This document shows positions 1 through 64,000 of a stretch of DNA of 64,000 nt, one piece after another (position 1 is the stretch's first letter; every line of letters starts with the position of its first letter). The stretch covers positions 1,172-65,171 of the forward strand of contig CAZLUT010000002.1 of the NCBI GenBank assembly GCA_964562805.1. The letters are read 5' to 3'. A model generated the notes under the pieces. The model had not been told where the DNA came from. It searched no databases and saw only the letters and a program-made list of their open reading frames with translations. Source of the DNA: an uncultured bacterium. Lineage in GTDB: Bacteria > Omnitrophota > Omnitrophia > Omnitrophales > CAZLUT01. A program made the translations under genes and the position numbers.

Positions 1-2
1 CC

Positions 3-374
3 AGTGAAGATGCCGGAACAACTACTTGGACATGTGAAGAGGACCCTGTGCTTTCAGGGCCTTGCCCCAATGTTTCCGACACGGATTGGGAATGGACATG
101 CACAGATGATACCTGTACTTGTGACTGGGCCGGAAACATTGACTGCACCTGGACTTTAGATCCGGCTAGCTATAGTGATGCGGAGAGTGCGGCAAGCGAT
201 ATCTGCACAGCAAGTAATAGCAGTACTGATCCAATATTGGAATGTGAACTAGATTGTGAGGAGTTTATCGATAAGGATGGTGCCGTTAGCACCAATTGTA
301 GCAATCAGCCGAGCTTTTCGGGGCCGGGTTCTATAGCGGATTCGCAATGTGACAGCAGCATGGAGCCAGTCTAG
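3..374 (+). CDS. C-terminal fragment of an acidic Cys/Thr/Asp/Trp-rich secreted protein (5' end lies upstream of the window)
   Basis: Open frame 3 runs from window position 3 with no stop until 374. The translation has many Cys, Asp, Thr and Trp residues and no recognisable catalytic motif. Confidence 0.35.
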   Translation, partial: SEDAGTTTWTCEEDPVLSGPCPNVSDTDWEWTCTDDTCTCDWAGNIDCTWTLDPASYSDAESAASDICTASNSSTDPILECELDCEEFIDKDGAVSTNCSNQPSFSGPGSIADSQCDSSMEPV

Positions 375-412
375 CCTTGATTTAGCGGAAACTGCGGGAC
401 ATTAAAATCGTT

Positions 413-2395
413 CTAGTTATCGTAATAGCTTTTAATGATCTTGCGTAGATTTCTATTTTTAATACCTTCAATTATACGGCGCGGGATTCGCATTTTTTTC
501 TCCTTTTGAATATAAGGAAGAATTTCTTGAATCTCCTCATCAGACGGCCGCCACAACTTATCCTTTTCATCCATCAGAGTTAATTGTGCCAAAACAAGAT
601 CACGCAACACATACTTATTTAGAGGAGAAGCCGAATGAGCCTTCTTCAAATAACGAATAGAAGTTTCGATAAAGATTTGACCGTTGCTCCTTAGTCTGCT
701 GTTTCTAAAATAAGCCTTTCCAATTTTTCGGTAAGTATGGCTTGTTTGAGATAAGTCCAGTATTTTTTGGGCTGAGGCATTAGCAGTCTGAATGGAAATA
801 TTTTTATTGCGCATCTCCTTTGAAAAATTTTTTAACAATAAATTGACACTTGAATCCATATCAAAAAATAAAATATTTTCATTCAAGTTTATTCGCTGAC
901 TGAAAAAATCCCGAAAAACACGTTTTGCGGTCGTAAAAAGCCCAAAAGTCACAATAAAAAAGAGAAGCAAAAAGCTTAAGATGCGCCCTGCAGAAAAATA
1001 AGATAAGCAGCGCGCCTCGGAGGATTTATCTTTGGGTAAGAGTATATGAGTCAGCGAAAAAAAAGAAGCCGCCAAGCCCAGAAAAACAAACATGTGGGGA
1101 GGGGATTTTAAAGCAAAGGTTATCGCACTGTGCAATCCTGCGGTTAACATTCCCCCTAGAACACCCAGCAAAAGAACCCAGCTGTCTAGAGAAATTTCCT
1201 TTCTATTCTTTGTGAGAAAAAAAAGGCGCTTCAAAGCTATCCCTATCGGGACAATAAGCAGGAAAAAGAAACCCAAGAAGCCTGTTTCAAAAAGAAGCTC
1301 AAGATAATCGTTGTGAGCATGGGTAATCCGGGGTCCTGACTTAATTAAAGCTGTTTGATATGCCGGATAAACAGCATAAAAAGTACAGATTCCTGTTCCC
1401 AAAAAAGGACGTTCTTTGATTACGTCTATACTGTCTAAAATAATCGAAGGTCTAAAAAAAAGACGAGCTTCTTCAAATTTACCTTGAGCGGCGCTTAAAG
1501 TATCGAAATAAGAAACGTTTATGCGATTTAAAAAGACGTTTTTCCCAATTAAGTGGGACATGCCGCCAAAAAGGCAGGCTAGAAACAAAAGCGTTACGAT
1601 CAAAATAATTACGGTTTTTTTTGTCTTATTTTTTATCAAAAAAAGGTAAATTAAAGTTATTAAAAGGATCATAATGCCAGCCGAAGCAATAGCCCCTTTT
1701 GAATTTAACCAAACGAGTGCCGCTCCAATAATAATAGTGCCTGCGGTTCCTAAAATAAGAAAGTTTACCGAAAAACGACCCAAAGACCTTCTCTGACTTT
1801 TAAGAGTTATGATAGTTATTAAATTGTGAAGCATTGAAATAAAAGCAAAAGGGAAAATAAGATTCAAGAGAAAGCTGAAATGATTTGGATTGATAAAAAA
1901 TTTAAGATTCTCAATTTTTGGAATGACAGCTATTTTTTGAAAAAAGGCATAAATGGCTGCGGCAGCGATTAGAACGAAAACCCCGTTCATGAAATGATAA
2001 ATATTTTTTTCAGACCTTAATACGTCAAACAAAAGAAAAAAAATAAAAATATTTACCAGCACATAAGGTAGTCGCAGGTAAGTATTATAAGGTACCAAAG
2101 AGGCAAGAGCGCTTAAAAAGCCAATCTTTGAAGCAGCCAGCTGTAAAACGCAGAGGCACAAAAAAATGGCGAGTGAAGTCGAAAGAAAAGGCTCCTTTCG
2201 CGCGGCTTGGTGGAAGGATTTAGTAAAAAAATATCCCAATACCCAAACAAGAAGCAACGTAAGCGCTAAAAAATAAATGAGCAAAGCGTCTCTCGATAAT
2301 ATACCCCAAGAAGAAAGGAGGCTGAAGGTTAAAAGAGGGAAGAAGCCTGCCCAAAGAAGGGTGTAATTAAAACCAGATTTTAAATTAATTTTCAC
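413..2395 (-). CDS. O-antigen ligase/Wzy_C-family polytopic membrane protein (WaaL or Wzy-like) with a C-terminal soluble extension
   Basis: 660 aa with more than 10 hydrophobic helices. It carries the Wzy_C-type motif HAHNDYLELLFETGFLGFFF. The C-terminal roughly 200 aa are hydrophilic. Confidence 0.65.
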   Translation of the reverse strand: MKINLKSGFNYTLLWAGFFPLLTFSLLSSWGILSRDALLIYFLALTLLLVWVLGYFFTKSFHQAARKEPFLSTSLAIFLCLCVLQLAASKIGFLSALASLVPYNTYLRLPYVLVNIFIFFLLFDVLRSEKNIYHFMNGVFVLIAAAAIYAFFQKIAVIPKIENLKFFINPNHFSFLLNLIFPFAFISMLHNLITIITLKSQRRSLGRFSVNFLILGTAGTIIIGAALVWLNSKGAIASAGIMILLITLIYLFLIKNKTKKTVIILIVTLLFLACLFGGMSHLIGKNVFLNRINVSYFDTLSAAQGKFEEARLFFRPSIILDSIDVIKERPFLGTGICTFYAVYPAYQTALIKSGPRITHAHNDYLELLFETGFLGFFFLLIVPIGIALKRLFFLTKNRKEISLDSWVLLLGVLGGMLTAGLHSAITFALKSPPHMFVFLGLAASFFSLTHILLPKDKSSEARCLSYFSAGRILSFLLLFFIVTFGLFTTAKRVFRDFFSQRINLNENILFFDMDSSVNLLLKNFSKEMRNKNISIQTANASAQKILDLSQTSHTYRKIGKAYFRNSRLRSNGQIFIETSIRYLKKAHSASPLNKYVLRDLVLAQLTLMDEKDKLWRPSDEEIQEILPYIQKEKKMRIPRRIIEGIKNRNLRKIIKSYYDN

Positions 2396-2400
2396 AAAAA

Positions 2401-3765
2401 CTAATTTTGATCTAAGACAAAACTGCTGCCTTTTTGACGTTTCGATTTGTTTTTAACGGAACTGATGCGGTTTGTAATTTCACCATAGGAATCAAAGGGT
2501 TTTTCTTCATCGGAAAGAGCCGAAAGGGAAATGGACATGAGAGGAAATTTGGCAAGTTTTTCCCCCTTATCTTCGCCGCCCATTCCTTCAGCCCGTCTTT
2601 CCTTGCCCATAACGTAGCCTTTTGCCCGATCCTCTTTTGAATAGAGCTCTTTCGATTTTTTATCAAATTCGAGAATAAAATGTTCGGAGATTGGTTTGAC
2701 TGTTTTTACTGTCGAGAGAAGAACAAAGTCATCACCACCCTCATGACCCAGAAAATCATCAGCTCCGCCATATTTTTCCACGGCCACCTTAAGAAGTTCC
2801 GCCGTCATCTTAATCGCGATATCACCTGCGCCGATACCATAAGTGTCATTAAAAACTTTGAAATTATCAAGATCCAAATGAACGACAACAAATGTTTTTT
2901 TACTTTGAATTCTTTTTTCGATCTCTTCCCGAATCAGATAATTACCCGGCAATTTTGTTAAGGGGTTAGCATTTTCGGCGATATCTTTCATGCGAGAAAG
3001 TTCTTGAGTCATATCGTTAAAGGTGAGGCTCAATTCTTCTATTTCATCATTGGTCCTAATCCTCACCTGAAGCTTCAGATCGCCCGCAGCAACTTTTTTA
3101 CTTGCCTCATTAAGAGTTAGAATAGGTTTTACAATTTTTCGAGACAAGGCCAAAGTGTGCGTGATCGAAAGAAAAATAATGAGTACCGCCGTGATTATTA
3201 CGGGCACATAAACAGCCTTAAGAGCTTCCTTAAGATTTCCTAAATCATAAGCAGTTTTTAAAACATAAGCGACCTGACGGTCAGCCGTGAGGAGAATCAG
3301 AGTCTCGACGGTGCGGGCCCCCTGGTTGATGAAGGGATATGACCAGGAATCAATCGCATCGAGATCAAAGATATTCTGAATCCTCTCAAAATCGAGGAGA
3401 GAAAGAGGAGGGGGCGCCTGCCCTGCGCTCGAGGCCTCAGCAATAATTTTTCCACTTCGGTCCGCAATATAAATTTCACTTGATGCCTCGGATTCAGTCA
3501 GTTTATTAATGGCCTGCTGGAAATTTTGGATTAATTCTTTTTTGCTCTTTCCTTCATTGATTGCCTGATCAAGCGTGAGCTGCAGATTCTGGTGAATAAT
3601 GACTGACGAAAGTTTGGACCGATATAAATTTTGGTCAGTCGCATTTTGAAGTTGGTTATAAACTTGAATAGCCGTAAAAGACGCGATAATAACCAGCGCA
3701 AAAAGAACCATTAAGTTTATGAGACGAAAATTTAGAGACGAAGTAACGTGATCTTTTTTTCTCAT
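2401..3765 (-). CDS. Membrane-anchored sensor with a periplasmic domain, HAMP and a GGDEF-like domain (GGDDF variant); putative diguanylate cyclase
   Basis: N-terminal TM helix, roughly 150-aa periplasmic region, second TM and a HAMP-like segment. The GGDEF-fold motifs DPLTKLPGNYL, LDLDNFKVFNDTYGIGAGD and HEGGDDFVLL are present. The gene sits 6 bp from the upstream minus-strand gene. Confidence 0.7.
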   Translation of the reverse strand: MRKKDHVTSSLNFRLINLMVLFALVIIASFTAIQVYNQLQNATDQNLYRSKLSSVIIHQNLQLTLDQAINEGKSKKELIQNFQQAINKLTESEASSEIYIADRSGKIIAEASSAGQAPPPLSLLDFERIQNIFDLDAIDSWSYPFINQGARTVETLILLTADRQVAYVLKTAYDLGNLKEALKAVYVPVIITAVLIIFLSITHTLALSRKIVKPILTLNEASKKVAAGDLKLQVRIRTNDEIEELSLTFNDMTQELSRMKDIAENANPLTKLPGNYLIREEIEKRIQSKKTFVVVHLDLDNFKVFNDTYGIGAGDIAIKMTAELLKVAVEKYGGADDFLGHEGGDDFVLLSTVKTVKPISEHFILEFDKKSKELYSKEDRAKGYVMGKERRAEGMGGEDKGEKLAKFPLMSISLSALSDEEKPFDSYGEITNRISSVKNKSKRQKGSSFVLDQN

Positions 3766-3797
3766 TTTAGCAGTTAAACTCTTTCTAATCGGCTGAT

Positions 3798-3813
3798 ATT
3801 ATATTAATATAAT
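3798..3813. promoter_or_regulatory. Perfect 16-nt AT palindrome ATTATATTAATATAAT in a divergent promoter region
   Basis: Read directly from the 115-bp divergent intergenic region between the GGDEF sensor gene and the TPR gene. Confidence 0.25.
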
Positions 3814-3880
3814 CATCGGTAGTTTACTGTGTAAGTTGTAGGTATTTCAAGAATTACCTTAACAATTAAGGAGAAAAAAG

Positions 3881-5830
3881 ATGAAAGTTCGAACTCAAAA
3901 ATTAGCAAGAAACATCTTACAGCCTGTTTTTATTCTCCTTATTTTAGTGGCTTTTTTCGTTTCTTATAATGTTTACTTAGTTGACAATTCGATCGAAACT
4001 TTAAAGTTTTCATTGGAAGAAACCGCGACCGCTCAAAGCCCTATTGCTGCTGAAGGCGTCAGTCTCCTCCTTAGCAATGCTTTGATTTCTGAAACACCTC
4101 AAAAGATAGCTGATTTTAAAACCTTTAATATTTTGGATTTTGCCGCTTCCGTCGCGGGTGAAGCAGATTCCACCAGGCAGCTTAAGAGCGCCGGGTTTGC
4201 GATCGAAGAAGTTTTAGCTGAAAAAGAAAAGAAAAGATTTGTTGTGTTGAGGTGGCTTGATACTGCTAATCGTTATGTGCAGCGATTTTTTTATGCTGTA
4301 AAACAATTTTTTTCGTCCCTTTTCAAAAAGAAACAAACGAAGCCAATCGCCATTGTGAAGCCGGAATTAATGAGGGAAGCCAAGGTTCTTGAGAAAAAAG
4401 GCGACTTTGAGGGTGCTAAAACCGCGTATGAAGAGTTTTTGTTATTAAATGAGAGTGTTGAAGGTATTAGTTTTATGCAGACAAGACTTGCTTTTATTTT
4501 CATGAAATTGGGCAATTATGCTCAGGCAAATGATCTTCTTTCAAAAATTTTAGATTCAGCAGCTAATAAAACAGAAGTTAGAATCGCGGAAAATTTAAAA
4601 GACCAAATTAAAAGAATGGAATCTTTAGCTGGAAAAAGAAATCAGCTCGAAGAAGAAATAAAAACAATAACCAAGGTTGAAGATTTGCAGGAAGCTTATT
4701 TTGAAGTGGGCCGAATGAATACAGAGTTGTATGATTTAAAGAAAGCTCAAGAGGCTTTTAAAAAGACGATTGATCTTGCTCCGGATTCTGAGATTGCCCA
4801 GACAGCGCGTTTTAATCTTGGTTTTGCCTATAAGGTGGCCAATAACATTAAAGCAAGCGAAGAAGTGTTTTTAAAGCTGAGTAAGGGACCGGTTCCGAAC
4901 GTTTTACAGGTAGCCAGCTCGATACAGGTTGCGAGCGTTAAAAAAATAGCAAAGAAGTTCCGAGAAGCCGCTCAAATTTTGGAAACAGTCTCTGCTGAAG
5001 CTGAAGATGTTGTTACCGCGGCGATAGCTCAGTTTGAGGCCGGGTACGTCTATTTGTTCAATTTGAATGATGTGAAAAAAGCCCAGGAGGCTTTTGACCG
5101 TGTTAGCGAGCTTCAAGCCAGGAACCCTAATATGCGACTTCTTGATACCGGTCATGTAGGGGGCGTGGGCCAGTCTGCTTTGAGGGAATATGCGTTTGTT
5201 ATGTTTGAAAAAGGCGACTTCGAAAAAGCAAAAGACGCGTTTGAAACTATTTTGAAAACAGATGAAGATGATTCGTGGTCTTATGCCGGGCTAGGCATGA
5301 TCTATCTTTTAGAAGGAGAGCGGAAAAAAGGGTATGAGATGGCGAACAGGGCCTATACGATCAATCCCGATTACTATACAAGTTCCGCCCTTGCCTATGT
5401 TGAGGAAAAAATAGGCGACCCGGAAAGGGCTATTCAGCTTAATAAAAAATCCATTAAGCTGAATTCGGATTACCTTTATCCTTATTACAATCTCGGTCAT
5501 GTTTATATTGCCGAAAAGAAGTTTAAAGCAGCGGCCGACATACTAAAAAAGGGGAGAAACCTTTCAATTAAGCTGGGGCTCAATTTCCCGCTACTTCCCA
5601 ATAATCTCGGGCTCAGTTACTACCATTTGGGAGAAAACGAAAAAGCCATAGAGATGTTTAACGAAGCTATTAAGTTTGCCCCTACTCTGGCGGACGCGTG
5701 GTATAACCGGGCTCTGACTTATGAAAAAATGGGAGATAAAGATAAATATCTGCGTGACATCAGAGTGGTTTATCGTTTAAACCCAAAATACAAAGATATT
5801 GAGGAAAGAGTTCACAAAAAAGCAGCGTGA
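3881..5830 (+). CDS. TPR-repeat protein with an N-terminal signal-anchor helix
   Basis: AAGGAG ribosome-binding site upstream and an N-terminal hydrophobic helix. Multiple 34-residue TPR-like repeats occur, for example AYFEVGRMNTELYDLKKAQEAFKKTIDLAPD and AWYNRALTYEKMGDKDKYLRDIRVVYRLNPKY. Confidence 0.7.
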   Translation: MKVRTQKLARNILQPVFILLILVAFFVSYNVYLVDNSIETLKFSLEETATAQSPIAAEGVSLLLSNALISETPQKIADFKTFNILDFAASVAGEADSTRQLKSAGFAIEEVLAEKEKKRFVVLRWLDTANRYVQRFFYAVKQFFSSLFKKKQTKPIAIVKPELMREAKVLEKKGDFEGAKTAYEEFLLLNESVEGISFMQTRLAFIFMKLGNYAQANDLLSKILDSAANKTEVRIAENLKDQIKRMESLAGKRNQLEEEIKTITKVEDLQEAYFEVGRMNTELYDLKKAQEAFKKTIDLAPDSEIAQTARFNLGFAYKVANNIKASEEVFLKLSKGPVPNVLQVASSIQVASVKKIAKKFREAAQILETVSAEAEDVVTAAIAQFEAGYVYLFNLNDVKKAQEAFDRVSELQARNPNMRLLDTGHVGGVGQSALREYAFVMFEKGDFEKAKDAFETILKTDEDDSWSYAGLGMIYLLEGERKKGYEMANRAYTINPDYYTSSALAYVEEKIGDPERAIQLNKKSIKLNSDYLYPYYNLGHVYIAEKKFKAAADILKKGRNLSIKLGLNFPLLPNNLGLSYYHLGENEKAIEMFNEAIKFAPTLADAWYNRALTYEKMGDKDKYLRDIRVVYRLNPKYKDIEERVHKKAA

Positions 5831-5907
5831 TGTTTACAAATTACCCAACGTCAAAAATTAACTTATTATACTAAAAATAAGTTTGTCAAAAGCCGTTAAT
5901 TCAAACA

Positions 5908-7434
5908 ATGAGACCATTTAAAGATCTAACAGGTATTTTTTGTCTGCTTGTGATTATGTCACTTCTATTTCTTTCTATTCCAAAAAACTCTTTTGCCGGC
6001 GAAGATTTTGATAAATGGGAATTCTCGCGGCTCGCGGCTCTCCATAGCGAGATTGTCCGGGAAGCCGATGCTAAAGCGGCAGAAGCCAAGGAAGCCAAGG
6101 CTAAAGAGGCGAAAGAAAAAGAGGGTCTGCCAAAGGTGTCAGGAGAAGATGCGGCTAAACCAGCGGAGAAGGGCGCCATTCAGGTTAAAGATAGTCAACT
6201 TGACAGGTCCAAGGAGTCTTATTTGGACGAGTTCAAAATAGTAACCAAAAAGAAAAGCTTATTGGAACGGTTGAGCTGGGGCCTTAATTCCTCGATGAAT
6301 TATGATAGCAATGTTTTTAACGAAAAAAAAGGAAGCTCTGATTTGTATTATAAGGCAGGAGCAACCATTGGTATTAACGGTACTGATTTATACAAAGGGT
6401 TAGGATTTCGGCTTAGCTACAACGCGACTTGGAAGCAGTATTTTAAATTTTCCCGCTTAAATCGGCTGAATAATAATATCCTGTTGTCAGTACCAGGAAC
6501 AAATATGCCGCTTAGAATCGGAAAAAAATTGACAGTTACTCTTATACTAGGCATTAACACTAATGCGAGCAATAGCTCCACCAGCCGGAATAATAACTTT
6601 TACACACCTCAATTGAATGTTGAGACAGGGATTCTGGCCGAGTATCTTTTGAGCAAAAAATTTTCAACTACTTTTAAGTGGTCCGGAAGATTTAGACAAA
6701 CTAAGGGCAGAGCCGAGAGCTCTCAGGGGACAGTGGGGATAACTCCCGACGAAAAGGATTATATAATTCAATATCACGATTTTACTCACAGAATACTATA
6801 CCATTTAACTCCTAAAACCTCTGTTTTTGGTGGTTTTGGCTACGGATTTACCAAAAGCAGTGATTCTAGCTCCACTAGCCAAGACACCTTTTATCTCCGG
6901 CCAACGGGCGGCATTATGGGGAGACTGACTCCTAAATCTACTATCAATTTGGCCGCAGGTTGGACAATGCGAAAATTTAAGCTGAACAACAGAACAAGAA
7001 ACAGTTTTTACTTGCAGGCTGCTTATATGGTTGCTCTGACTGAAAAATTATCTGCCACCCTTACGGCGGTTAATGATAGCGATGCTTCAATTCTAAGTAA
7101 TGGCGGATTATTTGGCAGCGCCAGCGTCAAAACGGGGCTACAGTATCGGCTAACTAGAAAGGTGGTATGCTCGCTCAGGAGCGGTATTAGGATGACGCAA
7201 CCTCTTGATGATGATGTGGAAGCAAGCGGTAACGCCACTAATACGGCAGCTGTCCGAGAAGATGCGGGGGACCGTAAAGAATATACTTTTGATGTCGATA
7301 CAAGTATCAGGTATAGTGTATTTAGATGGCTTTCGGTTGGAGCGCATTATAGGTTTGAAGCTCGAAAGGCTGACCGGCCGTCTGGCGGATACGTGTCGCA
7401 TTTGGGGACAATAGATGCTAGAATTAGCGCATGA
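5908..7434 (+). CDS. Putative outer-membrane beta-barrel protein associated with polysaccharide export
   Basis: Signal peptide ending FAGEDF, then a low-complexity AEAKEAKAKEAKEKE linker. The remainder has alternating hydrophobic/polar beta-strand periodicity and sits directly upstream of the wza and wzc homologues. The C-terminus is not aromatic, which is unusual for a barrel. Confidence 0.4.
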   Translation: MRPFKDLTGIFCLLVIMSLLFLSIPKNSFAGEDFDKWEFSRLAALHSEIVREADAKAAEAKEAKAKEAKEKEGLPKVSGEDAAKPAEKGAIQVKDSQLDRSKESYLDEFKIVTKKKSLLERLSWGLNSSMNYDSNVFNEKKGSSDLYYKAGATIGINGTDLYKGLGFRLSYNATWKQYFKFSRLNRLNNNILLSVPGTNMPLRIGKKLTVTLILGINTNASNSSTSRNNNFYTPQLNVETGILAEYLLSKKFSTTFKWSGRFRQTKGRAESSQGTVGITPDEKDYIIQYHDFTHRILYHLTPKTSVFGGFGYGFTKSSDSSSTSQDTFYLRPTGGIMGRLTPKSTINLAAGWTMRKFKLNNRTRNSFYLQAAYMVALTEKLSATLTAVNDSDASILSNGGLFGSASVKTGLQYRLTRKVVCSLRSGIRMTQPLDDDVEASGNATNTAAVREDAGDRKEYTFDVDTSIRYSVFRWLSVGAHYRFEARKADRPSGGYVSHLGTIDARISA

Positions 7435-8141
7435 GGTTTGCTTTGGTTAAAAAAACATTAAAAGTTAACGGATTAATGTCTTTGTTGCTGCTCATGGCGC
7501 TGGCGTTCGCTGTATCAATCTCAGCCCAAATAGATTCTAAAAAGAATGATGCCGATTTATTAAAAACCGGCGAAGAACCCGCCGATTTATCCGAGGAAAA
7601 TTTTTTGGAAATAGATCTCGATATTCAGCCAACTGACGTTCTTGTGGTTGATGTTCATGGTGAATCTAACCTTTCAAAAACAGTAGAGGTTGACAAAAAA
7701 GGCTTTATTAATTATCCGCTTATTGGGCAGGTTAAGGTCGAAGGTTTATCAAAAGAAGAAGCGGAGGATCGGATTCATGCGTTATTTGAGAAAGACTATT
7801 TAGTAAATCCGCTGATCGCAGTCGATAAGGTGGTAAGGCAGAAGGAGGAAGAAGAAGAAGAACCTGCTGATATGTCAACTTATATTATCTTGGGCGAAGT
7901 GAAAAAACCCGGAACATATGAATTTGATCCAGAAGAAGGTAAAATGACTCTTTTAAAAGCTATCTCGATTGCAGGTGGTTTTTCACCTATTGCGAATAAA
8001 GGTAAAATAAAAATGCTTCGTCGTGACGGAGTGGAGACAGAGGCCTTCATTATTAACTTTAAAGACATTGTTAAGGGCGAGCGTCCGGATGAAGAGCTGC
8101 AGAATGAGGATTTGATTGTAGTAGCAGAAAGTTTACTGTAA
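7431..8141 (+). CDS. Polysaccharide export protein (Wza/Poly_export plus SLBB domain, short form)
   Basis: Signal peptide. Poly_export-like motif PLIGQVKVEGLSKEEAEDRI...YLVNP and SLBB-like segment YIILGEVKKPGTYEF...LLKAISIAGGF. ATGA overlap with the upstream gene. Confidence 0.75.
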   Translation: MRFALVKKTLKVNGLMSLLLLMALAFAVSISAQIDSKKNDADLLKTGEEPADLSEENFLEIDLDIQPTDVLVVDVHGESNLSKTVEVDKKGFINYPLIGQVKVEGLSKEEAEDRIHALFEKDYLVNPLIAVDKVVRQKEEEEEEPADMSTYIILGEVKKPGTYEFDPEEGKMTLLKAISIAGGFSPIANKGKIKMLRRDGVETEAFIINFKDIVKGERPDEELQNEDLIVVAESLL

Positions 8142-9974
8142 ATGGGACTAGAGAATATGAGCTACACAGAAGAACAGCATTCCTTAAATATAAAAGAAAT
8201 GTTTTTTGTTTTCTGGCAGCGGAAGTGGTTAATTTTAAATGTTGTAATAATCGCGCTTACCCTTGCTGCAATCTATGCTTATCGTTTACCCGACACATAC
8301 ACGGCTTCAGCAGAGGTTCTTTTGGAAGAAGCGCAGTCCCCCGTTACTAAATCGGACACAGAGGATGTGGCTCATTTGAAGTTTTCTGGGAGGTACCAGG
8401 GATTACATGAAAAACTTCTTGTAAGTCATCCTGTTTTAACAGAGGTTGTTGAGCAGCTAAATCTCCAAAATAAATTTGCTCAATTGTTTAGCGAACAGAC
8501 AGGAAGAACTTTAAAACCGTTGAGCCTTGAGGCTGCTATTCAAAAATTAAAGCAAATGGTAGAAGTAGAATATTCGAAATTGGTCTATATTGTTAGCGCG
8601 ACTACAACTGATCCCTTTTTAGCGGCCACTATCGCCAATACTTTGGTGAAAGTTTATATTAAGCAGTACTTGGAGGGGAGATTGTATTTGTCGAAAGAAG
8701 TGATGGAGCTCTTCCCTGAACAGGCTCAAAGCTTAAAGCGGCATACAGTATCGGAGCAGCTCAAAGACCTTTCAAGAGATGAATTAATTTCAAAATTACC
8801 AACTGTGCAAGCAGACCCATCAGTTAAGGCTTTAGAGCAAAAAAAATATCATCTGGAAAATGAAATAAATAAATTTTCCCAGCGGTACAAAGATAAACAT
8901 CCTAAAATGATTGAGCTAAGAGCCAGCTTGAAATTTCTTAACGAAAGGCTTGAAGCCAGAAAAGGGAGTATCGCTAATAGCTTGAGGGAGAAAATTGTAA
9001 CTAAATTTCAGGCAACAAATGTTAAGGTACTTCGCGAGGCAACAATTCCCAAAGCGCCATCCGGTCCGGATCGAACGCGAGTTATTGTTATAGCCGGTCT
9101 CATAGCTTTGGGCGGGGTCTTGGGGCTGGTATTCTTTCTGAACACGTTGGACGAAAGTGTTAACAGTCAGGATGATATCGAGCGGTTTATCAGGCTTCCT
9201 TTTTTGGGATCGGTACACAAAATTAAGAAAGAAAAATCGCAAGAAAAAAGAACTCTTTACGTGCTTTATGAGCCTATGTCCGAAATAGCTGAAAGCTTTA
9301 AACATTTGAGAATTAATATCAATTTTGCGACGGCACCCGAGCATCGCAGAACTTTGATGGTGACCAGTTCAGTGCCTCAAGAGGGAAAGAGTTTTGTTGC
9401 GGTTAACATGGCCGTTTCAAAAGCTCAAGATGAAAAGAAGGTGCTTTTGGTTGATGCTGACTTAAGACGGCCTAAAATCCATAAATTATTTTCACTGGAA
9501 AACAAGGTTGGGCTAAGTAACGTTTTAACAACCAGCACCCCTTACGAGTCGGTTATTAATAAAACACCACTGCAGTACCTTGATGTTATTACAAGCGGTC
9601 CCGTTTCACCAAATCCGCCCGAAATTTTCAGCTCTCAAGCTATGAAGGATTTCCTAAAAAAAATAGAGGGGAAATATGAGACGATTATTTTTGACACCCC
9701 GCCTGCTTACGGCCTTCCCGATGCTTTGGTTTTGGGGAATCTTATTGATTCTGTTATCTACGTTATTCAAGCTCATAAGACCTCCTATAAACTAATTCGA
9801 AAAACCAAGAATCATTTGATTGATAAAGGGGTAAGAATCGTGGGTACTATTTTAAACTCGCTGGAATCTTCAAAAGATAAATCCTACTATTACGATTACC
9901 AATCATATGGTTATACATACTTCCAAAAAAAAGATAGATCCAAAATCAAAGAAAATCCAACCACATCTAAATAA
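8142..9974 (+). CDS. Wzc-like polysaccharide co-polymerase/tyrosine autokinase (Wzz domain plus BY-kinase)
   Basis: N-terminal TM, Wzz-like periplasmic domain with coiled coil, second TM. C-terminal P-loop SSVPQEGKS, Walker A' VLLVDADLRRP and a Tyr cluster YYYDYQSYGYTYF. Confidence 0.8.
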   Translation: MGLENMSYTEEQHSLNIKEMFFVFWQRKWLILNVVIIALTLAAIYAYRLPDTYTASAEVLLEEAQSPVTKSDTEDVAHLKFSGRYQGLHEKLLVSHPVLTEVVEQLNLQNKFAQLFSEQTGRTLKPLSLEAAIQKLKQMVEVEYSKLVYIVSATTTDPFLAATIANTLVKVYIKQYLEGRLYLSKEVMELFPEQAQSLKRHTVSEQLKDLSRDELISKLPTVQADPSVKALEQKKYHLENEINKFSQRYKDKHPKMIELRASLKFLNERLEARKGSIANSLREKIVTKFQATNVKVLREATIPKAPSGPDRTRVIVIAGLIALGGVLGLVFFLNTLDESVNSQDDIERFIRLPFLGSVHKIKKEKSQEKRTLYVLYEPMSEIAESFKHLRININFATAPEHRRTLMVTSSVPQEGKSFVAVNMAVSKAQDEKKVLLVDADLRRPKIHKLFSLENKVGLSNVLTTSTPYESVINKTPLQYLDVITSGPVSPNPPEIFSSQAMKDFLKKIEGKYETIIFDTPPAYGLPDALVLGNLIDSVIYVIQAHKTSYKLIRKTKNHLIDKGVRIVGTILNSLESSKDKSYYYDYQSYGYTYFQKKDRSKIKENPTTSK

Positions 9975-10089
9975 CCGTTATTTTTTGTATAAATGAGCGT
10001 GTTTTCTTAAAAAGTTTTGTCTGTTTTTAAAAAAAATTATAATCCGTCGCAAAAAAGTTAGTCTGAGTTGATCGAAGGAGGTCTCATTT

Positions 10090-11619
10090 ATGTTTAAGGT
10101 TGCATCACATAAAAATACTGCTCAATTATCCGGGCTAATCATCGTTGGACTTTTCGAAGGGGAGAGTATCCTTCAGTCGCCTGATCGAGCTTTAAAAAAC
10201 CTTTCAGGGTTTCTTTCACAAGTTGTTCGCGAAGAAAAATTTCGGGGTGAATTTAAAAAGACCCTCTTTTTTTACCACAAATTAGGCCAGAAAGTCATTC
10301 AAGTTTTAGTGATGGGCCTTGGGCCTCAATCTCGATTTAAAAAAGAGAATTTTCGCGAAGTGCTTGCGCTGGCTGCCCGGATCGTGAAAGAAAAAAGCGC
10401 AACAAATTTTCAGGTATTCTTAAAGTCTTTTCTCCCAAAAACTCTTTCTTACAGTGAGGCGGGAGAAGCGGCTGCAGAGGCTATTGATTTAGCTCTTTAT
10501 TCCTTTAAGGGTTACCAAAAAATAAAGGTAAAGGTTAAAAAGGGAAGCTCGAGTTTTTCCAACAAGGTAACATTTATTATTCCTGTGTCATCATATGCCA
10601 AAGAAGTGAAAGCGGGAATTGGCAGGGGATTAGCCCTTTCAAGCGGGGTTAAAATAGCCCGGGATCTCATTAATGAACCCGGTAATAAAATGAACCCTCA
10701 GATTTTTTCCACCCAAACAAAAAAGCTTGGGGAAGCCTCTGGTTTCAAAGTTAAGGTTCTTGAGAAGAGTGATCTTATCCGGGAAAAAATGGGCGCTCTC
10801 TTGGCTGTGGGACAAGGCAGCTCTATTCCACCGCGGCTTTTGGTCTTGACCTATGGAGGTCAGAAAAAAGGTGCTCCTATCTGTTTTGTGGGAAAAGGCG
10901 TTACTTTTGATGCTGGCGGCATCTCCCTTAAGCCTTCAAAAGGTATGGATAAGATGAAGTATGATATGGCTGGAGGTGCGGCGGTGGTCGGAATTATGGC
11001 CTCTGCAGCCAAATTAAAACTTCCTGAAAGGCTTATTGGGATCATTCCGTTGGTTGAGAATATGCCCGGAGGCAGCGCTGTGAAACCGGGGGATGTGGTA
11101 ACATCAGCTTCCGGATTAACTATTGAAGTAACCAATACTGATGCTGAAGGCAGAATGATCCTAGCTGATGCACTTCACTATGCTAAAAAGTTCAAGCCAA
11201 AGGCGGTTTATGACTTAGCCACTTTGACAGGAGCTGTGATTGTTGCTCTTGGTTCCAGGTGTATGGCGGCTCTTGGAGATTCCAAGCTTATTGAGACTCT
11301 GAAGGAGGCCGGGAGTACGGTTAATGAGAGGGTATGGGAACTCCCTATGTTTAAGGAGTACGGGGAAGACATTAGAAGCGAGGTGGCTGACCTTCAAAAC
11401 GTTGGACAGGGCGAAGCTGGGACCATTATTGGGGCTAAATTTCTAGAAAAATTTGTTAATAAGGCTTATCCTTGGGTTCATTTGGATATAGCAGGAATGG
11501 CCTGGGCTGAAAAGAGCGTTCCCAGTTATTGTTCAAAAAAAGGCGCCAGGGGAATCGGTGTTAGGCTTTTGATAGAAGTATTGAGGAGACAAAATGGCAA
11601 AAAAGAAAAAAGCAACTAA
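10090..11619 (+). CDS. pepA: Leucyl aminopeptidase (M17 family)
   Basis: M17 signature [25 protein letters not shown], and a GGAGG ribosome-binding site upstream. Confidence 0.85.
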
Positions 11620-12181
11620 ATTAACTCAAAAAAAATCAATCGCCCCTCATATTAAAAGCGTTTTGGAGCTGATAGGTGAGGATCCAAAACGGCATGGCCT
11701 CGAGAAAACTCCTATGCGTGTTGAGGAGTCATTTAAATTTTTGACAAGCGGTTACCGCCATAGCGTTAACGAAGTGCTGAATGACGCGATTTTTAACGAA
11801 AATTATGATGAGATGGTGGTTATTCGTGATATCGAAATTTTTAGTCTTTGCGAGCATCATCTTTTGCCCTTTTATGGAAAATGCCATGTTGCTTATATTC
11901 CGGATGGCAAGGTAGTGGGTTTAAGTAAAATTCCGCGCCTTGTAGATATGTTTGCAAGACGTCTTCAGGTCCAAGAGAGACTGACGACCCAGATTGCGGA
12001 TTGTCTTATGGAAAAACTAACTCCTAAGGGAGTTGCAGTCGTTATTGAAGCCTCTCATCTTTGTATGATTATGAGAGGAGTTGAAAAACAGAACTCCGTT
12101 TGTGTTACGAGCTCAATGCAAGGTGTCTTCAGGGAAGATGAAAGAACGAGACGCGAATTTTTGAGTTTGATACATAAATAG
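11594..12181 (+). CDS. folE: GTP cyclohydrolase I
   Basis: Motifs [28 protein letters not shown] and QVQERLT. Size 195 aa. Confidence 0.9.
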
Positions 12182-12210
12182 CAAGATCTGAAATAGGGAA
12201 TGTAGTAAAT

Positions 12211-12594
12211 ATGGATAATCCAACTAATAAGCGATCAAACGTCCGAATGCTATTTCAAAATCAACTCGAATTTAAAATTTGTTCAATCAATCTCGTCTCA
12301 GAGCTTCATTTGGCAAGTTCGCGAAATATATCACAATCAGGGATGTGTTTTCGGGCCGCCTCGGCGCCCCCTTTGGGAAGTATTATTAAAATTCAGACGG
12401 ATCTTGAAACGCTAGCAAAATGTATTCAAATTGAAAACATGCTATTTGAACTAAAAGGGTGTGTTTTAGGAAAAGTTATTTGGGCTTCACCTGCCAAGGA
12501 AGACGCGTCTCTAACAGATGTGGGAGTAGTCTTTATTAAAACCGGCGAAATAGAAGTCCCCGATGTAAAGGAAGCAGTTTCTTTGGTTGCTTAA
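12211..12594 (+). CDS. Stand-alone PilZ-domain protein (putative c-di-GMP receptor)
   Basis: RxxxR motif KRSNVR and (D/N)xSxxG motif NISQSG with typical spacing. Size 127 aa. Confidence 0.55.
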   Translation: MDNPTNKRSNVRMLFQNQLEFKICSINLVSELHLASSRNISQSGMCFRAASAPPLGSIIKIQTDLETLAKCIQIENMLFELKGCVLGKVIWASPAKEDASLTDVGVVFIKTGEIEVPDVKEAVSLVA

Positions 12595-12600
12595 TTTTCA

Positions 12601-13089
12601 ATGGCTAAAAAAATTAAAAAAACCTTACTTTTTATTCTGATACTGTCTCTGCTCCTTATCGGCTCGCCTTTATCCGGATTTTGCCAGCAAGAAGTCGCAG
12701 TGCCCGATCGGTTGGGTGTTGATTCAAATGGTAAGGAGTTTTTTTTAAAAGACAATGTGGGGAAAGATAATTTATATTTGGTATTCTGGGCTACCTGGTG
12801 TCCCTCATGCATTCAAGCTATTCCGTCGCTAGTTGATACCTATAAAAATATTAAAGATGTTAAGTTGGTTGCCATCAATCCCGGTTTCAACGATTCTATT
12901 AAAAACACAAGGAAATATGTCGATCGTTATCAAATACCATATCTGACCCTACATGATGAAACAGGATTAAGTGCGCAGGCTTTCGGTGTTTATGGAATAC
13001 CGACTGCTGTATTAATCAATAAAAAAGGCGAAGTAGTTTATATGGGTTTTCCGCTTCCGGCCGACAGAATTCCTGAACTTCTCGATTGA
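12601..13089 (+). CDS. Periplasmic thiol:disulfide oxidoreductase (TlpA/ResA thioredoxin-like)
   Basis: Signal peptide. WATWCPSC CxxC active site in a thioredoxin fold context. Confidence 0.75.
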   Translation: MAKKIKKTLLFILILSLLLIGSPLSGFCQQEVAVPDRLGVDSNGKEFFLKDNVGKDNLYLVFWATWCPSCIQAIPSLVDTYKNIKDVKLVAINPGFNDSIKNTRKYVDRYQIPYLTLHDETGLSAQAFGVYGIPTAVLINKKGEVVYMGFPLPADRIPELLD

Positions 13090-13125
13090 AACATTTGATT
13101 TTTTCTTCTTATTAAGGCTACCATA

Positions 13126-15570
13126 ATGGCCAATATGACAAGCAAAGCTTCCCGACAATCTTTAAAAGAAGTTTTTTGGATTTCCGTAGGCCTGGCTGCC
13201 TTGCTCCTATTTTGGTTTTGGGATTTATTTACCCTGAAATTTGGATTCATTTCAGGCGATCACAAGGTTCAGCATTATCCCTGGATGTCCTATTTATATT
13301 CAGAACTTCACCAGGGAAGATTTCCTCTCTGGACTGATTTAATCGGCTGCGGATTCCCAATATTTGCTGAAGGCCAGATCGCGGCACTCTATCCGATCAA
13401 CCTTATTATTTATGGATTACTGCCTATCTCGTTTGAGGCTGCCTACAACTATTCCACAATACTTCACTATTGGATAGGTGGGATATTTTTCTACATATTT
13501 TGCCGACATATCTTAATTTCCCGTTTTGGCAGCTTTATTGCAACCACAATTTATCTTTTTGGTTCCACTCAGGGCGGGTATTTTTATAACATGAATTCCC
13601 AGAAGACCTGCATTTGGTTTCCTCTTGTTTTATTTCTAATGGAACGGGCTCTAAAGACTCGGAATCTAATTTATCTCTTATGGATAGGCGTTATTTTTGG
13701 CATTCAGATAAATGCCGGCTATCTACAAATCGCTTTTTACTGTTTAGTTTTTTCCTTCCTCTATTATTTTTTTAGATTGGTATTTTTTGAAAAAGACGAA
13801 GGGAGCTGGGGAAAGCGATTTTTTATTTTTATAAAACATTCACTTCTTATGGGTGTTATTGGTATTTTGATTGGACTGCCTCAAATATTGGCTACAGGGG
13901 AATTGAGCCAATTTTCAAGCCGGGTGAATTTACCGGAGAGTTTTGCGTATGTCGGGTCCCTGCCCCCGCAAGGCATCTTAACGCTTCTATTTCCATTTTT
14001 GGATCCTTATCTGGGACAAGAAATGTACGTGGGTATTTTCGGTATTTTACTTCTATCTGCGGCGTGGTTTTGGCGCAAAGAGTGGTCCAAACAGCTGTGG
14101 GCTATGTTCTGGTTGGGTCTTTTTGCTTTTCTAATCGCCTTAGGTCAATTCAGCCCTCTTTACGTAGGTATAATCAAGCTAACGCATTTTTACGGGTTCA
14201 GAGTTCCGGCCAAAGTTGTCTATTTTTTAGTTTTTGCATTTGCTGTTTTTTCTGGGTGGGGACTAAGTAAACTGCTTACTTCGCAATCCGAAAAAGAAAC
14301 CAAAAGGGCGATTGTATTTTTTGCCGCGCTGATGCTTATCGGTATGACGGCAGGATTATTTGCCGAAATGATGATTCGTTTTTTTATGCCGGTTATGAAG
14401 CAGACAGGCAGCTGGATTTTAGAGAAATATTATGTGGGCAGTCCCTTACATCCGCATTCTCTCGATCTCTATCTTGATAAATTGGACAGCTATTTAGCCG
14501 GTCTAACTCAAATGGTTTCGGTTCGGGAAAGTTTTTGGATGAAAGTTTGGATCTTTTTGCTGGCCGGCAATTTAGCTATTGGGATACTTTTATTGACAGT
14601 TCCGGCAAGAGTTAAAAAATTTATTCTTATCTTTGGCGTATTGGTGTTGGCTTTGGATCTGTATGGTTATACTTTTGTAAACAATATCAAGCCTGGGTGG
14701 GAAGCGTACGACAGTTATTTGAGCCCGGGTAAGCCATTTTTAAATTATTTAGATCAAGACAGGTCTCAATATAGGGTTTACGAATATTACACTGATTTGT
14801 CACAGGATGATTCTTTTCCGCTAATGTATAACTCAAATATGGACCATGGAATCAGCGACATCGGCGTATACGCGCCTTTTGCTTTATTGGAGCACAGAAA
14901 TTTTTATTTAGGGCTTGGTGCCAGCAACAATTCGCTTGATGTCAGCCTTGCGGCGCCAGAACAGTTCTCATCACTTAAGCCGCTTTTGGATGTTTCAAAT
15001 GTAAAATACCTGATAGGTCAGGAAATACCGAGCAATGCTACCGGTTGGAAAAAGGTGTTGGATTCAGCCGGGTATAGTCTCTATCAAAACAAGGAAGTCC
15101 TTCCTCGTACTTTTTGGCTGCCATTAGGCAATACGGTGGTGGTCCAAGATTTCGACCGGTTTGTCCGCGAAAGCTCCTTTAACCCCTCGCGGGAAATTAT
15201 TTTTGAAAGAGAAGAACTGAAAGGGTTTAATTTTGCGAAAAAAGAGAATAGAGGCAAATCTTATCAAGCGGTGATTCTTAATGAGATAGACTCTCATCAA
15301 ATTCAAATAAAAACTCATTTTCAAGAAAGCGGGTGGCTATTTTTAAGTGATATTTTTTATCCAGGCTGGGAAGCCACTATTGACGGAAAAAAAACCCGAA
15401 TTTTTAAAGCGAATGGTATTTTTAGAACAGTTTTGGTTCCAATGGGGGCGCATACAATGGAATTTGTATATAAACCGTTTTACAAAAAATGGCTAAACCT
15501 TCCTTTTGTTTGTGCAGGGCTTATCTTTTTAATCTCAATAGTTATTGGGCTGAAGCGGATAAAGCGATGA
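13126..15570 (+). CDS. YfhO-family polytopic membrane protein (GT-C-like glycosyltransferase, as for teichoic-acid glycosylation)
   Basis: 814 aa, many TM helices. YfhO-type N-terminal motif GDHKVQHYPWMSYLYSELHQGRFPLWTDLIGCGFPIFAEGQIAALYP. Confidence 0.65.
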   Translation: MANMTSKASRQSLKEVFWISVGLAALLLFWFWDLFTLKFGFISGDHKVQHYPWMSYLYSELHQGRFPLWTDLIGCGFPIFAEGQIAALYPINLIIYGLLPISFEAAYNYSTILHYWIGGIFFYIFCRHILISRFGSFIATTIYLFGSTQGGYFYNMNSQKTCIWFPLVLFLMERALKTRNLIYLLWIGVIFGIQINAGYLQIAFYCLVFSFLYYFFRLVFFEKDEGSWGKRFFIFIKHSLLMGVIGILIGLPQILATGELSQFSSRVNLPESFAYVGSLPPQGILTLLFPFLDPYLGQEMYVGIFGILLLSAAWFWRKEWSKQLWAMFWLGLFAFLIALGQFSPLYVGIIKLTHFYGFRVPAKVVYFLVFAFAVFSGWGLSKLLTSQSEKETKRAIVFFAALMLIGMTAGLFAEMMIRFFMPVMKQTGSWILEKYYVGSPLHPHSLDLYLDKLDSYLAGLTQMVSVRESFWMKVWIFLLAGNLAIGILLLTVPARVKKFILIFGVLVLALDLYGYTFVNNIKPGWEAYDSYLSPGKPFLNYLDQDRSQYRVYEYYTDLSQDDSFPLMYNSNMDHGISDIGVYAPFALLEHRNFYLGLGASNNSLDVSLAAPEQFSSLKPLLDVSNVKYLIGQEIPSNATGWKKVLDSAGYSLYQNKEVLPRTFWLPLGNTVVVQDFDRFVRESSFNPSREIIFEREELKGFNFAKKENRGKSYQAVILNEIDSHQIQIKTHFQESGWLFLSDIFYPGWEATIDGKKTRIFKANGIFRTVLVPMGAHTMEFVYKPFYKKWLNLPFVCAGLIFLISIVIGLKRIKR

Positions 15571-16481
15571 TACCCGAACTTTTAAAGCCCCATTTCAAAC
15601 AAATAAAAATGTGTCCATTGTGCGCTTCCCAAGAATTTAAAAAGACGTTTGAAGTGAAAGGTTTAAAAATTTCTAAGTGCAGTCAGTGTGGTTTTCGCTT
15701 CATGAATCCTTGTTTGAATGACGAAGGGATGGGTCTTTTGTATAAAAATTCAAAGATTCTAATAGAGACAAATCCGGCGCTTGAATCTTATTACGAATAT
15801 GGGGTCGGGAATATGAAAAGTAAAACGTATCAAGATTATGTTAAAGTTTTATCGCTCCTTGAGAGAGTTTATCCGGTCAGCGAAAAACCGAAGCTTTTTG
15901 AAATTGGATATGGATCAGGAGCCTTTTTAAAAGAAGCGCGTGAGAGGGGATGGCAGGTGGACGGCACGGATACAAGCGAGGATAATTTTCGACTGCTAAC
16001 GAATGAAGGTGTAACAGTTCAATTGGGATCATTTGACGATTTTGAGGTTTCGAGCAACAAATACCAGGCAGTCGCCCTCTGGGATGTTATCGAACATACA
16101 ATTAGTCCAAAAGATTTTATCCGAAAAGCTTACGAAATGCTTGTCCCGGGCGGATTGCTTGTGATCGTAACTCCTAATGTTTCAGGACTTTTAAATAAAG
16201 TTTCAGAATTTTTGTATTTTGTATCTTTCAGAAAAATTAAATTTGGAATTAATCAACTATATTGCTTAGAGCATGTTGGCTATTTTAACCAAAAAAACCT
16301 AAAAAAATTGGTAGAAGATGAAGGTTTTTTATTTGAGAAAGCGCTTTTGACTGAAACAGACCTCGAACGGTATCATTTTTCACCAATTGTAAAATTTTGT
16401 CTTAAAATATTTTTTATTGCTGCCCGAATTGTTAGCATGGCTAACCGTATTGTTGTGGTTGCCAAAAAATCTGAAAAATAG
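15567..16481 (+). CDS. Class I SAM-dependent methyltransferase with an N-terminal Cys4 zinc ribbon
   Basis: CPLCAS...CSQCGF ribbon. MTase motif I LFEIGYGSGAFL and motif LWDVIEH. Start chosen at the ATGA overlap with the upstream gene; the track's longer start at 15489 overlaps it by 82 nt. Confidence 0.7.
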   Translation: MIPELLKPHFKQIKMCPLCASQEFKKTFEVKGLKISKCSQCGFRFMNPCLNDEGMGLLYKNSKILIETNPALESYYEYGVGNMKSKTYQDYVKVLSLLERVYPVSEKPKLFEIGYGSGAFLKEARERGWQVDGTDTSEDNFRLLTNEGVTVQLGSFDDFEVSSNKYQAVALWDVIEHTISPKDFIRKAYEMLVPGGLLVIVTPNVSGLLNKVSEFLYFVSFRKIKFGINQLYCLEHVGYFNQKNLKKLVEDEGFLFEKALLTETDLERYHFSPIVKFCLKIFFIAARIVSMANRIVVVAKKSEK

Positions 16482-16544
16482 TCCACAATCGTTTGGTGAT
16501 AGCTATAAATTTAAGTGTCTATAAGGTTTGGATTTGTTTATAAT

Positions 16545-16573
16545 GCCGCTTGCAAAAGCGGCATTTTGATTTT
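16545..16573 (+). terminator. Rho-independent terminator-like hairpin GCCGCTT-GCAA-AAGCGGC followed by ATTTTGATTTT
   Basis: 7-bp GC-rich stem, tetraloop and T-rich tail, located 60 bp downstream of the methyltransferase stop. Confidence 0.5.
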
Positions 16574-16629
16574 AGGCTGCGTTATTTTAAGCATTATTAA
16601 GCTGGAAGTAGTAATCAAGAAAGGTGATC

Positions 16630-17604
16630 ATGAAAAAAAGAGCCCTTATTACAGGTATTACTGGTCAAGACGGTTCATATTTAGCTGAACTTTTGCTCGA
16701 AAAAGGATATGAGGTTCATGGAATTATTAGAAGAGTTGCGCTCGAAGATCCTCAGCACAGATTGTGGCGGCTTCAGCACATATTAAATAAGATTTCTTTG
16801 CATTCAGGCACATTGGAAAATTACGCCGCTTTATTTAAAGTCGTGCAAGCAGTTAAGCCGGACGAAGTGTATCATTTAGGAGCTCAAAGTTATGTTGGGT
16901 ATTCTTTTGATGATGAGTTTTCAACGATCAGCACCAATATCAACGGCACTCATTACATATTATCAGCCGTAAAAGAAATGGCGCCAAAATGTAAATTGTA
17001 TTTTGCAGCCTCCAGCGAAATTTTTGGAAAAGTAAAACAAACTCCGCAAACTGAAGAAACCCCGTTTCACCCGAGGTCTCCTTACGGTATTTCTAAATCG
17101 GCTGGCTTTGAATTAACGCGAAATTATCGTGAGGCTTATGGAGTGTTCGCTTGTAGCGGAATCTTGTTTAACCACGAATCTCCCCGGAGAGGGTTTGAAT
17201 TTGTGACTCGAAAAATTTCAACCGGTGTTGCTGAAATCAAATTGGGATTACGAAAAAAAATTAAATTAGGTAACTTGGAAGCATCGAGAGATTGGGGGCA
17301 TGCAAAAGAGTATGTGAAAGCCATGTGGCAAATGTTGCAACAGAAAGAACCGGACGATTATGTTATTGCGACAGGGGAAACGCATACAGTTAAGCAGTTT
17401 TTGGAGTGTGCGTTTGAACATGTGGGTTTAAATTCTAAGGACCATGTTGAGATTGATCCTGAGTTGATACGGCCAGCCGAAGTTAATCTGCTGTTAGGAG
17501 ACGCTTCGAAAGCTAAGAAGAAGTTGGGGTGGAAGTACGAATGTACTTTTGAAGATTTGGTGAAAGAAATGGTGGATGCTGATATAGCTAGACTGAAAGC
17601 ATAG
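16630..17604 (+). CDS. gmd: GDP-mannose 4,6-dehydratase
   Basis: RALITGITGQDGSYLAELLLEKGYEVHGI N-terminus. Catalytic motifs YxxxK (YGISKSAG) and LFNHESPRRG. ATG at 16630 preferred over GTG at 16624. Confidence 0.85.
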   Translation: MKKRALITGITGQDGSYLAELLLEKGYEVHGIIRRVALEDPQHRLWRLQHILNKISLHSGTLENYAALFKVVQAVKPDEVYHLGAQSYVGYSFDDEFSTISTNINGTHYILSAVKEMAPKCKLYFAASSEIFGKVKQTPQTEETPFHPRSPYGISKSAGFELTRNYREAYGVFACSGILFNHESPRRGFEFVTRKISTGVAEIKLGLRKKIKLGNLEASRDWGHAKEYVKAMWQMLQQKEPDDYVIATGETHTVKQFLECAFEHVGLNSKDHVEIDPELIRPAEVNLLLGDASKAKKKLGWKYECTFEDLVKEMVDADIARLKA

Positions 17605-17619
17605 TATTTTCTTAAATCC

Positions 17620-18378
17620 ATGAAAACGATTCTTATTATTCCGACTTATAATGAACGGAAAAATATTGAAGAACTGCTGAAAACTATCTGGGAGCATACA
17701 AAAGAATGTCCCGTGGAGGTTTTGGTGATTGATAGTGCCTCGCCAGATGGAACCGGTAAATTTTTAGATGAACTTAAAAGTAAAGATAAGAGAGTTCACG
17801 TTCTCCATCAAAGGAAGAAGCTTGGATTAGGACGGGCTTATATTGACGGTTTTCAGTGGGCTATTGGCCGGCGTAACGAATATCAGTATGTTTTTACGAT
17901 GGATGCGGACTTTTCGCATCATCCTCAGTATTTGAAATCTATGATCGAAGCTCTTAAGCAGTACGATTTGGTTATTGGATCCCGTTATGTAAAAGGCGGA
18001 GGTCTTTTGAATTGGCCTATAGTAAGGCGTTTTTTGAGTGCTTTTGCAAATTTTTATGCAAAAACAATCATTCAGCTGCCACTAAATGATGTAACCGCTG
18101 GATTTCATGGTTTTAGAATAGAGTTGCTTTCAAAAGTAATGAATTACGGTATTCAGGCGGATGGATATGCTTTTTTAATGGAACTAAAATTATTTTCTAT
18201 TTTTGAAGGAGCCCGTATCCATGAGCATCCCATTATTTTTAATGATCGTACTGAGGGCGATTCTAAGATTTCCAAACGGGTCATCTTCGAATCTATCTGT
18301 CTTACTTGGTGGCTCGGCCTTAAGCATTTAAACCGGCGTCTATTTCACAAAAAAAGCAAACCAATTAACCGTTCATAA
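17620..18378 (+). CDS. GT2 glycosyltransferase, polyprenol-phosphate sugar synthase-like (DPM1/ArnC-like)
   Basis: ILIIPTYNERKNIEEL, VLVIDSASPDGT and the DAD motif FTMDADFSHHP. Soluble, 252 aa. Confidence 0.75.
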   Translation: MKTILIIPTYNERKNIEELLKTIWEHTKECPVEVLVIDSASPDGTGKFLDELKSKDKRVHVLHQRKKLGLGRAYIDGFQWAIGRRNEYQYVFTMDADFSHHPQYLKSMIEALKQYDLVIGSRYVKGGGLLNWPIVRRFLSAFANFYAKTIIQLPLNDVTAGFHGFRIELLSKVMNYGIQADGYAFLMELKLFSIFEGARIHEHPIIFNDRTEGDSKISKRVIFESICLTWWLGLKHLNRRLFHKKSKPINRS

Positions 18379-19973
18379 TGCATCATTCTGCCATCAGCAA
18401 AACACTTTTGCTTTTGCTATTGGTTCTTATCTTGGCGTTGGGAGTCCAGCTGAGCCAAATCGACCGCCCGCTCACGGGGAATTTTGCTAGCTACCAGACA
18501 GTGTTGGCATCAATTGCGGACAACCTGGTTCGTGAGAACTTTTCGGGATTTTTATTACCTAAAACAAATTTAATTATATTGGGCGGTGAAAGATCATTAC
18601 ATTTAAATCAATATCCATTTCCGTCAGTATTGGCTGCTGCGGGGATGAGGGTTTTTGGTGGAAGTGTAGAAGTGTGGGGTCGCCTTCAGGCGGTACTGTT
18701 CAACTTATTAACCGCGCTACTTATTAGCTTTATTGGACGCCGGTTATTTTCTAAACGAACAGGCCTTGTGGCGGCGATTATTTATTTACTTTCACCCTTT
18801 GCTTTGATTTACGGGCAAAGTTTTATGTCGGAGGCAACCTCTCTTTTCTTTCTGGTTTTTGCTTTTTTTCTATTAATTCCCAGCAAGAATAGCAATTCAA
18901 GTATATTTCGAGCTATTCTATCGGCAATCTTTTTCTCTCTAACTGTTTGCGGCCGTCTCCACTTCATAGTATTTTTGCCGGCCTATCTTTTTTCCTTTTT
19001 TCTATTTGGTGACGAAAAGAAATATTCAAAAGCAATCTTGTATTTAATTTTTTCTTTGGCGGCACCCATCGCTTGGTATTCGCATACTTATTTTGCTGGT
19101 TCGACCGCAATTAATTTGCATACAAGCTTATTTCTTCAGTTGGGCGCATCAGGCGCAAGTAAAATTTCGCTATTGTTGAATCCTAGTTATTATAAGCAAA
19201 TTTTTGATACAGTTTCCGGGACGATGCTAACGCCGTTACTTTTCCCTTTCTTTTTCCTCGGGTTATTCTCTTTTAGGGACGAGAAAAAGCAGATCGGTTT
19301 GATCTTAGCAGTCTTATTTTTTGGATCTTCCATTTTTGTTTTAACTCCTCAGAAGGTAATGGATCATGATTTTTATCTATATGGCCTTTTCCCCTTTATT
19401 GCTCTGTTGGCGGCGCGTGGATTTTCACTTCTTATCGATTTATTTCCCGCTTTTAGAAAAGGAATAGTTATTTTACTCACCGTATTTTTATATTTTGTAA
19501 TTTCAGGACGGTATTTTTTTAATCCCATATTTAAATCAAGCTCTGGTGAAAAGCAGGAAGTTCAAATTGGAAAGTGGATTGAAAACAGCACGCGCTCGGG
19601 AGATAAAGTAGTTATGATTGGGAAAAATGCGCCAATTTTATTTTATTATGCTAAAAGACCTGCGTGGAATGTTTCTTTGGGTGAATCTCAAAGATTACCG
19701 GTTTATTTTGCGGGTAGGCCAGAACAGATTTTTGAAGCAGAAGAATTGAACCAGCTTAACGAGGCGATGCAAGATGATGTGAAATGGCTAGAGTACCTAA
19801 GGGGGCTGGGTGCGACTCATGTTGTTTTGGCGGAAAAAGGCTATTTAGAAAGATTTCCAACATTTAAAAATTACCTTTTAAAAAATCATAGGCAAATACA
19901 ATCAGAACATGCCGGTTTTTATTTTTTTGAGATTCAGAAAAACGAGATTTCTAGAAAAAAAGGTGAGACATAA
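18378..19973 (+). CDS. GT-C family membrane glycosyltransferase (ArnT/PMT-like), putative polyprenol-P-sugar-dependent transferase
   Basis: Roughly 11 TM helices with a C-terminal soluble domain. TAATG stop-start overlap with the upstream GT2. Confidence 0.55.
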   Translation: MHHSAISKTLLLLLLVLILALGVQLSQIDRPLTGNFASYQTVLASIADNLVRENFSGFLLPKTNLIILGGERSLHLNQYPFPSVLAAAGMRVFGGSVEVWGRLQAVLFNLLTALLISFIGRRLFSKRTGLVAAIIYLLSPFALIYGQSFMSEATSLFFLVFAFFLLIPSKNSNSSIFRAILSAIFFSLTVCGRLHFIVFLPAYLFSFFLFGDEKKYSKAILYLIFSLAAPIAWYSHTYFAGSTAINLHTSLFLQLGASGASKISLLLNPSYYKQIFDTVSGTMLTPLLFPFFFLGLFSFRDEKKQIGLILAVLFFGSSIFVLTPQKVMDHDFYLYGLFPFIALLAARGFSLLIDLFPAFRKGIVILLTVFLYFVISGRYFFNPIFKSSSGEKQEVQIGKWIENSTRSGDKVVMIGKNAPILFYYAKRPAWNVSLGESQRLPVYFAGRPEQIFEAEELNQLNEAMQDDVKWLEYLRGLGATHVVLAEKGYLERFPTFKNYLLKNHRQIQSEHAGFYFFEIQKNEISRKKGET

Positions 19974-19975
19974 AA

Positions 19976-21133
19976 GTGAAAAATAATAAGCGTATTCCTT
20001 ATTCTTGCCAATGGATTGATGAAAAAGATATTGAAGCGGTTGTGTCAGTTTTAAAATCAGATTTTATCACTCAAGGACCGAAAGTTGCTGAATTCGAGGA
20101 GAAGTTCGCTAAAAAGGTGGGTTCAAAATATGCCGTGGCTGTTGCGAATGGAACCGCGGGGCTTCATTTGGCGGCTTTGGCGCTTGATTTAAAAGAAGGT
20201 GATGAGGTAATCACGTCTCCTATTTCTTTTTTAGCGACGTCAAACGCGGCTTTTTATGTAGGCGCAAAACCTATTTTTGCAGACATTGATCCAAAGACCC
20301 TTTGCTTAGATGTAAAGCAAGTTAAAAAAAAGATCACTCCAAAAACAAAAGCAATTTTTCCAGTCCATTTTGCGGGCCAACCAGCCGCTTTGGAGGAGTT
20401 GTCTCAATTGTGCAAAAAACACGGTTTGTATATGGTTGAAGATGCCTGCCATGCTTTGGGAGCTCAGTATAAGCAGTCTATGGTTGGAGATTGTCAGTAT
20501 TCAAATATGGCCGTTTTTAGTTTTCATCCCGTTAAACATTTAGCAACAGGCGAGGGGGGAATGGTTACTACCAATAGCGAGAACTTGTATCAAAAGCTTT
20601 GTGATCTGCGGAGCCATGGAATGGTTCGAGATCGTGGAAGATTTGAATTAAATGATGAAGGGCCTTGGTGCTATGAAATGCAGTCTTTGGGGTTTAATTA
20701 TCGAATGACTGATATGCAGGCAGCTTTAGGTGTTTCTCAACTCGAGAAGATTGATATGTTTGTAAGTAAAAGGCGCGAGATTGCAAACCGGTATATCGAG
20801 GCATTTAAAGAATTAAAATTAGTCCGAGTTCCGGAATATATCAATGATACAGTTAATTCCCATCATTTATTTATAATTCAGCTCAATTTAAGAAATCTTA
20901 ATAAAACTCGAGCCGAAATTTTCGAAGCCTTAAAAAGCGAAGGTTTGGGGCTTCAAATTCATTATATTCCAATTCCAAGGCAGCCCTTTTATAAGAAAAA
21001 AGGGTACAACTACAAAGATTATCCGGTTGCTGAATCTTTTTATAAATCAACCATTTCAATACCGCTTTTTCCAAAGATGACCGAAGAAGAAGTGGATTAT
21101 GTTATTTCGATTGTTAAAAAGATTTTAAGCTAA
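19976..21133 (+). CDS. DegT/DnrJ/EryC1/StrS-family PLP sugar aminotransferase; with gmd possibly a GDP-perosamine synthase
   Basis: DFITQGPKVAEFEEKFAKKVGSKYAVAVANGTAGLHLA, FSFHPVKHLATGEGG carrying the PLP lysine, and NYRMTDMQAALG. GTG start. Confidence 0.8.
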   Translation: MKNNKRIPYSCQWIDEKDIEAVVSVLKSDFITQGPKVAEFEEKFAKKVGSKYAVAVANGTAGLHLAALALDLKEGDEVITSPISFLATSNAAFYVGAKPIFADIDPKTLCLDVKQVKKKITPKTKAIFPVHFAGQPAALEELSQLCKKHGLYMVEDACHALGAQYKQSMVGDCQYSNMAVFSFHPVKHLATGEGGMVTTNSENLYQKLCDLRSHGMVRDRGRFELNDEGPWCYEMQSLGFNYRMTDMQAALGVSQLEKIDMFVSKRREIANRYIEAFKELKLVRVPEYINDTVNSHHLFIIQLNLRNLNKTRAEIFEALKSEGLGLQIHYIPIPRQPFYKKKGYNYKDYPVAESFYKSTISIPLFPKMTEEEVDYVISIVKKILS

Positions 21134-21159
21134 AACCCTCAGTTTTTGGATGGTGTTGA

Positions 21160-21231
21160 ATATTATTGACTATTTTTGATTATTGTTGACATTATTTTAT
21201 TAAACACTTAAAATTTCCTGAATTTTAAGTG
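21160..21231 (+). promoter_or_regulatory. Sigma-70-like promoter with repeated TATTWTTGAY boxes and a perfect 11-bp inverted repeat overlapping the -10
   Basis: ATTATTGAC, CTATTTTTGAT and TTGTTGACA boxes. -35 TTGACA at 21185-21190, 17-bp spacer, -10 TAAAAT at 21208-21213. Palindrome CACTTAAAATT-TCCTG-AATTTTAAGTG at 21205-21231. Confidence 0.45.
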
Positions 21232-21350
21232 TTCAGCTGAGACTTTGGTTGTAGAAGAGATTTAAAATTACGATAAAGAATTTTGTTTTATACTATAATC
21301 AAAAGAGTTTTATTTGAGACAAGACTAATATAAAGTTGGGAGAATTTAAG

Positions 21351-22376
21351 ATGGCTGAGTCGAAGATTAATCAGGAAGAAACATCAGGCGGGCGAGTACT
21401 CAACTCGTCAATTCAAGCAGATCCTGATGTCCCTTTCCGGAAAAAATTTGGCCCCAAGTGGGATGAGTATCGACGTAATTGGGCAGCAGCCTCTCGAATG
21501 GAATACCGTCCTGATTTTCCTCTCTTTGTTCGCTTCGAGACTAAATTTCGCTGCAATCTTCACTGTAAAATGTGTGCGCATGGCCACCCGGATCTTGAGA
21601 AGGGGTATTCGTATGACGGTGAGCTTGATTTTGATACTTATTGCCGCTTGATTGATGAGTGTGCTGAGCATGGTTGTCCTTCAATTGGAATGAATCATGC
21701 CAACGAACCGCTTCTAGACAAAGATTTAATCGAGAGAATTAATTATGCGACTAAGCGTGGAATTATGGATATCCATATGAATACCAATGCAATGTTATTA
21801 ACTGCTGAAATGTCAAAAAAGCTTCTTGATACGGGGTTAACCAGACTTTGTTTTAGTGTGGATGCGCTAACTCCCGAGACTTTTAAAAAGATCCGGGTAG
21901 ATGCTGATTATGATCTCGTTATGTCGAATATTGACACTTTTTTAAATTTACGGGCCGAGCGAAGGCAGGATCTTCCGGTGACTCGGGTTAGCCTTGTTTT
22001 ACAGGAAGATAACAAGCACGAAGTAGATGCTTTTCGCGAGCATTGGGTCAAAAAAGTTGAGTATGTAGCGATTCAAAGGTATGTTCCCATAAGCCCATTT
22101 GATCAAGAAGAGGACGATATGCGCGCTCATGCAACGTCTTTTTCACCTAAAGAAGGCGCTCAAAAGTGTTCCTATGCCTGGGAATCTGTGTTTATCCATG
22201 GCGATGGAACTGTTTTGCCGTGTGCGGCACACAGAGCTCGAAAGATTGCCGTGGGCAATATACACAAAAACACAATTCATGAAATTTGGAATTCGCCCTC
22301 GATGGAAGAGTTGCGGATGAAGCATAAAACGGGGAATTTAGAAGGCTTAAAGCTTTGCCCGACATGCATTCAATAA
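21351..22376 (+). CDS. Radical SAM enzyme with a C-terminal SPASM/twitch-like Cys cluster
   Basis: CNLHCKMC (Cx3Cx2C). C-terminal cysteines CSYAWE...GTVLPCAAH...LKLCPTC. ATG at 21351 has a GGGAGA ribosome-binding site; the track starts at a TTG at 21336. Confidence 0.7.
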   Translation: MAESKINQEETSGGRVLNSSIQADPDVPFRKKFGPKWDEYRRNWAAASRMEYRPDFPLFVRFETKFRCNLHCKMCAHGHPDLEKGYSYDGELDFDTYCRLIDECAEHGCPSIGMNHANEPLLDKDLIERINYATKRGIMDIHMNTNAMLLTAEMSKKLLDTGLTRLCFSVDALTPETFKKIRVDADYDLVMSNIDTFLNLRAERRQDLPVTRVSLVLQEDNKHEVDAFREHWVKKVEYVAIQRYVPISPFDQEEDDMRAHATSFSPKEGAQKCSYAWESVFIHGDGTVLPCAAHRARKIAVGNIHKNTIHEIWNSPSMEELRMKHKTGNLEGLKLCPTCIQ

Positions 22377-22399
22377 ATTAACAATAGGATTTAAGTACG

Positions 22400-23716
22400 A
22401 TGTCAAAAAAGAAAAAACTTGTTTATGTTCCGATGGCGGTTGATTTTATTCATCCAGGACATTTGAATATTATTAAGGAGGCAGCCGAACTCGGCGAAGT
22501 AGTAGTAGGTCTTTTTACAGACAAAGCGATTGCTTCTTATAAGAGACTGCCTTTTATGAGTTATGACCAGCGAAAAGAAGTTATTGAAAATGTGAAAGGT
22601 GTTGATCGAGTTGTGACGCAAGAAACACCTGATTATGAAGTGAATCTCAGGAAATATAAACCAGACTACATGGTGCATGGTACGGATTGGAAAAAAGGCC
22701 CTCTCAAAGAAGTTCGAGCTAAAGCGATTGATATTTTGGCTGAATGGGGTGGCGAGATGGTTGAGCCTGAGTACACGAAGGGTATCTCTTCCACAGAAGT
22801 GCATGTGCATCTTCGAACGATTGGTACTACACCGCAATTGCGTTTAGCCAAACTTCGCCGTCTTTTGGAAGTAAAAAACATGGTCCGCGTTATGGAGGCT
22901 CATAATGGTTTGAGTGCTTTAATTGCGGAAAAAGCAGAGATTAAAGATCCCGGCAAGCCAATTGCCGCATTTGATGCAATTTGGTTAAGCAGCTTAACAG
23001 AGTCAACCGCCAAAGGTAGGCCGGATATTGAATTGGTCGACCTTTCTTCCCGATCGAAAACTATTAACGATATTTTTGAAGTCACCGTAAAACCGATGAT
23101 CTTTGACGGTGATACGGGAGGTATTCCGGAGCATTTTATTTATACGGTTCGCACGCTTGAACGTCTAGGGGTTTCGGCTGTGGTGATTGAAGATAAGACA
23201 GGCCTGAAAATGAATTCGCTTTTTGGTACTGATGTGAAACAGACTCAGGATTCTATTGAAGCTTTTTGTAATAAGATTTCGCTCGGAAAGAAAGCCCAAA
23301 TCACACCGGATTTTATGATTATTGCTCGAATCGAAAGCTTGATTCTTCAAAAAGGTATGGAAGACGCCCTCAAGCGAGCAGTAGCTTATATTGAGGCGGG
23401 CGCGGATGGTATTATGATTCATAGCCGATCAAAAACACCTGATGAAGTTTTGGCTTTTTGCGCTGAATACAAAAAATTCAAAAAGAAGGTACCGTTAGTA
23501 GTTATTCCGACAACATATGCCCAAGTTTCTGAAAAAGAATTAATTGACGCTGGAGTTAATGTGGTGATTTATGCCAACCATCTTCTTCGCGCAGCATACC
23601 CGGCAATGGTTAAAACGGCAGAATCTATTTTGCATCATGGCCGTTCAATGGAGGCGTCGAACGATTTTTGTATGCCAGTATCTGAGATGCTGGAGATTCT
23701 AGCTAATAAATACTAA
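22400..23716 (+). CDS. pepM: Fusion of a cytidylyltransferase (TagD-like HxGH) and phosphoenolpyruvate mutase
   Basis: N-terminal FIHPGHLNII...GISSTEVH, a TagD-like CTP-transferase pattern. The C-terminal domain has the isocitrate-lyase/PEP-mutase fold with the PEP-mutase-specific motif EDKTGLKMNS (EDKxxxxxNS). Confidence 0.8.
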   Translation: MSKKKKLVYVPMAVDFIHPGHLNIIKEAAELGEVVVGLFTDKAIASYKRLPFMSYDQRKEVIENVKGVDRVVTQETPDYEVNLRKYKPDYMVHGTDWKKGPLKEVRAKAIDILAEWGGEMVEPEYTKGISSTEVHVHLRTIGTTPQLRLAKLRRLLEVKNMVRVMEAHNGLSALIAEKAEIKDPGKPIAAFDAIWLSSLTESTAKGRPDIELVDLSSRSKTINDIFEVTVKPMIFDGDTGGIPEHFIYTVRTLERLGVSAVVIEDKTGLKMNSLFGTDVKQTQDSIEAFCNKISLGKKAQITPDFMIIARIESLILQKGMEDALKRAVAYIEAGADGIMIHSRSKTPDEVLAFCAEYKKFKKKVPLVVIPTTYAQVSEKELIDAGVNVVIYANHLLRAAYPAMVKTAESILHHGRSMEASNDFCMPVSEMLEILANKY

Positions 23717-23741
23717 CGCACCACCTTGTTAGGAAGTTTTT

Positions 23742-24881
23742 GTGTTAAATTGTGCTGATTTTTTTAGGGTCTTAACTCAAAAAGGCGTTCAATTTTATTG
23801 CGGTGTTCCTGATTCTTTGCTCAAATCCTTTTGTGCTTATTTATCTGACGCACTCCCTGAAGATAAAAATATAATTGCCGTTAATGAAGGAGCTGCGGTT
23901 GCGTTGGCTTCCGGAGTTTATATGGCGACAGGACAACCAGCCGTTGTTTATATGCAGAATTCGGGAGAAGGGAATGCAGCGAATCCTCTTCTCTCGCTTG
24001 CCGATTCCAAAGTATACAGTATCCCTATGTTGCTATTAGTGGGATGGCGTGGAGAGCCTGGAGTGAAGGATGAGCCACAGCATATTAAGCAGGGAGAGGT
24101 TACTTTAGCGCTTTTAGATGCGATGGGTATTCGGTATGAGATACTTCCATCTGATGTAAAATTGGCCGAAGCGGCTATCCAGAGAGCTTTTGAATATATG
24201 AATTTGAAGAAAGCTCCTTATGCCCTAATTATTCGTAAGGACACTTTTGAGCCTTACGCTTCTACTGCGACACGCGCCGAAAATAACTACTCACTTAGCC
24301 GTGAAGATGCGATACAAGAAATTATTCAATTTACAAAAAACATGCAAAATCAGCCCGCTTTTGTATCCACTACCGGAATGACTTCTCGAGAACTTTTTGA
24401 AAACCGAGCCAAGAATAGAGAATCGTTAAGCTCTGATTTTCTTACGGTAGGCTCAATGGGTCACGCATCTTCGATTGCCTTAGGACTTGCATTAAATTTA
24501 CCCAATCGGGATGTTTTTTGTGTTGATGGAGATGGTGCTATGCTGATGCATATGGGGAGCTTAGCGACCATTGGCAGCTCCGGTGTTAAGAATTTTAAAC
24601 ATATCCTGATTAATAACGGAGCACATGACTCCGTAGGCGGTCAGCCTACTTGCGGGTTTAAAGTCAATTTCCGAGAGATTGCCAAGGCTTGTGGTTACAC
24701 CAATACTTGGTTAGCAACGAATAAGGATGAATTAAAAGAATGTTTGAAGCAAATGGTTACAAAAGAAGATTTAGAGCTTTTGGAAATTCGAGTAAAAAAA
24801 GGAGCTAGGAAAGATTTGGGTCGCCCCACTTCCTCGCCAGGAGAGAATAAAATTCAATTTATGGAATATTTAAAAGGTTAA
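23742..24881 (+). CDS. ppd: Phosphonopyruvate decarboxylase (TPP-dependent)
   Basis: N-terminal GVQFYCGVPDSLLKSF. TPP-binding motif GDGAMLMHMGSLATIG...NNGAHDSVGGQ. Size roughly 379 aa, immediately downstream of pepM. GTG start. Confidence 0.8.
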   Translation: MLNCADFFRVLTQKGVQFYCGVPDSLLKSFCAYLSDALPEDKNIIAVNEGAAVALASGVYMATGQPAVVYMQNSGEGNAANPLLSLADSKVYSIPMLLLVGWRGEPGVKDEPQHIKQGEVTLALLDAMGIRYEILPSDVKLAEAAIQRAFEYMNLKKAPYALIIRKDTFEPYASTATRAENNYSLSREDAIQEIIQFTKNMQNQPAFVSTTGMTSRELFENRAKNRESLSSDFLTVGSMGHASSIALGLALNLPNRDVFCVDGDGAMLMHMGSLATIGSSGVKNFKHILINNGAHDSVGGQPTCGFKVNFREIAKACGYTNTWLATNKDELKECLKQMVTKEDLELLEIRVKKGARKDLGRPTSSPGENKIQFMEYLKG

Positions 24882-24886
24882 GATCG

Positions 24887-25603
24887 ATGATAAATGTAAT
24901 TGCTATAGATGGTCCTTCATATGTTGGTAAAAGCACAGTAGCTCGTTCGTTGGCTGCCTTATTGGGTTATGACTTTATTAATACTGGCCATATGTTTCGC
25001 GTGGTCGCACGAGAATGTCTTTTAAGAAATCTTTCTGTAAAGAAGGAAGGTGAGGTTGCAGATCTGGCGCATTGTCTTGATATTCAGTTTGAAAGTAATG
25101 AAAAAGGCAACTCGAGAACTCTGGTTAACGGTGAAGATTTAACCGAAGCTTTAGAGGGGCATGAGATTATGCTTTTAGCTGCCAAAGTGGCTCAGATTGG
25201 AAAGTTGCGGGATATTTTAACTGAGAAGCAGCGCTTGTATGCCGACAAAAAGATGATTGTCATGGAGGGCCGAGACATTGGCTCAATTGTTTTTCCTGAT
25301 GCAAAGTGGAAATTTTTTATTACAGCTTCGATGGAAATTCGTGCTAAGCGAATGTATAAAATTATGAATGAAGCTGAGAAGAAGAATTGCTCTGATTACC
25401 ATACGTTGATTCCAAAGCTAGAAGAGATTGATGAGGCCGACCGCAATCGCAAGATTTCGCCGCTTAGAATCGCCGATGATGCAATTATTTATGATAATTC
25501 TGACAGTCCTAGTGAACATGAAGATTCGTTGATTTTAAAATACTACATTACACACACGGACGAGATTGTTAAAAATACAGAAATTCTGAAGTTTAAAAAA
25601 TAA
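24887..25603 (+). CDS. cmk: Cytidylate kinase
   Basis: IAIDGPSYVGKSTVARSLA P-loop, GRDIGSIVFPDAKWKFFITAS and RDRNRKISPLRIADDA align closely with canonical Cmk. Confidence 0.75.
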   Translation: MINVIAIDGPSYVGKSTVARSLAALLGYDFINTGHMFRVVARECLLRNLSVKKEGEVADLAHCLDIQFESNEKGNSRTLVNGEDLTEALEGHEIMLLAAKVAQIGKLRDILTEKQRLYADKKMIVMEGRDIGSIVFPDAKWKFFITASMEIRAKRMYKIMNEAEKKNCSDYHTLIPKLEEIDEADRNRKISPLRIADDAIIYDNSDSPSEHEDSLILKYYITHTDEIVKNTEILKFKK

Positions 25604-25613
25604 GGAAAGATTC

Positions 25614-26480
25614 ATGGAAACTATTAAAGAGCTTAAAGTGATCTGTCAAACAACAGCGCAAAAAGACATTTCAAATGTTTATATGCGCTATATTTGCCGT
25701 CCGATTTCAATTCGTATCACACGCTTTCTTATTCCAACAGCAGTCACTCCGGACCAAGTTAGCTTTGCGATGATTGTTACGGGTGTTATTGCGAGCCTTA
25801 TATTTTTAATAGCGCATCCTATAAGTTTTTTCCTGGCAGCGCTCCTTCTTCAGTTTTGGTATATTTTAGATTGTGTCGATGGAGAATTGGCTCGTTATCG
25901 CTCCTATTCCAAAAATAAAGAAGTGATCCAGGATAAGGCTACTTTGCCGATAACGGGTGCTTATTGGGATTATCTCAATCATTACATTGTTCACGGGCTT
26001 GTACCGCTTACGATTTCTTACGGATTGTTTCTTAAGACACAAAATTCGTTTTGGATTTTACTCGGATTTGTCACCTCGACTTTCCAAGTGATGTTGCTTG
26101 CTATTCACGATACGCAATGCCGCGCCTATCTAACTAAAATCCGGAAAACACTTCCGACTCATGTATTGAATGTTAAATCGGCGTCGGAAGTGGATGAGGC
26201 TGCGCCAGAAAAAAAGAAAATGAAAGGAATAATGTTTTTGAAGCTGCCATTTGTGACCGTCCATTATCTTTCGACTTATCCTTCGGTGATGAATGTGATA
26301 ACTGTGCTTGCTCTTACGTCGTGCTTAACAGGATTTGGGAGTGATTTTAGAGGTTTCTTTCTTTGGTTTTATGCGTTGGGATCAGGTGTTGTTTTTTTAG
26401 GTTTAGCTTATAAGCTGCTCCATGACCGTGGTCTCGATAAGGAATTTGATAAAGAATTTTATTTAGAAAAACGCACCTAA
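25614..26480 (+). CDS. CDP-alcohol phosphatidyltransferase-family membrane protein
   Basis: Polytopic membrane protein with the DxxDGxxAR start of the CDP-OH phosphotransferase motif (LDCVDGELARYRS). Confidence 0.55.
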   Translation: METIKELKVICQTTAQKDISNVYMRYICRPISIRITRFLIPTAVTPDQVSFAMIVTGVIASLIFLIAHPISFFLAALLLQFWYILDCVDGELARYRSYSKNKEVIQDKATLPITGAYWDYLNHYIVHGLVPLTISYGLFLKTQNSFWILLGFVTSTFQVMLLAIHDTQCRAYLTKIRKTLPTHVLNVKSASEVDEAAPEKKKMKGIMFLKLPFVTVHYLSTYPSVMNVITVLALTSCLTGFGSDFRGFFLWFYALGSGVVFLGLAYKLLHDRGLDKEFDKEFYLEKRT

Positions 26481-26533
26481 GATGAATTTAAAATTTCCGC
26501 CACCATCAAAAAACCAATCTCCTTTTCTTTTGC

Positions 26534-27574
26534 GTGAAAAATAAAAAAATAAAATCAATTAACTGCCTTTTTTTGTTGGATGCTGGTCCAGGAATAGGGA
26601 TGGGACACTTGAGGAGATGTCTTGTTTTGGCCGAAAAGCTGAAGCAAAAAGGTGTTAAAAATATATGTTTTGCAACTAAAACGCCGAATGATATTTCAGT
26701 TTTGGTTGGAGCAAAATTCCCAATTATTCATTTGCCTTCTACTGACAGTCTAAAAAATAGAACCGATCTTTTGCAGTCAAAAATAAAAGATTACCGGACA
26801 AAACTTATTATTGTGGATAGTTACAAGATAGCGGTCAATTCACTTCGAGCGATAGAGAAGAGAATAGCACCTGTAATTGTGTTAGATGATTATTTGCACT
26901 TATCTCATTATCCGGTTTCCGGAATTATTAACTACAACCTTGGCGCTGAAAAGCGTACTTATAAATGTGAGTCAGAAACCAGATTGTTTCTTGGAGCGAA
27001 ATACGCCCTTATTTCCGGAGAATTTATCAAAGAAAAAAAGTCAGCTCGGGTTCAAGGGATAGGGCGTCGGTTATTTGTGTCTTTAGGCGCAAATCCAGCG
27101 GGAAGCTTGCTCAAAAAAACGCTTAAAGCGATTGGGAACATAGAAGAAAATCTGAAGATTTCTTTGGTTTTGAGTCCTTGTTATCCGAATAGAGATAAGT
27201 ATAAAAGCGGCAAGGTTTCTCTGGTTGCTCCGAACGCTATCGCCCGGGCAATGAAGCGGTGCGACTTTGCCTTAAGTGCTGCCGGGGTTACAAGTTATGA
27301 GCTTGTATTTATGAGGATTCCAACGCTATTGTTTGTATTAGCTCGGAACCAAAGCCGAGTTGCAGAAGAAATGCAGCGTTGTGGCGCGGCTAAAAATTTA
27401 GGTTGGTTAAAAACTATTTCAACTAGTAAACTAACAGTTGAAATCAGCAATTTTGTGAATAGTAAAATGAAAGTGGCTGGCAAAAAAGTTACTAAGTTTA
27501 ATAAGATTGACGGTAAGGGTTCAGATCGTCTCGCTAGTTTTATTATTTCTGAATATTTGAGGGGGAAAAAGTGA
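26534..27574 (+). CDS. pseG: PseG-like UDP-sugar hydrolase (GT28-like; pseudaminic acid pathway)
   Basis: IGMGHLRRCLVLAEK matches the PseG/SpsG G-x-G-H-x-x-R motif. By-eye alignment with C. jejuni PseG along the length (LIIVDSYKIA, GAKYALISGEF, FVSLGANP). GTG start. Confidence 0.65.
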   Translation: MKNKKIKSINCLFLLDAGPGIGMGHLRRCLVLAEKLKQKGVKNICFATKTPNDISVLVGAKFPIIHLPSTDSLKNRTDLLQSKIKDYRTKLIIVDSYKIAVNSLRAIEKRIAPVIVLDDYLHLSHYPVSGIINYNLGAEKRTYKCESETRLFLGAKYALISGEFIKEKKSARVQGIGRRLFVSLGANPAGSLLKKTLKAIGNIEENLKISLVLSPCYPNRDKYKSGKVSLVAPNAIARAMKRCDFALSAAGVTSYELVFMRIPTLLFVLARNQSRVAEEMQRCGAAKNLGWLKTISTSKLTVEISNFVNSKMKVAGKKVTKFNKIDGKGSDRLASFIISEYLRGKK

Positions 27575-28305
27575 AGATTGTTGCTACTATCGAAGCGAGG
27601 ATGGGTTCCAGCCGGCTTCCTGGAAAGATTCTTAAAAATATTTTGGATAAGCCGACTCTAGAGCTGCTCGTTGAGCGGGTTAGAAAATCAAAGCACATTG
27701 AGCAGGTGGTTGTAGCCACTACGGTTGATCCGAGTGACAACATCACCGAAGAAAATTGCCGCAAGATCGGTATTGATTGTTTCCGAGGAAGCTCCGAAGA
27801 TGTTTTGAATAGAGTGCTTCAAACAGCCAAAGCATATCAGGCTGATTTAATCGTAGAATTAACAGGCGACTGCCCGCTTTTAGATCCAGAAATTATTGAT
27901 AGTGTTATCGAAAAGTATCTTAGCGGTTCATTTGATTATGTAAGCAATGTTTTGGAAAGAACTTATCCGAGAGGCTTGGATACCCAGGTTTTTTCAACGG
28001 CTGTTTTAGAGAAAGTGTCTCAAATCACTCAGGATCCGGCTGACAGAGAAAACGTTTCGCTTTATATCTATGAAAACCCCGAGCAATTTAAGCTAGGGAA
28101 CGTTAAAGCTTCCTCGGAGCATAACAGGCCGGATTTAAGATTAACCGTTGATACGGTTGAGGATTTTAAATTAATTAGTTCGATCTATAATGAGTTGTAT
28201 CCAAAAAACAAAGACTTTAATTTGTCGGATGTGATTAAGCTTTTAAATCAAAAGCCTGAACTCAGCAAGCTTAACGCGGATGTTCAGCAGAAGAAAGCAA
28301 GATGA
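27571..28305 (+). CDS. pseF: CMP-nonulosonic acid synthetase (acylneuraminate cytidylyltransferase family; PseF/SpsF-like)
   Basis: KIVATIEARMGSSRLPGKILKNI and VVVATT. Size 244 aa. GTG start after a GAGGGGGA ribosome-binding site. Confidence 0.7.
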   Translation: MKIVATIEARMGSSRLPGKILKNILDKPTLELLVERVRKSKHIEQVVVATTVDPSDNITEENCRKIGIDCFRGSSEDVLNRVLQTAKAYQADLIVELTGDCPLLDPEIIDSVIEKYLSGSFDYVSNVLERTYPRGLDTQVFSTAVLEKVSQITQDPADRENVSLYIYENPEQFKLGNVKASSEHNRPDLRLTVDTVEDFKLISSIYNELYPKNKDFNLSDVIKLLNQKPELSKLNADVQQKKAR

Positions 28306-29348
28306 GTGGAGTTGATAAAAAATCAAAAAAACTAAGAGCCGGCATCGTTGGATGCGGTCGAATTGCAAGTACGTTTGATTCGGATCCTAAGCGGAAGAAT
28401 ATTGCTACTCATGCCGGTGCTTATACAGCGTCACCTGGTGTTGACTTGGTAGCGGCATGTGATCTCGATGAGAAAAAAGTGGCAGCCTTTGGCGAGCGCT
28501 GGAAGGTTAAAAATTTATATACCAACTTTAATAAAATGCTTAAAAGTGAGAAGTTGGATATTCTAAGTCTCTGCACTTGGGCTGGATCTCACTTTCAATT
28601 GGCAAAAACTGCGATTAATAGCGGCGTAAAAGCGGTGTTTTGTGAGAAGCCTATAACAGTTTCTTTGAGTGAGGCGGATCAGCTGATTAAATTAGCCAAA
28701 CGCAAAAAAGTTGTATTTGCGGTTAATCACTCGAGGAGATGGGATTCAGGTCTTCAAAAAATAAAGTCTGCGATTAATCAGGGTAAGTTGGGTGAAATTC
28801 GCCAGGTGAGCTGTTATTACACTGCTGGCATTTCAAACACTGGAACTCACTTATTTGACTTATTAAATTTTTTCTTTGGTGATGCGAAACAGGTAATTGG
28901 CGCTGTTAGCAATTTAGTTGATAAAAAGGGTGCTGATCCAACTGTTTCAGGATTAATAGAGTATAAGAGCGGAACGTTGGTTTCTGTTCAGGGATTGAAT
29001 GTGAATGATTATTTAATTTTTGAGATAGATATTTATGGCTCGAAAGGAAGGATTCGCATTTGTAATAGCGGTTTTAAATCTCAGGTCTGGAAAGTTTTGC
29101 CAAGTGATTATTTTTCAGGCTACAAAGAGCTTAAAGAGGTAAAGTCATCTTTCGATTTATCCAAAAAAGAACAGATGAAAAACGCCGTCAAAGATATAAT
29201 GCAATGCATAAAAACAAAAAAGAAACCGTCCTCAAGCGCTAAGGATGGCATGAAAGCACTGGAGCTTATTTGCGCCATGAAGCTCTCATGCAAAAAAGGG
29301 ACCAAAGTAGATTTGCCGCTTAAAAATAGAAATATTACAACGGAGTAA
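28302..29348 (+). CDS. Gfo/Idh/MocA-family NAD(P)-dependent sugar oxidoreductase
   Basis: LRAGIVGCGRIAS Rossmann N-terminus and EKP motif CEKPIT. ATGA overlap with the upstream gene. Confidence 0.75.
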   Translation: MSGVDKKSKKLRAGIVGCGRIASTFDSDPKRKNIATHAGAYTASPGVDLVAACDLDEKKVAAFGERWKVKNLYTNFNKMLKSEKLDILSLCTWAGSHFQLAKTAINSGVKAVFCEKPITVSLSEADQLIKLAKRKKVVFAVNHSRRWDSGLQKIKSAINQGKLGEIRQVSCYYTAGISNTGTHLFDLLNFFFGDAKQVIGAVSNLVDKKGADPTVSGLIEYKSGTLVSVQGLNVNDYLIFEIDIYGSKGRIRICNSGFKSQVWKVLPSDYFSGYKELKEVKSSFDLSKKEQMKNAVKDIMQCIKTKKKPSSSAKDGMKALELICAMKLSCKKGTKVDLPLKNRNITTE

Positions 29349-29351
29349 AAG

Positions 29352-30590
29352 ATGACTGATCCAATCAGAACAAAGCCATTCCCCCAACACCCCACTTTTG
29401 ATGAAGAGGCAAAGCGTGGAGTTCTTGATGTGTTGTCATCGGGCGTGCTTTCCGGATTTGTAGCTAATTCGGGGCCTAATTTTTTAGGTGGTCCGAAAGT
29501 CAAGGAATTAGAAGCAGCTTTCTGCGATTATTTTGGCGTAAAATATGCGATGACCGTTAATTCTGCAACGGCGGGGCTGCACGCTGCGGTTGCTGCGTGT
29601 GGCATTGGGCCGGGGGATGAGGTGATCGTGCCTCCTTATACGATGTCAGCTTCCGCGAGTGCGGTATTGATGCAGAGTGCTGTGCCGCTGTTTGCAGACA
29701 TTCAAGATGATATCTATTGCGTTGATCCAAAATCTATTGAAGAGAGAATTACATCTCGAACCAAAGCTATTATTGTGGTTCATTTATTTGGGCATCCGGC
29801 AGACATGGACTCTATTTCAAAAATCGCCAAAAAACACGGCTTAAAAATTATTGAGGACTGTGCTCAGGCTCCCGGGGTCAAATATAAAAATAAATTTGTC
29901 GGAACCATCGGTGATATTGGAGTTTTTAGCTTCAATCAGCATAAAACTATTACAACGGGTGAAGGCGGCGTTGTTATTACCAACAGTGAAGAAGCTGCTT
30001 TAAAAGTGCGCCTAGTTCGTAATCATGGCGAAGCCGTTTTGGAAAACATGGAAATAAATGATTATTCAAACACTCTCGGCTGGAATTATCGAATGACCGA
30101 GCTGGAGGCGGCCGTTGGCATTACTCAATTTAAGAAGCTCGACACCCTAACGAAACACAAACAAGAGTTGGCGAATGTTCTAAATGAAAAGCTTAAGAAA
30201 TTTGAAGAGTTAAGTTTGCCGGTAGCACTGGATGGATGTAGTCATGGCTATTTTGTATATCCAATGAAGTGGCGCGCATCTAAAACAGGTCTGTCGCGCG
30301 ATCAAATAGTCGAAGCTTTAAATAAGGAGGGAATCCCTTTTGGCAAAGGCTATGTTCGGCCTCTTTATCTTTTGCCGCTTTTTCAAAAGCAGATATGTTT
30401 TGGCAGTAACGGCTGGCCTTTTACATCAATACCTGAGAAGGAGAGGCAGAAATATAAAAAAGGACTTTGTCCTGTTGCTGAGAGGATGTACGAAAAGGAG
30501 CTTATGCTGACAGGTGTTTGTTATTGGCCGGTTACGAAAGAAGATATCATGGATGTTGTAAAGGCATTCGAGAAGATATTAAAAAAATGA
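29352..30590 (+). CDS. pseC: DegT-family PLP aminotransferase, PseC-like (UDP-4-keto-6-deoxy-sugar aminotransferase)
   Basis: FCDYFGVKYAMTVNSATAGLHAA, FSFNQHKTITTGEGG and NYRMTELEAAVG. Confidence 0.75.
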   Translation: MTDPIRTKPFPQHPTFDEEAKRGVLDVLSSGVLSGFVANSGPNFLGGPKVKELEAAFCDYFGVKYAMTVNSATAGLHAAVAACGIGPGDEVIVPPYTMSASASAVLMQSAVPLFADIQDDIYCVDPKSIEERITSRTKAIIVVHLFGHPADMDSISKIAKKHGLKIIEDCAQAPGVKYKNKFVGTIGDIGVFSFNQHKTITTGEGGVVITNSEEAALKVRLVRNHGEAVLENMEINDYSNTLGWNYRMTELEAAVGITQFKKLDTLTKHKQELANVLNEKLKKFEELSLPVALDGCSHGYFVYPMKWRASKTGLSRDQIVEALNKEGIPFGKGYVRPLYLLPLFQKQICFGSNGWPFTSIPEKERQKYKKGLCPVAERMYEKELMLTGVCYWPVTKEDIMDVVKAFEKILKK

Positions 30591-31651
30591 AAAGAAAAAA
30601 ACAGATTAAAATCAATAATAAGCCGATAGGTGATGGGGCACCCGTTTTTGTCATAGCGGAAGCCGGTTCTAATCACAATGGAAGTCTAAGGCAAGCAAAG
30701 AAACTTATTGATATTGCTGCTAAGGCGGGGGCGGACGCAGTTAAGTTTCAGACGTTTTCTGCAGATAAATTGTATTCGAAAAAAACCCCGATGATGAGTT
30801 ATCTCAGAAAAAACAAGCTGGTAAAGAAAAAAGAAACGGTTTGGGATCTTCTAAAAAAACTTGAAATTCCGAGAGTTTGGCATTCCGAATTAGCTAAGTA
30901 TTGCCGTTTAAAAAAAATATTTTTTCTTTCGACTCCATTTGATCTAAAGGCTGTTGATCAATTGGAAGCGGTTAATATGGCTGCTTATAAAATCGCCTCA
31001 TATGAAATAACCCATCTTCCTCTCTTGGAGAAAGTTGCAAAAACAGGGAAGCCGATTATTCTGTCGACCGGCATGGCAGATTTGGATGATATTAGGGTTG
31101 CATTAAAAACTATATATAGAACAGGAAATAAAAAAGTTGTTCTTTTGCATTGCGCTATCAACTACCCACCCAAATTTGAAGATCTTCATTTAAAAGCGAT
31201 GCAGACGATAAGGAACGAATTTAAGGTGCCCGTTGGTTTTTCAGATCATACGATGGGACTGACATCCGATGTTGCTGCTGTTGCTTTAGGGGCATGCGTA
31301 ATTGAAAAACATTATACGATTAGCCGGAAGCTCGAAGGCCCTGACCATTCTTTTTCATTGGAGCCTGACGAATTAAAAAACATGATCCAAGGTATCCGCG
31401 ACACCGAACGTGCTTTGGGCCTACCAATTAAACGAGCGACAAAAGCGGAAAAGGAAATGTATCGTCTTGGCCGGAGAAGTTTGGTTGCGGCCTGCAGCAT
31501 TCCAAAGGGAGCCAAAATATCTCGTAGGATGATCGAAGTAAAAAGACCGGGCTTTGGAATTCCAACCAAAGATATGAATCAAGTTATTGGCCGGCTAGCA
31601 TCTCGGGATATCGAAACAGACGATATTCTTTCGTGGAAGATGATTCGGTAA
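30587..31651 (+). CDS. pseI: Nonulosonic acid synthase (NeuB/PseI family) with a C-terminal SAF domain
   Basis: IGDGAPVFVIAEAGSNHNGSLRQAKKLIDIAAKAGADAVKFQTF. ATGA overlap start at 30587; the track's 30518 start lies inside the upstream gene. Confidence 0.85.
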   Translation: MKRKKQIKINNKPIGDGAPVFVIAEAGSNHNGSLRQAKKLIDIAAKAGADAVKFQTFSADKLYSKKTPMMSYLRKNKLVKKKETVWDLLKKLEIPRVWHSELAKYCRLKKIFFLSTPFDLKAVDQLEAVNMAAYKIASYEITHLPLLEKVAKTGKPIILSTGMADLDDIRVALKTIYRTGNKKVVLLHCAINYPPKFEDLHLKAMQTIRNEFKVPVGFSDHTMGLTSDVAAVALGACVIEKHYTISRKLEGPDHSFSLEPDELKNMIQGIRDTERALGLPIKRATKAEKEMYRLGRRSLVAACSIPKGAKISRRMIEVKRPGFGIPTKDMNQVIGRLASRDIETDDILSWKMIR

Positions 31652-31750
31652 TTTAACCGACGTCTCTTTGTTGCTGTCGGCTGGTTTTTAGGTAACAGAT
31701 TAATCAAAATCATAAATATATTGGTTTTTAAAGATTTATTTTGATAAGAC

Positions 31751-31790
31751 TTGACTATTATTGACAACTATAAGCTATTTTTGATAAGAT
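31751..31790 (+). promoter_or_regulatory. Second copy of the TTGACTATT(A/T)TTGA promoter box pair upstream of the HTH-pseB sub-operon
   Basis: TTGACTATTATTGACAACTATAAGCTATTTTTGATAAGAT. Its first 13 nt match 21166-21178 at 12 of 13 positions, and the CTATTTTTGAT box is shared. Confidence 0.4.
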
Positions 31791-31839
31791 TTATACGGTC
31801 TCAAAAATAACATAAGAGAATATAGAGGGTTAGTATTAT

Positions 31840-32100
31840 ATGGATGAAATCAAAGAAAATGCTGTTTATACGCCAGCAGAAACTCAAAAAATTTTAAAAA
31901 TCAGTGCAAGCACCATGACTCGCCTCATTAAAAAAGGATTGATTCATGCGGCCAAAATAGGGGGGCAATACCGCATTTTAGGTAAAGAAATTTTAAGAGC
32001 GATGTCGCCAAAATTGGAAGATAAAGTAGGAAAAATATACAACAAAGGCCGGCAATGGGTTCATGAAGACGATGATCCAAACAGAAAGGTCAAAAAATGA
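31840..32100 (+). CDS. Small excisionase-family/MerR-like helix-turn-helix DNA-binding protein
   Basis: TPAETQKILKISASTMTRLIKKGLIHAAKIGGQYRI matches the HTH_17/excisionase pattern. Size 86 aa. Its stop overlaps the pseB start as ATGA. Confidence 0.55.
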   Translation: MDEIKENAVYTPAETQKILKISASTMTRLIKKGLIHAAKIGGQYRILGKEILRAMSPKLEDKVGKIYNKGRQWVHEDDDPNRKVKK

Positions 32101-33095
32101 AAGATTTTTTCAAAAATAAGACAATTTTAGTCACGGGCGGCACAGGATCGTTTGGTAAAAAATTCATTAAAATGACTCTCGAAAACTTTTCACCAAAAAA
32201 AGTAATTATTTATTCCAGGGACGAAATGAAACAGTGGGAAATGCAGGATGAGTATAAAGAGTACGATAAAAGAAATGTGCTTAGGTATTTTATAGGCGAT
32301 GTTAGAGACCGAGAGCGTTTAGAGAGGGCATTCCACGGTGTTGATTATGTGGTGCATGCTGCCGCAACTAAAATTGTACCGACAGCAGAATACAATCCAA
32401 TTGAATGCATCAAGACCAACGTCAATGGCGCTATTAACGTGATTGATGCTGCAATTGACCAAAAGGTAAAAAGAGTCGTAGCTCTTAGCACCGACAAGGC
32501 AAGTAATCCTATTAATTTGTATGGTGCTACCAAGTTATGTTCCGATAAATTGTTTGTGGCTGCAAACGCATACACAGGAGACCAAGATACTCGTTTGTCT
32601 GTTGTTAGATATGGGAATGTGATGGGTAGTCGCGGCTCTATCATTCCTTTTTTTAGGTCTATCAAAAGCAAAAATAAGATTCCAATTACAGATATAAGGA
32701 TGACACGATTCATGATCACACTTGAGCAGGGTGTGGAATTGGTTTGGCTGGCGTTGCATGAAGCAATCGGTGGTGAGATCTATGTGCCTAAAATCCCTTC
32801 GATGAAGGTGGTTGATATTGCCAAAGGAATCGCACCAAACGCTGAACACAATATTATAGGGATCCGACCTGGAGAGAAGATACATGAATCGCTGATTAGC
32901 GAAGAAGATGCTCGAAATACTTATGAATATAAGGATTGTTACAAGATCCTGCCGGCTATTTATGATTGGCATGAATGTGCGACTCGAATAGGTGACGGAA
33001 AGAGGTGTGAGGAGGGTTTTTCTTATGCAAGCGGTAACAATTCCAAATGGATGACAAGTGAAGAACTGTCTAACTGGATGGAGAGGGAATATTAA
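32097..33095 (+). CDS. pseB: UDP-GlcNAc 4,6-dehydratase/5-epimerase (PseB/FlaA1/CapD family)
   Basis: KTILVTGGTGSFGKKFIKM, YxxxK (YGATKLCSDK). Size 332 aa. Confidence 0.85.
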   Translation: MKDFFKNKTILVTGGTGSFGKKFIKMTLENFSPKKVIIYSRDEMKQWEMQDEYKEYDKRNVLRYFIGDVRDRERLERAFHGVDYVVHAAATKIVPTAEYNPIECIKTNVNGAINVIDAAIDQKVKRVVALSTDKASNPINLYGATKLCSDKLFVAANAYTGDQDTRLSVVRYGNVMGSRGSIIPFFRSIKSKNKIPITDIRMTRFMITLEQGVELVWLALHEAIGGEIYVPKIPSMKVVDIAKGIAPNAEHNIIGIRPGEKIHESLISEEDARNTYEYKDCYKILPAIYDWHECATRIGDGKRCEEGFSYASGNNSKWMTSEELSNWMEREY

Positions 33096-33558
33096 TAGTA
33101 AAAAAAATTTCACCGTTAGAGTTGCCAGGCAGCCCGATTCAGATTGCTTGTTTGCGTGGCGAAATGATGCCGAGACGATTAGAAATTCACTAACTGGTAA
33201 ATGCGTTACAAGAAAAGAACATGAGAAATGGTTTAAAAATGTTATTAACTCGCCGGAATACAAAATTTTTATTGCGGTCAAACCCAACCATCATCCAATA
33301 GGAGTTGTTCGATACACGATGAAGAAAAAGAAAAATTTTGAAGTACATATCAATTTAAATCCCCGGGAGCGCGGCAAAGGGTGGGGAAGCCGCCTCATTA
33401 AGCGGTGTAACAACCTTTTAAAAAGATCTGCTGCTGGAAGCCGAGTGGTAGCCCAGGTTAAAGAAGATAATTTTCCATCGCAATCAGTTTTTGAAAGGGC
33501 CGGTTACCGGCGTCACTCAAAAACTGGCGGAACGATTACTTACCAGTCAATTCTATAA
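33058..33558 (+). CDS. pseH: GNAT N-acetyltransferase, PseH-like
   Basis: LFAWRNDAETIRNS and EHEKWFKNV align with C. jejuni PseH (IFKWRNHPDINQFM, EHLRFLKKL). GNAT core RERGKGWGSRLI. The start is uncertain because the ATG at 33058 overlaps pseB by 38 nt. Confidence 0.6.
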   Translation: MKNCLTGWRGNINSKKNFTVRVARQPDSDCLFAWRNDAETIRNSLTGKCVTRKEHEKWFKNVINSPEYKIFIAVKPNHHPIGVVRYTMKKKKNFEVHINLNPRERGKGWGSRLIKRCNNLLKRSAAGSRVVAQVKEDNFPSQSVFERAGYRRHSKTGGTITYQSIL

Positions 33559-33566
33559 ATAATGCC

Positions 33567-34118
33567 GTGTTAGTAAAATTTCAATCCTCAAATTTTACTT
33601 TATCGGGCAATAAAATCTGCCTCAATATTTTTTCAGATCAATATATTGCAGCAGATTATGTAAGTTGGTTTAATGATCAAGAAGTTTGTAAATTTAATAG
33701 ACATGGCGAAACTGTTTATACTCTTGAAAAAGCAAAAGAATATTATGAAGGCATCAAAAAATCTGAAAATATTATTGTTTTTGCCATTTGCGACAACAAA
33801 ACGAACAAGCATGTTGGCAATGTTAGCTTAGATATTTCCGGACAAAACAAATCAGGCGATATTGCGATTATTATCGGTAATAAAGATTATTGGGGTAAAG
33901 GTGTGGCAACCGAGGCGTTTGGTTTAGTGATCAATTTTGCGTTCAATAGCCTTAACCTGAACGAAGTGACTGCAGGTATGACAACTAACAACATGGGAAT
34001 GATTGGTGTTGTTGAAAAATTAGGATTTCAAAAAAAAGGTATCTCGAAAGATGCTCTTAAAAAAAAGAACGTTTACATGGACGTCGTCCAATGGGCGATG
34101 AGCAACCCAAAAAATTGA
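33567..34118 (+). CDS. GNAT-family acetyltransferase (RimL-like)
   Basis: IGNKDYWGKGVATEAFGLVINFAFNSLNLNEVTAG is a GNAT motif A/B pattern. Confidence 0.7.
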   Translation: MLVKFQSSNFTLSGNKICLNIFSDQYIAADYVSWFNDQEVCKFNRHGETVYTLEKAKEYYEGIKKSENIIVFAICDNKTNKHVGNVSLDISGQNKSGDIAIIIGNKDYWGKGVATEAFGLVINFAFNSLNLNEVTAGMTTNNMGMIGVVEKLGFQKKGISKDALKKKNVYMDVVQWAMSNPKN

Positions 34119-34178
34119 ACAATTGCTGATGTTGCGGAACAGCTGAAAAAGTTCAAATAAATTAAAAAGGAGAAAAAA

Positions 34179-35312
34179 ATGCGTTATTGTAAAAAGTGTG
34201 TACAGCCTGATACAAGACCTGGAATATATTTTAATAAGGAAGGAATCTGTGGGGCTTGTTTGCACCAAGACGAAGTAAATAGTGGGATTGATTGGAATGC
34301 CCGTGAGCAGGAATTAAAGGAAATCGCAGAGTGGGCTAAGAAAACCACCAAGGCCCCCTACGATTGTGTTATCGGAGTGAGCGGGGGCAAAGACAGTACT
34401 TTTCAAGCCCTCTATGCAAGAGATAGATTAGGATTGAGAGTATTGCTAGTTAATAGCGAGCCCGAAGGTATTAGTGAAATAGGAGCCCATAATATAGAGA
34501 ATCTGATTAATTTAGGATTTGATACAGTTAAAATGCGACCAAATCCGAAAATCATCAAGCAGTTAATGAAGCGGGATTTTTACAAATACCTGAATCCCGT
34601 AAAGATCACAGAGTATTCACTATGGTCTTCTGCTTATATTATTGCTGATAAATTTGAGATACCTTTGATCATTCAGGGAGAGAATCCAGGATTAACCTTA
34701 GGTGTAAGAAATACCGGTGTAGGTACAGACAGTAACGCCCTGAACGCAAACAAGCAGAATACCCTTTCTGAAGACTGGAGATCATACATTAGCGATGAAA
34801 TAAGTGAAAAAGACATGTATTTTTATCATTACGATAGAGAATCCATGAAGAAAAAAGGGATAAGAGGTGTATGGCTTCAGTATTACGCAAGAGAATGGTC
34901 TCCGCCTCATAATGTTGAGTTTTCTATAAAAAACGGATTAACTGTCAGGCAGGATTTTGACCCTAAGGATATCGGTTCTTATATCGGCTATTTTCAGATG
35001 GACTCAGATCTAGTGCAAGTTAACCAGCTTTTAAAATACATAAAATTTGGTTTCGGTCAATGTACGGATCATGCCTGCTATGAGATTAGAATAGGAAAGA
35101 TAACGAGAGAACAGGGAGTAGAGTATGTAAAAAATTATGATGGAAAATGTGCCGACCGCTTTATTCAAACGTTTTGTGATTATCTTGGGATCACGGTGAA
35201 AGAATTTTGGAAGGTGGCTGATTCTTTTCGAGGGGACATGTGGAAGAAGAGTCCTAGCGAAGAATGGTTATTGAGAGATCCGGTATGGGAACAGGAAATA
35301 GCAAACGCATAA
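34179..35312 (+). CDS. pseA: N-acetyl sugar amidotransferase (PseA/WbuX family, PP-loop ATP pyrophosphatase)
   Basis: N-terminal CKKC...CGAC zinc ribbon. PP-loop VIGVSGGKDST. AAGGAG ribosome-binding site upstream. Confidence 0.65.
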   Translation: MRYCKKCVQPDTRPGIYFNKEGICGACLHQDEVNSGIDWNAREQELKEIAEWAKKTTKAPYDCVIGVSGGKDSTFQALYARDRLGLRVLLVNSEPEGISEIGAHNIENLINLGFDTVKMRPNPKIIKQLMKRDFYKYLNPVKITEYSLWSSAYIIADKFEIPLIIQGENPGLTLGVRNTGVGTDSNALNANKQNTLSEDWRSYISDEISEKDMYFYHYDRESMKKKGIRGVWLQYYAREWSPPHNVEFSIKNGLTVRQDFDPKDIGSYIGYFQMDSDLVQVNQLLKYIKFGFGQCTDHACYEIRIGKITREQGVEYVKNYDGKCADRFIQTFCDYLGITVKEFWKVADSFRGDMWKKSPSEEWLLRDPVWEQEIANA

Positions 35313-35382
35313 CCAAGACAAGAAAGAAAACAAAAATTTTTTTTCTTGTTGCAAAATTTAACGAACCATTTTTTGATTATTT

Positions 35383-37260
35383 ATGAGTATATTCTATCTA
35401 GTCGAAGATGATGATGCTTCCCTCGATTATTCGGATGGTACCATTGTCTCGCTGACACCTAAGGCTAACGAGTCTTTACGCCGCCGGGGATTAAAATATA
35501 AAATCATTGAGGATTATTATTCAGAAAAAGAATTATGCGCAAATGAGGTAGATTATTTTGATGCGCAGCTGAAATGGTTTGACGAATTTGATGAATTTTT
35601 AAAGAAAAATATTTCATTTTGTCATAAGTACGATATTGGCCTTGCCGCCGCTCACCATAATCGAATTATTTATCTTGTTGATTCCTTGATCATTCGTGCT
35701 CGGATATTGGAAGAGTTTGTTAAAAATACAAAACCAAGTGAAATACGCATTGTTAGCCTGGGCACTAAGAACGAAGGGGATTTCTCGATTTATAATTTTT
35801 TTAGAAAAGAACGCTGGTCTCTTTTACCTTTGATTAAACTTAATTCTAACGAAAAGATAAAAGGAATATCCGTGCGATGGATGACAAGAGATTTAGCAGA
35901 AACAAAAGCTTTATTTAGTCCTAGCAATAAAACAAGCCCCTTTTCACAATTGGCTAAACCGGTATTTAAAGAATGTATCGCCCCCTTCAAGCGATATTTT
36001 TATTATAAGAAAATCGCTGACCATTTGATTGAAAAGCCGGCCCAATCTTTGCATTCCATTCTTCTTCTTGATGCAGGCTCTGCGGCAATTGATTTTTTGA
36101 TGGGGAAGGTGATTCGTTCAGGAGGTCGCGTATTTTTCAAAGATAATGATGAAATATCTTTGATTAATTCTTTGACAGGGCAAAAGCAGAAGATATCAGA
36201 GGCAAGTAGTCTCGAAACCATGAGTCATGAGGAATGTAAAAAGGCGGCAGATAAATTAGCCGTTTCCGGGCTTTTAGAATGGGTCAATCAATATACAAAT
36301 CTTGATATTACTGCAATTGTTGAACCTTATCTGAGACACTTCATCGAAAGAATAATTCCTAAGATTATCAAAGAAATTAGATATCTGTTGGATTTTTTAA
36401 AGCAAAATTCTGTCGATGCTATAGTCGCAAGAGCTAGCGTGGGAGAAAACTACACGGCAGCGCTGCTAGCAGCTCAGATTTTAAATATTCCTAGGATTTG
36501 TTTTCAGCATAGCGTAGGTCCCCTGGATATGAAAAGCTGGGTAGTTGATGAGCTTAATTTGTTTGATCATAATTTTGCAATCAGTACGCCTTCCAGGCAA
36601 TATTTTGAAAAAGAAGCAGCCCAAAACCCTAAATTTTCATGTAAAATTCGAGAATGCTCAGATAACCTGCTTGCGTTAAAAAAACAGCGCAAACAACCGC
36701 AAAACGCAAAGCCTTGTCTTATTTATTGTCCGTCTAAAGTGCCTTTTGGGATGCGGCATTTTAATACATTATATTATCCGGTGACTTGGTATTTTGAATT
36801 TCAAAAGCAAATACTTACCTTATTATCCAATAATTCCGAGTATGATATTATTTATAAACATTTAGACAGCCAAGAATGGGCCAATCAATCGGTTATCCCG
36901 TGGCTTAAAGAAAAGAATTTTCAAAATATTCAAATTAAAACAGGCCCTTTTAAGCGGTATTTAAATAAGGCCGATCGGGTTTTATTTGATTATCCATCAA
37001 CAGGTTTATTCGAAACGGCAGCTGCTGGGATTCCGGTTTTTTCGCTATGTTATGATTCTGGGAAAATATGGCCGTCAATGCAGGAAGTTTTTGGCCGTTC
37101 CCTCCAGTATTTTAGCGATATTCAAGATGCCTTAGATAAAATCAGCGGATATTTAAAGGATCCAGCAGATCTTTATAAGATCAATCTTCCTTTATCCGAC
37201 TCAAATAATTCAGAATATTTGAGTCGCATTATCGCAAGAAAAAAAGAAGTTTATGTCTAA
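35383..37260 (+). CDS. Large GT-B-fold transferase, TagF-like CDP-alcohol/CMP-sugar-dependent transferase candidate
   Basis: The C-terminal Rossmann half (CLIYCPSKVPFGMRHF...DYPSTGLFETAAAGIPVF) resembles the Glyphos_transf/GT-B C-domain. N-terminal 300 aa of unknown function. Confidence 0.35.
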   Translation: MSIFYLVEDDDASLDYSDGTIVSLTPKANESLRRRGLKYKIIEDYYSEKELCANEVDYFDAQLKWFDEFDEFLKKNISFCHKYDIGLAAAHHNRIIYLVDSLIIRARILEEFVKNTKPSEIRIVSLGTKNEGDFSIYNFFRKERWSLLPLIKLNSNEKIKGISVRWMTRDLAETKALFSPSNKTSPFSQLAKPVFKECIAPFKRYFYYKKIADHLIEKPAQSLHSILLLDAGSAAIDFLMGKVIRSGGRVFFKDNDEISLINSLTGQKQKISEASSLETMSHEECKKAADKLAVSGLLEWVNQYTNLDITAIVEPYLRHFIERIIPKIIKEIRYLLDFLKQNSVDAIVARASVGENYTAALLAAQILNIPRICFQHSVGPLDMKSWVVDELNLFDHNFAISTPSRQYFEKEAAQNPKFSCKIRECSDNLLALKKQRKQPQNAKPCLIYCPSKVPFGMRHFNTLYYPVTWYFEFQKQILTLLSNNSEYDIIYKHLDSQEWANQSVIPWLKEKNFQNIQIKTGPFKRYLNKADRVLFDYPSTGLFETAAAGIPVFSLCYDSGKIWPSMQEVFGRSLQYFSDIQDALDKISGYLKDPADLYKINLPLSDSNNSEYLSRIIARKKEVYV

Positions 37261-38722
37261 AAGAAAAGAGATTTTGAAGCAGGCCGGAGTTTATTCAGGC
37301 GGCTCTGTATTAACGCAATTGATCACTGTGGTTGCCGGTATTTTATGCCGGCGTTTTTTAGGGCCGCTTCAAATGGGTATCTGGTCAACTCTTCAAATTA
37401 TTCTCGACTATTCTAAATATTCGACGCTAGGCGTCATGAATGCTGTCTCCCGTGAAATTCCTTACCATATGGGGAAGGGAGAAGAAGGCGCTGCTGAGAA
37501 GATTAAAAATATTACGTTTACCTTTATTGTTGTCACTTCTATTTTTATTGGCCTATGCTTTGTTGGTTTTGTTTTGTTGACACGCGGATATTTTACGCCG
37601 GAATTGACTTACGGCCTTTTTTTTATTGCCGCGATTATCTTTTTGCAAAGAATTAATAATTTATTTATTTCGCTTCTAAGAAGTTATAAAGAATTTTCTT
37701 TAGCAGCAAAACAAATGGTTTTATCTGCTCTAGTAAATGCGGTCTTGGTAGCTTTTTTGACATATTTTTTTAAAATTTATGGGTTCATGTGCTCTGTGGC
37801 GCTGAGTTTTGTTTTTAATATTGTTTATATACAGCTGCATTACAAATTTCATTTTCGCTGGCAATTCAGCTTGAGGCCGCTTTGGCCCCTTATTAGATTT
37901 GGATTTCCTTTAATGATTATTGGTTTATTAATAACCGTGCTCAGAAGCATTGATAAGATCATGATCGTTAAAATGCTAGGATTTGAAAGTTTGGGTCTTT
38001 ATAGTATCGCGATAATGATTTATGGCTATGCGGGCAGCTTTTCCACATCAATTGCCGTTGTGCTATTTCCTCACTTTCAGGAAAAATTCGGAAAAAGTGA
38101 TAGGCCGGAAGATCTTAAAAATTATCTGTTAAAAGCATCAAAGGCATTCGCCCTATCCATGCCGGTCATTATTGGATTAATTTGGACAGCGGCACCTTTT
38201 TTCGCCGCATGGTTTCTTCCACAGTACATTTCGGGTATTCCGGCAATGAAAAACTTAAGTTTGGCCTTATTTTTTATTGCCCTTACGCAGCCCTATCAAG
38301 ATTTTTTAATTACAACTAAAAAACATTTCTTTTTATTCCCTTTGCTCAGTCTTTCTTCTTTGCTCGCTTTTCTTCTTGATTACGCGGTTATACGTTTGGG
38401 ATATGGAATTACTGGCGTTGCATATATGACAGCCATGGTATTTATGATCAATTTTATAACGACTTATCTTTTAAGTGCCCGTTATATTGCGGATCGGAAG
38501 ACCATTATTGTTTATTTATTGAAATTTTTTGCGTGTTTTGCATATTTAATACTAATTCTTTTTGGTATCAATTCATCAATATCGGTTGAAGCCTTATCCC
38601 TAAAAGAAGCTATTGTAAAAACGGCCGTCTTTTTATTATTATGTTTACCTTATTTCATAGTATTAAACAAAGAGTTTGGACTGATTGCCTTGATTAAAAA
38701 GAAATTTATTGGAGAAAAATAA
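37253..38722 (+). CDS. wzx: Wzx-type oligosaccharide flippase (MOP superfamily, PST family)
   Basis: Roughly 12-14 TM helices. N-terminal pattern KQAGVYSGGSVLTQLITVVAGILCRRFLGP is typical of the polysaccharide biosynthesis protein family. Confidence 0.7.
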   Translation: MSKRKEILKQAGVYSGGSVLTQLITVVAGILCRRFLGPLQMGIWSTLQIILDYSKYSTLGVMNAVSREIPYHMGKGEEGAAEKIKNITFTFIVVTSIFIGLCFVGFVLLTRGYFTPELTYGLFFIAAIIFLQRINNLFISLLRSYKEFSLAAKQMVLSALVNAVLVAFLTYFFKIYGFMCSVALSFVFNIVYIQLHYKFHFRWQFSLRPLWPLIRFGFPLMIIGLLITVLRSIDKIMIVKMLGFESLGLYSIAIMIYGYAGSFSTSIAVVLFPHFQEKFGKSDRPEDLKNYLLKASKAFALSMPVIIGLIWTAAPFFAAWFLPQYISGIPAMKNLSLALFFIALTQPYQDFLITTKKHFFLFPLLSLSSLLAFLLDYAVIRLGYGITGVAYMTAMVFMINFITTYLLSARYIADRKTIIVYLLKFFACFAYLILILFGINSSISVEALSLKEAIVKTAVFLLLCLPYFIVLNKEFGLIALIKKKFIGEK

Positions 38723-39654
38723 TGAATTGTCGAATCGTTGTCTTGAACTATAACGGCGAGCATTATATTAAAAAATGTCTCCCTTCCATCTTGAAAGCGG
38801 CCCAAGGCGCGTCGCACCCGGCTCGAGTAACTGTTTTGGATAATCAGAGCACGGACCGGAGCCTCGAAATTATTCACTCGCAATTTCCGGAAGTTGAAGT
38901 GGATGTGGCGCCCGAAAACAAAGTTTATTGCTCTTATAATGACTATTTCCGAAAAATAGAAGAGCCGATCGTTATTATTCTTAATAATGATATTCGAGTA
39001 GAAGAAGATTTCATCGACCCTTTGCTAAAGGCCTTCGAAGAAGATCCTGGACTTTTTTTAGTCACCCCGAAAACAATGAATTTTGACGGCACCGAATACG
39101 AAGGCGGAATAAGCCAAAGCCGGATCAAATTTGGACTTTTTTGGCATAGCAGCCGGTTTTTGGGATACGAAAGAAAGCTTCATATCCCAAGCTGTACCAT
39201 GGCAGCAGGATTTGGCGCCTTTAACAGAAAAAAGTTATTAGAGCTAGGCGGCTTCGACGATCTTTTTTTACCTGGGCGGTTGGAAGATAATGATGTCTGT
39301 TTTCGCGCCTGGCGGATAGGATGGGAGTGTTATTATGTGCCGCAATCCATCGTCTACCATGTAGGCGGAAAGGCTTTTCATGACAAATTTGGAAAGCGGG
39401 AAACTCTTATTTTAGGACACCGGAATTCTTTTCTTTTTTTCTGGAAAAATATTCGTTCATTTCGGTATTGGTTTGAGCATCTGCTGCTGCTGGGACCAAG
39501 GCTTTCGTTTGCGATTTTAACAGGAAATCGAGAGTTGGCAGTCGGATTTAAAAGAGCTTTACCGCTTCTGAAGGAGGCTTTTAAAAGGAGGCGAGCTACA
39601 GAAAATGAATCCTCAGCAAGAAAAGATAAAGAAATTTTTAAAATGGTTCCTTAA
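38722..39654 (+). CDS. GT2 glycosyltransferase
   Basis: IVVLNYNGEHYIKKCLPSIL, VLDNQSTD and the DxD region NNDIRVEEDF. TAATG overlap with the upstream gene. Confidence 0.75.
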   Translation: MNCRIVVLNYNGEHYIKKCLPSILKAAQGASHPARVTVLDNQSTDRSLEIIHSQFPEVEVDVAPENKVYCSYNDYFRKIEEPIVIILNNDIRVEEDFIDPLLKAFEEDPGLFLVTPKTMNFDGTEYEGGISQSRIKFGLFWHSSRFLGYERKLHIPSCTMAAGFGAFNRKKLLELGGFDDLFLPGRLEDNDVCFRAWRIGWECYYVPQSIVYHVGGKAFHDKFGKRETLILGHRNSFLFFWKNIRSFRYWFEHLLLLGPRLSFAILTGNRELAVGFKRALPLLKEAFKRRRATENESSARKDKEIFKMVP

Positions 39655-39674
39655 TCTTTAGGAAGGTTCTGCAA

Positions 39675-41234
39675 ATGAAAATTATAAAAAACGTTCTTAT
39701 TAATTTAACAGTTGCTGCTGTCAGTATTGTTTTGGTCTTTGGCGGCCTAGAATTTAGCTATAGAACCTTTGCTAGTGAGCGGGTATCCACATATTTTGAT
39801 GAGCAAACCGAAAAAGCCCTAGGGAAACCTGTTCCTAAGAAAGGAAAGGACGAATATCGTATTTTTATATTTGGCGGCTCATCGGCGTATGGATTTCCGG
39901 TTTCAGATCGTTTTTCGATCGCCGCTTGGCTCAGAAAAAGTTTCCCGCATTTGCTCCCCCAAAAAAAGGTAACGGTTATTAATTGTGCTTGGCCAGGGAA
40001 GTCTAGCCATCATGTTTTGGAGGGTGCCCGCACTGTTTTAAAGTATAAGCCGGATTTATTTATTATTTTTGAGGGACATAATGATGTGACCGTAAGCAAC
40101 CGTTTATACCTTGATAATTGGCTTTATTGGCTCAATTTCAGGATATTTTATGCAAGCCATGCTTACCAGTATTTGCATAAGAGACTTAGCCGGATGCGTA
40201 AGAAGCTGGTTTATGGCCGTGCCGGGCATGTCGAAAAGCAGCATCGAGAAGAGGTGATTGCGCAAAAAGTTTACAAAGAAGAAGGGTTTGATGAAGCCGA
40301 GTATGATCGCATCCTAAATCGCTGGGCAAAGAACATGGAGAGTGTCGTTAAGATCGCAGAAAGAAATGCGATCTCGGTTATGTTTTTAAGCATGCCGTCA
40401 AACATCCGCGATATTCCTCCTGCCCAATCGTCTCACCGCTCGGATTTGAGTCCTGCACAGCTTCAAAGTTGGAAACTTTTGTTCAATGAGGGCGGGAAAT
40501 ACGAAAAAGAAGGCAAATGGAAGGAGGCTCTCAAGTCTTTTCAAATGGCAGCAGGCATCGACCCGACTTACGCAGGACTCCAATATTATATGGGGCGTGT
40601 TTATGAGGGAATGGGAAAATATGAGAAGGCGAAGGAACATTATGTTTTAGCGCGTGACTTGGACAGGCTTTCAATCCGATCTAAGACGAAATTGAACAGT
40701 AGAATGAAAGAGATTGTCGATAAAAATAACCTGCCATTTGTCGATGTGGTCGGGATCTTGGAAAAGGTATCGCCTAATGGGATCATTTCAAGTGAATTAA
40801 TTTATGATGATGTCCACCCAACTGTGGTGGCGCAGCAAATGATAACGGACCAGATATTAAGAGAGCTGTGGCAAAAAGGCGAAGTGGATCCTTCGTCCGA
40901 ATGGTATTGGGAAAAATTGAAAGAAGCTAAGCAGGGTGAGGAATGGAAGGTTGATGGCGGAGTTGATGGTTACCGATATGTTCTTCAAGGGCTGTATCTT
41001 TGGGAGCATGATTATTGCAAGGAGGCAATACCGGAACTTAAAAAAAGTCTTGAAAAAATGCCCTCATTTATCGATTCGTACGCATTTTTAGGCGATTGTT
41101 ATATGAGGACAGATAACAAAAAGAAGGCTGCCGAAAGTTTTAATAAGCTCAAATCTGAAAACAAAGAGCACTTCGATAAGCTGATTGAAAAATACCCCCA
41201 GCTTAAAGAAAGCTATTCAAGGTCGATTGATTAA
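39675..41234 (+). CDS. SGNH/GDSL-like hydrolase domain plus C-terminal TPR repeats, signal-anchored
   Basis: N-terminal TM. IFIFGGSSAYGFP is a GDSL-like block I. The DxxH-like DDVHP lies near the C-terminus of the hydrolase domain. TPR-like YMGRVYEGMGKYEKAKEHY. Confidence 0.45.
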   Translation: MKIIKNVLINLTVAAVSIVLVFGGLEFSYRTFASERVSTYFDEQTEKALGKPVPKKGKDEYRIFIFGGSSAYGFPVSDRFSIAAWLRKSFPHLLPQKKVTVINCAWPGKSSHHVLEGARTVLKYKPDLFIIFEGHNDVTVSNRLYLDNWLYWLNFRIFYASHAYQYLHKRLSRMRKKLVYGRAGHVEKQHREEVIAQKVYKEEGFDEAEYDRILNRWAKNMESVVKIAERNAISVMFLSMPSNIRDIPPAQSSHRSDLSPAQLQSWKLLFNEGGKYEKEGKWKEALKSFQMAAGIDPTYAGLQYYMGRVYEGMGKYEKAKEHYVLARDLDRLSIRSKTKLNSRMKEIVDKNNLPFVDVVGILEKVSPNGIISSELIYDDVHPTVVAQQMITDQILRELWQKGEVDPSSEWYWEKLKEAKQGEEWKVDGGVDGYRYVLQGLYLWEHDYCKEAIPELKKSLEKMPSFIDSYAFLGDCYMRTDNKKKAAESFNKLKSENKEHFDKLIEKYPQLKESYSRSID

Positions 41235-41983
41235 TGGCTATTTCGGCTGTCATCATTGCTTGCGATGAAGAAAAAAAGATTGAGGAATGCCTTCGTTCTA
41301 TTGATTGGGTAGATGAAATTATTCTTGTTGATGCTGAAAGTAAAGATAAAACGGCTGAAATAGCAAAGCGATACCGCGCTAAAGTTTACCAGCGGGTATT
41401 TGATAATTTTTCAAATCAAAAAAATTATGGCCTTCGTGAAGCAAAGGGAGACTGGATATTATCGATTGATGCCGATGAAAGAGTAACGCCCGAGCTTCGC
41501 GAGTCTCTCGAATTTATAAATCTTAACGGCTCAGCCTGTAATGGATTTTATTTATTAAGAAAAAACCAGATATTTGGAAAATATTTTTATTTTGGAGGAA
41601 ATGGTCCTGAAAAACTACTTCGTTTTTTTAAGAAAGGAATGGGCTGGTTTGAACGGCCTGTTCATGAAAAGGTAGTTGTGGATGGAAAAATAGGAGAGGT
41701 AAAGGGAGAGCTGCTTCACCTTAGCACCACTTCTTTTACTGATTACAAACGAAAACTTCATTTGTATACAAAATTTGAGGCCGAAAAAATGGCTGAAAAT
41801 AAAATGAACGCAAACTTTTCTGATATTTGGCTGAAGCCAATGGCTCGGTTTTTTTATTTTTATTTAGTTAAATTGGGTTTTTTAGATGGGTTGAAGGGAC
41901 TTTTTTACCAAGCTTTATCTTCTTATTACTTGCATTTGAAATATCAAAAATTAAAAAAGATGCTGAAAGCACAGAAAATATAA
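41234..41983 (+). CDS. GT2 glycosyltransferase (WaaE/KdtX-like)
   Basis: ISAVIIACDEEKKIEECLRSIDWVDEIILVDAESKDKT and SIDADER. TAATG overlap with the upstream gene. Confidence 0.75.
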   Translation: MAISAVIIACDEEKKIEECLRSIDWVDEIILVDAESKDKTAEIAKRYRAKVYQRVFDNFSNQKNYGLREAKGDWILSIDADERVTPELRESLEFINLNGSACNGFYLLRKNQIFGKYFYFGGNGPEKLLRFFKKGMGWFERPVHEKVVVDGKIGEVKGELLHLSTTSFTDYKRKLHLYTKFEAEKMAENKMNANFSDIWLKPMARFFYFYLVKLGFLDGLKGLFYQALSSYYLHLKYQKLKKMLKAQKI

Positions 41984-41985
41984 AT

Positions 41986-43062
41986 ATGAGAATAGGCGTT
42001 GATATTCAAGCAGCAAAAGGAAAGGTTACTGGGTTAGGGGTTTATGCGAAGTGTTTGTCGGAAGCTTTGCCTAGACGAAACAAGGGAAACCATAATGTCA
42101 GCTTTTTGAATGCCAAGCAAGATGGGGACTGGAACACCATTGAAAGGCTCTTTTGGGAAAATTGGACATTACCCAAACTAGCTAAAGAAAATCAGATTGA
42201 TTTGTTACACGTAACTGCTTATGCGCCGCCTTTTCACAAAACGTGCAAGCTGGTAGTGACCGTCCATGATTTGATTGGGATGGCATTTCCTAATCAATTA
42301 GGGTGGCCAAGCCGATTGTATTGGGGGTATTGGCTGCCGCAGGCGGTCAAAAAAGCAGACAGGATCATTGCGGACTCAGAACATACAAAAAAAGACATCA
42401 TAAAATTTCTTAAAATTCCAGCTGGAAAAATCAAAGTTATTTATTTAGCTCCTCCGCAGGGATTTAAAACAATAAGAGATTCATTGAATATAGGAAAAAT
42501 TAAAAGCCGGCTAGGCATTCAAAAAGAATATTTTTTAACAGTTGGGACTTTGGAGCCACGGAAGAATTTTATCAGAGCGTTAAAAGCATTTTCTAGGTTT
42601 AAATCAGAAACTCAAGATAAGAGGTTTCAATTAGTTGTAGCGGGATCTAAGAATTTTGCTCACAGTGCATATTTCGAAGAACATTTTAAACCCTTTATGT
42701 CAGAAGATATTGTTTTCACAGGATATGTGTCGAATGAAGATTTGAATGAGCTTTATTCATCTGCTTGCGCTTTTTTATTTCCGTCTCTTTATGAAGGGTT
42801 CGGATTTCCTGTTTTAGAAGCTTTTTCTTCTGGAACAGCTGTTTTGACATCTCGAGCCACCTCTTTGCCTGAGGTGGCAGGCGAGGCGGCTTTATATGTC
42901 GACCCTTTAAATATAGACGATATTACCAAGGGTATTAAAATTCTTGCCGAAGACGAAACTTTGAGAGAAAAATTAGTCGGTAAAGGGCTGGAAAGAGTTA
43001 AGGAATTTTCATGGGAAAAAACAGCGGATGAAACGATAAAGGTATATGAGGAGTTATCATGA
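41986..43062 (+). CDS. GT4 (GT-B) glycosyltransferase
   Basis: FPSLYEGFGFPVLEAFSSGTAVLTS is the EX7E motif region. Confidence 0.85.
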   Translation: MRIGVDIQAAKGKVTGLGVYAKCLSEALPRRNKGNHNVSFLNAKQDGDWNTIERLFWENWTLPKLAKENQIDLLHVTAYAPPFHKTCKLVVTVHDLIGMAFPNQLGWPSRLYWGYWLPQAVKKADRIIADSEHTKKDIIKFLKIPAGKIKVIYLAPPQGFKTIRDSLNIGKIKSRLGIQKEYFLTVGTLEPRKNFIRALKAFSRFKSETQDKRFQLVVAGSKNFAHSAYFEEHFKPFMSEDIVFTGYVSNEDLNELYSSACAFLFPSLYEGFGFPVLEAFSSGTAVLTSRATSLPEVAGEAALYVDPLNIDDITKGIKILAEDETLREKLVGKGLERVKEFSWEKTADETIKVYEELS

Positions 43063-43754
43063 AATTATCAAATGAAGATCAAGCGGTATTAAAAAACATT
43101 CAATCTGAATATGATCATCTGTTTGAAACTGATCCTATTCGCGACGAAGACAGGGCTTATCAATGGTTTACGAATCAAGTGTTTAAAAATAAACCCGAGG
43201 CGGTTAGCTTATTAGACATCGCCTGCGGAGCGGGATATTTTCTAAAAAATTTGAAAGAAAAATTCGGTTCCGCCTGTTCATTGAATGGAATTGATTTTTC
43301 ATCCAAAGCGCTTGAACTTGCAAAAAACGAATGTCCCGGAGCTTCACTTTACCAGGGGCCGGCCGAAGACCTGCCTTTTGAAAAAGAAGCTTTCGATGCT
43401 GTTACCTGCCTGGGAAGTTTGGAGCATTTTTTTAATGCTGAAGGGGCTTTAAATGAAATGAAGAGGGTATCTAAGCCGGGCGCTCGCGTGTTTATTTTGG
43501 TTCCCAATATTTTTTGGTATAAAGATTTTTTGTCGGTGCTTTTTACAGGTACCCGAAAAACGCGTAATCAGTCTCATGAGACGTTTTTGAGTTTGGGAGA
43601 GTGGAAAGATGTTCTGGTGAAGGGCGGGTTAAAAGTAGTAAAAACTGAAAAATATAACGGTATTGCCAAGGCTAAATGGAAGCAAACGATTAAAGATCTG
43701 GTGATCCCAACTCGATTCTCTTACCATTTTTTATTCGTTTGCACTGTTGATTGA
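43059..43754 (+). CDS. Class I SAM-dependent methyltransferase
   Basis: LLDIACGAGYFLKNL motif I and CLGSLEHF. ATGA overlap with the upstream gene. Confidence 0.7.
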   Translation: MKLSNEDQAVLKNIQSEYDHLFETDPIRDEDRAYQWFTNQVFKNKPEAVSLLDIACGAGYFLKNLKEKFGSACSLNGIDFSSKALELAKNECPGASLYQGPAEDLPFEKEAFDAVTCLGSLEHFFNAEGALNEMKRVSKPGARVFILVPNIFWYKDFLSVLFTGTRKTRNQSHETFLSLGEWKDVLVKGGLKVVKTEKYNGIAKAKWKQTIKDLVIPTRFSYHFLFVCTVD

Positions 43755-43757
43755 AAA

Positions 43758-44288
43758 ATGAAAATCAAGCGTCTTAGCCGTAAAAAAATTGCCAAAGGGT
43801 ATTGTTTTGAAATGGTTACTGATCGTGTGGTGTGGCCAAATAGAAAAGTGTTAAAACGCGACCTGATCATTCATGGCGGTATTAGCGTTATTGTTCCTGT
43901 TGTGGACAAAAAAAATCTGATTTTAATTCGCCAGTTTCGCTACGGAGTGGCTGGTTATATTTGGGAGGCGCCGGCGGGGACTATTGCAAAAAATGAGACG
44001 CCGCTTGCATGTGCCAAGCGCGAAATTTCTGAAGAAATTGGTTATAAAGCAAAAACCTGGAAAAAGCTTGGCCGATGTTTTACATCGCCCGGCTATAACA
44101 CAGAAATCATTCATTGTTTTGCCGCATCCCGCTTAAAAGAGACGCAAACCCAACTTGAGGAAGATGAGGTTTTGAGAGCAGAAATTTTTTCGATGGACGA
44201 AGTGAAGCAAATGATTAATTCTAAAAAAATTCAGGATGCCAAAACCTTACTTGCCCTTTCTTATTTTTTTGCGGGCAAGAATAAATAA
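43758..44288 (+). CDS. Nudix hydrolase
   Basis: Nudix box GTIAKNETPLACAKREISEEIGY (Gx5Ex7REuxEExGu). Confidence 0.75.
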   Translation: MKIKRLSRKKIAKGYCFEMVTDRVVWPNRKVLKRDLIIHGGISVIVPVVDKKNLILIRQFRYGVAGYIWEAPAGTIAKNETPLACAKREISEEIGYKAKTWKKLGRCFTSPGYNTEIIHCFAASRLKETQTQLEEDEVLRAEIFSMDEVKQMINSKKIQDAKTLLALSYFFAGKNK

Positions 44289-44294
44289 GATTAA

Positions 44295-45068
44295 TTACTT
44301 TTTACTTGTCTTAATCAAGAGAATCGTAGCAAATTTTCTTGGGATCACTCTAGCTTCAAGCCAAGCAATCCCCATATAAAAAGCATTAAGGACCTTAAAG
44401 CATCCGGCAAACAAAGGATTAACAGGCTTGTTTTGCGGAGTTTTTTGGAGGGCAGTTATTTTCTTTCTTTTAATTTTTAAATCAAAAATTGTAACGGCAA
44501 GCCACATAGCTATTTTATCCAGAAAGCCAACGACCTTTTTAATCTCGATAGGCTCAAGTTTCGCAGCGTTCAAATTTTGAGTCAACTCATCGAGATTATA
44601 ACGTCGGTAATGCTCAACAAATTTATCGTCCTTGGCATAATAAAATTTCTGATGCGGAATGGTGACAATTAATTTACCGCCTGTTTTTGTGATCCGGCTT
44701 AACTCATTAATGGCTTTTTGGTCATCTTTCAAATGTTCTAAAACTTCTGAGGAAAGAGTATGGCTAAAAGCACCGTCTTTAAAAGGAAGCCGCGCTGCAT
44801 CAGCCGCCACATAAAGTCCTTTTTGATTAATTTTTCTTAAAGCCCTAAGAGCGTTTAATGAAAGATCAGAATACACAATTTTTTCCGTTTTGGTCATGAC
44901 AGGTGACATGCCGGAGCCTATTTCGCCGATTAAGTCGTAGTTTTCATTTTTCAATGAATTTTCAACAGCTCGTTTTCTGAGGCGATAATTGTAAAGATAA
45001 TTTTTGAGCGCGACATAGTTGTCTTCTGTAAAAAAATCATCAAATCGATTATCGTGACCTTGAGTCAT
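44295..45068 (-). CDS. Class I SAM-dependent methyltransferase
   Basis: LIGEIGSGMSP glycine-rich motif I, acidic motif II VYSDLS, and motif LSSEVLEHL. Confidence 0.6.
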   Translation of the reverse strand: MTQGHDNRFDDFFTEDNYVALKNYLYNYRLRKRAVENSLKNENYDLIGEIGSGMSPVMTKTEKIVYSDLSLNALRALRKINQKGLYVAADAARLPFKDGAFSHTLSSEVLEHLKDDQKAINELSRITKTGGKLIVTIPHQKFYYAKDDKFVEHYRRYNLDELTQNLNAAKLEPIEIKKVVGFLDKIAMWLAVTIFDLKIKRKKITALQKTPQNKPVNPLFAGCFKVLNAFYMGIAWLEARVIPRKFATILLIKTSKK

Positions 45069-45081
45069 TAATTTGCAGAAA

Positions 45082-45858
45082 TTAGGAGGTTAAAAAAAGG
45101 CGTTTATTTTGGTCAGTTCTTTTTTCAAAAATGGGGAAGTGACAAAAACCCAGCTTTTCCAGCAAGTACTTAACGCTAGTTCCTAAAACACCCAACCCAT
45201 ACTTGATGGAGCGGCTAAAGTTGATCGAGGAAGCTTCAGGGAAATATTTGGTAGGACAGGAAATTTCACCAATGCGGTAATTAAAAAAAGCTGCCTGAGC
45301 CAAAAATTGATTATCAAAAATGAAGTCGTTGCTATTGGCTTCAAGGGGCAAATTTTCCAAAACACGCCGGTGGAAAGCGCGGTATCCCGTGTGGTATTCA
45401 GATAATTTCTCTCCCAATAATAAGTTTTGCGTCAGGGTTAAGAATCGATTTGCGATATATTTATGAAGGGGCATTCCGCCTCTTAATGTGGTGTTGCCCA
45501 GAATTCGTGATCCTAAAACCACGTCGTAAATGCCGGATGCGATCATGGCAGTCATTGCCGTTATCAATTTAGGGGTATATTGGTAATCAGGATGCATCAT
45601 TACCACAATATCAGCCTCACGTTTAAGGGCTTCCAGGTAGCAGGTTTTTTGATTAGCTCCATAGCCTTTGTTATGAGGGTGAATAACGGTAGTGATCCCA
45701 AGTTTTTTTGCCACTCTTAAAGTTCCATCGCTTGAAGCATCGTCAACCAGAATAATATTGTCTACATAGTCAAAAGGTATTTCCTGATAAGTTGTTTCCA
45801 ATGTTCGCTCAGCATTGTAAGCCGGCATCACAACAATAACTTTTTGCCCTAAAATCAC
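45082..45858 (-). CDS. GT2 glycosyltransferase, polyprenol-phosphate sugar synthase-like
   Basis: [33 protein letters not shown] and DxD MHPDYQY. Confidence 0.75.
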
Positions 45859-47576
45859 ATCGAATACCTTTCGTGCTGAGATCCATGGTAATGAATCGGG
45901 TTTAAAAACTCTTCATATTGAAACTGCTTAGCTTTACGTTTCAACAAGACTCTCTCGCCGTCATCGTAAATTAATTCTAAATCAGAATCTTTTTTAAGCT
46001 TATTAATCTTATCATTAATCCAATTTTTGTCATAAGGATAAGCGTTAACCGAACGGGCAAAGAAGTAGCAATCCGCATTGTTGTAGATCGGGTTATAAGG
46101 ATGCCCCTTTTTTTCATAAGGCCCTGAAAAATACATATTAAATTTTTTATAACCAATATAGGGAAGCAGGTGGCCTTGTGTTGCAACGATTGCCTGAGGA
46201 GGCAATTTTGAAATTTCAGAGATTGTTTTTATTTGAAAAGCATTAATGCTATGGCTAAGAAAATTTCCACCGGAAAGTAAGAGTAGAATAAGGAAAAAGC
46301 CCCGCAAAAAATATTCTTGCCATGAAAATTTATTTAGCCAGTTGGACAAGTTTCTAAGTCCTGATACGAAAGCAAAGAATAGAAAAGGAATGACTACAGC
46401 TGAGTAATGAAAGCGCAAATCAGAAAAATGTCCGTGCTCATCGTTCCACATACAAAAAGGAGGAATAAGTGCGGCCAGCACCATCAAATACCAAGGAGAA
46501 AGGAGAGGTAAGAACAATGTTAATTGAAGCAGTTTTAACTGTGTCTTAATTTTGGCATACGGCCAGAAAAGATTTTCTATTAAAACCCAGGGGTGAGTTA
46601 AATAATAAATTAAAACTTCTTTTGAGTTGGAGCCGACATCTTGGAAATTATTTGTTGAGCCCGCTAAAATGTTACTTCCCGTAAAAGGCAGAAAAATTTG
46701 CGTAAGAAAAAGAGCGTATAGTGTAGAAAGGGCTATAGAGACAAGCCCGAACCTGCGCTTTCCTTTAAAGAAAAGAAAAAATAAGCCGAGAGCCAGCACG
46801 TAAAGCGCAGCATCTTCCTTGACTAGCAGTATCAATATTATTGAGAAAATGTAGCTTTTAAATTTATTGCAAACAAAAAAGTAGAGTGCGGTAAAAATCA
46901 GGAGCGGATAAAAAGCCTCAACCAAAAAATTCATTTCTAATAAGTTTAGAAGATAGCGAAAATTTAAATATAGAAAAGCTATTGCAAGAGGTAGCCAAGT
47001 GTTCGGAAAAATACGGCGGGCGAGCAAAAAAAGAGGCAGTGCTCCCAGCGCCAAAAGAGGGCCGTAGACAACAATTAGAAACAAAGAATTTTTAAATAGG
47101 AGCCAGAACGGAGCGAAAATGTAGAGAACATTGTTTGCGTGATAAAACCAATGGAGCATGCCGGTAAAATTAATCTTACCTTGCCAGAAATAATGCAGCA
47201 TGTAGTCGTAAAAAGAAAATGGAAGGAAATTGATGTTTGCAGTCAAATAAGATGTGATTTGATTCCACAGAAAAAGGATGCTGTAGACGCTTATCAGAAC
47301 AGCAATTCCTTTGTAGCCCCGAGACCATTTTGTGAGATTGGTAAATATAGTGTTAACCCAAATCTTTCGGTTTGGATGAATGAGAACCCCAGCAGTTACT
47401 AGAATGAGAAAAAATTGATAAATTTTCCTTATAGATTTACTGCCAAAAACTTTCGGCAGCCACTCAGGGGCCGGATACCCGGCGATAATCATAATCAGAC
47501 ATAAAACTCCTGTGAATCCTGCTAAAAAGAGTATTGATGTTGAGATGGTTTTTAAGGCAGTATTAGGCTTAATCAT
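45855..47576 (-). CDS. Polytopic membrane protein, GT-C-like (DUF2079-like) putative glycosyltransferase
   Basis: 573 aa, more than 12 TM helices. ATGA overlap with the downstream GT2 on the same strand. Confidence 0.4.
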
Positions 47577-47630
47577 TGGGGAAGTTTATCGAAAATATAT
47601 TAAATATTAAAGATATAAAGATAGGAACAG

Positions 47631-49259
47631 GTGATTTACGGCGAAATAAACGATATAATCCCGGCAAAACGAAAGCGGATACTAATGAAAGAAAATTATT
47701 TAGCCGGATTTGAAGGAAAGATCGCGAAGCTGTTAACACTCCTCGATAGAAACCCCTATTCAAAAACATGCGGGTGTTTTGACCGCAATTTTTGGCACTA
47801 TAAAATAAAAGATTTTCCCTCAGGAATGTCTCAAGAGTTTGCTTTAGCTCTAGCTTTGGTTCATGAACTTAAAGATTCGGCCAACCCTTTTTACAAAAAA
47901 GAAACGCTTGCATCATATGTGGCTTCAGCGATTCAATATGCTCATGTCTCATCACGGAAAGATGGATCTTGTGATGATTATTTCCCTTATGAAAGGGCGT
48001 TAGGGGCAGCCGTCTTTTCTCTTTATGCTCTTACGGAGTCTTATTTGCTTTTAGACTTGGGCAATAAGGACCATATTGATTTTTTTAAATTGCGTGCCAA
48101 ATGGATCATGACAAATGATGAATCGGGACGCCTTTCAAATCATCACGCTATTGCGGCCCTTGCCCTTTATAACGTTTATCTGATCACGAATGATGCTATT
48201 TTTAAGAAAGCGGCCCAGAAAAAGGTAGAGCAAGTTCTCGAGTGGCAAAATGAAGAGGGGTGGTACGAGGAGTATGAGGGCTGTGACCCGGGTTATTTGA
48301 CGGTTTCCATTGATTTTCTTGCGCAATATTACAAAAAAACAGAAGATGCGAAAGTGTTAGCCTCATTAGAAAAGGCTCTAGATTTCTTTTATCAAATCCA
48401 AAATCCTGACGGGACATTGAGCCCGGAGGTCGGATCACGATTCACGGCTATTTTTCATCCTAATGGGTTTGAAATATTAGCCGAAAAATTTGAAAAAGCA
48501 GCCCGGGTGGCTAATTCCTATTTATCTGCCAAGATTGGAAATCGACTGCCTGATATGAGTGATGATTATGTCATAGGGCATATGCTGATATCTGAGCTAA
48601 ATGCTTTTAAGAATTTTAAACGGAGAGATGTCTCTCACCTTAACACTTCATTCGAAACACAAAAGAGTTTGTATTATAAAAAGGCCGGTCTTTTTATTCG
48701 AAGCAATGGAAAAAAATGGGCAATTTTTAATCTTTTAAAAGGAGGATCAGGCAGGATCTATGATGAAGGTAAGCTTGTTTACAGCGATTCGGGCGTGGTA
48801 GCTAAAAAAGGAAAGGGGCTTCTCGTTTCTGCGATGGTGGATCCTGAAGCTATGATACAGATCCGTGAGAATGGTTTTGTCGTGCGTAAACACTTGATGA
48901 TCTATGCGCAAAAATACGCGACGCCACTCATTTTTTTATTATTTCGTCAATTCCTTTTCTTCTTCGGTCCATTTAAGAGGTCAAGCCAACGTTTAAGAAA
49001 GTTTTTACAGAAAAAAATGATCCTTGGCAAAAAACCGGCCGTTGCTTTCTATGAAAGAGGTATTTCTTTTAGCGGAGAAGAGATCGTGATAAAAGATCGA
49101 ATCGAAAAAAGCGAAGGAATTACTAAAGCCTCCTTAAGTCAAAGCCTTGTCCCGCGTTACATTGCTGTTTCTGAATGTTTTGAAATAGAGTCTCTTAACA
49201 GAAAATTTATTCCTTTGGAGGGTAAGGGCGGGATTTTTGAGAAATCTCAGGTCGTTTAA
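47631..49259 (+). CDS. Conserved hypothetical protein, possibly an alpha/alpha-toroid polysaccharide-modifying enzyme; C-terminal hydrophobic segment
   Basis: 542-aa ORF with no stop. Helix-rich repeats (ALALVHELKD, AIAALALYNVYLITND). No motif that I can assign. GTG start uncertain. Confidence 0.3.
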   Translation: MIYGEINDIIPAKRKRILMKENYLAGFEGKIAKLLTLLDRNPYSKTCGCFDRNFWHYKIKDFPSGMSQEFALALALVHELKDSANPFYKKETLASYVASAIQYAHVSSRKDGSCDDYFPYERALGAAVFSLYALTESYLLLDLGNKDHIDFFKLRAKWIMTNDESGRLSNHHAIAALALYNVYLITNDAIFKKAAQKKVEQVLEWQNEEGWYEEYEGCDPGYLTVSIDFLAQYYKKTEDAKVLASLEKALDFFYQIQNPDGTLSPEVGSRFTAIFHPNGFEILAEKFEKAARVANSYLSAKIGNRLPDMSDDYVIGHMLISELNAFKNFKRRDVSHLNTSFETQKSLYYKKAGLFIRSNGKKWAIFNLLKGGSGRIYDEGKLVYSDSGVVAKKGKGLLVSAMVDPEAMIQIRENGFVVRKHLMIYAQKYATPLIFLLFRQFLFFFGPFKRSSQRLRKFLQKKMILGKKPAVAFYERGISFSGEEIVIKDRIEKSEGITKASLSQSLVPRYIAVSECFEIESLNRKFIPLEGKGGIFEKSQVV

Positions 49260-50212
49260 TGAAAAAAAGATTTCTTTCACTTCTTTTAACGCTTTTGATC
49301 TTCTCCCTGATCTTTAAAAGCATCGATCTTAATTCATTCAAAGAAGCTGTAACCCAGATTAATTACCGTTATTTATTACTGGCTTTAAGTTATTTTTTAA
49401 TCTATCCATTTATTGGAATTGAACGTTGGCGTCGCATGGTGACCGCGCGCTACCCTTTTAAATTTAAGGAAGCATTCAAGATTTATTTTATAGGCGAGTC
49501 GCTGAATCTCGCCCTGCCTTCCAAAGCCGGAGATCTTTCTAAGGGGTATTTTCTTAAGAAGGCCGGAGTATCGTCTTTCTCCTATGGCTTAAGCACAGTG
49601 GTTTTTGAAAAGCTTTTGGACTTTTTGTCGCTCGGATTTGCTTTTTTGATCGGGTTGCTGTTTATTCACGGCAGCGGGGAATTTGTCGGAAAGATAATTT
49701 CGATTATTGCGCTTTTTGGCGCGGCTTTTATCTTTTTCTTATTTTTAGACAAAATGAGATTTATTCGAGGCCTTCTTTACAAGTTCAAGTTAAAAAAGAT
49801 ATTAAGATCATTTCGAGACATTATATCTTTCGTTAGGGTCATTAAAAAAAACCATCACCGGGTTTTGTTTTTTTCTCTCATTTTTGTTTCGATCATTTTT
49901 TGGCTGGGGCATTTTTTTCAAATATGGCTGTTTTTTAAAGCCGCCAATATGGACATTACTTTTTTACAGGTTCTTTTTTATGTGCCTATTGCTATTTTTG
50001 TGACCCTCATTCCGATTACGATTGCTGGGATGGGGACCCGGGATGCGATGCTGATTTTTTTACTTCAAGGCTTTATACCACGTGCCACGATTGTTTTGGG
50101 TGGACTTCTTATAACGCTTCGTTATTTTATCCCCGCGGCGTTTGGTTTGCTGTTTATTAAGAATGCGGTCGACTATGTAAAGATCAAAAAACCCAAACGA
50201 ATTAAAAAATGA
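49259..50212 (+). CDS. Flippase-like domain membrane protein (UPF0104/LPG-synthase TM region-like)
   Basis: Roughly 8 TM helices. N-terminal pattern ...NYRYLLLALSYFLIYPFIGIERWRRM. TAATG overlap upstream. Confidence 0.5.
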   Translation: MKKRFLSLLLTLLIFSLIFKSIDLNSFKEAVTQINYRYLLLALSYFLIYPFIGIERWRRMVTARYPFKFKEAFKIYFIGESLNLALPSKAGDLSKGYFLKKAGVSSFSYGLSTVVFEKLLDFLSLGFAFLIGLLFIHGSGEFVGKIISIIALFGAAFIFFLFLDKMRFIRGLLYKFKLKKILRSFRDIISFVRVIKKNHHRVLFFSLIFVSIIFWLGHFFQIWLFFKAANMDITFLQVLFYVPIAIFVTLIPITIAGMGTRDAMLIFLLQGFIPRATIVLGGLLITLRYFIPAAFGLLFIKNAVDYVKIKKPKRIKK

Positions 50213-52053
50213 ATCTAATTAATAATTTTCAGAGCATTCTAATCGCAGCAACTTTTTTACCTATAGTTTATTTTTTGGGCAGTTTATTTTTGCTGAAAAC
50301 CGATTCGCTTTCAATCGAGTGGAAAGGAATCGTACGGCAGGCTATCGGCTTTGGCATTTTGAGTTATCTGATGGTTCTTTTGGGGGTGTTAGGCTATTTA
50401 AAGGCAAGTGTATTTTGGGCTATGTATGGGATACTGCTGCTTTTATCGATTACTAAAATCCGTGGCTGGCTAGATTGGGCGGGAAACATCTGTGGGAGAT
50501 TTTCAGAAGAAACCGGGTGGCTAGGACGCTCAGCGCTTGTGCTGGGCGCAATTTATTTTTTTATTTTGCTCATTGGAACACTTGCTCCCGAAATTGGAAC
50601 CGATGCGCTTTGCTATCATTTAGCGACCCCTAAAGCCTTCCTTTCAGAGGGAAGAATTTTTTATTCCCCCTATGACATCAATTCTATATATCCTTTTTTT
50701 CAGCAGATGCTTTATCTGTTTGGATTTGGTTTAAAAAATGCTGTTTTGGCCAAAATGATTCATTTTGAGATGGGTGTCCTTCTTTTTCTTTCCGTTTTTT
50801 TAATTTTAAAAAGATTCCAAGTCTGCCAGGCATTTTTTTGGGCGCTGCTTTTTATGATAACGCCCGGCATTACCAATCAAATGACAACGGCTTTTACGGA
50901 TATCGCTTTAACGCTTTATGTCTTACTTGGAATATACTTTTTATTTGACGGCGTTGAAACAAACAAGAAGCTCTTTTGTTTTTTGGGCGGGCTTTTCTTC
51001 GGCTTTGCGTTCTCAGTTAAAGCAATAGCAGGAATCTATCTGGCGGGCGCCGCGGCGGCGTGTTTTGTTATTTTGTTTTCAGGGAAAGAAAAAAAATATT
51101 TAAGCGGATTTGCAGCTGGAACATTTCTGGCACTGCTCGCTTTCCTTTTAGCGTGCAGCTTTTGGTATTTGAGAACCTACCTAGTCATAAATAATCCCTT
51201 TTACCCTTATTTTTCAGGCGTTGGGTCTGGCGTTGAATACAACGTTGGAGGACGGGGGATCTCGTTTTTGAATTTTATTTTACTTCCGTGGGATTTAATA
51301 GTTCATGCCACCTCGTTTGGTAATCGAAGCGATCAGATAGGCCCGGTTTTTTCGCTGATCTTACCCTTTGCTATCTGGGCTGGAATTAAGATCAAACAAG
51401 CAAGATATTATTTGAGCATGGTTTTAGTCTCTTTAGTTTTATGGTTTTTGGTGGCAGAACGATCTCGGTTTCTATATCCGGCGCTGCCGCTCTATTTTGT
51501 ATCCGGAATTGCCGGAATAGAGCTTTTTCGGGAAAGATTTTTTAAGGTAGGCACTTTATTAAGGCTCCTGTTTTTTACGGTCCTTTTAGGAGGTGTTGCT
51601 TTGAGCGCTTACCATTACCGTTATCAGATGAAATTGTTTACAAATACGTGGAGCCAGCAGGATTTTAGGCAAAATTTGGAGCGAAGCAAAGTAATCACAG
51701 ATTACATCAATCAGGAACTGTCGGAAAATGTAAAGATTTTAAATGCTGAAGAAATTCATCGGTTTTATTTTGAAAAACCAATCGTGAGAGAAGGTTTGTT
51801 TGCAAAGGAAACGCGCTATCACGAAAAGCATAAAACACCAGGAGAGATAATTAGCTTTTTGAAAGAAAATGGATTTACTCATGTTTTGATTTCAGAGCCG
51901 ATTGGGACTAAAAGAAACCTTGATAACCTTCGTGTTGGGGTGATCCTTAGCAATAAAAAATACGCGAACAAGTATTTTGAAAAAGTATTTGAGGGCGATT
52001 CGCTAAATAAAAAAGATCAGAAACATCACTATATTCTTTACCGGATCGAATAG
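50209..52053 (+). CDS. GT-C family membrane glycosyltransferase (ArnT/PMT-like) with a C-terminal soluble domain
   Basis: Roughly 13 TM helices followed by a 150-aa hydrophilic domain. ATGA overlap. Confidence 0.5.
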   Translation: MNLINNFQSILIAATFLPIVYFLGSLFLLKTDSLSIEWKGIVRQAIGFGILSYLMVLLGVLGYLKASVFWAMYGILLLLSITKIRGWLDWAGNICGRFSEETGWLGRSALVLGAIYFFILLIGTLAPEIGTDALCYHLATPKAFLSEGRIFYSPYDINSIYPFFQQMLYLFGFGLKNAVLAKMIHFEMGVLLFLSVFLILKRFQVCQAFFWALLFMITPGITNQMTTAFTDIALTLYVLLGIYFLFDGVETNKKLFCFLGGLFFGFAFSVKAIAGIYLAGAAAACFVILFSGKEKKYLSGFAAGTFLALLAFLLACSFWYLRTYLVINNPFYPYFSGVGSGVEYNVGGRGISFLNFILLPWDLIVHATSFGNRSDQIGPVFSLILPFAIWAGIKIKQARYYLSMVLVSLVLWFLVAERSRFLYPALPLYFVSGIAGIELFRERFFKVGTLLRLLFFTVLLGGVALSAYHYRYQMKLFTNTWSQQDFRQNLERSKVITDYINQELSENVKILNAEEIHRFYFEKPIVREGLFAKETRYHEKHKTPGEIISFLKENGFTHVLISEPIGTKRNLDNLRVGVILSNKKYANKYFEKVFEGDSLNKKDQKHHYILYRIE

Positions 52054-52072
52054 TCCAGTTATTATACCCGCT

Positions 52073-52981
52073 ATGAAACAAGCAGAAATTATTAAATCAG
52101 ATCTTGATGTTACAGTATTGCTCCCTGCCTTTAATGAGGAGAAGGCGATTGCGGCAGTCATTGATGACATTAATCAAGTTATGGAAAATACTCGCTATCA
52201 ATATGAAATTTTGGTAGTGGATGATTGCTCAAAAGACCGAACAGTTGAAATCTCGCTTGAAAAAGGCGCCCGAGTAGAACAGCATGTAACGAACAAAGGA
52301 AGCGGTGCAGCGCGCAGAACGGGTATTCGCCGCGCTCGGGGCGAAATTATCGTAGTTTTAGATGCGGACGGCACTTATTCGCCGCAAGATATCCCCAAAA
52401 TGCTTGAGATGTTTCCTAAGTATGATCAAGTGAATGGAGCCAGGACTTCCGAAGAAGGTACCTTAAAGATATTGAGAGCGCCAACCAAATGGTTTATTAG
52501 AAAGCTGGCTTGTTATTTATCGAAATCAAATATCCCCGACCTTAATACGGGTCTAAAAGCTTTTAAGCGCAGTATTATGCTGAAATATTTATGGGTAATT
52601 CCTGATGGGTTTTCCTGCGTTACGACAATGACACTTGCTTTTTTGTGTAATGGCTACAACGTAGGATGGGTTGACACCAGATATCATAAACGAATTGGGG
52701 AATCGAAATTTCACCCAATTAAAGACACAGTGAAATATATGATGACAGTTATTCGTTTAATTATTTATTTCAATCCCTTAAGTGTTTTTCTGCCCTTAGG
52801 ATCTATTGTTTTGGCTGTTGGTCTTTTGCGCTGGATTATTGTAAAGGTTACGGGAGGCGAAGGTATTTTTCTTGGCCCTATTATGGTTCTCGCAGCTTTT
52901 GTGATATACGCAATTGGGTTTTTAGCTGACCTGATTGTTGCCCAGGCTAAAAATATCAATTCAGCATCTATCGCTGAATAA
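52073..52981 (+). CDS. GtrB-like GT2 polyprenol-phosphate glycosyltransferase with two C-terminal TM helices
   Basis: VTVLLPAFNEEKAIAAVIDDI, LVVDDCSKDRT and VVLDADGTY. C-terminal helices LSVFLPLGSIVLAVGLL and FLGPIMVLAAFVIYAIGFL. Confidence 0.8.
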   Translation: MKQAEIIKSDLDVTVLLPAFNEEKAIAAVIDDINQVMENTRYQYEILVVDDCSKDRTVEISLEKGARVEQHVTNKGSGAARRTGIRRARGEIIVVLDADGTYSPQDIPKMLEMFPKYDQVNGARTSEEGTLKILRAPTKWFIRKLACYLSKSNIPDLNTGLKAFKRSIMLKYLWVIPDGFSCVTTMTLAFLCNGYNVGWVDTRYHKRIGESKFHPIKDTVKYMMTVIRLIIYFNPLSVFLPLGSIVLAVGLLRWIIVKVTGGEGIFLGPIMVLAAFVIYAIGFLADLIVAQAKNINSASIAE

Positions 52982-52997
52982 TCGGTTTTTTCCCTGT

Positions 52998-53339
52998 ATG
53001 ATTTCTGAAATCCAAGATTTTTGTAAAAAATGTCAAGAGTGCTGTAAGTGGGAAGGTTATGTCTACGTAAGCCAGTTCCGCATCGAAGAAATTTCAAAAT
53101 TTTTAAATATGCCGGCTGATAAAATTATGGATGATCATTGTGAGTTAATAGGAAAACAATTAGTTCTTAAAGGTCATGGTCACGAAGATTGTGTTTTTCT
53201 GGGTAATGGGGGCTGCGCGATTTATCCGGTCCGCCCCATGCAATGCCGAACCTTTCCGGAAGGCTGGAAGGAAGGGAATGGGGCCGAAGATTGCCCCTTG
53301 GTTAAAAAAGGTTTTTTATCTCCGAAAAAGGCCGGATAA
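52998..53339 (+). CDS. YkgJ-family CxxCxxCC zinc/iron-chelating domain protein
   Basis: CKKCQECCKWEG and C-terminal CAIYPVRPMQCRTFP. Internal ATG chosen to avoid overlap with the upstream gene. Confidence 0.6.
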   Translation: MISEIQDFCKKCQECCKWEGYVYVSQFRIEEISKFLNMPADKIMDDHCELIGKQLVLKGHGHEDCVFLGNGGCAIYPVRPMQCRTFPEGWKEGNGAEDCPLVKKGFLSPKKAG

Positions 53340-53341
53340 TT

Positions 53342-53608
53342 TTGGCTAAGGAGAAGCGCTCGGCCAAATATTTTGTTTATATCGTAAAGTGTTCTGATGG
53401 ATCGTTTTACACCGGTTATACAAATAACCTAGAGAATCGCATCAAAGCTCATAATAGCGGGCGAGGAGCAAAATGTTTGCGCGGCAAGCTTCCTATAAAG
53501 CTCGTCTATTCTGAAAAACACAAAACTCTCTCATCTGCTTTAAAGGTTGAGTACCGAATAAAAAAAATGTCACATCAAGAAAAGGCTGAAAAAGCAAAAA
53601 ATATTTAA
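53342..53608 (+). CDS. GIY-YIG domain protein (UPF0213/YhbQ-like)
   Basis: YFVYIVKCSDGSFYTGYTNNLENRIKAHN. Confidence 0.7.
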   Translation: MAKEKRSAKYFVYIVKCSDGSFYTGYTNNLENRIKAHNSGRGAKCLRGKLPIKLVYSEKHKTLSSALKVEYRIKKMSHQEKAEKAKNI

Positions 53609-53656
53609 CGAGCCTTCCGTTGTTTCTCAGGGTTTAATGTGTAGAATAACTGTCTT

Positions 53657-54982
53657 ATGAGTAAGAAAGTTTATATAAGGACCTTTGGTTGTCAGATGAA
53701 TACTTATGATTCTCAGGTGGCACTTGGGTTTTTAAAAGATAGCGGATATGATCTTATCAGTGATGAAAAGCAAGCGGATATTATTTTAATTAATACCTGC
53801 AGTGTTCGTGAGCATGCTGAAGATAGGGTGTATGGCATGCTTCATTCTCTCAAAAGAAATAAGCAGAAAAATAAGAATCTAATTATTGGTGTCTTGGGCT
53901 GCATGGTAGAAGAGCACCGGGAGAAACTTTTTCAAAAATTTCCTTATGTCGATCTTTTGTGCGGCACACGGAATTTAAAAGATCTCCCCAAGTTAATCGA
54001 AGATGTTAAGAAGAAAAAAGAGCAGATCGCGCGTATTAATCAAGAAGGGATAGGAGTTGAATATCTTGAGACAGCGCATCGAGAGTCAAAAATCCATGCA
54101 TTTTTGCCTATCATGACAGGCTGCAACAAAGCATGCACCTATTGCATCGTTCCCATTACACGCGGTCCTGAAGTTTCAGTAGCTAGTTCTGAGATATTAA
54201 AAGAGGCAAATCGTTTAGCGGGTGAAGACTTTAAACACATTACTCTTTTGGGGCAAAATGTTAATTCATACGGCAAAGACAGCATGGAAGAAATGAGTTT
54301 TGCAGAGCTTCTCGGGGAGTTAAATAAAATTAGGGGAATCGAGAAGATTAGTTTTACGACAAGTCATCCGGAAGATGCCACGCCAACACTTTTTGAAGCG
54401 ATCCGAAATCTAGAAAAAGTATCCCGAAGATTTCACTTACCCCTTCAATCCGGATCAGACAAGATTCTTAAAAGAATGAAACGGCTTCACACTATCCGGG
54501 ACTACAAGGAAAAAATTGACTTGCTGAGACGGGAAGTTCCCGATATTAGCATTACGACTGATATTATTTTGGGTTTTCCGGGGGAGAGTGAAGAAGAATA
54601 TCTGGATACCAAAAAAGCATTGGAACAAATTCGTTTTGATGGTGCTTTTATTTTTAAATACTCTGAAAGGCCCGGCACCCCGGCTGCCCGCCTTAAGGAC
54701 GACGTACCTCTAGAAATTAAAAAGAAACGGAACCAAGAGCTGTTGGATCTTCAAAAAGGAATTACAAAAGAAAATAATGCTAGGCGGGTAGGTTGCCGAT
54801 ATAAAGTATTGGTTGAAGAGCCGAGCATGAAAAATCCGGAAGAATTTTTAGGGAGAAGTGTTCAGGATCAGAAAGTGGTTTTTTCAGCCTCGGATTCTAA
54901 AAAGGTTAAAGCAGGGGAAATGGTAATGGCCAAACTAATATCGGTAAGCGGCGATACCTTTAGAGGAGAAATTTGTGAATAG
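53657..54982 (+). CDS. miaB: tRNA methylthiotransferase (MiaB-like radical SAM MTTase with TRAM domain)
   Basis: VYIRTFGCQMNTYDS, radical SAM CNKACTYC, size 441 aa. Confidence 0.75.
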   Translation: MSKKVYIRTFGCQMNTYDSQVALGFLKDSGYDLISDEKQADIILINTCSVREHAEDRVYGMLHSLKRNKQKNKNLIIGVLGCMVEEHREKLFQKFPYVDLLCGTRNLKDLPKLIEDVKKKKEQIARINQEGIGVEYLETAHRESKIHAFLPIMTGCNKACTYCIVPITRGPEVSVASSEILKEANRLAGEDFKHITLLGQNVNSYGKDSMEEMSFAELLGELNKIRGIEKISFTTSHPEDATPTLFEAIRNLEKVSRRFHLPLQSGSDKILKRMKRLHTIRDYKEKIDLLRREVPDISITTDIILGFPGESEEEYLDTKKALEQIRFDGAFIFKYSERPGTPAARLKDDVPLEIKKKRNQELLDLQKGITKENNARRVGCRYKVLVEEPSMKNPEEFLGRSVQDQKVVFSASDSKKVKAGEMVMAKLISVSGDTFRGEICE

Positions 54983-55763
54983 GTTTATATTCTTCTGTGT
55001 TTTGTGGTTTGTGGTTTGTAGTTTTATGACTTCTTGCGCTACAGCACCCAAAAGTACGGTTAACATGGGGGATCCTTCAACTTATGTAAAAGTAAATTTT
55101 CTAAAGGGTAATTATGATGAAGTAATTCGATACAGTCGGACACTCGGTATACTTAATGAAAGAGGTGATCGCTTAAGCATTCTTTATTATGTCGGCGTCA
55201 GTCAATTAGCGAAAAAAGATTTTGAAAATGCCCGCAAAAGCTTCAAACTTTTAAAAGAAAGAGATAAATCGAAAAAGTATCAGGATATATCTGATATTCG
55301 AATCGCTGATTCTTATTTTGTTGACGGAAAATATCATCAGGCCCTGAGGCTTTACGGGCCCCTTATTAGCCGATATCCCACAAGTGATTACTTACCCTAT
55401 ATTTATTACCGTTTGGTGCTGGCGAGTCAAAAGACCGGCAATTTTAAACAGGCAAAGCAATATTATGATGCGCTGCAGAAAAAATATCCTGAAAGTCTGG
55501 AGTCAGTGCGCCTTGAAATGGCCTTGGATCCGATGGATTTAGATGGTTACAGTGTTCAGGTCGGCTCGTTTTCGGATCGCGGGAAGGCCGGGCAAGTTCG
55601 CGTGAAACTTCTCAATCGTGGATACCTTGCTTCGATTCGCGAATCAAAACGGGAGGATGTTACTTATTATCGCGTTCGCATATCTTGCCAAACCCGTTCC
55701 CAAGCAGAGCGAGTGGCTGCCAAGCTTCGATTGGAAGGTTATTCGACGAAGGTCTACCCATGA
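54975..55763 (+). CDS. Lipoprotein with TPR-like (YbgF-like) region and a C-terminal SPOR domain
   Basis: Signal peptide with lipobox-like FMTSC. C-terminal YSVQVGSFSDRGKAGQVRVKLLNRGYLASI...YYRVRIS is SPOR-like. Confidence 0.6.
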   Translation: MNRFIFFCVLWFVVCSFMTSCATAPKSTVNMGDPSTYVKVNFLKGNYDEVIRYSRTLGILNERGDRLSILYYVGVSQLAKKDFENARKSFKLLKERDKSKKYQDISDIRIADSYFVDGKYHQALRLYGPLISRYPTSDYLPYIYYRLVLASQKTGNFKQAKQYYDALQKKYPESLESVRLEMALDPMDLDGYSVQVGSFSDRGKAGQVRVKLLNRGYLASIRESKREDVTYYRVRISCQTRSQAERVAAKLRLEGYSTKVYP

Positions 55764-55764
55764 G

Positions 55765-55781
55765 GCGGCCCAAGGCCGCCA
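55765..55781 (+). terminator. GC hairpin GGCGGCC-CAA-GGCCGCC immediately after a stop codon; no U-tract
   Basis: Perfect 7-bp GC stem 2 nt after the TGA of the TPR-SPOR gene. Confidence 0.3.
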
Positions 55782-55815
55782 GTGGTCAGTGATTGGTGAT
55801 TAGTGGTTAGTAAGG
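55781..55815 (-). repeat. Tandem heptamer array (5 copies, AGTGRTY on plus, which is RAYCACT on minus, the same family as CACTAAC)
   Basis: AGTGGTC AGTGATT GGTGATT AGTGGTT AGTAAGG read directly. Overlaps the predicted nnr start. Confidence 0.5.
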
Positions 55816-56447
55816 CAATCACTCCGGAGAGAATGCGAAAGCTTGATGAGATCAGTATTAAAAAATATGGGATTCCTAGTGTTGTCCTGATGGAGAATGC
55901 GGGTAGGGGCGCAGCACTTCGAATCCTTGGTCTTATTAAGAAAAATCAAAAAATACTAATTATTTGCGGCAGTGGAAATAATGGGGGCGATGGTTTTGTG
56001 GTGGCGAGGCACTTGGCTAATCAAGGAATTAAAGTTGGAGTCATTTTTTTAGGGAACGTTAAAAAACTTACTCCTGACGCTAAAATTAATTACGGAATTA
56101 TTAAGAGAATGAAAATTTCAATTAATACTGCTAAACAACTAAAACCTCTTCTTTTAAAATCCAACTTAATAATTGATGGAATTTTTGGAACCGGTTTGAC
56201 CCGTCCTATTGAAGGTGAATTGGCTGAAGTGGTTGAATCCATAAATCATTCAAAAAAACCGGTTGTGTCACTCGATATTCCCTCAGGTCTTAACGGAAAG
56301 ACGGGGAAAGTGATGGGAAGTGCTATTAAGGCAAAAGAAACCGTGACTTTTGGTGCTCCCAAAACCGGCTTTTACAAAAACGACGGCCCTCGGCATGCCG
56401 GGAAAATTACAATAGTCGATATCTCCATTCCCCAAGCCTTATTCTAG
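55803..56447 (+). CDS. nnrE: NAD(P)H-hydrate epimerase (YjeF N-terminal domain)
   Basis: ICGSGNNGGDGFVVARHL and LDIPSGL. Size 214 aa. GTG start. Confidence 0.8.
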   Translation: MVSKAITPERMRKLDEISIKKYGIPSVVLMENAGRGAALRILGLIKKNQKILIICGSGNNGGDGFVVARHLANQGIKVGVIFLGNVKKLTPDAKINYGIIKRMKISINTAKQLKPLLLKSNLIIDGIFGTGLTRPIEGELAEVVESINHSKKPVVSLDIPSGLNGKTGKVMGSAIKAKETVTFGAPKTGFYKNDGPRHAGKITIVDISIPQALF

Positions 56448-56503
56448 TCTTCTGTCTGATCCTCGTAGATTGAAGACACAGAAGATTCAGGGTAAGAAAG
56501 GAG

Positions 56504-56615
56504 AAGAAATACCACTCAAAACAATTAGCGCACTTTGCGGAGGCGAGGAGATCCTCTGCCATTTTAATGGCAGATAGCTCCGAGCGAAGCGGCGCGTTTT
56601 GAGTGGTATTTCTTC
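56504..56615 (+). other. Structured element with a 20-bp perfect stem (GAAGAAATACCACTCAAAAC / GTTTTGAGTGGTATTTCTTC) and a 72-nt loop with internal hairpins; candidate ncRNA or regulatory element
   Basis: Perfect 20-nt inverted repeat. Inner palindrome CTGCCATTTTAATGGCAG and CGGAG...CTCCG pairing. Located in the 223-bp gap upstream of lipA. Confidence 0.4.
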
Positions 56616-56670
56616 CCCTTCCTCAACTCGATGACACTTCAATACTCTCTCTTGACCTTTTTTATCTCTT

Positions 56671-57564
56671 TTGTTACAAGGAGCTATGAATCAGACCCAA
56701 CCCCGTAAACCAGATTGGTTAAAGCGTCCTTTACCTCAGGGCTCAAGTGAGCCGACCCAGCGTTTAATCCGTAAACTGGGATTAAACACGGTCTGTAAAG
56801 AAGCTGGATGCCCCAATAAACAGGAGTGTTTTTCTAAGCAAACGGCTACTTTTTTAATCGGTGGTAAATTTTGCACAAGAAACTGCAAGTTTTGCTCGGT
56901 GGAATCCGGAAGACCTGAAGAGATTGACCCCGAAGAACCGGAAAAAATAGCAAAAGCCGCAAAAGAAATGAATTTAAAGTATGTTGTTATAACCTCCGTC
57001 ACTCGAGATGATTTAACGGATGGTTTGGCAAATCATTTCCGCGCAACCATTCAAGCAATTCGCTGTCTAACGCCTGAAGTTTCTATCGAAGTGTTAACTC
57101 CGGATTTTAAAGGCCGGAGGGAATTGATCGAAATAGTTTTGAAGGAAATGCCCCAGGTATTTAATCACAACATTGAAACGGTACGGAGACTTACCCCGCT
57201 TATTCGTTCAGAGAGCGATTATAAAAGAAGCCTTTCGGTTTTGAAACTTGCAGCCTCTTATAATCCAAAGATTAAAATTAAAAGCGGCCTAATGGTTGGT
57301 TTGGGGGAAAGATGCGAAGAAATCGTAGAATCATTAGTGGATCTGAAAGAGGCTGGAGTCCAAATGGTTACAATTGGCCAATATTTAAGGCCCCATACCG
57401 GATGTTTGCCTGTTAAAGAGTATCTAGAGCCCCAAAAATTCGCTTTTTATACTAAAAAAGCGAAGGAAATAGGTTTTTTTGCGGTTCGATCTGGACCTTT
57501 TGTTCGAAGTTCCTATAATGCTAAAGAATCCTTCAGCGAAATGTCAACTTCGCCCGGTATTTAG
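56671..57564 (+). CDS. lipA: Lipoyl synthase
   Basis: CKEAGCPNKQEC and radical SAM CTRNCKFC. Motifs SGLMVGLGE and RSSY. An alternative ATG start lies at 56686. Confidence 0.9.
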   Translation: MLQGAMNQTQPRKPDWLKRPLPQGSSEPTQRLIRKLGLNTVCKEAGCPNKQECFSKQTATFLIGGKFCTRNCKFCSVESGRPEEIDPEEPEKIAKAAKEMNLKYVVITSVTRDDLTDGLANHFRATIQAIRCLTPEVSIEVLTPDFKGRRELIEIVLKEMPQVFNHNIETVRRLTPLIRSESDYKRSLSVLKLAASYNPKIKIKSGLMVGLGERCEEIVESLVDLKEAGVQMVTIGQYLRPHTGCLPVKEYLEPQKFAFYTKKAKEIGFFAVRSGPFVRSSYNAKESFSEMSTSPGI

Positions 57565-57647
57565 CCGTTAATTAGTAAACCTGATTAGTATGGGTATATT
57601 AAATATGGATTTTGAGTTAATTTTAATTAAAAAGGAATGTAAAGTCA

Positions 57648-58910
57648 GTGGTTAAGAAAAAGATAAAAAAAAGAAAAAAAGTTAAAACACATCCGCCGCT
57701 TGTTTTGGATCCAAAGCACAGCTTTATCCAGGAAGCTAACCGGATGAAAAGACTCCCGCCCTACCTTTTCACATTAGTAGATGATATTAAAAGGGAAGTG
57801 GTCGCGACTGGCGTTGATGTAGTTGATTTTTCGATGGGGAGCCCTGATCTGGAGCCGCCCCAGCATATTATCGATGCTCTTAAAAATTCGCTTCATAACC
57901 CGGGTGTTCATCGTTACTCAAAATGGGATCACGATGTTGAAAAGAGACTCCGCTCAGCAATTAGTCATTGGTATAAGAGAAAATTTAATGTTTCGCTTAA
58001 TCCGGATACTGAAGTATTGCCTTTACTTGGATCCAAAGAAGGGATTGCTCACCTTTGTTTGGCTTTTATGAATAATGATGACCTGGCACTCGTTCCAAGC
58101 CCGGCTTACCCTGTGCATTTCAATGGAATCATCATGGCAGGGGGTATTCTTTACAATATTCCGACCAATGAAGAAAATAATTGGCTCCCTGATTTGTTTA
58201 GCCTACCCAAAGAAACAGTTCGCCTGAGCAAGCTCCTTTTTTTAAGCTATCCCCACAACCCAACAACGGCTATTTGCGATGAAGAATTTTTTGAAAAAGT
58301 AGTTCATTGGGCAAAGGGTAAAGATATTATCGTAGTCCATGATTTTGCTTATTCTGATTTTGTTTATGGTAAGAAAAAAGTTCCCAGCATGCTTAACATA
58401 AAAGGCGCCAGGGACTTTACGATTGAGATTCATTCTTTGTCCAAGTCTTACAGTATGGCTGGCTGGCGCCTTGGTTTTGCGGTGGGAAACCAGCTTATTT
58501 TAGATAAACTTAAAAAAACCAAAAGCTATTGCGATTTTGGTATTTTTCAGGGAGTTCAGGAAGCTGCTATTGCAGCTCTCAACGGACCGCAAGGCTATGT
58601 TAAAAAAATAGTTGCCATTTATAAAAAGCGCCTTGAGTTTTTTACCAAAGGGCTTCGGGAAATTGGCTGGGATGTTGCGATGCCGAAATCAACTTTCTAT
58701 ATCTGGGCTAAGATACCTTTGAGATATGCCGCACTCACTTCTTTGGAGTTTTGCGAGTTAATGCTCCGCGAGGCGGGAGTAGCCGTCTCACCAGGTACGG
58801 GCTTCGGTGATTTTGGAGAAGGTTACGTGCGTTTTGCTTTAGTTGAGCCCGAAAACAGAATGAAGATAGCTCTGAAAAGAATTAAAGCTCTCTTAGAGAG
58901 AAAGGACTAA
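57648..58910 (+). CDS. Fold-type I (class I/II) aminotransferase, possibly LL-diaminopimelate aminotransferase-like
   Basis: LPPYLF N-terminal motif, GSKEGIAHL, SLSKSYSMAGWRLGF with the PLP lysine, and NPTT. The GTG start gives a Lys-rich extension. ATG at 57744 is an alternative start. Confidence 0.7.
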   Translation: MVKKKIKKRKKVKTHPPLVLDPKHSFIQEANRMKRLPPYLFTLVDDIKREVVATGVDVVDFSMGSPDLEPPQHIIDALKNSLHNPGVHRYSKWDHDVEKRLRSAISHWYKRKFNVSLNPDTEVLPLLGSKEGIAHLCLAFMNNDDLALVPSPAYPVHFNGIIMAGGILYNIPTNEENNWLPDLFSLPKETVRLSKLLFLSYPHNPTTAICDEEFFEKVVHWAKGKDIIVVHDFAYSDFVYGKKKVPSMLNIKGARDFTIEIHSLSKSYSMAGWRLGFAVGNQLILDKLKKTKSYCDFGIFQGVQEAAIAALNGPQGYVKKIVAIYKKRLEFFTKGLREIGWDVAMPKSTFYIWAKIPLRYAALTSLEFCELMLREAGVAVSPGTGFGDFGEGYVRFALVEPENRMKIALKRIKALLERKD

Positions 58911-58931
58911 ACCTTTTAAAAAAGGAGTTTT

Positions 58932-60050
58932 ATGAGGGTCTTTTTTAAGCAAAAGATTTTCTTTTTAACTTTTCTTTTGGTTTTTCTTGGTCTTACAGTA
59001 AGTGCTTTTGCATATCGTGCGCCCGGTCTTCAAACGCATCGCGTTTCACTTAAAGGCGCCGAATATTTTCCGCTCAAAAAAGTAGCAGACCACCATAATT
59101 TTTCGATTGAATGGGACGGATTAACCCAAAAAATCGTTCTCTATAAAGACGGTAAATATTTAAGTTTTATCGTTGGTGAGCCATTTTATCTTATTGGTAA
59201 TCATGTAAACGCTTTGAAATATCCGGCCCAAGTTCGGAGGGGTAAAATATTAATACCCAAACAGCTTGCTTATAACTCGTGGTGGAAAAGACAAGCCTCT
59301 CCGCGCATGTTCCAAGCCACTCTTTCGAAACTTCCATTTCCGAAAGGTCAATTCACTATTTCTAAAATTGTTTTAGATCCCGGCCATGGCGGCAAGGATA
59401 AGGGTGCAAGGGCTTACGGGTTAATGGAAAAAAATATTAATTTACAGATTGCAAAGCGTATCCGTGATAAATTAAGAGCCAACGGCATTCAAGTGCTGAT
59501 GACTCGAGAAACGGATCGTTACGTTTCTTTGCAGGGAAGGTCGAAAATCGCGAATCGGTCCAACGCCGATCTTTTTATAAGTGTTCACGCTAACGCTTCC
59601 GCTAATGCCCGCAGCGCTTCCGGATTTGAAGTTTTTTACCTCTCAGAAGCTTTGAATGATAATGCCCGTGCGGTTCAAATTTTGGAGAATTCATCCATTC
59701 AGTATGATGAAAATGTAATTTTTCCCAATAAAAACACGAAAGACCCGACAGTCTGGGATTTGGTTTTGACTGAAAACCGAAAGGAATCCGCCGAGCTTGC
59801 CAAGATCATAAATAACAAAGTGTGGCGATCCCGCTTAACAAAAGTCAGAGGTGTCAAGACCGCCCGGTTTCATGTTTTGAAATGGACCGATAAACCATCT
59901 ATTTTGATCGAGACAGGATTTTTGACAAATTATAGGGAAGCCAGAAATTTAAAAAATTCCAAATATCAGGATCGCTTGGCAATTCAGATTACAAAGGGAA
60001 TTCTTGAATATAAAGAGCTCTACGAACAGACGAACGGCTTTACGAGATAG
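58932..60050 (+). CDS. N-acetylmuramoyl-L-alanine amidase (Amidase_3, AmiC-like) with an N-terminal targeting domain
   Basis: Signal peptide. IVLDPGHGGKDKGA, DLFISVHANA and GFLTN. Confidence 0.8.
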   Translation: MRVFFKQKIFFLTFLLVFLGLTVSAFAYRAPGLQTHRVSLKGAEYFPLKKVADHHNFSIEWDGLTQKIVLYKDGKYLSFIVGEPFYLIGNHVNALKYPAQVRRGKILIPKQLAYNSWWKRQASPRMFQATLSKLPFPKGQFTISKIVLDPGHGGKDKGARAYGLMEKNINLQIAKRIRDKLRANGIQVLMTRETDRYVSLQGRSKIANRSNADLFISVHANASANARSASGFEVFYLSEALNDNARAVQILENSSIQYDENVIFPNKNTKDPTVWDLVLTENRKESAELAKIINNKVWRSRLTKVRGVKTARFHVLKWTDKPSILIETGFLTNYREARNLKNSKYQDRLAIQITKGILEYKELYEQTNGFTR

Positions 60051-60067
60051 TGAATAGCAAAGCCGAC

Positions 60068-60130
60068 TACTAACCACTAACGACTAACGACCAACGACTA
60101 GTCACTAACGACCAAATACTAAAGACTAAA
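60068..60130 (+). repeat. Nine tandem heptamer repeats, consensus NACTAAC
   Basis: TACTAAC CACTAAC GACTAAC GACCAAC GACTAGT CACTAAC GACCAAA TACTAAA GACTAAA, abutting the murI start. Confidence 0.6.
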
Positions 60131-60135
60131 AATTG

Positions 60136-60951
60136 ATGAGCAAAAAAAGTAAGATCAATTTTTCCATCGGAGTATTTGACTCTGGACTTGGCGGACTTAC
60201 CGTTGCCCGGGCTATTCGACGTTTACTCCCTGCGGAAAATATTTGTTATTTCGGAGATATCGCACGGCTCCCTTACGGTATTAAATCCAAGAAGCAAATT
60301 ATTGAATTCTCCAAGCAAAATACCAATTTTCTTCTCGGAAAAAAAATCAAAGCACTTGTTATCGCGTGTAATTCATCGGCAAGCACCAGCCTGGATGTTC
60401 TCAAAAGAAAGTATTCTCTCCCCATTATTGACGTGATTACACCGGCGGCTCATTTAGCCGCAAGCGTTACTACGAATCACCGGATTGGCATTATTGGAAC
60501 CGCGGCAACTATTGAAAGCAAGAGCTATCAAAAGGAAATTCATCGTCTTAATAGACGAATCCAAATTAAAGAGATGGCATGTCCTCTTTTTGTACCCCTG
60601 GTAGAGGCCGGCTGGCTTGATAACTCGATCACACATCTAATTATAGAAAAATATATAAAGTCACTCTTACGTTCCAAAATTGATACTTTAATTTTAGGCT
60701 GCACCCACTACCCCTTACTGCACCGGGCTATTAAAAGGGTTGCGGGCCCTGGTGTTGCCTTGATTGATTCCGCCCCCTCAACCACAGAAAGGTTAAGAGA
60801 TGTTTTAAAACGAAGAGGTCTTTTAAAAGAGGGTGTGGGATCGCATGGAAGTCTAAAGATTTATGTCTCAGACCTGCCCCGAAATTTTCTGAAAATAGGC
60901 GAAAGATTTCTCGGGCAAAAAATTACTCATATTCGTACCGTTCCTATTTAA
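60136..60951 (+). CDS. murI: Glutamate racemase
   Basis: IGVFDSGLGGLTVARAI, CNSAS and GCTHYPLL. Confidence 0.9.
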   Translation: MSKKSKINFSIGVFDSGLGGLTVARAIRRLLPAENICYFGDIARLPYGIKSKKQIIEFSKQNTNFLLGKKIKALVIACNSSASTSLDVLKRKYSLPIIDVITPAAHLAASVTTNHRIGIIGTAATIESKSYQKEIHRLNRRIQIKEMACPLFVPLVEAGWLDNSITHLIIEKYIKSLLRSKIDTLILGCTHYPLLHRAIKRVAGPGVALIDSAPSTTERLRDVLKRRGLLKEGVGSHGSLKIYVSDLPRNFLKIGERFLGQKITHIRTVPI

Positions 60952-60985
60952 CCACTAACCACTATCCACTAGTCACTAACCACTG
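60951..60985 (+). repeat. Five tandem heptamer repeats ACCACTA (same family, shifted phase), followed by TTATAAT
   Basis: ACCACTA ACCACTA TCCACTA GTCACTA ACCACTG. A TTATAAT -10-like hexamer lies 7 nt upstream of the queD ATG. Confidence 0.55.
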
Positions 60986-60999
60986 TTATAATCCTCCCC

Positions 61000-61371
61000 A
61001 TGTACGAAGTTAGCGTTAAATCAGAAGTAAAATCAGGGCATCAATTGCGTTCCTATGACGGAAAGTGTGAGCGTCTTCACGGACATAACTGGCAAGTAGA
61101 GGTTACGGCAAGTGGCGATACTCTTGATAAATTGGGTGTCATTATTGATTTTCATATTTTAAAAGAAAAATTAGATAGGGTCTTGGCCCCTTTTGATCAT
61201 ACTCGAATGAATTCTGTGCCTCCTTTTGATCAAATAAATCCTTCGGCTGAAAATTTAGCCAATTTTGTATGTGAAAAATTAATGAAAGAGCCCGAAATTT
61301 CAAAAGTTTGCCGGATTAAAAAAGTGGTTGTTGTTGAGGACGAGGGTTTTACAGCTTCTTTTACGCCATAA
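61000..61371 (+). CDS. queD: 6-carboxy-5,6,7,8-tetrahydropterin synthase
   Basis: CERLHGHNWQVEV (CxxxHGH). Size 123 aa. Confidence 0.85.
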   Translation: MYEVSVKSEVKSGHQLRSYDGKCERLHGHNWQVEVTASGDTLDKLGVIIDFHILKEKLDRVLAPFDHTRMNSVPPFDQINPSAENLANFVCEKLMKEPEISKVCRIKKVVVVEDEGFTASFTP

Positions 61372-61378
61372 ATTATCT

Positions 61379-62053
61379 ATGTCAAAAACAGTTATTCTTC
61401 TTTCAGGCGGCTTAGACTCAGCCACCACACTTGCCATTGCAAACGATAACAAACAAAAGCTTTTTGCATTATCATTTGATTACGGCCAGAAGCATTCAAG
61501 AGAGCTTCGAGCCGCTAAAAAAATAGCGGAATATTACGGTGCTAAACATATCACTTTAAAAATTCAATTCCCCTGGAAAGGAAGCGCTCTTCTAGATCCA
61601 AACGTAAAGATTCCCGAAAAGCGCTCCCTTAAAAAAATGAATCAAAAAATCCCCGCAACTTATGTGCCGGCACGCAATACGCTTTTTCTTTCATATGCCT
61701 TGTCGTGGGCGGAGACGATAAGGGCCGAATCAATTTATATAGGGGCTAATGCCTTGGATTACAGCGGCTATCCTGATTGCAGGCCCGGTTTTTTAAAAGC
61801 TATTGAACGGGCATTTACTTTGGGTTCGAAGAAAGGTGTAGAAGGTGCTAAAATCAAAATCAAGGCACCTCTTCTCAAAAAGACAAAAGCCGGAATCGTT
61901 CGGTTAGGGAAAAAATTAAAAGTTCCTTATGGGTTGACCTGGTCATGTTATAAAGGGGGGAAGAGGCCTTGCGGGAAATGCGACAGTTGTCTTTTGAGGG
62001 CAAAAGGTTTTAAAAAAGCACGGGTGAAGGATCCGTTGGTGATTGATGAATAA
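61379..62053 (+). CDS. queC: 7-cyano-7-deazaguanine synthase
   Basis: PP-loop VILLSGGLDS. Zinc cysteines CYKGGKRPCGKCDSC. Internal ATG start chosen. Confidence 0.9.
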   Translation: MSKTVILLSGGLDSATTLAIANDNKQKLFALSFDYGQKHSRELRAAKKIAEYYGAKHITLKIQFPWKGSALLDPNVKIPEKRSLKKMNQKIPATYVPARNTLFLSYALSWAETIRAESIYIGANALDYSGYPDCRPGFLKAIERAFTLGSKKGVEGAKIKIKAPLLKKTKAGIVRLGKKLKVPYGLTWSCYKGGKRPCGKCDSCLLRAKGFKKARVKDPLVIDE

Positions 62054-62747
62054 CATGAAAGCAGAAATAACAGAAATATTTTCGTCACTCCAGGGCGAGG
62101 GGCCTTATGCGGGTGAAAAACAGATTTTTGTTCGATTTAAAAGGTGTAACCTTCGCTGCGCCTATTGCGATGAGCACCGGGAGGAGTTTGAAGAGCTCGC
62201 CCCCACCGAGGTTTTAGAGAGAATTGAAGCTCTCAATATTATGCACGGCCCGCACCGATTCATTAGCTGGACGGGAGGAGAGCCTACCCTTTATTTCCGA
62301 TTTTTAAGAGAAGTCTTGCCGGCCCTCAAACAGAAAGGTTATCAAAATTATTTAGAAACGAACGGGACTTTGCCCGAAGTTTTAGAAGAGCTTCTTCCTA
62401 ATGCTGACGTTGTTGCTATGGATATAAAGCTTCCTAGTATGACTAAGGATAATTATTACTGGGCTGAACATGAAATGTTTTTAAAAAAATCCAGAGCTTC
62501 GAATCTTTTTGCGAAAATTGTCCTGTCAAAAAAAGTGAATTTAAAGGAATTTGATCAAGCTGTTGAAATTCTGAGTAAAACAAGACCTGAAACCTTGCTT
62601 GTGCTGCAACCTTTAAGTTCGGGAGAGGCTGAAATGGTTTCGAGCGAAACCATTAATTTTCTTGAAAAACTCAAAGAACGCGCTTTATTGAAACTATCTC
62701 GTGTTCAGGTAATCAAACGTTTGCACAAAATTTTGGAAATAAAATAG
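62046..62747 (+). CDS. queE: 7-carboxy-7-deazaguanine synthase (radical SAM)
   Basis: EIFSSLQGEGPYAGEKQIFVRFKRCNLRCAYCD. Confidence 0.85.
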   Translation: MNNMKAEITEIFSSLQGEGPYAGEKQIFVRFKRCNLRCAYCDEHREEFEELAPTEVLERIEALNIMHGPHRFISWTGGEPTLYFRFLREVLPALKQKGYQNYLETNGTLPEVLEELLPNADVVAMDIKLPSMTKDNYYWAEHEMFLKKSRASNLFAKIVLSKKVNLKEFDQAVEILSKTRPETLLVLQPLSSGEAEMVSSETINFLEKLKERALLKLSRVQVIKRLHKILEIK

Positions 62748-62765
62748 GCTGAAAAAGGAGTGGTT

Positions 62766-63491
62766 ATGAAACGTGTCGATGGAAGAAAAGCTAACGAAAT
62801 GAGAAAAATTAAGATTCAAAAAGATTATATTAAATATGCTTCAGGATCTTGCCTGATTGAATTCGGTAACACCAAAGTAGTTTGTACCGCTTCTATTGAA
62901 GACGGAGTACCGCGCTTTTTGAGAGGAAAAAATTCAGGATGGATTACAAGCGAATATGGAATGCTTCCGGCCTCATGCGGCAACGGAAGGATTTCTCGGG
63001 AGTCTTCCAAAGGTAAGGTGGGGGGGCGAACTCATGAAATCCAGCGCCTCATCGGAAGATCTTTAAGAACCGTTGTTGATCTTGAAGCGTTGGGTGAGAA
63101 AACAATATGGATTGACGCGGATGTTATTCAAGGTGACGGAGGCACTCGGACAGCTGCTATCACGGGAAGCTTTATTGCTTTAGTAGATGCTCTGAAAAAG
63201 TTAAAAGATAAGGAAGGGCGAGATGAACTTCCGATATTGGATACGGTTGCCGCAATTAGTGTCGGCATTGTAGAGGGTAAACCTGTTTTAGATTTATGTT
63301 ATGAAGAAGACTCTACAGCACATGTTGATATGAATTTTGTGATGACGGGACGCGGAAAAATTATTGAAGCTCAAGGGACAGCGGAGCGCGAACCTTTTAC
63401 AAAGGCAGAGATGGATCGTCTTTATCAGCTCGCATCGAAGGGTGTTAAAGAATTAACTCAGCTTCAGAAAAAACATTTAAAGCTTACGTAA
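62766..63491 (+). CDS. rph: Ribonuclease PH
   Basis: [20 protein letters not shown] and [14 protein letters not shown] at 62766 with an AAGGAG ribosome-binding site. Confidence 0.9.
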
Positions 63492-63493
63492 CC

Positions 63494-64000
63494 GTGAAAT
63501 TATTAATTGCGACCGGTAATCAAAAAAAACTTCGGGAAATTGAAGAAATTTTCTCCGGTCTGCCGCTTGAATATTTAACTCTAAAAGATTTTCCCGATTT
63601 AGAAGAGCCTGAAGAAAATGGCGAGAGCTTCGCTGAAAATGCGCTTTTGAAAGCTCATGGGTACTCAAAGCAGTCAGGTCTTTTAACATTGGCTGAAGAT
63701 TCAGGTATTTGTGTAGATGCTTTGGGCGGCGCTCCTGGAATTTATTCAGCACGTTACGCCGGTTCCACGAAAGACGATAATGATAATATCGAGAAAGTGC
63801 TGGAAGAGATAAAAGAAATTCCGGAAGGCCGTCGCACGGCTCACTATGAAAGTGCCGTTGCTCTTGCCTCCCCGGATGGAAAAGAAGAAGTGGTCTTAGG
63901 AAAAGTAGGAGGGGAACTCCTGCTCAAAAAGCGGGGAACCGGGGGGTTTGGTTACGATCCCATTTTTTACTATCCGCCTTTTAAAGCAACATTCGCTGAA
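63494..64000 (+). CDS. rdgB: Non-canonical purine NTP pyrophosphatase (RdgB/Ham1), 3' end beyond the window
   Basis: KLLIATGNQKKLREI and the FAENALLKA context. Open frame with no stop to the window end. GTG start. Confidence 0.75.
   Translation, partial: MKLLIATGNQKKLREIEEIFSGLPLEYLTLKDFPDLEEPEENGESFAENALLKAHGYSKQSGLLTLAEDSGICVDALGGAPGIYSARYAGSTKDDNDNIEKVLEEIKEIPEGRRTAHYESAVALASPDGKEEVVLGKVGGELLLKKRGTGGFGYDPIFYYPPFKATFAE

Follow-up and report, generated by a model that had tools for sequence, protein, structure and literature searches.

What does a radical SAM enzyme contribute at the head of a phosphonate gene module that is itself inserted into a pseudaminic-acid locus? The first-pass annotation of the 64-kb window (the whole stretch of DNA that was analysed) proposed a new tailoring step on either the phosphonate or the nonulosonic sugar; we retain the phosphonate and not the sugar, and favour over late tailoring a role in which the gene takes the place of an iron alcohol dehydrogenase (Fe-ADH). 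Owing to its constant pairing, in a rare set of bacteria, with PEP mutase and phosphonopyruvate decarboxylase (Ppd) and the loss of the usual third enzyme, this uncharacterised iron-sulfur protein probably gives rise to a novel type of cell-surface phosphonate decoration. In the reading we favour, to which we assign a probability of roughly 0.6, it forms a fixed trio with a cytidylyltransferase (CyTase)-PEP mutase fusion and Ppd, stands in the place of Fe-ADH, and leads to a head group other than 2-hydroxyethylphosphonate (HEP).

The gene is enclosed in a forward-strand open reading frame that runs from a TTG codon at 21336 to 22376, GGGAGA is found eight bases 5′ of the ATG at 21351, and the product is identical over its full length to database protein P0001. 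The 217-bp, AT-rich spacer that separates it from pseC contains the best sigma-70-like match across a 14-kb scan (19000-33000). The dedicated promoter proposed earlier is upheld to the extent that such a candidate exists, but since the whole scan gave fewer sites than shuffled sequence (21 versus 32, no enrichment), it is graded as plausible only. No terminator-like site was found in the interval that follows pseC, and no riboswitch or other RNA element matched Rfam at gathering score in the entire window, the 217-bp leader giving chance-level matches only. Downstream, the annotated 23-bp gap to the fusion gene is correct, with the next gene starting at 22400.

Table 1. Features of the phosphonate module and its surroundings (positions in the window).
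Feature	Position	Strand	Basis or remark
PseC aminotransferase	19976..21133	+	TIGR03588 516.5 bits, cut-off 423.5
Candidate sigma-70-like promoter, TTGACA-17-TAAAAT	21186..21214	+	consensus match only, 11/12
Radical SAM/twitch-domain enzyme, 341 aa	21351..22376	+	first gene of phosphonate module
CX3CX2C motif C68-N-L-H-C72-K-M-C75, predicted SAM-binding [4Fe-4S] cluster	21552..21575	+	invariant in 21 homologues
Twitch domain, four Cys (C273/C291/C336/C339)	22167..22367	+	PF13186 match, Cys conservation, BtrN alignment
Fom1-like cytidylyltransferase-PEP mutase fusion	22400..23716	+	CTP_transf_like + PEP_mutase; TIGR02320
Cytidylyltransferase (CyTase) domain of fusion	22412-22816	+	
PEP mutase domain of fusion	22853-23704	+	
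Phosphonopyruvate decarboxylase (Ppd)	23742..24881	+	TIGR03297 492.9 bits, cut-off 312.5
Cytidylate kinase (Cmk)	24887..25603	+	TIGR00017 195 bits, cut-off 135.55; E. coli Cmk E = 4e-35
CDP-alcohol phosphotransferase-family membrane protein	25614..26480	+	PF01066 22.6 bits, cut-off 22
Rest of nonulosonic (pseudaminic-type) acid gene set	26534..35312	+	

The protein is a member of the radical SAM superfamily, as indicated by a Pfam Radical_SAM score of 57.7 bits (cut-off 29.5) and by the Cx3Cx2C site reported in the first-pass annotation, which is formed by C68, C72 and C75 and which in this superfamily lies within a partial TIM barrel. Its C-terminal cysteine cluster, previously described as SPASM or twitch, is matched both by Pfam SPASM (PF13186, 53.4 bits against a cut-off of 21.5, residues 273-339) and by the twitch family NF033640 (residues 273-340). 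The pattern is C273-X12-G-X4-C291-X44-C336-X2-C339, with the stop codon two residues further on, and conforms to the three or four cysteines of a twitch domain (CX9-15GX4C ... CX2C). A full SPASM domain has seven or eight conserved cysteines and two auxiliary [4Fe-4S] clusters (PMC9477430), whereas four C-terminal cysteines are present here; as these four are invariant, the domain is a twitch rather than a seven-cysteine SPASM domain, and the Pfam SPASM model matches anyway because it covers the first half common to both. All seven cysteines (C68, C72, C75, C273, C291, C336 and C339) are conserved throughout the 21 homologues used to judge cysteine conservation, at identities down to 28%, and all relatives end 1-4 residues past the CxxC. 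The twitch domain is predicted to hold one fully cysteine-ligated auxiliary [4Fe-4S] cluster.

Radical_SAM and SPASM were the only domains found in a Pfam scan of the protein, with no cobalamin-binding domain among them. Lack of the B12-binding PF02310 rules out a class B cobalamin-dependent methyltransferase such as Fom3 or PhpK, and for the same reason the contrast drawn earlier with these two enzymes is correct. Other known identities were likewise rejected: MoaA (GTP 3′,8-cyclase) on score (TIGR02666 68.9 bits against a cut-off of 284) and on having three C-terminal cysteines rather than four, with an open iron site in its auxiliary cluster, anSME and RiPP maturases on the cysteine count and on scores far under cut-offs, and the haem-pathway enzymes AhbD and NirJ on similarly low NCBIfam scores. 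The closest solved relative by sequence is BtrN, the 2-deoxy-scyllo-inosamine dehydrogenase of butirosin biosynthesis (PDB 4M7T/4M7S), so that the comparison with BtrN was apt. The twitch domain aligns end to end with BtrN residues 182-257, including the four cluster cysteines of the latter. An orthologous DOIA dehydrogenase is nevertheless rejected, given an identity of 16-23% and the absence of aminocyclitol genes from the window and 46 related loci; no butirosin or 2-deoxystreptamine genes lie near the window gene. The window protein further differs from BtrN in a conserved N-terminal extension of ~55 residues (TSAGRVxN ... KWxxYRxxW) and an insertion of ~35 residues. It may use BtrN-type dehydrogenase chemistry; its substrate is probably an anionic phosphonate instead of an aminocyclitol.

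The genes that follow are consistent with the synthesis and transfer of a CMP-linked phosphonate. The fusion passes TIGR02320 at 403.7 bits (cut-off 319.55). Cmk would recycle CMP or act on a CMP-phosphonate, and the adjacent membrane protein, which carries the motif DCVDGELAR...GAYWDYLNH, is a candidate transferase that would place the phosphonyl group of CMP-phosphonate on a hydroxyl. In Campylobacter, a non-orthologous member of the CDP-alcohol phosphotransferase superfamily adjoins the radical SAM gene, and by lineage the trio is accompanied by three unrelated CDP-alcohol-type transferases (CDP-OH_P_transf, LicD or TagF-like), a variety that we count as support for a CMP-linked donor. The upstream edge of the pseudaminic-acid locus is marked by PseC; this DegT protein is PseC proper by its TIGR03588 score, and a BtrS-like partner or a phosphonoacetaldehyde transaminase is ruled out in its place. 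The gene set beyond the module comprises PseG, a CMP-sugar synthetase, a GFO/IDH oxidoreductase, a second DegT, NeuB, PseB, two GNATs and a WbuX/PseA-like amidotransferase, and the glycan that these genes make is the likely phosphonate acceptor.

Linkage of the radical SAM gene to pepM was examined in 33 distinct related loci whose sequence continues for 1.4 kb or more downstream. In 32 of them the start of the fusion gene lies -6 to +55 bp from the stop codon of the radical SAM gene, in line with the neighbourhood conservation that had been suggested as a check. At the remaining locus (L030) a stand-alone cytidylyltransferase adjoins the radical SAM gene and no mutase is present, such that a cytidylyltransferase, fused or not, is the direct neighbour in 33/33. 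The window protein shares 55-87% identity with the members of the pepM-linked clade, and across 35 loci the identity of the radical SAM protein to its window counterpart closely tracks that of the fusion (r = 0.99) and of Ppd (r = 0.94). Genomes were searched for the clade with an alignment of 13 closer sequences, and in an exhaustive profile search clade members score >600 bits and all other relatives ≤331 bits. The window protein falls within the clade by identity (at least ~50%), by CyTase adjacency and by the CyTase residues described below. Minimal loci consist of the trio only, as in an Oscillospiraceae MAG, where it lies amid housekeeping genes; exceptions to the intact trio are a divergent Ppd (L038), a missing Ppd (L040) and a truncated remnant (L034). 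The names of ten relatives (8 of the 9 best non-clade matches and two longer fusion proteins) are all generic.

In the common Fom1-like order, mutase and decarboxylase are followed by Fe-ADH, and the arrangement fusion-Ppd-Fe-ADH occurs in 2 sampled Fom1-like loci and in 56/80 metagenome loci. The radical SAM gene is present in one of these 80 loci, none of which has both genes. Furthermore, no Fe-ADH was found within 10 kb on either side in 46 radical SAM loci (mostly MAGs), nor in the 64-kb window, and overall the two genes do not co-occur in ~125 loci. The radical SAM enzyme and the PhpC/FomC-type Fe-ADH are unrelated in fold and cofactors, yet occupy the same third slot beside a Fom1-like fusion and Ppd in a mutually exclusive manner. 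From this pattern we infer that the radical SAM enzyme replaces Fe-ADH at the phosphonoacetaldehyde node, rather than performing a late tailoring step. Since reduction of the aldehyde is not an expected reaction for a radical SAM enzyme, the product should differ from HEP, although an unlinked reductase or transaminase beyond the ±10 kb examined could supply HEP or AEP.

The cytidylyltransferase domain provides a second indication of a different head group. It shares 56% identity with the HEP-specific domain of Fom1 (5x3d, E = 5e-50) and keeps the overall fold and fusion architecture, but carries P11/A13/F39/P101/L102/A109 at six positions where Fom1 has G/S/L/V/Q/V. The P/A/F/P/L/A combination is found in 33/33 radical-SAM-linked fusions and in 0/80 others. 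Among the latter, the 55 Fe-ADH-linked sequences have G/S/L/V/Q/V as their commonest residues (76-100%) with no radical-SAM-type residue at any of the six positions, and the combination is absent from all 25 unclassified fusions. In choline- and ethanolamine-phosphate cytidylyltransferases the counterpart of position 11 in the alignment is the Asp of the xDGxxD strand, a residue that presumably contacts the head group, and by analogy with CCT and GCT structures, rather than from coordinates, we provisionally place all six positions in the head-group pocket. Two of the six changes remove a polar side chain (Ser, Gln). Part of the signature could be phylogenetic, as the radical-SAM-linked fusions are perhaps one clade; the asymmetry between 6 switched positions in 136 CyTase residues and 1 in 286 mutase residues (Fisher p = 0.005) argues against a purely phylogenetic origin without excluding it.

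These data bear directly on the best-surviving alternative, which we consider unlikely, namely that an unlinked housekeeping reductase makes HEP, the fused CyTase converts it to CMP-HEP, and the radical SAM enzyme tailors CMP-HEP at C2, for instance by oxidation or substitution. The similarity of the CyTase to the Fom1 domain speaks for this route, as does Fom3, the sole radical SAM enzyme known to partner Fom1, which acts on CMP-HEP (PMC6697681), and the radical SAM-CyTase adjacency is kept without a mutase in L030. The fosfomycin system indeed resembles the present one in combining a radical SAM enzyme, a Fom1-type fusion and Ppd around a two-carbon phosphonate, but Fom3 is a cobalamin-dependent class B methyltransferase, the window protein has a twitch domain in place of a B12-binding one, and a FomC-type dehydrogenase is missing here. 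Moreover, the HEP-type signature shared by Fom1 and the Fe-ADH-linked fusions is replaced in every radical-SAM-linked fusion, Fe-ADH is found in none of the 46 radical SAM loci, and oxidation of CMP-HEP would merely restore the aldehyde level already given by Ppd.

Modification of the nonulosonic sugar or another sugar nucleotide, by a BtrN- or DesII-like oxidation or epimerisation and with incidental pepM linkage, is very unlikely. Both the window and C. jejuni do carry the module inside pseudaminic-acid loci, sugars are the substrates of the closest solved relatives (BtrN, DesII and BlsE), and paralogues of 32-47% identity occur in glycan loci without pepM, which counts against a phosphonate-only reading; the 32%-identical paralogue even resides in a locus syntenic with the nonulosonic cluster of the window. 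Orthologues of 57-87% identity, however, keep mutase and Ppd where nonulosonic genes are absent within 10 kb, as in Smithella-type MAGs (86-87% identity, with an ABC exporter next to the trio), Oscillospiraceae, L014 and H. pullorum, and the bit-score gap separates the pepM-linked clade from all other relatives. Because of these loci, among them those of orthologues at 68-87% identity, the enzyme is assigned to the phosphonate branch and not to the nonulosonic sugar. We regard as similarly improbable an action on the cytidine nucleotide part of the donor (viperin- or MoaA-like ribose chemistry). It would fit the tight coupling to a cytidylyltransferase even without mutase, the presence of viperin and MoaA among the structural neighbours of the protein, and the Cj1415-like 3′-kinase and CysQ-like nucleotidase added in Campylobacterota loci, which imply that the nucleotide moiety is processed there; but these two genes are lineage-specific while the radical SAM gene occurs throughout the clade, and neither the absence of a phosphonoacetaldehyde-processing enzyme nor the changed head-group signature of the CyTase would be explained. 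That the enzyme should be a maturase of proteins, peptides or cofactors (anSME-, RiPP- or MoaA-like), encoded nearby by chance, is barely credible, for the weak NCBIfam similarity over the radical SAM core (metalloenzyme maturases, MoaA, AhbD, NirJ) stays far under every cut-off, four C-terminal cysteines contrast with seven or eight in SPASM enzymes of the anSME and RiPP types, no conserved precursor peptide or sulfatase gene occurs in the loci examined, and pepM linkage is near-universal.

Under the favoured replacement of Fe-ADH, a pathway may be drawn as follows. By family membership, PEP mutase would convert PEP to phosphonopyruvate and Ppd would decarboxylate this to phosphonoacetaldehyde. 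The radical SAM enzyme would then cleave SAM reductively, its 5′-deoxyadenosyl radical taking a C2 hydrogen from phosphonoacetaldehyde (free or CMP-bound), and the substrate radical would be resolved with help of the four-cysteine auxiliary cluster to give a non-HEP head group. The remodelled pocket of the fused cytidylyltransferase would, on the model of Fom1, accept this group to form a CMP-phosphonate, from which the CDP-alcohol phosphotransferase-like protein would pass the phosphonyl group on to a hydroxyl in the pseudaminic-acid glycan, with the freed CMP being recycled by Cmk. The order of the radical SAM and CyTase steps may be inverted, as Fom3 acts after cytidylylation and L030 pairs the radical SAM and CyTase genes without a mutase; with cytidylylation as the earlier step, the pocket signature would be uninformative on the final product.

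As to the product, our first choice, though itself of low probability, is a C1-C2 scission that yields methylphosphonate. The second, of about equal probability, is a two-electron oxidation of BtrN type that would turn the aldehyde hydrate into phosphonoacetate, and the loss of Ser and Gln from the pocket is in the wrong direction for it; the rest of the probability is spread over unnamed products. In the methylphosphonate route, the 5′-deoxyadenosyl radical would abstract the aldehyde (or hydrate) hydrogen, C2 would be lost as CO or formate, and the resulting phosphonomethyl radical would be quenched to methylphosphonate, which the less polar cytidylyltransferase would convert to CMP-methylphosphonate. 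Counting against it, we know of no radical SAM precedent for acyl-radical decarbonylation. MpnS and HEPD, non-haem iron enzymes that depend on O2, break the C1-C2 bond of HEP via a phosphonomethyl radical, and no other route that takes a two-carbon phosphonate to methyl- or hydroxymethylphosphonate is known to us. Any analogy to the window enzyme would be functional only, since sequence and fold are unrelated; hosts of the pepM-linked clade are all anaerobes or microaerophiles.

In Campylobacterota the trio is followed by the Cj1415-like kinase (~40% identity), in H. pullorum also by the CysQ-like nucleotidase, in a manner reminiscent of the O-methyl phosphoramidate (MeOPN) pathway of C. jejuni (Cj1415-Cj1420). 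Upstream of the H. pullorum trio lie, in addition, two methyltransferase genes, whose products share 69-74% identity with the pair at the end of a cluster syntenic with cj1415c-cj1420c. Cj1415-Cj1418 make CDP-phosphoramidate 3′-phosphate (PMC11800397), and by analogy a 3′-phospho-cytidine donor logic is likely common to the MeOPN and Campylobacterota phosphonate loci. The two nevertheless differ in that a C-P rather than an N-P bond is made, with mutase, Ppd and radical SAM enzyme replacing glutamine kinase, cytidylyltransferase and hydrolase; the window has Cmk and lacks the methyltransferase pair. If the Campylobacterota product were methylphosphonate, the donor would be 3′-phosphorylated and the group O-methylated after transfer, giving a C-P isostere of the O-methyl phosphoramidate capsule decoration. 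An oxygen-independent methylphosphonate synthase with a CMP-methylphosphonate donor and this isostere is, taken as a whole, a speculative proposition that we would not expect to hold.

The association of pepM with this radical SAM gene is not wholly new. One sentence (section 18) of Li & Horsman (2022, PMC8942020), the sole mention found in full-text literature, describes a Campylobacter ppm-ppd core that has genes for a radical SAM protein and an adenylylsulfate kinase on its flanks (GCF 385, classed as 'post-Ppd other'); it gives no function and does not analyse the enzyme, and no branch-point enzyme is assigned to this neighbourhood. The present work extends the family to Smithella-type deltaproteobacteria, and in the window Cmk takes the slot of the APS-kinase-like gene of Campylobacterota loci.

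Two pathogens, Campylobacter jejuni and Helicobacter pullorum, are among the hosts of the module, which in them lies in the flagellin or pseudaminic-acid glycosylation locus; syntrophic anaerobes also carry it. Few branch points after phosphonoacetaldehyde are known to us (transamination, reduction and oxidation, all by conventional enzymes), and the only radical SAM enzymes that we know of in phosphonate biosynthesis are cobalamin-dependent methyltransferases. If our reading is true, a cobalamin-free twitch enzyme that replaces a dehydrogenase would constitute a new early branch point and, with it, a new phosphonate head group on cell surfaces. Were the product methylphosphonate, which is of biogeochemical interest and implicated in aerobic marine methane production, the family would provide a second, anaerobic biological source of this compound.

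The forward-strand reading frame of the enzyme was confirmed; the longest frame opens with a TTG at 21336, and a GGGAGA ribosome-binding site lies 8 bases ahead of the ATG at 21351, which yields a 341-residue product. This product matches, end to end and at every residue, a protein that was called on three metagenome contigs independently. The enzyme exceeds the gathering scores of both the Pfam Radical_SAM model (57.7 bits) and the SPASM model (53.4 bits), and the CX3CX2C site read in the first-pass annotation lies at C68/C72/C75. The Pfam scan found no cobalamin-binding domain in the enzyme, in agreement with the earlier view that it is not of the cobalamin type of Fom3 and PhpK, and no NCBIfam equivalog matched it at its cut-off. 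The C-terminal region contains exactly four cysteines (CX12GX4C-44 residues-CX2C), with the chain ending two residues on; these and the three SAM-cluster cysteines are invariant in 21 homologues with identity down to 28%, all of which terminate just past the CxxC. As SPASM domains have seven or eight cysteines and two clusters, and twitch domains three or four cysteines and one cluster (PMC9477430), the C-terminal domain is assigned as twitch, and the SPASM/twitch-type cluster first proposed stands as twitch but not as full SPASM. BtrN, whose family had been named for comparison, is the best solved relative in a family-profile search (E = 4.5e-24), the two twitch domains aligning end to end with the four BtrN cluster ligands included, and is also the top Foldseek match of the AlphaFold model (pLDDT 89.9). 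The predicted fold places the enzyme in the SPASM/twitch subgroup, without dictating its chemistry.

The fusion gene (CTP_transf_like + PEP_mutase) begins 23 bp downstream, the same gap as annotated, and is followed by genes for phosphonopyruvate decarboxylase (Ppd), cytidylate kinase (Cmk) and a CDP-alcohol phosphotransferase-family membrane protein. The dedicated promoter is less secure, the upstream spacer holding the best sigma-70-like match of the scanned region in a scan without statistical weight (21 sites versus 32 expected in shuffled sequence). The membrane protein barely clears its Pfam cut-off (22.6 bits versus 22) and has a DxxDGxxAR...GxxxD motif with His for the last Asp (GAYWDYLNH). 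The fusion family is very large (at least 8,000 clusters), and the cytidylyltransferase (CyTase) domain of the fusion shares 56% identity with its counterpart in Fom1, a protein that activates 2-hydroxyethylphosphonate (HEP) (PMC6697681). In two sampled members, from Marinomonas and Bacteroidales, the fusion gene is followed by those for Ppd, an iron alcohol dehydrogenase and a TagF-like transferase, in that order; among 80 sampled metagenome fusion loci the dehydrogenase directly follows Ppd in 56, the radical SAM gene occurs in one, and both occur in none. Neither the 46 loci with the radical SAM gene nor the 64-kb window as a whole contains a homologue of the dehydrogenase. This exclusivity argues that the enzyme gene takes the place of the phosphonoacetaldehyde reductase gene. 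Li and Horsman (PMC8942020) place the Campylobacter version among neighbourhoods without a recognised branch-point enzyme, remarking only that ppm-ppd is flanked by radical SAM and adenylylsulfate kinase genes, and our literature search found no paper that characterises the enzyme.

An alignment of 113 distinct fusions was searched for positions that split the radical-SAM-linked from the dehydrogenase-linked group. CyTase residues P11, A13, F39, P101, L102 and A109 are present in 33/33 radical-SAM-linked fusions, whereas dehydrogenase-linked fusions, like Fom1 at 6/6 positions, have G, S, L, V, Q and V (commonest residue in 76-100% of 55 sequences); the radical-SAM-type residues occur in 0/55 of the latter, and their combination in none of 25 unclassified fusions. 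The mutase domain, twice as long, has just one such position (Fisher p = 0.005). Position 11 aligns with the Asp before the GxxD strand of choline- and ethanolamine-phosphate cytidylyltransferases; in the structures of those enzymes this Asp contacts the head group. The Ser-to-Ala, Gln-to-Leu and Leu-to-Phe exchanges would suit a substrate less polar or smaller than HEP, and it is rather doubtful that the enzyme instead tailors CMP-HEP made with an unlinked reductase.

Homologues 55-87% identical occur in Smithella/Syntrophaceae, Desulfonema, Planctomycetaceae, Oscillospiraceae, Mucispirillum, Helicobacter and Campylobacter, every host being an anaerobe or microaerophile. Conservation of the pepM neighbourhood, suggested earlier as a check, was assessed over 34 distinct loci; in 32 of the 33 with enough downstream DNA to judge, the fusion starts -6 to +55 bp past the enzyme stop codon. 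The exception, a Desulfonema MAG (L030), has in its place a stand-alone 164-residue cytidylyltransferase with 5/6 signature residues; the 7-kb contig has purine and amidase genes on either side of these two genes, no mutase domain and no Ppd, which could be a genuine split or an assembly artefact. One further copy (L034) is a truncated remnant, and Ppd is absent only from these two and L040. Identity to the window proteins across loci correlates at r = 0.99 between enzyme and fusion and at r = 0.94 between enzyme and Ppd, and the trio is therefore inherited as a unit. It is housed in pseudaminic-acid loci (window, C. jejuni, C. hyointestinalis), in one LicD-containing glycan locus, beside one O-methyl phosphoramidate (MeOPN)-type cluster, bare amid housekeeping genes in an Oscillospiraceae MAG, and, in the Smithella-type MAGs that are the nearest relatives of the window, next to an ABC exporter. 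Such varied surroundings of a constant trio tie the enzyme to the phosphonate and not to the nonulosonic sugar, the other target first considered, and action on a sugar is very unlikely.

Two unrelated lineages carry the module within a pseudaminic-acid locus: its neighbours are pseC and pseG in the window, and pseI (NeuB) and pseA in C. jejuni. This suggests pseudaminic acid or its glycan as acceptor. Genes upstream of pseC, among them one resembling GDP-mannose 4,6-dehydratase (409 bits in TIGR01472, narrowly below the cut-off of 415), suggest that this surface-glycan region also encodes a second system for sugar modification, one that is lipid-linked. In a Smithella-type MAG (L020) an HlyD/ABC-ABC2 exporter and a 165-residue protein without family match flank the trio, with no transferase nearby; a small-molecule phosphonate might be exported there instead of decorating a glycan.

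By family membership, the mutase converts PEP to phosphonopyruvate, and Ppd phosphonopyruvate to phosphonoacetaldehyde. The enzyme would take the C2 hydrogen from phosphonoacetaldehyde, free or CMP-bound, its fully Cys-ligated auxiliary cluster resolving the substrate radical; the fused CyTase would make the CMP-phosphonate, a CDP-alcohol-type transferase would move the phosphonyl group onto a glycan hydroxyl, and Cmk would recycle CMP. Candidate transferases are CDP-OH_P_transf proteins in the window and Campylobacter (not orthologous), LicD in a further lineage and a TagF-like protein in Mucispirillum. Campylobacterota have a Cj1415-like kinase, sometimes with a CysQ-like nucleotidase, in place of Cmk, which suggests a 3'-phosphorylated donor like that of the MeOPN pathway (PMC11800397). 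That the enzyme acts on the nucleotide moiety is highly improbable, and a role as maturase is more improbable still. The product may be methylphosphonate, formed by C1-C2 scission (probability about 0.2), which fits the less polar pocket, the MeOPN-like gene sets and the confinement to oxygen-avoiding hosts, the last because the known methylphosphonate synthase needs O2; its weakness is that we know of no enzymological precedent for this scission. Phosphonoacetate, which would form if the aldehyde hydrate underwent BtrN-type oxidation, is a similarly tentative product, being the most conservative chemistry but a poor fit to the pocket change.

In H. pullorum, two methyltransferases upstream of the trio are 69-74% identical to the pair closing the MeOPN-type cluster of Ca. 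Campylobacter infans, a Cj1415-like kinase and a CysQ-like nucleotidase lie downstream, and no homologues of the phosphoramidate-making genes Cj1416-1418 were found. This looks like a module swap, whose product would be the C-P counterpart of the O-methyl phosphoramidate decoration. Campylobacter islands start with a short (337-342 residues), very divergent DegT-family aminotransferase; at their end, one or two ATP-grasp ligases are encoded on the opposite strand. These proteins may serve the phosphonate or the N-acylation of the sugar.

Coordinates of the enzyme gene, its settings and its relatives (L, loci in other genomes or MAGs; P, database proteins)
Feature	Coordinates	Remark
Enzyme gene	window 21351-22376 (+)	
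YfhO-family membrane protein, methyltransferase, GT2, ArnT/PMT_2-like transferase	window 13126-19973	5' of pseC
pseC	window 19976-21133	
CDP-alcohol phosphotransferase-like	window 25614-26480	
pseG and nonulosonic genes	window 26534-35312	
pseI (NeuB), pseA, C. jejuni	L001:6065-7096, L001:14696-15832	
Divergent DegT	L001:7174-8187 (C. jejuni); L005:5119-6147 (C. hyointestinalis)	best NCBIfam E = 6e-16, far under all cut-offs
MeOPN-type cluster, Ca. Campylobacter infans	L012:13911-19861	syntenic with cj1415c-cj1420c
Trio surroundings, H. pullorum	L016:8260-9864, L016:13424-14757	same layout in L036
Trio flanks, Smithella-type MAG	L020:4735-9576, L020:13544-14041	
Enzyme gene and stand-alone cytidylyltransferase	L030:1850-3409	
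pepM-free paralogue P0064	L019:10001-11026	
pepM-free paralogue P0056	L129:248-1246	
pepM-free paralogue P0063	L018:10001-10987	

When 1.84 billion representatives were searched exhaustively with a profile, two scored above 600 bits, and these constitute the enzyme clade; the next match reached 331 bits. Below this gap is a wider family of some 1,700 proteins (E up to 1e-30), whose top scorers are about 330 residues long, and none of the wider relatives looked up bears a specific name. The three members sampled from this family (32-47% identical to the enzyme) occupy glycan loci without pepM. One (L019) is syntenic with the nonulosonic cluster of the window (NeuB 38%, CMP-sugar synthetase 44%, DegT 43%, Wzx 46%), and in the others (L018, L129) the paralogue accompanies two B12 radical SAM genes, a methyltransferase and a 2-hydroxyacid dehydrogenase; a further relative, P0314 (635 residues), is named in its source as a fusion to a 2-hydroxyacid dehydrogenase. 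Overall, the first-pass observation is confirmed and its interpretation supported, with refinements. The enzyme clade, uncharacterised, rare and sharply delimited, is worth an experiment; the pathway that it defines is a variant of a known one.

Follow-up and report, generated by a model that had tools for sequence, protein, structure and literature searches.

Results and Discussion

A C–P bond-forming core in a cell-surface sugar locus

Which phosphonate would a bacterium make, and where would it place it, when its C–P bond genes lie in a sugar locus and the usual third enzyme of the pathway is missing? We addressed this question in a 64,000-nucleotide stretch of DNA (the window), centering on the following features:

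21186..21214, + strand: promoter-like site (TTGACA-17-TAAAAT), a consensus match located in the 217 nt that separate pseC from the radical-SAM gene
21351..22376, + strand: radical-SAM/SPASM (twitch-like) enzyme (rSAM), PF04055 and PF13186
22400..23716, + strand: bifunctional cytidylyltransferase (CyTase)–PEP mutase (PepM, Ppm) fusion of the Fom1 type, 438 aa (CyTase aa 1-140, PEP mutase aa 150-438)
23742..24881, + strand: TPP-dependent phosphonopyruvate decarboxylase (Ppd), 379 aa, TIGR03297, PF02776 and PF02775
24887..25603, + strand: cytidylate (CMP) kinase paralog (Cmk), TIGR00017 195.4 bits (cutoff 135.55)
25614..26480, + strand: divergent CDP-alcohol-phosphotransferase-like membrane protein (CDPOH), PF01066 22.6 bits (cutoff 22)

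The window encodes the first two enzymes of C–P bond biosynthesis within a cell-surface sugar locus. Both open reading frames on which the original prediction rested, of 438 and 379 aa, were recovered where it had placed them. The fusion contains PF01467 (CTP_transf_like, aa 15-134) and PF13714 (PEP_mutase, aa 152-411), with the motifs HPGH (aa 18-21, nt 22451-22462) and EDKTGLKMNS (aa 264-273, nt 23189-23218). It scored 403.7 bits against the NCBIfam PEP mutase equivalog TIGR02320 (cutoff 319.55), as compared to 163.6 for phosphonopyruvate hydrolase, 109.7 for methylisocitrate lyase and 41.9 for CPEP mutase, and its PepM domain matched structure 5UNC (E=1e-47). Ppd scored 492.9 bits against TIGR03297 (cutoff 312.5), as compared to 120 and 81 for the sulfopyruvate decarboxylase subunits, and has a TPP box, GDGA...NN, at aa 263-297. 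The reading of the C-terminal domain as a non-PepM member of the isocitrate lyase family, with a sulfopyruvate decarboxylase beside it, was therefore rejected on these scores and on the EDKxxxxxNS motif; we found no evidence in its support and consider its probability negligible. The profile comparison thus bears out the predicted pair, which by profile scores and family membership would yield phosphonoacetaldehyde.

The CyTase domain aligned with that of Fom1 (PDB 5X3D, E=1.3e-48 over aa 5-139). CMP activation had been proposed by analogy with Fom1/PntC-type fusions, and only the Fom1 half of the analogy held, since the PntC cytidylyltransferase is a LicC-like PF12804 domain specific for AEP (Rice et al., 2019, PMC6697681).

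A PepM/Ppd core in a cell-surface sugar locus is common by itself. Surface decoration is the role of most phosphonate clusters, and PF01467-Ppm fusions make up 23.6% of all Ppm enzymes. The variant found here is moderately interesting, and its most informative gene is the rSAM, which the earlier reading overlooked. That reading covered 22400-26480; its core pair stood, but Cmk and CDPOH within the range, and the rSAM gene upstream, had gone undescribed. The five genes form an operon-like block (21351-26480), with internal gaps of 5-25 nt and flanking gaps of 217 and 146 nt. The promoter-like site was the best match (11/12) in a scan of 15000-34500 that overall showed no enrichment relative to shuffles.

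A radical-SAM partner of the fusion

The rSAM gene ends 24 nt upstream of the fusion start at 22400. Its mechanical open reading frame begins at TTG 21336, and an identical database protein of 341 aa (P0121) fits a start at ATG 21351. The CxxxCxxC motif lies at nt 21552-21575, and four more cysteines are invariant (C278, C296, C341 and C344). An AF2 model (pLDDT 91) returned only generic SPASM/twitch matches in a fold search, the nearest solved relative by sequence was BtrN (4e-18), and a Pfam scan found no B12 domain.

We then examined 25 genome loci with rSAM homologs (54-87% identity), of which two were incomplete and 23 informative. The rSAM is a conserved partner of the CyTase-Ppm/Ppd pair: it directly precedes CyTase-Ppm on the same strand in 22 of the 23, and Ppd is also present in 21. 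The exceptions are an ortholog with 82% identity that has no adjacent Ppm (L012) and one locus without Ppd (L022). Carriers span several phyla (Smithella/Syntrophaceae, Planctomycetaceae, Oscillospiraceae, Mucispirillum, Helicobacter and Campylobacter), and two additional metagenome loci share the rSAM-Ppm linkage.

More distant relatives (32-47% identity) occurred in nonulosonic-acid loci without Ppm in 5/5 sampled cases, in NeuB, CTP_transf_3 or PseB-like contexts. They adjoin CTP_transf_3 genes, and one protein, P0342, joins CTP_transf_3 to rSAM in a single chain, its N-terminal half aligning with the CTP_transf_3 protein of the window (E=1e-25). Given these Ppm-free settings, the window rSAM could tailor a sugar instead. 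Such a role belongs to an alternative that we consider unlikely, though worth weighing: decoration with ordinary HEP (or AEP), in which an unlinked or generic enzyme reduces or transaminates phosphonoacetaldehyde, while the substrate of the rSAM is the nonulosonic acid, free or CMP-activated, as is presumably the case for the more distant relatives. In the window, as in the C. jejuni, C. troglodytis and Helicobacter loci, the cassette does have Pse or aminosugar genes as neighbors. However, many rSAM-Ppm loci have zero sugar-pathway genes within 10 kb, and orthologs at 82-87% identity (Smithella-like MAGs and L002) keep rSAM-Ppm-Ppd in such surroundings.

The missing branch-point enzyme

No Fe-ADH was found in the window by Pfam scans, by a six-frame tblastn search in which four Fe-ADH queries were run against all of it, or by PDB searches on three open reading frames between 56671 and 60050, in agreement with the original prediction. 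The Pfam scans covered open reading frames of at least 120 aa at 413-56447, minus a few nested antisense ones and 52935-53339; five open reading frames at 60133-63491 lay outside the family scans. An AEP transaminase had likewise been reported absent, as a class III enzyme. The absence held but the class did not, as PhnW/AEPT belongs to class V (Aminotran_5, PF00266; PMC8942020). No class-V aminotransferase was found by the Pfam scans or by tblastn, for which the only query was a divergent class-V domain from L016. Within the part of the window that was scanned, none of the other known branch-point enzymes turned up, consistent with the head group having been left open. The generic aminotransferases of the window (PseC, a second DegT enzyme, DegT2, and a class-I enzyme at 57648-58910) would suit the HEP/AEP alternative, and some rSAM-linked loci also encode aminotransferases (an Aminotran_5 fusion in L016, Aminotran_1_2 fusions in L021/L024).

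The distribution of Fe-ADH argues against ordinary HEP. A six-frame search found it in none of the rSAM-linked loci, whereas control fusions without rSAM (64-68% identity) showed the order CyTase-Ppm, Ppd, Fe-ADH in 5/5 cases. We know of no BtrN-like enzyme able to reduce an aldehyde, so an unlinked reductase would be required if HEP were needed.

The CyTase domain itself is very near the HEP-specific domain of Fom1, in keeping with a HEP substrate, but it has diverged in a clade-specific way. In a simple neighbor-joining tree of 139 fusions, built without support values, all 24 rSAM-linked fusions fell inside one clade of 35. Five of the six clade-specific positions are in the CyTase domain, where the clade has P11, A13, F39, L102 and A109 in place of G, S, L, Q and V; Fom1 has the HEP-type residues at these positions. 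Two of the changes, S13A and Q102L, replace a polar residue with an apolar one.

The surrounding locus and a recurrent NUDIX-Cmk-CDPOH module

The five-gene block sits inside a pseudaminic-acid/polysaccharide locus, between pseC and pseG, which upholds the original view of a surface glycan rather than an antibiotic. Its neighbors are:

15489-16481, + strand: methyltransferase (Pfam); MT330 homologs (26-40% identity) beside CDPOH in L041-L049
16624-17604, + strand: GDP-mannose 4,6-dehydratase (Pfam)
17620-18378, + strand: GT2 (Pfam); GT2a homologs (44-55%) beside CDPOH in L046/L049
18378-19973, + strand: PMT_2 GT-C glycosyltransferase (Pfam); PMT2 homologs (23-38%) beside CDPOH in L046/L048/L049
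19976..21133, + strand: PseC aminotransferase of the pseudaminic acid pathway, TIGR03588 516.5 bits (cutoff 423.5)
26627-27574, + strand: PseG-like hydrolase, TIGR03590 178.7 (cutoff 153.55)
27571-28305, + strand: SpsF-like CTP_transf_3 cytidylyltransferase
28302-29348, + strand: GFO/IDH/MocA oxidoreductase (GFO)
29352-30590, + strand: DegT2 aminotransferase
30587-31651, + strand: NeuB-family synthase, NeuB_NnaB 412.6 (cutoff 399.65), PseI 338.7 (cutoff 340.25)
32097-33095, + strand: PseB, TIGR03589 528.1 (cutoff 407.75)
33058-33558 and 33567-34118, + strand: two GNATs (Pfam)
34179-35312, + strand: WbuX-type amidotransferase, TIGR03573 350.1 (cutoff 203.2)
35383-37260, + strand: conserved 625-aa protein, 36-40% identical to same-place open reading frames in L042/L043/L045
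37253-38722, + strand: Wzx flippase (Pfam)
43758..44288, + strand: NUDIX hydrolase, NudE/YffH-like, PF00293, NudE 82.5 bits

The sugar locus recurs without any phosphonate genes in L042/L043/L045. As the gene set at 26627..31651 recurs at 56-73% identity in the Ppm-free L042/L043, with GFO and DegT2 in the same order, GFO and DegT2 are sugar-pathway rather than phosphonate-pathway genes, which again weakens the case for ordinary HEP or AEP.

Cmk aligned over its full length with E. coli Cmk (1KDO, E=4e-35), and its homologs (45-59% identity) stand directly before a CDPOH homolog in seven of eight metagenome loci with sequence upstream of CDPOH; in L046 Cmk lies two genes upstream. CDPOH has at least four hydrophobic segments and the motifs DCVDGELAR (nt 25869-25895) and GAYWDYLNH (nt 25956-25982), that is, D1xxD2GxxAR...GxxxD3xxxH, in which His replaces the fourth Asp of the canonical signature in 11/11 subfamily sequences. 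The NUDIX hydrolase is 53-62% identical to NUDIX genes directly before Cmk in L041-L049, suggesting that it is a displaced member of a NUDIX-Cmk-CDPOH module. From these sequence comparisons, Cmk and CDPOH appear to belong to a separate, recurrent module for head-group installation, accompanied in other loci by relatives of the methyltransferase, GT2 and PMT_2 genes. Only L046 among seven such module loci with flanks has Ppm/Ppd, so neither Cmk nor CDPOH is phosphonate-specific. PF01066 proteins nevertheless occur alongside the rSAM cassette in five Smithella-like and four Campylobacter loci, and CDPOH is the proposed phosphonyl transferase.

Lipids are the classical acceptors of PF01066 enzymes, and phosphonolipids are the predicted products of a large ppm family, Burkholderiales_CDP-OH. 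Accordingly, CDPOH might use diacylglycerol or another lipid alcohol as its phosphonyl acceptor, and FabH-like, SDR and CDP-OH transferase genes do occur in Smithella-like rSAM loci. We regard a phosphonolipid product as improbable. In the window the block is flanked by pseC and pseG, and the locus around it encodes numerous glycosyltransferases together with Wzx, Wzy, Wza-like and Wzc-like proteins; the CDPOH signature has an atypical His; and the CDPOH subfamily is associated with nonulosonic-acid genes and with GT2 and PMT_2 lipid-linked sugar transferases.

A proposed pathway

We favor, with a probability of about 0.55, the reading of the block as a radical-SAM-dependent variant of CMP-activated phosphonyl tailoring, inserted into a pseudaminic-acid-type polysaccharide locus. 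Because a conserved rSAM occupies the place of the usual third enzyme, which is absent, the cell-surface phosphonate made here is probably not a standard one. By family membership, the PepM domain would convert PEP to phosphonopyruvate, Ppd would convert this to phosphonoacetaldehyde, the Fom1-type N-terminal domain would use CTP to form a CMP-phosphonate, and Cmk would phosphorylate CMP to CDP. In sister clusters Ppd is followed by Fe-ADH; the rSAM may replace this enzyme and set the head group, which would therefore be other than plain HEP. It probably works on a cytidylylated intermediate, as Fom3 does on CMP-HEP, since members throughout this rSAM family are encoded next to cytidylyltransferases or fused to them. 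CDPOH would then transfer the phosphonyl group of the CMP-phosphonate, with a glycan or lipid-linked sugar providing the acceptor hydroxyl, and Cmk would recycle the released CMP. The decoration is likely destined for the pseudaminic-acid-containing glycan whose genes surround the block.

Relationship to known systems

The Streptomyces fosfomycin system likewise has a PF01467 cytidylyltransferase N-terminal to PepM (Fom1, which cytidylylates HEP) and a radical-SAM gene alongside (Fom3). This resemblance, together with the NUDIX hydrolase in the window and in L002, might suggest a diffusible, fosfomycin-like small molecule with its CMP handle removed last. Such a product is very doubtful. Fom3 belongs to the B12-dependent class B methyltransferases, unlike the SPASM/twitch rSAM of the window; FomC (the Fe-ADH), FomD, Fom4, resistance and export genes were not found; and the cassette lies within glycan loci across several phyla. 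The CyTase also differs from Fom1 at its five clade-specific positions.

The HEP-type surface clusters (L038, L039, L040, L053 and L054) have a fusion of the same architecture (64-68% identity), followed by the same Ppd, and lie among glycan or teichoic-type neighbors; in L053 a PF01066 protein adjoins the fusion. They have Fe-ADH and no rSAM, the reverse of the window clade. Pnt clusters similarly combine Ppm, Ppd and cytidylyl activation with transfer to a surface glycan, but use the PF12804-type PntC and encode AEPT.

A described parallel in content is Campylobacter GCF 385, an unclassified "post-Ppd other" family in which ppm-ppd is flanked by radical SAM and APS kinase genes (Li and Horsman, 2022, PMC8942020); as in the scanned part of the window, a known branch-point enzyme is absent. 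We found no paper in the literature characterizing this rSAM-ppm-ppd version. The Campylobacter/Helicobacter rSAMs are 54-58% and the fusions 58-61% identical to those of the window. The kinase of the window is of the Cmk rather than the APS-kinase type, and the Campylobacter PF01066 protein retains the fourth Asp. The Campylobacter cassette also comes with methyltransferases and, in some cases, a CysQ-like phosphatase.

The rSAM shares only 15-23% identity with BtrN, MoaA, BlsE, DesII and viperin, twitch/SPASM enzymes with small-molecule or nucleotide substrates, and differs from them in a conserved N-terminal extension of ~60 aa. Lastly, the C. jejuni MeOPN (O-methyl phosphoramidate) pathway, Cj1415-Cj1422, likewise activates its phosphorus head group with a cytidylyl moiety and includes a dedicated small P-loop kinase, methyltransferases and transferases (Cj1421 and Cj1422). 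Its bond is P–N rather than C–P, and Cj1415 is an APS-kinase homolog making a 3'-phosphate, unlike the bona fide Cmk-like kinase of the window. In L048/L049 the NUDIX-Cmk-CDPOH module adjoins PPDK_N/PEP-utilizers, Peptidase_C26 and NTP_transf_3 genes, domains that we take to match Cj1418, Cj1417 and Cj1416.

Phosphonate Core of the Locus

The phosphonate genes of the window belong to a run of five genes:

21351-22376, radical-SAM/SPASM protein (rSAM)
22400-23716, cytidylyltransferase-PEP mutase fusion (CyTase-Ppm)
23742-24881, phosphonopyruvate decarboxylase (Ppd)
24887-25603, cytidylate kinase (Cmk)
25614-26480, CDP-alcohol-phosphotransferase-like membrane protein (CDPOH)

Both open reading frames on which the original prediction was built, those at 22400-23716 (438 aa) and 23742-24881 (379 aa), are present, and HMM scores agree with the functions proposed for them. 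The fusion carries PF01467 (aa 15-134) and PF13714 (aa 152-411) and reaches 403.7 bits on the PEP mutase model TIGR02320 (cutoff 319.55), more than on any sister model (phosphonopyruvate hydrolase, 163.6 bits; methylisocitrate lyase, 109.7; CPEP mutase, 41.9). Its EDKTGLKMNS (aa 264-273) fits EDKxxxxxNS, the motif that separates Ppm from other PF13714 proteins (Rice et al., 2019). Judged by sequence, the C-terminal domain is a PEP mutase, predicted to convert PEP to phosphonopyruvate. The Ppd gene, whose start lies 26 nt beyond the end of ppm, scores 492.9 bits on TIGR03297 (cutoff 312.5), as against 120.2 and 80.7 bits on the beta and alpha models of sulfopyruvate decarboxylase, and its TPP-binding GDG...NN box reads GDGAMLMHMGSLATIGSSGVKNFKHILINNG. 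The opposing scenario, a C-domain from a non-PepM member of the ICL family beside a sulfopyruvate decarboxylase, failed on these scores. The CyTase-PepM and Ppd core in this glycan locus is genuine and belongs to a familiar type.

Absence of a Known Branch-Point Enzyme

The step after Ppd is classified by four families, Aminotran_5 (AEPT, PF00266), Fe-ADH (PhpC, PF00465), Aldedh (PhnY, PF00171) and HMGL-like (RhiG, PF00682) (Li and Horsman, 2022). None of the four appeared in Pfam scans of ORFs of at least 120 aa between 413 and 56447 (a few nested antisense ORFs, 52935-53339 and five ORFs at 60133-63491 lay outside the scans), and six-frame tblastn of the whole window gave no match to any of four Fe-ADH queries or to a single Aminotran_5 domain query. 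The claim that the window holds neither an AEP transaminase nor an Fe-ADH is borne out within this coverage, although the transaminase had been assigned to class III, whereas AEPT belongs to class V. This scheme places the locus in “post-Ppd other”. A known branch-point enzyme is lacking in about 13% of ppm neighbourhoods (Li and Horsman, 2022; PMC8942020).

Other genes of the window were considered for this step and rejected. The sole class-I/II aminotransferase (57648-58910) is housekeeping, with lipoyl synthase on one side and an AmiC-like amidase on the other. The GFO/IDH/MocA protein (28302-29348) as the missing reductase and the second DegT protein (29352-30590) as the missing transaminase were set aside because the CTP3-GFO-DegT-NeuB set also occurs in Ppm-free loci (L042, L043, L055).

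A Radical-SAM Gene Linked to the Fusion

Missing from the original prediction was the rSAM/SPASM gene, whose ORF ends 24 nt upstream of the fusion. The mechanical ORF spans 21336-22376; an identical database protein, P0121, has 341 aa, which fits the ATG at 21351. A genome scan using homolog alignment yielded 25 loci with rSAM homologs (54-87% identity), from Smithella/Syntrophaceae and other deltaproteobacterial MAGs, Planctomycetaceae, Oscillospiraceae, Mucispirillum, Helicobacter pullorum, H. turcicus, Campylobacter jejuni GB55, C. troglodytis, C. aviculae, C. estrildidarum and Ca. C. infans. The closest relatives (82-87%) are those of the Smithella/Syntrophaceae MAGs, which would suggest a Smithella-like syntroph as the source of this metagenomic contig. 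Two loci end right after the rSAM gene; in 22 of the 23 informative ones a CyTase-Ppm fusion comes next, and Ppd is adjacent as well in 21, the exceptions being L012 (no fusion) and L022 (no Ppd). The same trio recurs in two metagenome loci with P0003, a fusion 81% identical to that of the window.

Six-frame tblastn found no Fe-ADH in any of these rSAM-linked loci. As controls we used fusions of 64-68% identity from lineages in which rSAM homologs did not turn up. All five (gene calls were fragmented in one) are followed by Ppd and Fe-ADH in that order, with Glyphos_transf, PF01066 or sulfatase-type transferases nearby.

A neighbor-joining tree of 139 fusions, built without support values and rooted on an Fe-ADH-linked sequence, places 24 of 24 rSAM-linked fusions inside a single clade of 35. 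Six positions set this clade apart, five of them within the CyTase domain: P11, A13, F39, L102 and A109, in place of the G, S, L, Q and V of other fusions. Fom1 and the Fe-ADH-linked fusions have the latter set, so that Fom1 differs from the window clade by all five clade-specific substitutions. The domain itself (PF01467, 57.2 bits; HPGH at aa 18-21 and ISST at aa 129-132 for the HxGH and ISxT motifs) matches the Fom1 CyTase crystal structure 5X3D over aa 5-139 (E=1.3e-48). Of the analogy to “Fom1/PntC-type” fusions, the Fom1 part therefore stands; the PntC part does not, since that name is kept for LicC-like, MobA-type NTP transferases of PF12804 that prefer AEP (Rice et al., 2019), and a Pfam scan gave no PF12804 match on the fusion. 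Fom1 cytidylylates 2-hydroxyethylphosphonate (HEP). Such PF01467-Ppm fusions make up 23.6% of non-redundant Ppm proteins, and a protein search with the fusion returned at least 8,000 scored candidates, every one at E <= 1e-20.

Several rSAM-linked loci carry further genes of note. In Ca. C. infans (L018:8612-9679) the cassette is immediately preceded by a phage-type integrase, a possible sign of a mobile island; a scan of viral contigs found no copy of the cassette. In L022, an epsilonproteobacterium-like contig binned as Rhodocyclaceae, a DUF2972 protein (2-1483) directly precedes rSAM, and in the stretch 2570-4400 no Ppd lies between the fusion and an APS kinase. NTP_transf_3-aminotransferase fusions adjoin the cassette in Mucispirillum (class V; L016:1130-2974) and in two Helicobacter loci (class I/II; L021 and L024, f36, about 15.0-16.8 kb), so some lineages may make an amino-phosphonate activated by a second nucleotidyltransferase. 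In five Smithella/Syntrophaceae MAGs (L004, L006, L009, L011, L013) the trio is followed by a shared set of genes: a methyltransferase, an SDR and a pair of FabH-like genes, along with a canonical PF01066 transferase, a CyTase domain on its own and a small membrane protein; the product there could be of a lipid type.

Family and Possible Chemistry of the Radical-SAM Protein

The rSAM protein has PF04055 and PF13186 domains (Pfam), an invariant CxxxCxxC (C73, C77, C80) and four further invariant cysteines (C278, C296, C341, C344), by sequence enough for one predicted auxiliary cluster. Its best solved relative by sequence is BtrN (4e-18, with the twitch region matched), followed by MoaA, GDGT-MAS, SkfB, BlsE and DesII; as to the reaction, a fold search gave only generic SPASM/twitch matches. 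A word-index search had made the protein look like a member of a small, discrete family, a picture overturned by an exhaustive profile search, which returned 4,680 representatives at E <= 1e-30. Scores above 540 bits are confined to two 50%-identity representatives, after which a continuous series runs from 404 bits down.

We sampled relatives of 32-47% identity at five loci (L055, L056, L057, L058 and the P0181 contig). Ppm was found near none of the five, and all lie in nonulosonic-acid contexts.

Gene contexts of distant rSAM relatives
L055: NeuB, CTP_transf_3, GFO, DegT, GNAT, a 628-aa unknown protein, rSAM, then Wzx
L056: CTP_transf_3 flanked by two rSAMs, with LicD genes
L057: rSAM, LIC12162-family protein, methyltransferase, two B12-rSAMs, PseB-like gene (contig end just upstream of rSAM)
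Fourth context: NeuB, CTP_transf_3, methyltransferase, rSAM
Fifth context: GT4, rSAM, PseB-like gene

In the family member P0342 the two are fused directly: its N-terminal half matches the whole CTP_transf_3 protein of the window (E=1e-25); for another fusion, P0229, a search for the identity of the N-terminal domain returned nothing. The NCBIfam model “spiro-SPASM” weakly matches both the rSAM and the CTP_transf_3 protein of the window. More generally, members of this family, about 340 aa long, stand in nonulosonic-acid loci beside SpsF-like CTP_transf_3 genes; some are fused to these, and some occur with B12-rSAM pairs and methyltransferases. We found no description of the family's function.

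These distant contexts lend weight to the main rival explanation, that the window's rSAM still acts on a sugar and not on a phosphonate. Three features single out the protein as a candidate phosphonate enzyme: it excludes Fe-ADH, it marks one CyTase-Ppm clade, and its family works beside cytidylyltransferases. Taken together, the P0342 fusion, the five sampled contexts and the Ppm loci argue that cytidylyltransferases are partners of the entire family and that its Ppm-linked members form a derived branch, and we infer from this partnership a substrate with a CMP handle. In the Ppm-linked branch that substrate would be a CMP-phosphonate, by analogy with Fom3 and CMP-HEP, and the Fe-ADH or AEPT step would be replaced by the conserved radical-SAM/SPASM partner. 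The furthest-reaching version, to which we give a probability of roughly 0.3, is that the rSAM/SPASM protein may be an eighth, oxygen-independent phosphonate branch-point enzyme. It would turn CMP-linked phosphonoacetaldehyde or hydroxyethylphosphonate into an undescribed head group, to be installed on a pseudaminic-acid-type sugar as a surface phosphonylated nonulosonic acid of anaerobes, Campylobacter and Helicobacter.

Relation to Known Neighbourhoods

A Campylobacter neighbourhood, GCF 385, in which ppm-ppd is flanked by a radical SAM gene and adenylylsulfate kinase, was listed among unclassified post-Ppd neighbourhoods (Li and Horsman, 2022; PMC8942020). The Campylobacter and Helicobacter rSAMs of our set are 54-58% identical to that of the window and the gene order is equal, but an adenylylsulfate-kinase-type kinase follows ppd in GCF 385 and a Cmk-type kinase fills this slot in the window. 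Six-frame tblastn detected APS_kinase in 11 loci of epsilonproteobacteria and Mucispirillum, to which ORF clustering adds L019 as a twelfth, and none in the window. The rSAM-linked loci match and widen GCF 385. Our literature search returned no paper characterising a GCF 385-type cassette or the window's rSAM, and none on phosphonate-modified pseudaminic acid. The “phosphonate” flagellin glycans of one review appear at least in part to be C. difficile type A, a phosphodiester, as its reference 27 is a C. difficile flagellin paper.

What goes beyond routine here is the rSAM in place of the Fe-ADH or AEPT step, the altered CyTase domain of the single fusion clade that it marks, and the recurrence near nonulosonic-acid genes. 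The window and 24 related loci provide a defined candidate enzyme for one group that lacks a known branch-point enzyme. Since cultivable organisms carry the cassette (C. jejuni GB55, H. pullorum NCTC 12824, C. troglodytis and others), the radical-SAM hypothesis is directly testable. A new head group, if confirmed, would bring radical-SAM chemistry lacking a B12 domain into phosphonate biosynthesis. It would also mean an extra surface epitope on pathogens in which the glycans of flagellin and capsule are important for colonisation and for vaccines.

A NUDIX-Cmk-CDPOH Module

The gene after Ppd encodes, by sequence comparison, a bona fide Cmk-type kinase (TIGR00017, 195.4 bits against a cutoff of 135.55), matching E. 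coli Cmk 1KDO full-length over aa 4-209 (E=4e-35). Its neighbour, CDPOH, is a predicted polytopic membrane protein with at least four hydrophobic segments and a marginal PF01066 match (22.6 bits against a gathering threshold of 22; aa 45-97 only). The full CDP-alcohol phosphotransferase signature is D1xxD2G1xxAR...G2xxxD3xxxD4. CDPOH reads DCVDGELAR...GAYWDYLNH, with His for the fourth Asp in 11 of 11 subfamily sequences, and so departs from the full PF01066 signature; the fourth Asp is kept in the PF01066 homologs of the Campylobacter and Smithella loci. Five Smithella-like and four Campylobacter loci have a canonical PF01066 protein along with the cassette, and in L053 such a protein adjoins an HEP-type fusion.

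Metagenome homologs of CDPOH (42-57% identity) have NUDIX and Cmk genes ahead of them in nearly every case, often with one or two methyltransferases and with GT2 and PMT_2 GT-C proteins. In the window the NUDIX gene lies at 43758-44288 and relatives of the methyltransferase, GT2 and PMT_2 genes at 15489-19973; MT231 (43059-43754) was rejected as an ortholog of the module methyltransferase, the similarity being generic. Most loci with the module are free of Ppm, and L042, L043 and L045 have the sugar locus of the window but no phosphonate trio, so we rejected Cmk and CDPOH as phosphonate-specific genes. In L046 the module stands with a different Ppm (fused to NTP_transf_3), Ppd and an rSAM/SPASM protein that, at only 21% identity, is not an ortholog of the window's. 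In the metagenome loci L048 (3072-6774) and L049 it is coupled to PPDK_N/PEP-utilizers (779 aa), Peptidase_C26 and NTP_transf_3 genes followed by Cmk, not by an APS-kinase homolog. We take these three to be the domains of Cj1418, Cj1417 and Cj1416, the Campylobacter enzymes of O-methyl phosphoramidate (MeOPN) supply. Together with Cj1415, Cj1416-Cj1418 make CDP-phosphoramidate 3'-phosphate. Across L041-L051 and the window (24887-26480 and 43758-44288), the module thus occurs with three different supply sets, or with none.

Supply sets found with the module
CyTase-Ppm, Ppd, rSAM
Ppm-NTP_transf_3, Ppd, other rSAM
PPDK-like kinase, Peptidase_C26, NTP_transf_3

We read Cmk-CDPOH as a general module for installing cytidylyl-activated phosphorus head groups, with the phosphonate trio as one supply set. 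The PF01066 homolog CDPOH would carry out phosphonyl transfer and Cmk would recycle CMP. Seen with phosphonate, phosphoramidate-like or no supply genes, NUDIX-Cmk-CDPOH may be a general device for attaching head groups to glycans.

The Surrounding Glycan Locus

The surface-glycan setting proposed for the phosphonate genes is supported. The block from rSAM to CDPOH lies between PseC and PseG, with PseB further downstream, in a window that also holds Wzx, Wzy, Wza-like and Wzc-like genes, YfhO and many glycosyltransferases. PseC (516.5 bits against 423.5), PseG (178.7 against 153.55) and PseB (528.1 against 407.75) exceed their equivalog cutoffs; PseH (47 against 93.1), PseI (338.7 against 340.25) and PseF (31.7 against 205.7, for the CTP_transf_3 protein) fall below theirs. 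The window's sugar is Pse-like. It may not be plain pseudaminic acid, because the NeuB-family synthase (30587-31651) passes NeuB_NnaB (412.6 against 399.65) and narrowly misses PseI, and because the CMP-sugar synthetase (27571-28305) is SpsF-like, not PseF. Two GNATs and a WbuX amidotransferase also belong to the sugar locus; WbuX stands in the window without the HisH/HisF-like partners present in L045.

Gaps between genes from rSAM to CDPOH are 5-25 nt and the flanking gaps 217 and 146 nt, and the region's best promoter-like match sits in the upstream (217-nt) gap. With a GC content of 0.42 against 0.396 for the window, the trio is not clearly foreign. No tRNA genes and no Rfam matches were found in the window. 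A small HTH_17 (excisionase/MerR-like) gene (31840-32100) follows a 188-nt gap between the NeuB-family gene and pseB.

Membrane proteins that modify lipid-linked glycans are unusually dense (YfhO, two PMT_2, DUF2079 and LPG_synthase_TM), and there may be several periplasmic decoration routes in one locus:

13126-15570, membrane glycan-modifying protein
18378-19973, membrane glycan-modifying protein
45855-47576, membrane glycan-modifying protein
49259-50212, membrane glycan-modifying protein
50209-52053, membrane glycan-modifying protein

A HAMP-GGDEF protein (2401-3765) and a PilZ-domain protein (12211-12594) flank the Wzy, Poly_export and Wzz/Wzc-like export genes, suggesting c-di-GMP control of the exopolysaccharide locus.

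Follow-up and report, generated by a model that had tools for sequence, protein, structure and literature searches.

What do a CMP kinase gene and a gene for a polytopic membrane protein do directly behind the phosphonate genes of a bacterial glycan cluster? The question is raised by a locus in the window (the whole 64,000-nucleotide stretch of DNA analysed here). In it, the phosphonopyruvate decarboxylase gene is followed after 5 nt by a cytidylate kinase gene (24887..25603, + strand) and, after a further 10 nt, by a gene for a 288-aa membrane protein (25614..26480, + strand). The spacing is operon-like, and AAGGAAAG forms a ribosome-binding-like site ahead of the ATG of the second gene. We infer, with a probability of about one half, that the membrane enzyme transfers a phosphorus head group, activated with cytidine, to a glycan acceptor associated with the membrane, and that the kinase removes the released CMP.

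Upstream of the pair lies a fusion gene (22400..23716, + strand; Pfam CTP_transf_like and PEP_mutase), whose product joins a Fom1-type cytidylyltransferase (CyTase, approximately residues 1-140) to a PEP mutase (Ppm, approximately residues 150-438). The fusion scores 403.7 bits with TIGR02320 (cut-off 319.55) and matches the Ppm structure 5unc (E=1.1e-47). Residues 5-139 match PDB entry 5x3d (E=1.3e-48), which carries the PDB label 'Phosphoenolpyruvate phosphomutase' and which we take to be the Fom1 CyTase domain. The fusion makes the C-P bond and presumably activates the phosphonate with CMP. The gene for phosphonopyruvate decarboxylase (Ppd) comes next (23742..24881, + strand; TIGR03297, 492.9 bits, cut-off 312.5). 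Directly 5' of the Ppm gene there is a radical SAM/SPASM enzyme (21336..22376, + strand; Pfam Radical_SAM and SPASM), a possible candidate for phosphonate tailoring. A tailoring enzyme shared with related locus L080 was considered and rejected: the window protein shares only 21% identity with the radical SAM/SPASM protein whose gene precedes Ppm in L080, and the two are therefore not orthologous. A promoter and terminator scan of 19-33.5 kb gave counts at or below shuffle expectation. Its sole notable site, an 11/12 match at 21186-21214, falls in the gap between this gene and PseC (19976-21133; NCBIfam PseC, 516.5 bits) and carries no evidence of function.

On its other side, the pair is followed by a series of nonulosonic-acid genes (26534..33095, + strand; PseG, a CTP_transf_3 cytidylyltransferase, a GFO/IDH/MocA oxidoreductase, a DegT aminotransferase, NeuB, HTH_17 and PseB by NCBIfam and Pfam), PseG scoring 178.7 bits with its NCBIfam model. 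Pfam also recognised a GT2 gene of the polyprenyl-phosphate sugar synthase type together with a PMT_2 (GT-C) gene (17620..19973, + strand) and a YfhO GT-C gene (13126-15570). At the end of the glycan cluster, a methyltransferase gene (43059-43754) precedes one for a NUDIX hydrolase (43758..44288, + strand; Pfam NUDIX, E=3.7e-19), whose nearest solved structures are those of ADP-ribose pyrophosphatase/NudF (E=4e-26). Among the window ORFs scanned with Pfam (3.9-44.3 kb), neither LicD nor any other recognised phosphotransferase was found, leaving the 288-aa enzyme as the only candidate for a phosphonyl transferase in that span.

The cmk homologue that the earlier note had placed after ppd is present exactly as described. 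Its 238-aa product passes the equivalog model TIGR00017 (195.4 bits, cut-off 135.55) and matches Pfam Cytidylate_kin (E=8.6e-55) and E. coli Cmk, PDB 1kdo (E=4e-35). The P-loop reads G9-PSYVGKS-T17, and all residues that contact CMP and ATP in E. coli Cmk are kept. When 73 members of its subfamily were compared with 44 canonical Cmk proteins and E. coli Cmk, positions K18, R41, R110, R131, D132, D185 and R188 (E. coli numbering) were 99-100% conserved in subfamily and canonical enzymes alike; the last six of these make the contacts to the CMP phosphate, base and ribose. By HMM score and active-site residues, the protein is thus a predicted (d)CMP kinase. At the same time, it belongs to a small, presumably accessory subfamily, for which 5.8 billion proteins yielded about 75 clusters. 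Members score 165-519 bits, and a step in score parts them from canonical Cmk of many phyla, which reach about 160 bits or less at about 40% identity; the orthologue in locus L078 scores 202.1 bits on TIGR00017. Conserved in the subfamily only are F68, T78, W141, K158, Y202, N204, P208 and D213, all at positions that are neither catalytic nor substrate-binding. The position equivalent to A214, occupied by Ser in the window kinase, is also subfamily-specific.

The membrane protein had been assigned to the CDP-alcohol phosphotransferase family on account of a DxxDGxxAR motif. The motif is there (D86-C-V-D89-G-E-L-A93-R94), the protein has six predicted TM helices, and the family assignment held: in an AF2 model (pLDDT 89.1, pTM 0.84), the top 15 Foldseek matches in the PDB were all CDP-alcohol phosphotransferases. 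AF2299 was the best of them (E=3.8e-6, probability 1.00, TM approximately 0.57), PIPS and PgsA1 were also matched, and a profile of the transferase family hit AF2299 with E=2e-12. What did not hold is the full family motif, canonically D1-x2-D2-G-x2-A-R-x7-8-G-x3-D3-x3-D4. The window protein reads D86xxD89GxxA93R94-x20-G115xxxD119xxxH123; that is, the spacer between R94 and G115 counts 20 residues instead of 7-8, and His123 replaces the fourth Asp. In an alignment with its relatives, this His was invariant (25/25), as were D86, D89, G90, A93, R94, G115 and D119. The divergence also shows in Pfam PF01066 (CDP-OH_P_transf), which is passed by a narrow 22.6 bits against a cut-off of 22.0, over residues 45-97 and only profile positions 3-53 of 152; a precomputed PF01066 match is absent in most close homologues. 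Going by the model, we regard the protein as a real though divergent enzyme of the six-TM CDP-alcohol phosphotransferase fold. Its close subfamily, which only 11 of the 185,579 species representatives possess, branches within a large His-variant clade of at least 128 clusters at 50% identity, in which 106 of 124 representatives carry the change from D4 to His. The simple signature DxxDGxxARY...GxxxDxxxH should make the family recognisable and marks it as a testable candidate.

The kinase paralogue and the transferase share an operon in all 26 informative loci, which come from MAGs labelled Omnitrophota, Verrucomicrobiae, Planctomycetia and Actinomycetota. The two genes often overlap by 4-26 nt or are separated by 3-10 nt. 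The kinase-transferase pair described in the earlier note is conserved as a linkage, but the module proved to be a trio and not a pair. A dedicated NUDIX hydrolase gene usually stands just 5' of the Cmk gene, directly upstream of it in about 20 loci; in the window, its orthologue, 60% identical to the Cmk-adjacent NUDIX of locus L079, is displaced 17 kb downstream. Nearly all of the longer loci are nonulosonic-acid glycan clusters, most with a GT2 gene and a PMT_2 or YfhO gene, and in most related loci the GT2 and PMT_2 pair adjoins the module. The best explanation is that the two genes are at the core of a conserved accessory module, made up of Cmk paralogue, His-variant transferase and, usually, NUDIX, that serves cell-surface glycan clusters.

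Which head group does the module handle? Typing of 23 loci gave 10 with Ppm/Ppd, 7 with a Campylobacter-type cytidine-diphosphoramidate (MeOPN) cassette and 5 with neither. In 17 of the 23, genes for cytidylyl activation lie immediately upstream of the module. In the 10 type A loci, these are Ppm/Ppd and a nucleotidyltransferase. In type B (L078, L007, L010, L011, L033, L037 and L086), a trio of Cj1418/1417/1416 types is found directly upstream, comprising a Gln-kinase-type protein, a putative gamma-glutamyl-CDP-amidate hydrolase and a LicC-like nucleotidyltransferase; this trio is absent from the window. In L078, the Gln-kinase-type protein scores 953 bits with NF004508, over the cut-off, and the hydrolase 187.5 bits with NF045546 (gamma-glutamyl-CDP-amidate hydrolase), under the cut-off of 250. 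Methyltransferases occur near the module in those type B loci in which called genes were inspected (L078, L086). No Cj1415-like gene was recognised in the type B loci, and the Cmk paralogue occupies its position. In type C (L027, L028, L030/L079, L040 and L085), no genes of a head-group cassette are recognisable within about 10 kb of the module. Presence of the pair does not imply pepM: the co-occurrence suggested by the earlier note breaks down in 13 of the 23 typed loci, where Ppm is missing within about 10 kb. What survives of the proposed transfer of a CMP-phosphonate with recycling of CMP is the general scheme, given that relatives follow directly after Ppm/Ppd/cytidylyltransferase or MeOPN-type genes; the pair as such is not specific to phosphonate loci. 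Type A and type B cassettes differ, yet both yield a cytidine-P-P(X) product, which supports head-group transfer. More distant relatives of the transferase also adjoin CTase::Ppm genes (L052 and L062, the latter in the order Ppd, GT1, CTase::Ppm, ALDH, NTase, CDP-OH_P_transf, Wzx, Wzy). The transferase tree clusters by cassette type, which lends weak support. We did not accept tree congruence as proof of donor specificity: the Cmk tree is noisier, and co-inheritance of whole clusters may explain the grouping.

For the window, the scheme might run as follows. The CyTase::Ppm fusion and Ppd would supply some phosphonate derived from phosphonoacetaldehyde; the ORFs scanned at 3.9-44.3 kb of the window contained neither a class-V AEP transaminase nor an Fe-ADH, although other type A loci do carry Fe-ADH. 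The Fom1-type CyTase domain would turn the phosphonate into a CMP-phosphonate, which has the cytidine-P-O-P(X) skeleton of a CDP-alcohol. The 288-aa enzyme would bind this donor at a metal site formed by D86, D89 and D119, and, with His123 as the general base in place of the usual fourth Asp, would pass the phosphonyl group to an acceptor hydroxyl at the cytoplasmic face of the membrane, releasing CMP. The acceptor would most likely be a polyprenyl-phosphate-linked sugar or a nonulosonate-containing glycan, on which a Wzx-like flippase and the GT-C enzymes would act later. The co-translated Cmk paralogue could then convert CMP to CDP, pulling a reversible, CMP-inhibited reaction forward and supplying both of the cluster's cytidylyltransferases with cytidine nucleotides again. 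The NUDIX enzyme probably cleaves surplus or wrong CDP-X to CMP and P-X. In this scheme, gene identities, fold, motif variant, conserved linkage and the differing head-group cassettes are results, while donor, acceptor, direction of flux and the parts played by Cmk and NUDIX are deduced.

Several observations count against head-group transfer. The canonical catalytic Asp is missing, and the type C loci carry the module without head-group genes. Moreover, the presence of nonulosonate genes around the module is more constant than that of any single phosphorus cassette, so that the link could be to the sugar and not to the head group. The need for a dedicated Cmk, should a housekeeping one exist, is in addition a matter of argument.

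The alternative that survives best, unlikely as we consider it, is a lipid-type phosphatidyltransferase, which would draw on CDP-diacylglycerol or a different common CDP-alcohol in making a phosphatidyl anchor or a glycerophosphate-type decoration of the glycan, leaving phosphonate or phosphoramidate to another, unrecognised enzyme. CDP-diacylglycerol is the substrate of most characterised bacterial members of the family. The type C loci would fit such an enzyme, as would the presence of PIPS and PgsA1 among the Foldseek matches, and several proteins without Pfam domains in the loci could conceal another transferase. However, a scan of such neighbours for concealed transferases, LicD-like or otherwise, with E values of up to 1 returned HTH-cupin proteins, a weak TagF-like match in L085 and nothing else. 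No LicD or other recognised phosphotransferase was present in the compact operons L080-L084 and L086, so that in operons such as L082, L084 and L086 there is no recognisable alternative for phosphonyl or phosphoramidyl transfer. The best matches in sequence and structure are AF2299 and IPCT-DIPPS, the latter an enzyme with a soluble donor, and not the users of CDP-diacylglycerol, and in 17 loci the transferase gene comes immediately after the genes for cytidylyl activation. Enzymes of the PgsA or PssA type are not known to depend strictly on a Cmk of their own. On the other hand, Nostoc and Burkholderia clusters with a CDP-alcohol phosphatidyltransferase gene are interpreted, in the cluster descriptions of PMC5987646, as serving phosphonolipid synthesis.

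We think it improbable that the enzyme is instead a nonulosonate transferase, which would move the sugar from the CMP-nonulosonate made by the neighbouring CTP_transf_3 protein to polyprenyl phosphate or a lipid-linked glycan, release CMP for the kinase, and represent a new glycosyltransferase fold for sialic-acid-like sugars. Nonulosonate genes are indeed the commonest context of the module. In L085, the overlapping genes run cmk, CTP_transf_3 (a CMP-nonulosonate-type cytidylyltransferase), transferase, and in the window, PseG and then CTP_transf_3 come after the transferase. Furthermore, the catalytic Asp has become His, a common base in sialyltransferases. However, the chemistry would be of another kind, with attack at the anomeric carbon instead of the beta-phosphorus, whereas the metal-binding Asp triad that holds the diphosphate is kept. 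The window also has separate candidate nonulosonate transferases in a 625-aa LIC12162/GT-like protein (35383-37260) and a 377-aa unannotated protein (34179-35312). Finally, if this alternative were true, the type A and B loci would be left without a head-group transferase.

It is very doubtful that the Cmk-like protein is no CMP kinase in vivo but does the work of C. jejuni Cj1415, adding a phosphate to the ribose of the cytidine-activated donor, be it CDP-amidate or CMP-phosphonate, and so giving the transferase a PAPS-like cofactor. Cj1415-1418 jointly make CDP-phosphoramidate 3'-phosphate (PMC11800397), and in the seven MeOPN-type loci, the kinase gene sits at the place expected of Cj1415, directly after the Cj1418/1417/1416-like genes. 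Against this, the protein passes the cmk equivalog cut-off, and the E. coli Cmk residues binding the CMP phosphate, base and ribose are all conserved, the subfamily-specific ones falling outside the substrate-binding positions; as no substrate-binding residue was changed in the comparison of 73 with 44 plus E. coli Cmk, we gave this idea less weight. Hardly credible at all is a housekeeping CMP kinase that lies in the cluster by chance, an option left open in the earlier note: the equivalog score and the full set of catalytic residues would suit one, but the kinase gives no impression of being a misplaced copy, belonging as it does to a small subfamily of about 75 clusters that scores above canonical Cmk, is co-operonic with the transferase in 26/26 loci across several phylum and class labels, and has its specific residues at non-catalytic positions only, and the rarity of the close transferase subfamily (the 11 species representatives given above) means that most relatives must use another Cmk.

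Returning to head-group transfer, it is tempting to extend it beyond the window, albeit with somewhat less confidence. Cmk, His-variant transferase and NUDIX would then form a plug-and-play 'cytidine cycle' cassette that installs non-canonical head groups, either C-P phosphonates or N-P phosphoramidates, on nonulosonate-containing glycans at the surface of uncultivated bacteria. The His-variant clade at large would represent the missing class of membrane transferases in phosphonyl tailoring, and would open a MeOPN route without the 3'-phosphorylated donor that Campylobacter uses. The loci offer natural experiments in this respect, since the same module is found beside phosphonate genes in some, beside phosphoramidate genes in others and beside neither in the rest, and the scheme gives a rationale for the private CMP kinase of the transferase. 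If it is true, CMP removal is a built-in part of the transferase operon, an annotation is gained for a large, so far uncharacterised part of the CDP-alcohol phosphotransferase superfamily, and phosphonoglycan producers can be better predicted from metagenomes, which is relevant to marine phosphonate cycling.

Among solved structures, the closest counterparts of the window transferase are AF2299 (4o6m) and IPCT-DIPPS (4mnd) of Archaeoglobus fulgidus. IPCT-DIPPS takes a soluble CDP-alcohol donor supplied by a partner nucleotidyltransferase. Both archaeal enzymes show the same six-TM fold with an active site on TM2-TM3, and share the D-x2-D-G-x2-A-R and G-x3-D elements. Unlike them, the window transferase has no N-terminal cytoplasmic domain, and it carries a 12-residue insertion between the motif halves and a His for the fourth Asp. 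Its family is found in bacterial glycan clusters, always linked to the Cmk paralogue, and its presumed donors would bear P-C or P-N groups instead of a phospho-alcohol. Similarly, the window kinase shares fold family, P-loop and all CMP and ATP contacts with canonical Cmk (E. coli, 1kdo), but forms a separate, presumably accessory clade, about 40% identical, with its own non-catalytic conserved residues and a place in a glycan operon.

The O-methyl phosphoramidate pathway of C. jejuni employs Cj1418, Cj1417, Cj1416 and Cj1415 together with the transferases Cj1421 and Cj1422. Cj1415 is an APS-kinase homologue. The seven related loci have the Cj1418/1417/1416 types in common with it, whereas a true Cmk-type kinase replaces Cj1415, which implies that cytidine diphosphoramidate would be used directly, with CMP as the by-product and no 3'-phosphorylated donor. 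We found no report of MeOPN-type phosphoramidate transfer worked out outside Campylobacter.

In the Pnt pathway, a PntC or Fom1-type cytidylyltransferase is followed by a LicD-type transferase; PF01467-type CyTase::Ppm fusions make up 23.6% of the Ppm fusion inventory, and the steps past cytidylyl activation of cell-surface phosphonates are called still enigmatic (Rice et al. 2019, PMC6697681). The window resembles this pathway in its CyTase::Ppm fusion, its Ppd and the CMP activation of a phosphonate for cell-surface decoration. In place of a LicD, however, it has the membrane CDP-alcohol phosphotransferase-like enzyme, with a private Cmk and NUDIX. To that extent, the contrast with LicD drawn by the earlier note stands; its claim that the arrangement is unusual has to be narrowed, since a CDP-alcohol phosphatidyltransferase beside pepM and ppd has already been annotated and the pairing is not unprecedented. 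The cluster descriptions in PMC5987646 and PMC9933511 list pepM, ppd, an NTP transferase and a CDP-alcohol phosphatidyltransferase in Nostoc, Burkholderia and Pantoea. By annotation, these clusters are alike to the window in having such a gene beside those for Ppm, Ppd and a nucleotidyltransferase, and they imply the same logic of CTP activation followed by transfer with release of CMP. Unlike the window, those of Nostoc and Burkholderia include an AEP transaminase and have been read as serving phosphonolipid synthesis (PMC5987646). A Borg preprint notes, close to MeOPN and phosphonate genes, a gene resembling those of CDP-alcohol phosphotransferases, which it interprets as serving phospholipid synthesis. 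The text of PMC5987646 and PMC9933511 does not name 'cytidylate kinase', nor do their cluster descriptions mention a NUDIX or nonulosonate context, and our literature search, including one for the gene combination, found no description of the Cmk-transferase pair. Overall, the new element relative to the known clusters is the dedicated Cmk, with or without the NUDIX hydrolase.

The cmk-like gene (24887-25603; 238 aa; a cytidylate kinase homologue) and the gene of a membrane protein with a predicted CDP-alcohol phosphotransferase fold (25614-26480; 288 aa; hereafter, the transferase) lie exactly where an earlier note had placed them. They close a tightly spaced series, with 5 nt between the phosphonopyruvate decarboxylase (Ppd) gene (23742-24881) and cmk, 10 nt between cmk and the transferase gene, and a ribosome-binding-like site, AAGGAAAG, 5' of the latter. 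The gene 5' of Ppd encodes a PF01467 cytidylyltransferase domain fused to PEP mutase (CyTase::Ppm); this domain matches PDB 5x3d (E=1.3e-48), which we take to be the CyTase domain of Fom1. A radical SAM/SPASM gene (21336-22376) directly precedes the fusion, and in the window ORFs that were scanned we saw neither an AEP transaminase nor an iron-type alcohol dehydrogenase (Fe-ADH). PseC and the radical SAM gene are separated by the sole intergenic gap of notable size; in it falls the best sigma-70-like match (11/12; 21186-21214), which could be the promoter of an rSAM-Ppm-Ppd-cmk-transferase operon, the overall scan being not above chance.

The DxxDGxxAR motif ascribed to the transferase in the earlier note is present as D86-C-V-D89-G-E-L-A93-R94. 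The full canonical CDP-OH-P motif is there only in part: DxxDGxxAR, the glycine and the third Asp stand, but the spacer is 20 residues long and the fourth Asp is a His. The protein barely reaches Pfam CDP-OH_P_transf (22.6 bits vs a threshold of 22). In an alignment of 25 close homologues, D86, C87, D89, G90, E91, A93, R94, Y95, G115, D119, N122, H123 and Y124 are invariant, and the 20-residue spacer separates the Y95-side and G115-side halves of the signature. The profile of this alignment matched the Archaeoglobus fulgidus enzyme AF2299 (4o6m; E=2e-12), its consensus GAYYDLLNHY being aligned with GAWLDGVLDRY; it is from this alignment that we read the fourth Asp as replaced by His and the spacer as holding a 12-residue insertion. 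For the AlphaFold model, which is of high confidence (pLDDT 89.1, pTM 0.84), the 15 best PDB matches in Foldseek were all CDP-alcohol phosphotransferases (AF2299, PIPS, PgsA1, IPCT-DIPPS), and the predicted membership in this fold is solid.

An exhaustive HMMER search returned 128 clusters (50% identity) at E<=1e-30 and 1,492 at E<=1e-10. The motif was recognisable in 124 of the top 146 representatives; of these 124, 113 have a spacer of the normal 8 residues and only 7 one of 20, and 106 have His at the fourth-Asp position. Given these counts, the sub-branch with the insertion, to which the window transferase belongs, is a small part of a large His-variant clade, whose members carry generic CDP-alcohol-family names, or none, in the sources. 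More distant members in two related loci, L052 and L062, adjoin CTase::Ppm genes 61-63% identical to that of the window, the order in L062 being Wzc, epimerase, a 175-aa protein without a Pfam match, Ppd, GT1, CTase::Ppm, ALDH, NTase, CDP-OH_P_transf, Wzx and Wzy. A LicC-like or TagD-like nucleotidyltransferase lies a few kb away in most distant loci. In another of them, one 491-aa ORF (L049:5936-7408) covers both nucleotidyltransferase-like and CDP-OH-PT-like matches and appears to be a fusion, presumably resembling IPCT-DIPPS in architecture; a motif regex did not find the canonical DxxDGxxAR in it.

The kinase scores 195.4 bits against TIGR00017, the (d)CMP kinase equivalog (cut-off 135.55), with E=8.6e-55 for Pfam Cytidylate_kin and E=4e-35 for E. 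coli Cmk (1kdo). A database search with the window Cmk gave about 75 clusters at 165-519 bits and 42-100% identity, below which scores step to canonical Cmk of many phyla (about 160 bits or less, roughly 40% identity). When 73 members of this subfamily were compared with 44 canonical Cmk and the E. coli enzyme, all catalytic and substrate-binding residues (K18, R41, R110, R131, D132, R157, D185 and R188, E. coli numbering) were found to be kept, so that, judging from sequence, the reaction is almost certainly CMP to CDP. Other sites (F68, T78, W141, K158, Y202, N204, P208, D213 and the A214-equivalent) are conserved only within the subfamily, and by its sequence the window Cmk is best placed in a distinct accessory clade.

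Neighbour-gene homologues were mapped onto 73 loci with transferase relatives and 9 more reached via individual proteins. A Cmk-subfamily member is co-operonic with the transferase in all 26 close loci having upstream DNA; it is directly 5' of it in most close loci, often with a 4-26 nt overlap; in L085, L080 and L083, one, two and five genes, respectively, lie between them. The transferase likewise adjoins each of three Cmk-subfamily members picked independently of it. In about 20 loci a NUDIX hydrolase gene (54-64% identical between loci) stands directly 5' of cmk, usually completing the module. Its window orthologue (60% identical; nearest to ADP-ribose/NDP-X pyrophosphatases, E=4e-26) is located at 43758-44288, where the same co-directional glycan cluster ends; a methyltransferase gene stands before it, as in several other loci.

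We typed 23 distinct loci by the cassette that precedes the module (paired handles denote one locus). The co-occurrence with pepM raised earlier holds for 10 of them, which carry Ppm and Ppd (type A), and does not extend to seven type B loci, five of type C and one other. Type A (the window, L005, L006/L080, L009, L014, L035/L081, L082, L083, L084 and partial L038) also has a fused or separate nucleotidyltransferase and often Fe-ADH. A radical SAM/SPASM gene 5' of Ppm recurs in other type A loci, at only 21% identity to that of the window; B12-binding radical-SAM genes, which might be Fom3-like, are also seen in L080 and L082. Weak Pfam HTH and cupin matches, below family cut-offs, were noted beside Ppm/Ppd/Fe-ADH (L081:2736-3446, L084:2948-3658, L083:9148-10509) in proteins that consist of a single HTH-cupin unit (236 aa) or are roughly double that size (453 aa). 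Their domain make-up presumably resembles HppE/HEPD/MPnS-type phosphonate oxygenases, and methyl- or hydroxymethyl-phosphonate might be the product of L081, L084 and L083, the last of marine origin.

In type B (L007, L010, L011, L013/L078, L033, L037 and L086; for example, L078:5370-9126), in Omnitrophota-type MAGs, three genes sit directly 5' of the (NUDIX-)Cmk-transferase module: a Gln-kinase-like PEP-utilizer protein (776-793 aa; NF004508, 953 bits), a GATase matching gamma-glutamyl-CDP-amidate hydrolase (NF045546, 187.5 bits, below its cut-off) and a LicC-like nucleotidyltransferase. The likely counterparts of this trio are Cj1418, Cj1417 and Cj1416, which belong to the O-methyl phosphoramidate (MeOPN) pathway of C. 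jejuni; that pathway leads to cytidine diphosphoramidate and, with Cj1415, to its 3'-phosphate (PMC11800397). No Cj1415-type gene was recognised in the seven type B loci, where the Cmk paralogue takes its position. Type C (L027, L028, L030/L079, L040 and L085) shows no recognisable head-group genes, phosphonate or MeOPN, within about 10 kb of the module. In its variant L085 (L085:5427-9849), which lacks NUDIX, Ppm and MeOPN genes, the order is a TagF-like protein, cmk, a CTP_transf_3 cytidylyltransferase between cmk and transferase, and the transferase. The TagF-like protein (661 aa) is a weak match to the CDP-glycerol glycerophosphotransferase family (E=0.008), and pyruvate-dehydrogenase-E1-like and lipoyl/hexapeptide acyltransferase genes lie 5' of this series. 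The remaining locus, L008, has NTase, HTH-cupin-like and Fe-ADH-like proteins without Ppm. In the transferase tree, loci of one cassette type cluster together, a pattern that is noisier in the Cmk tree.

Where several kb of flank are available, most loci carry nonulosonic-acid genes (PseB, PseC, PseG, NeuB, CTP_transf_3). Methyltransferases and a pair of GT2 and GT-C (PMT_2 or YfhO) genes are likewise present in most. The window has, in order, a YfhO-family GT-C, a methyltransferase, a GDP-mannose-dehydratase-like epimerase, GT2 and PMT_2 (13126-19973). In most related loci, too, GT2 and a PMT_2/YfhO-type gene adjoin the module, a hint that the decorated sugar passes through a polyprenyl-phosphate-sugar route. 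CTP_transf_3, GFO/IDH/MocA oxidoreductase, DegT aminotransferase and NeuB form a conserved block (27571-31651; also in L027, L028 and L084), suggesting a nonulosonic acid with an extra oxidation and transamination step; PseC, PseG and PseB equivalogs occur as well. Directly 5' of the PseB-type dehydratase, a small excisionase-like HTH_17 gene is kept across distant loci (window 31840-32100, L080:16158-16400, L084:18633-18824, L086:14695-14958) and may specifically regulate the nonulosonate genes. After the acetyltransferases of the block come a 377-aa protein without a Pfam match and a 625-aa LIC12162/GT-like protein (34179-37260), both candidate nonulosonate transferases, and a Wzx-like flippase (37253-38722).

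Types A and B share the predicted product skeleton cytidine-P-O-P(X), which is also that of CDP-alcohol donors; CMP-phosphonates have an alkyl group as X, and cytidine diphosphoramidate has NH2. Neither LicD nor another recognised phosphotransferase was found in the scanned window ORFs (3.9-44.3 kb) or in compact related operons. The simplest reading, to which we give a probability of about one half, is that, at the cytoplasmic membrane face, the His-variant enzyme would pass the phosphorus group at the end of the donor on to a hydroxyl of the acceptor, setting free CMP, which the co-expressed Cmk would remove and recycle. CDP-alcohol phosphotransferase reactions are reversible, and CMP drives them backwards. 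The NUDIX protein may cleave surplus or wrong CDP-X to CMP. The acceptor may be a lipid-linked sugar or glycan, as suggested by the GT2/GT-C pairs, Wzx-like flippase and nonulosonate genes that constantly accompany the module.

A donor of the ordinary CDP-alcohol kind, such as CDP-DAG, would suit the type C loci, yet it is unlikely in view of the affinity of the transferase to AF2299/DIPPS and of the gene order. Still less probable is a CMP-nonulosonate donor, for which the spread of nonulosonate genes around the module and the L085 arrangement speak; it would require a different chemistry, whereas the diphosphate-binding Asp triad is kept. Marginally weaker again is a Cj1415-like role of the Cmk paralogue, suggested by its gene position in type B loci and opposed by its wholly conserved CMP site. 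That the window cmk is simply the housekeeping copy appears the least likely of these readings, given its clade structure, its linkage to the transferase and the presence of the close transferase subfamily in only 11 of 185,579 species representatives.

In the literature searched, we found no description of the His-variant clade, of its obligate private Cmk (usually with NUDIX), of phosphonate and phosphoramidate cassettes replacing one another before the same module, or of the nonulosonate-glycan setting in Omnitrophota-type MAGs. A CDP-OH-PT adjoining pepM is not new, since Nostoc/Burkholderia clusters, interpreted there as phosphonolipid synthesis, and a Pantoea cluster have been annotated with a CDP-alcohol phosphatidyltransferase next to pepM, ppd and NTase (PMC5987646, PMC9933511), and a Borg preprint places a CDP-OH-PT-like gene, taken as phospholipid synthesis, near MeOPN-like and phosphonate genes. 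The CyTase::Ppm architecture itself was described by Rice et al., who called the later tailoring steps enigmatic and drew attention to LicD-like phosphotransferases or glycosyltransferases encoded nearby (PMC6697681).
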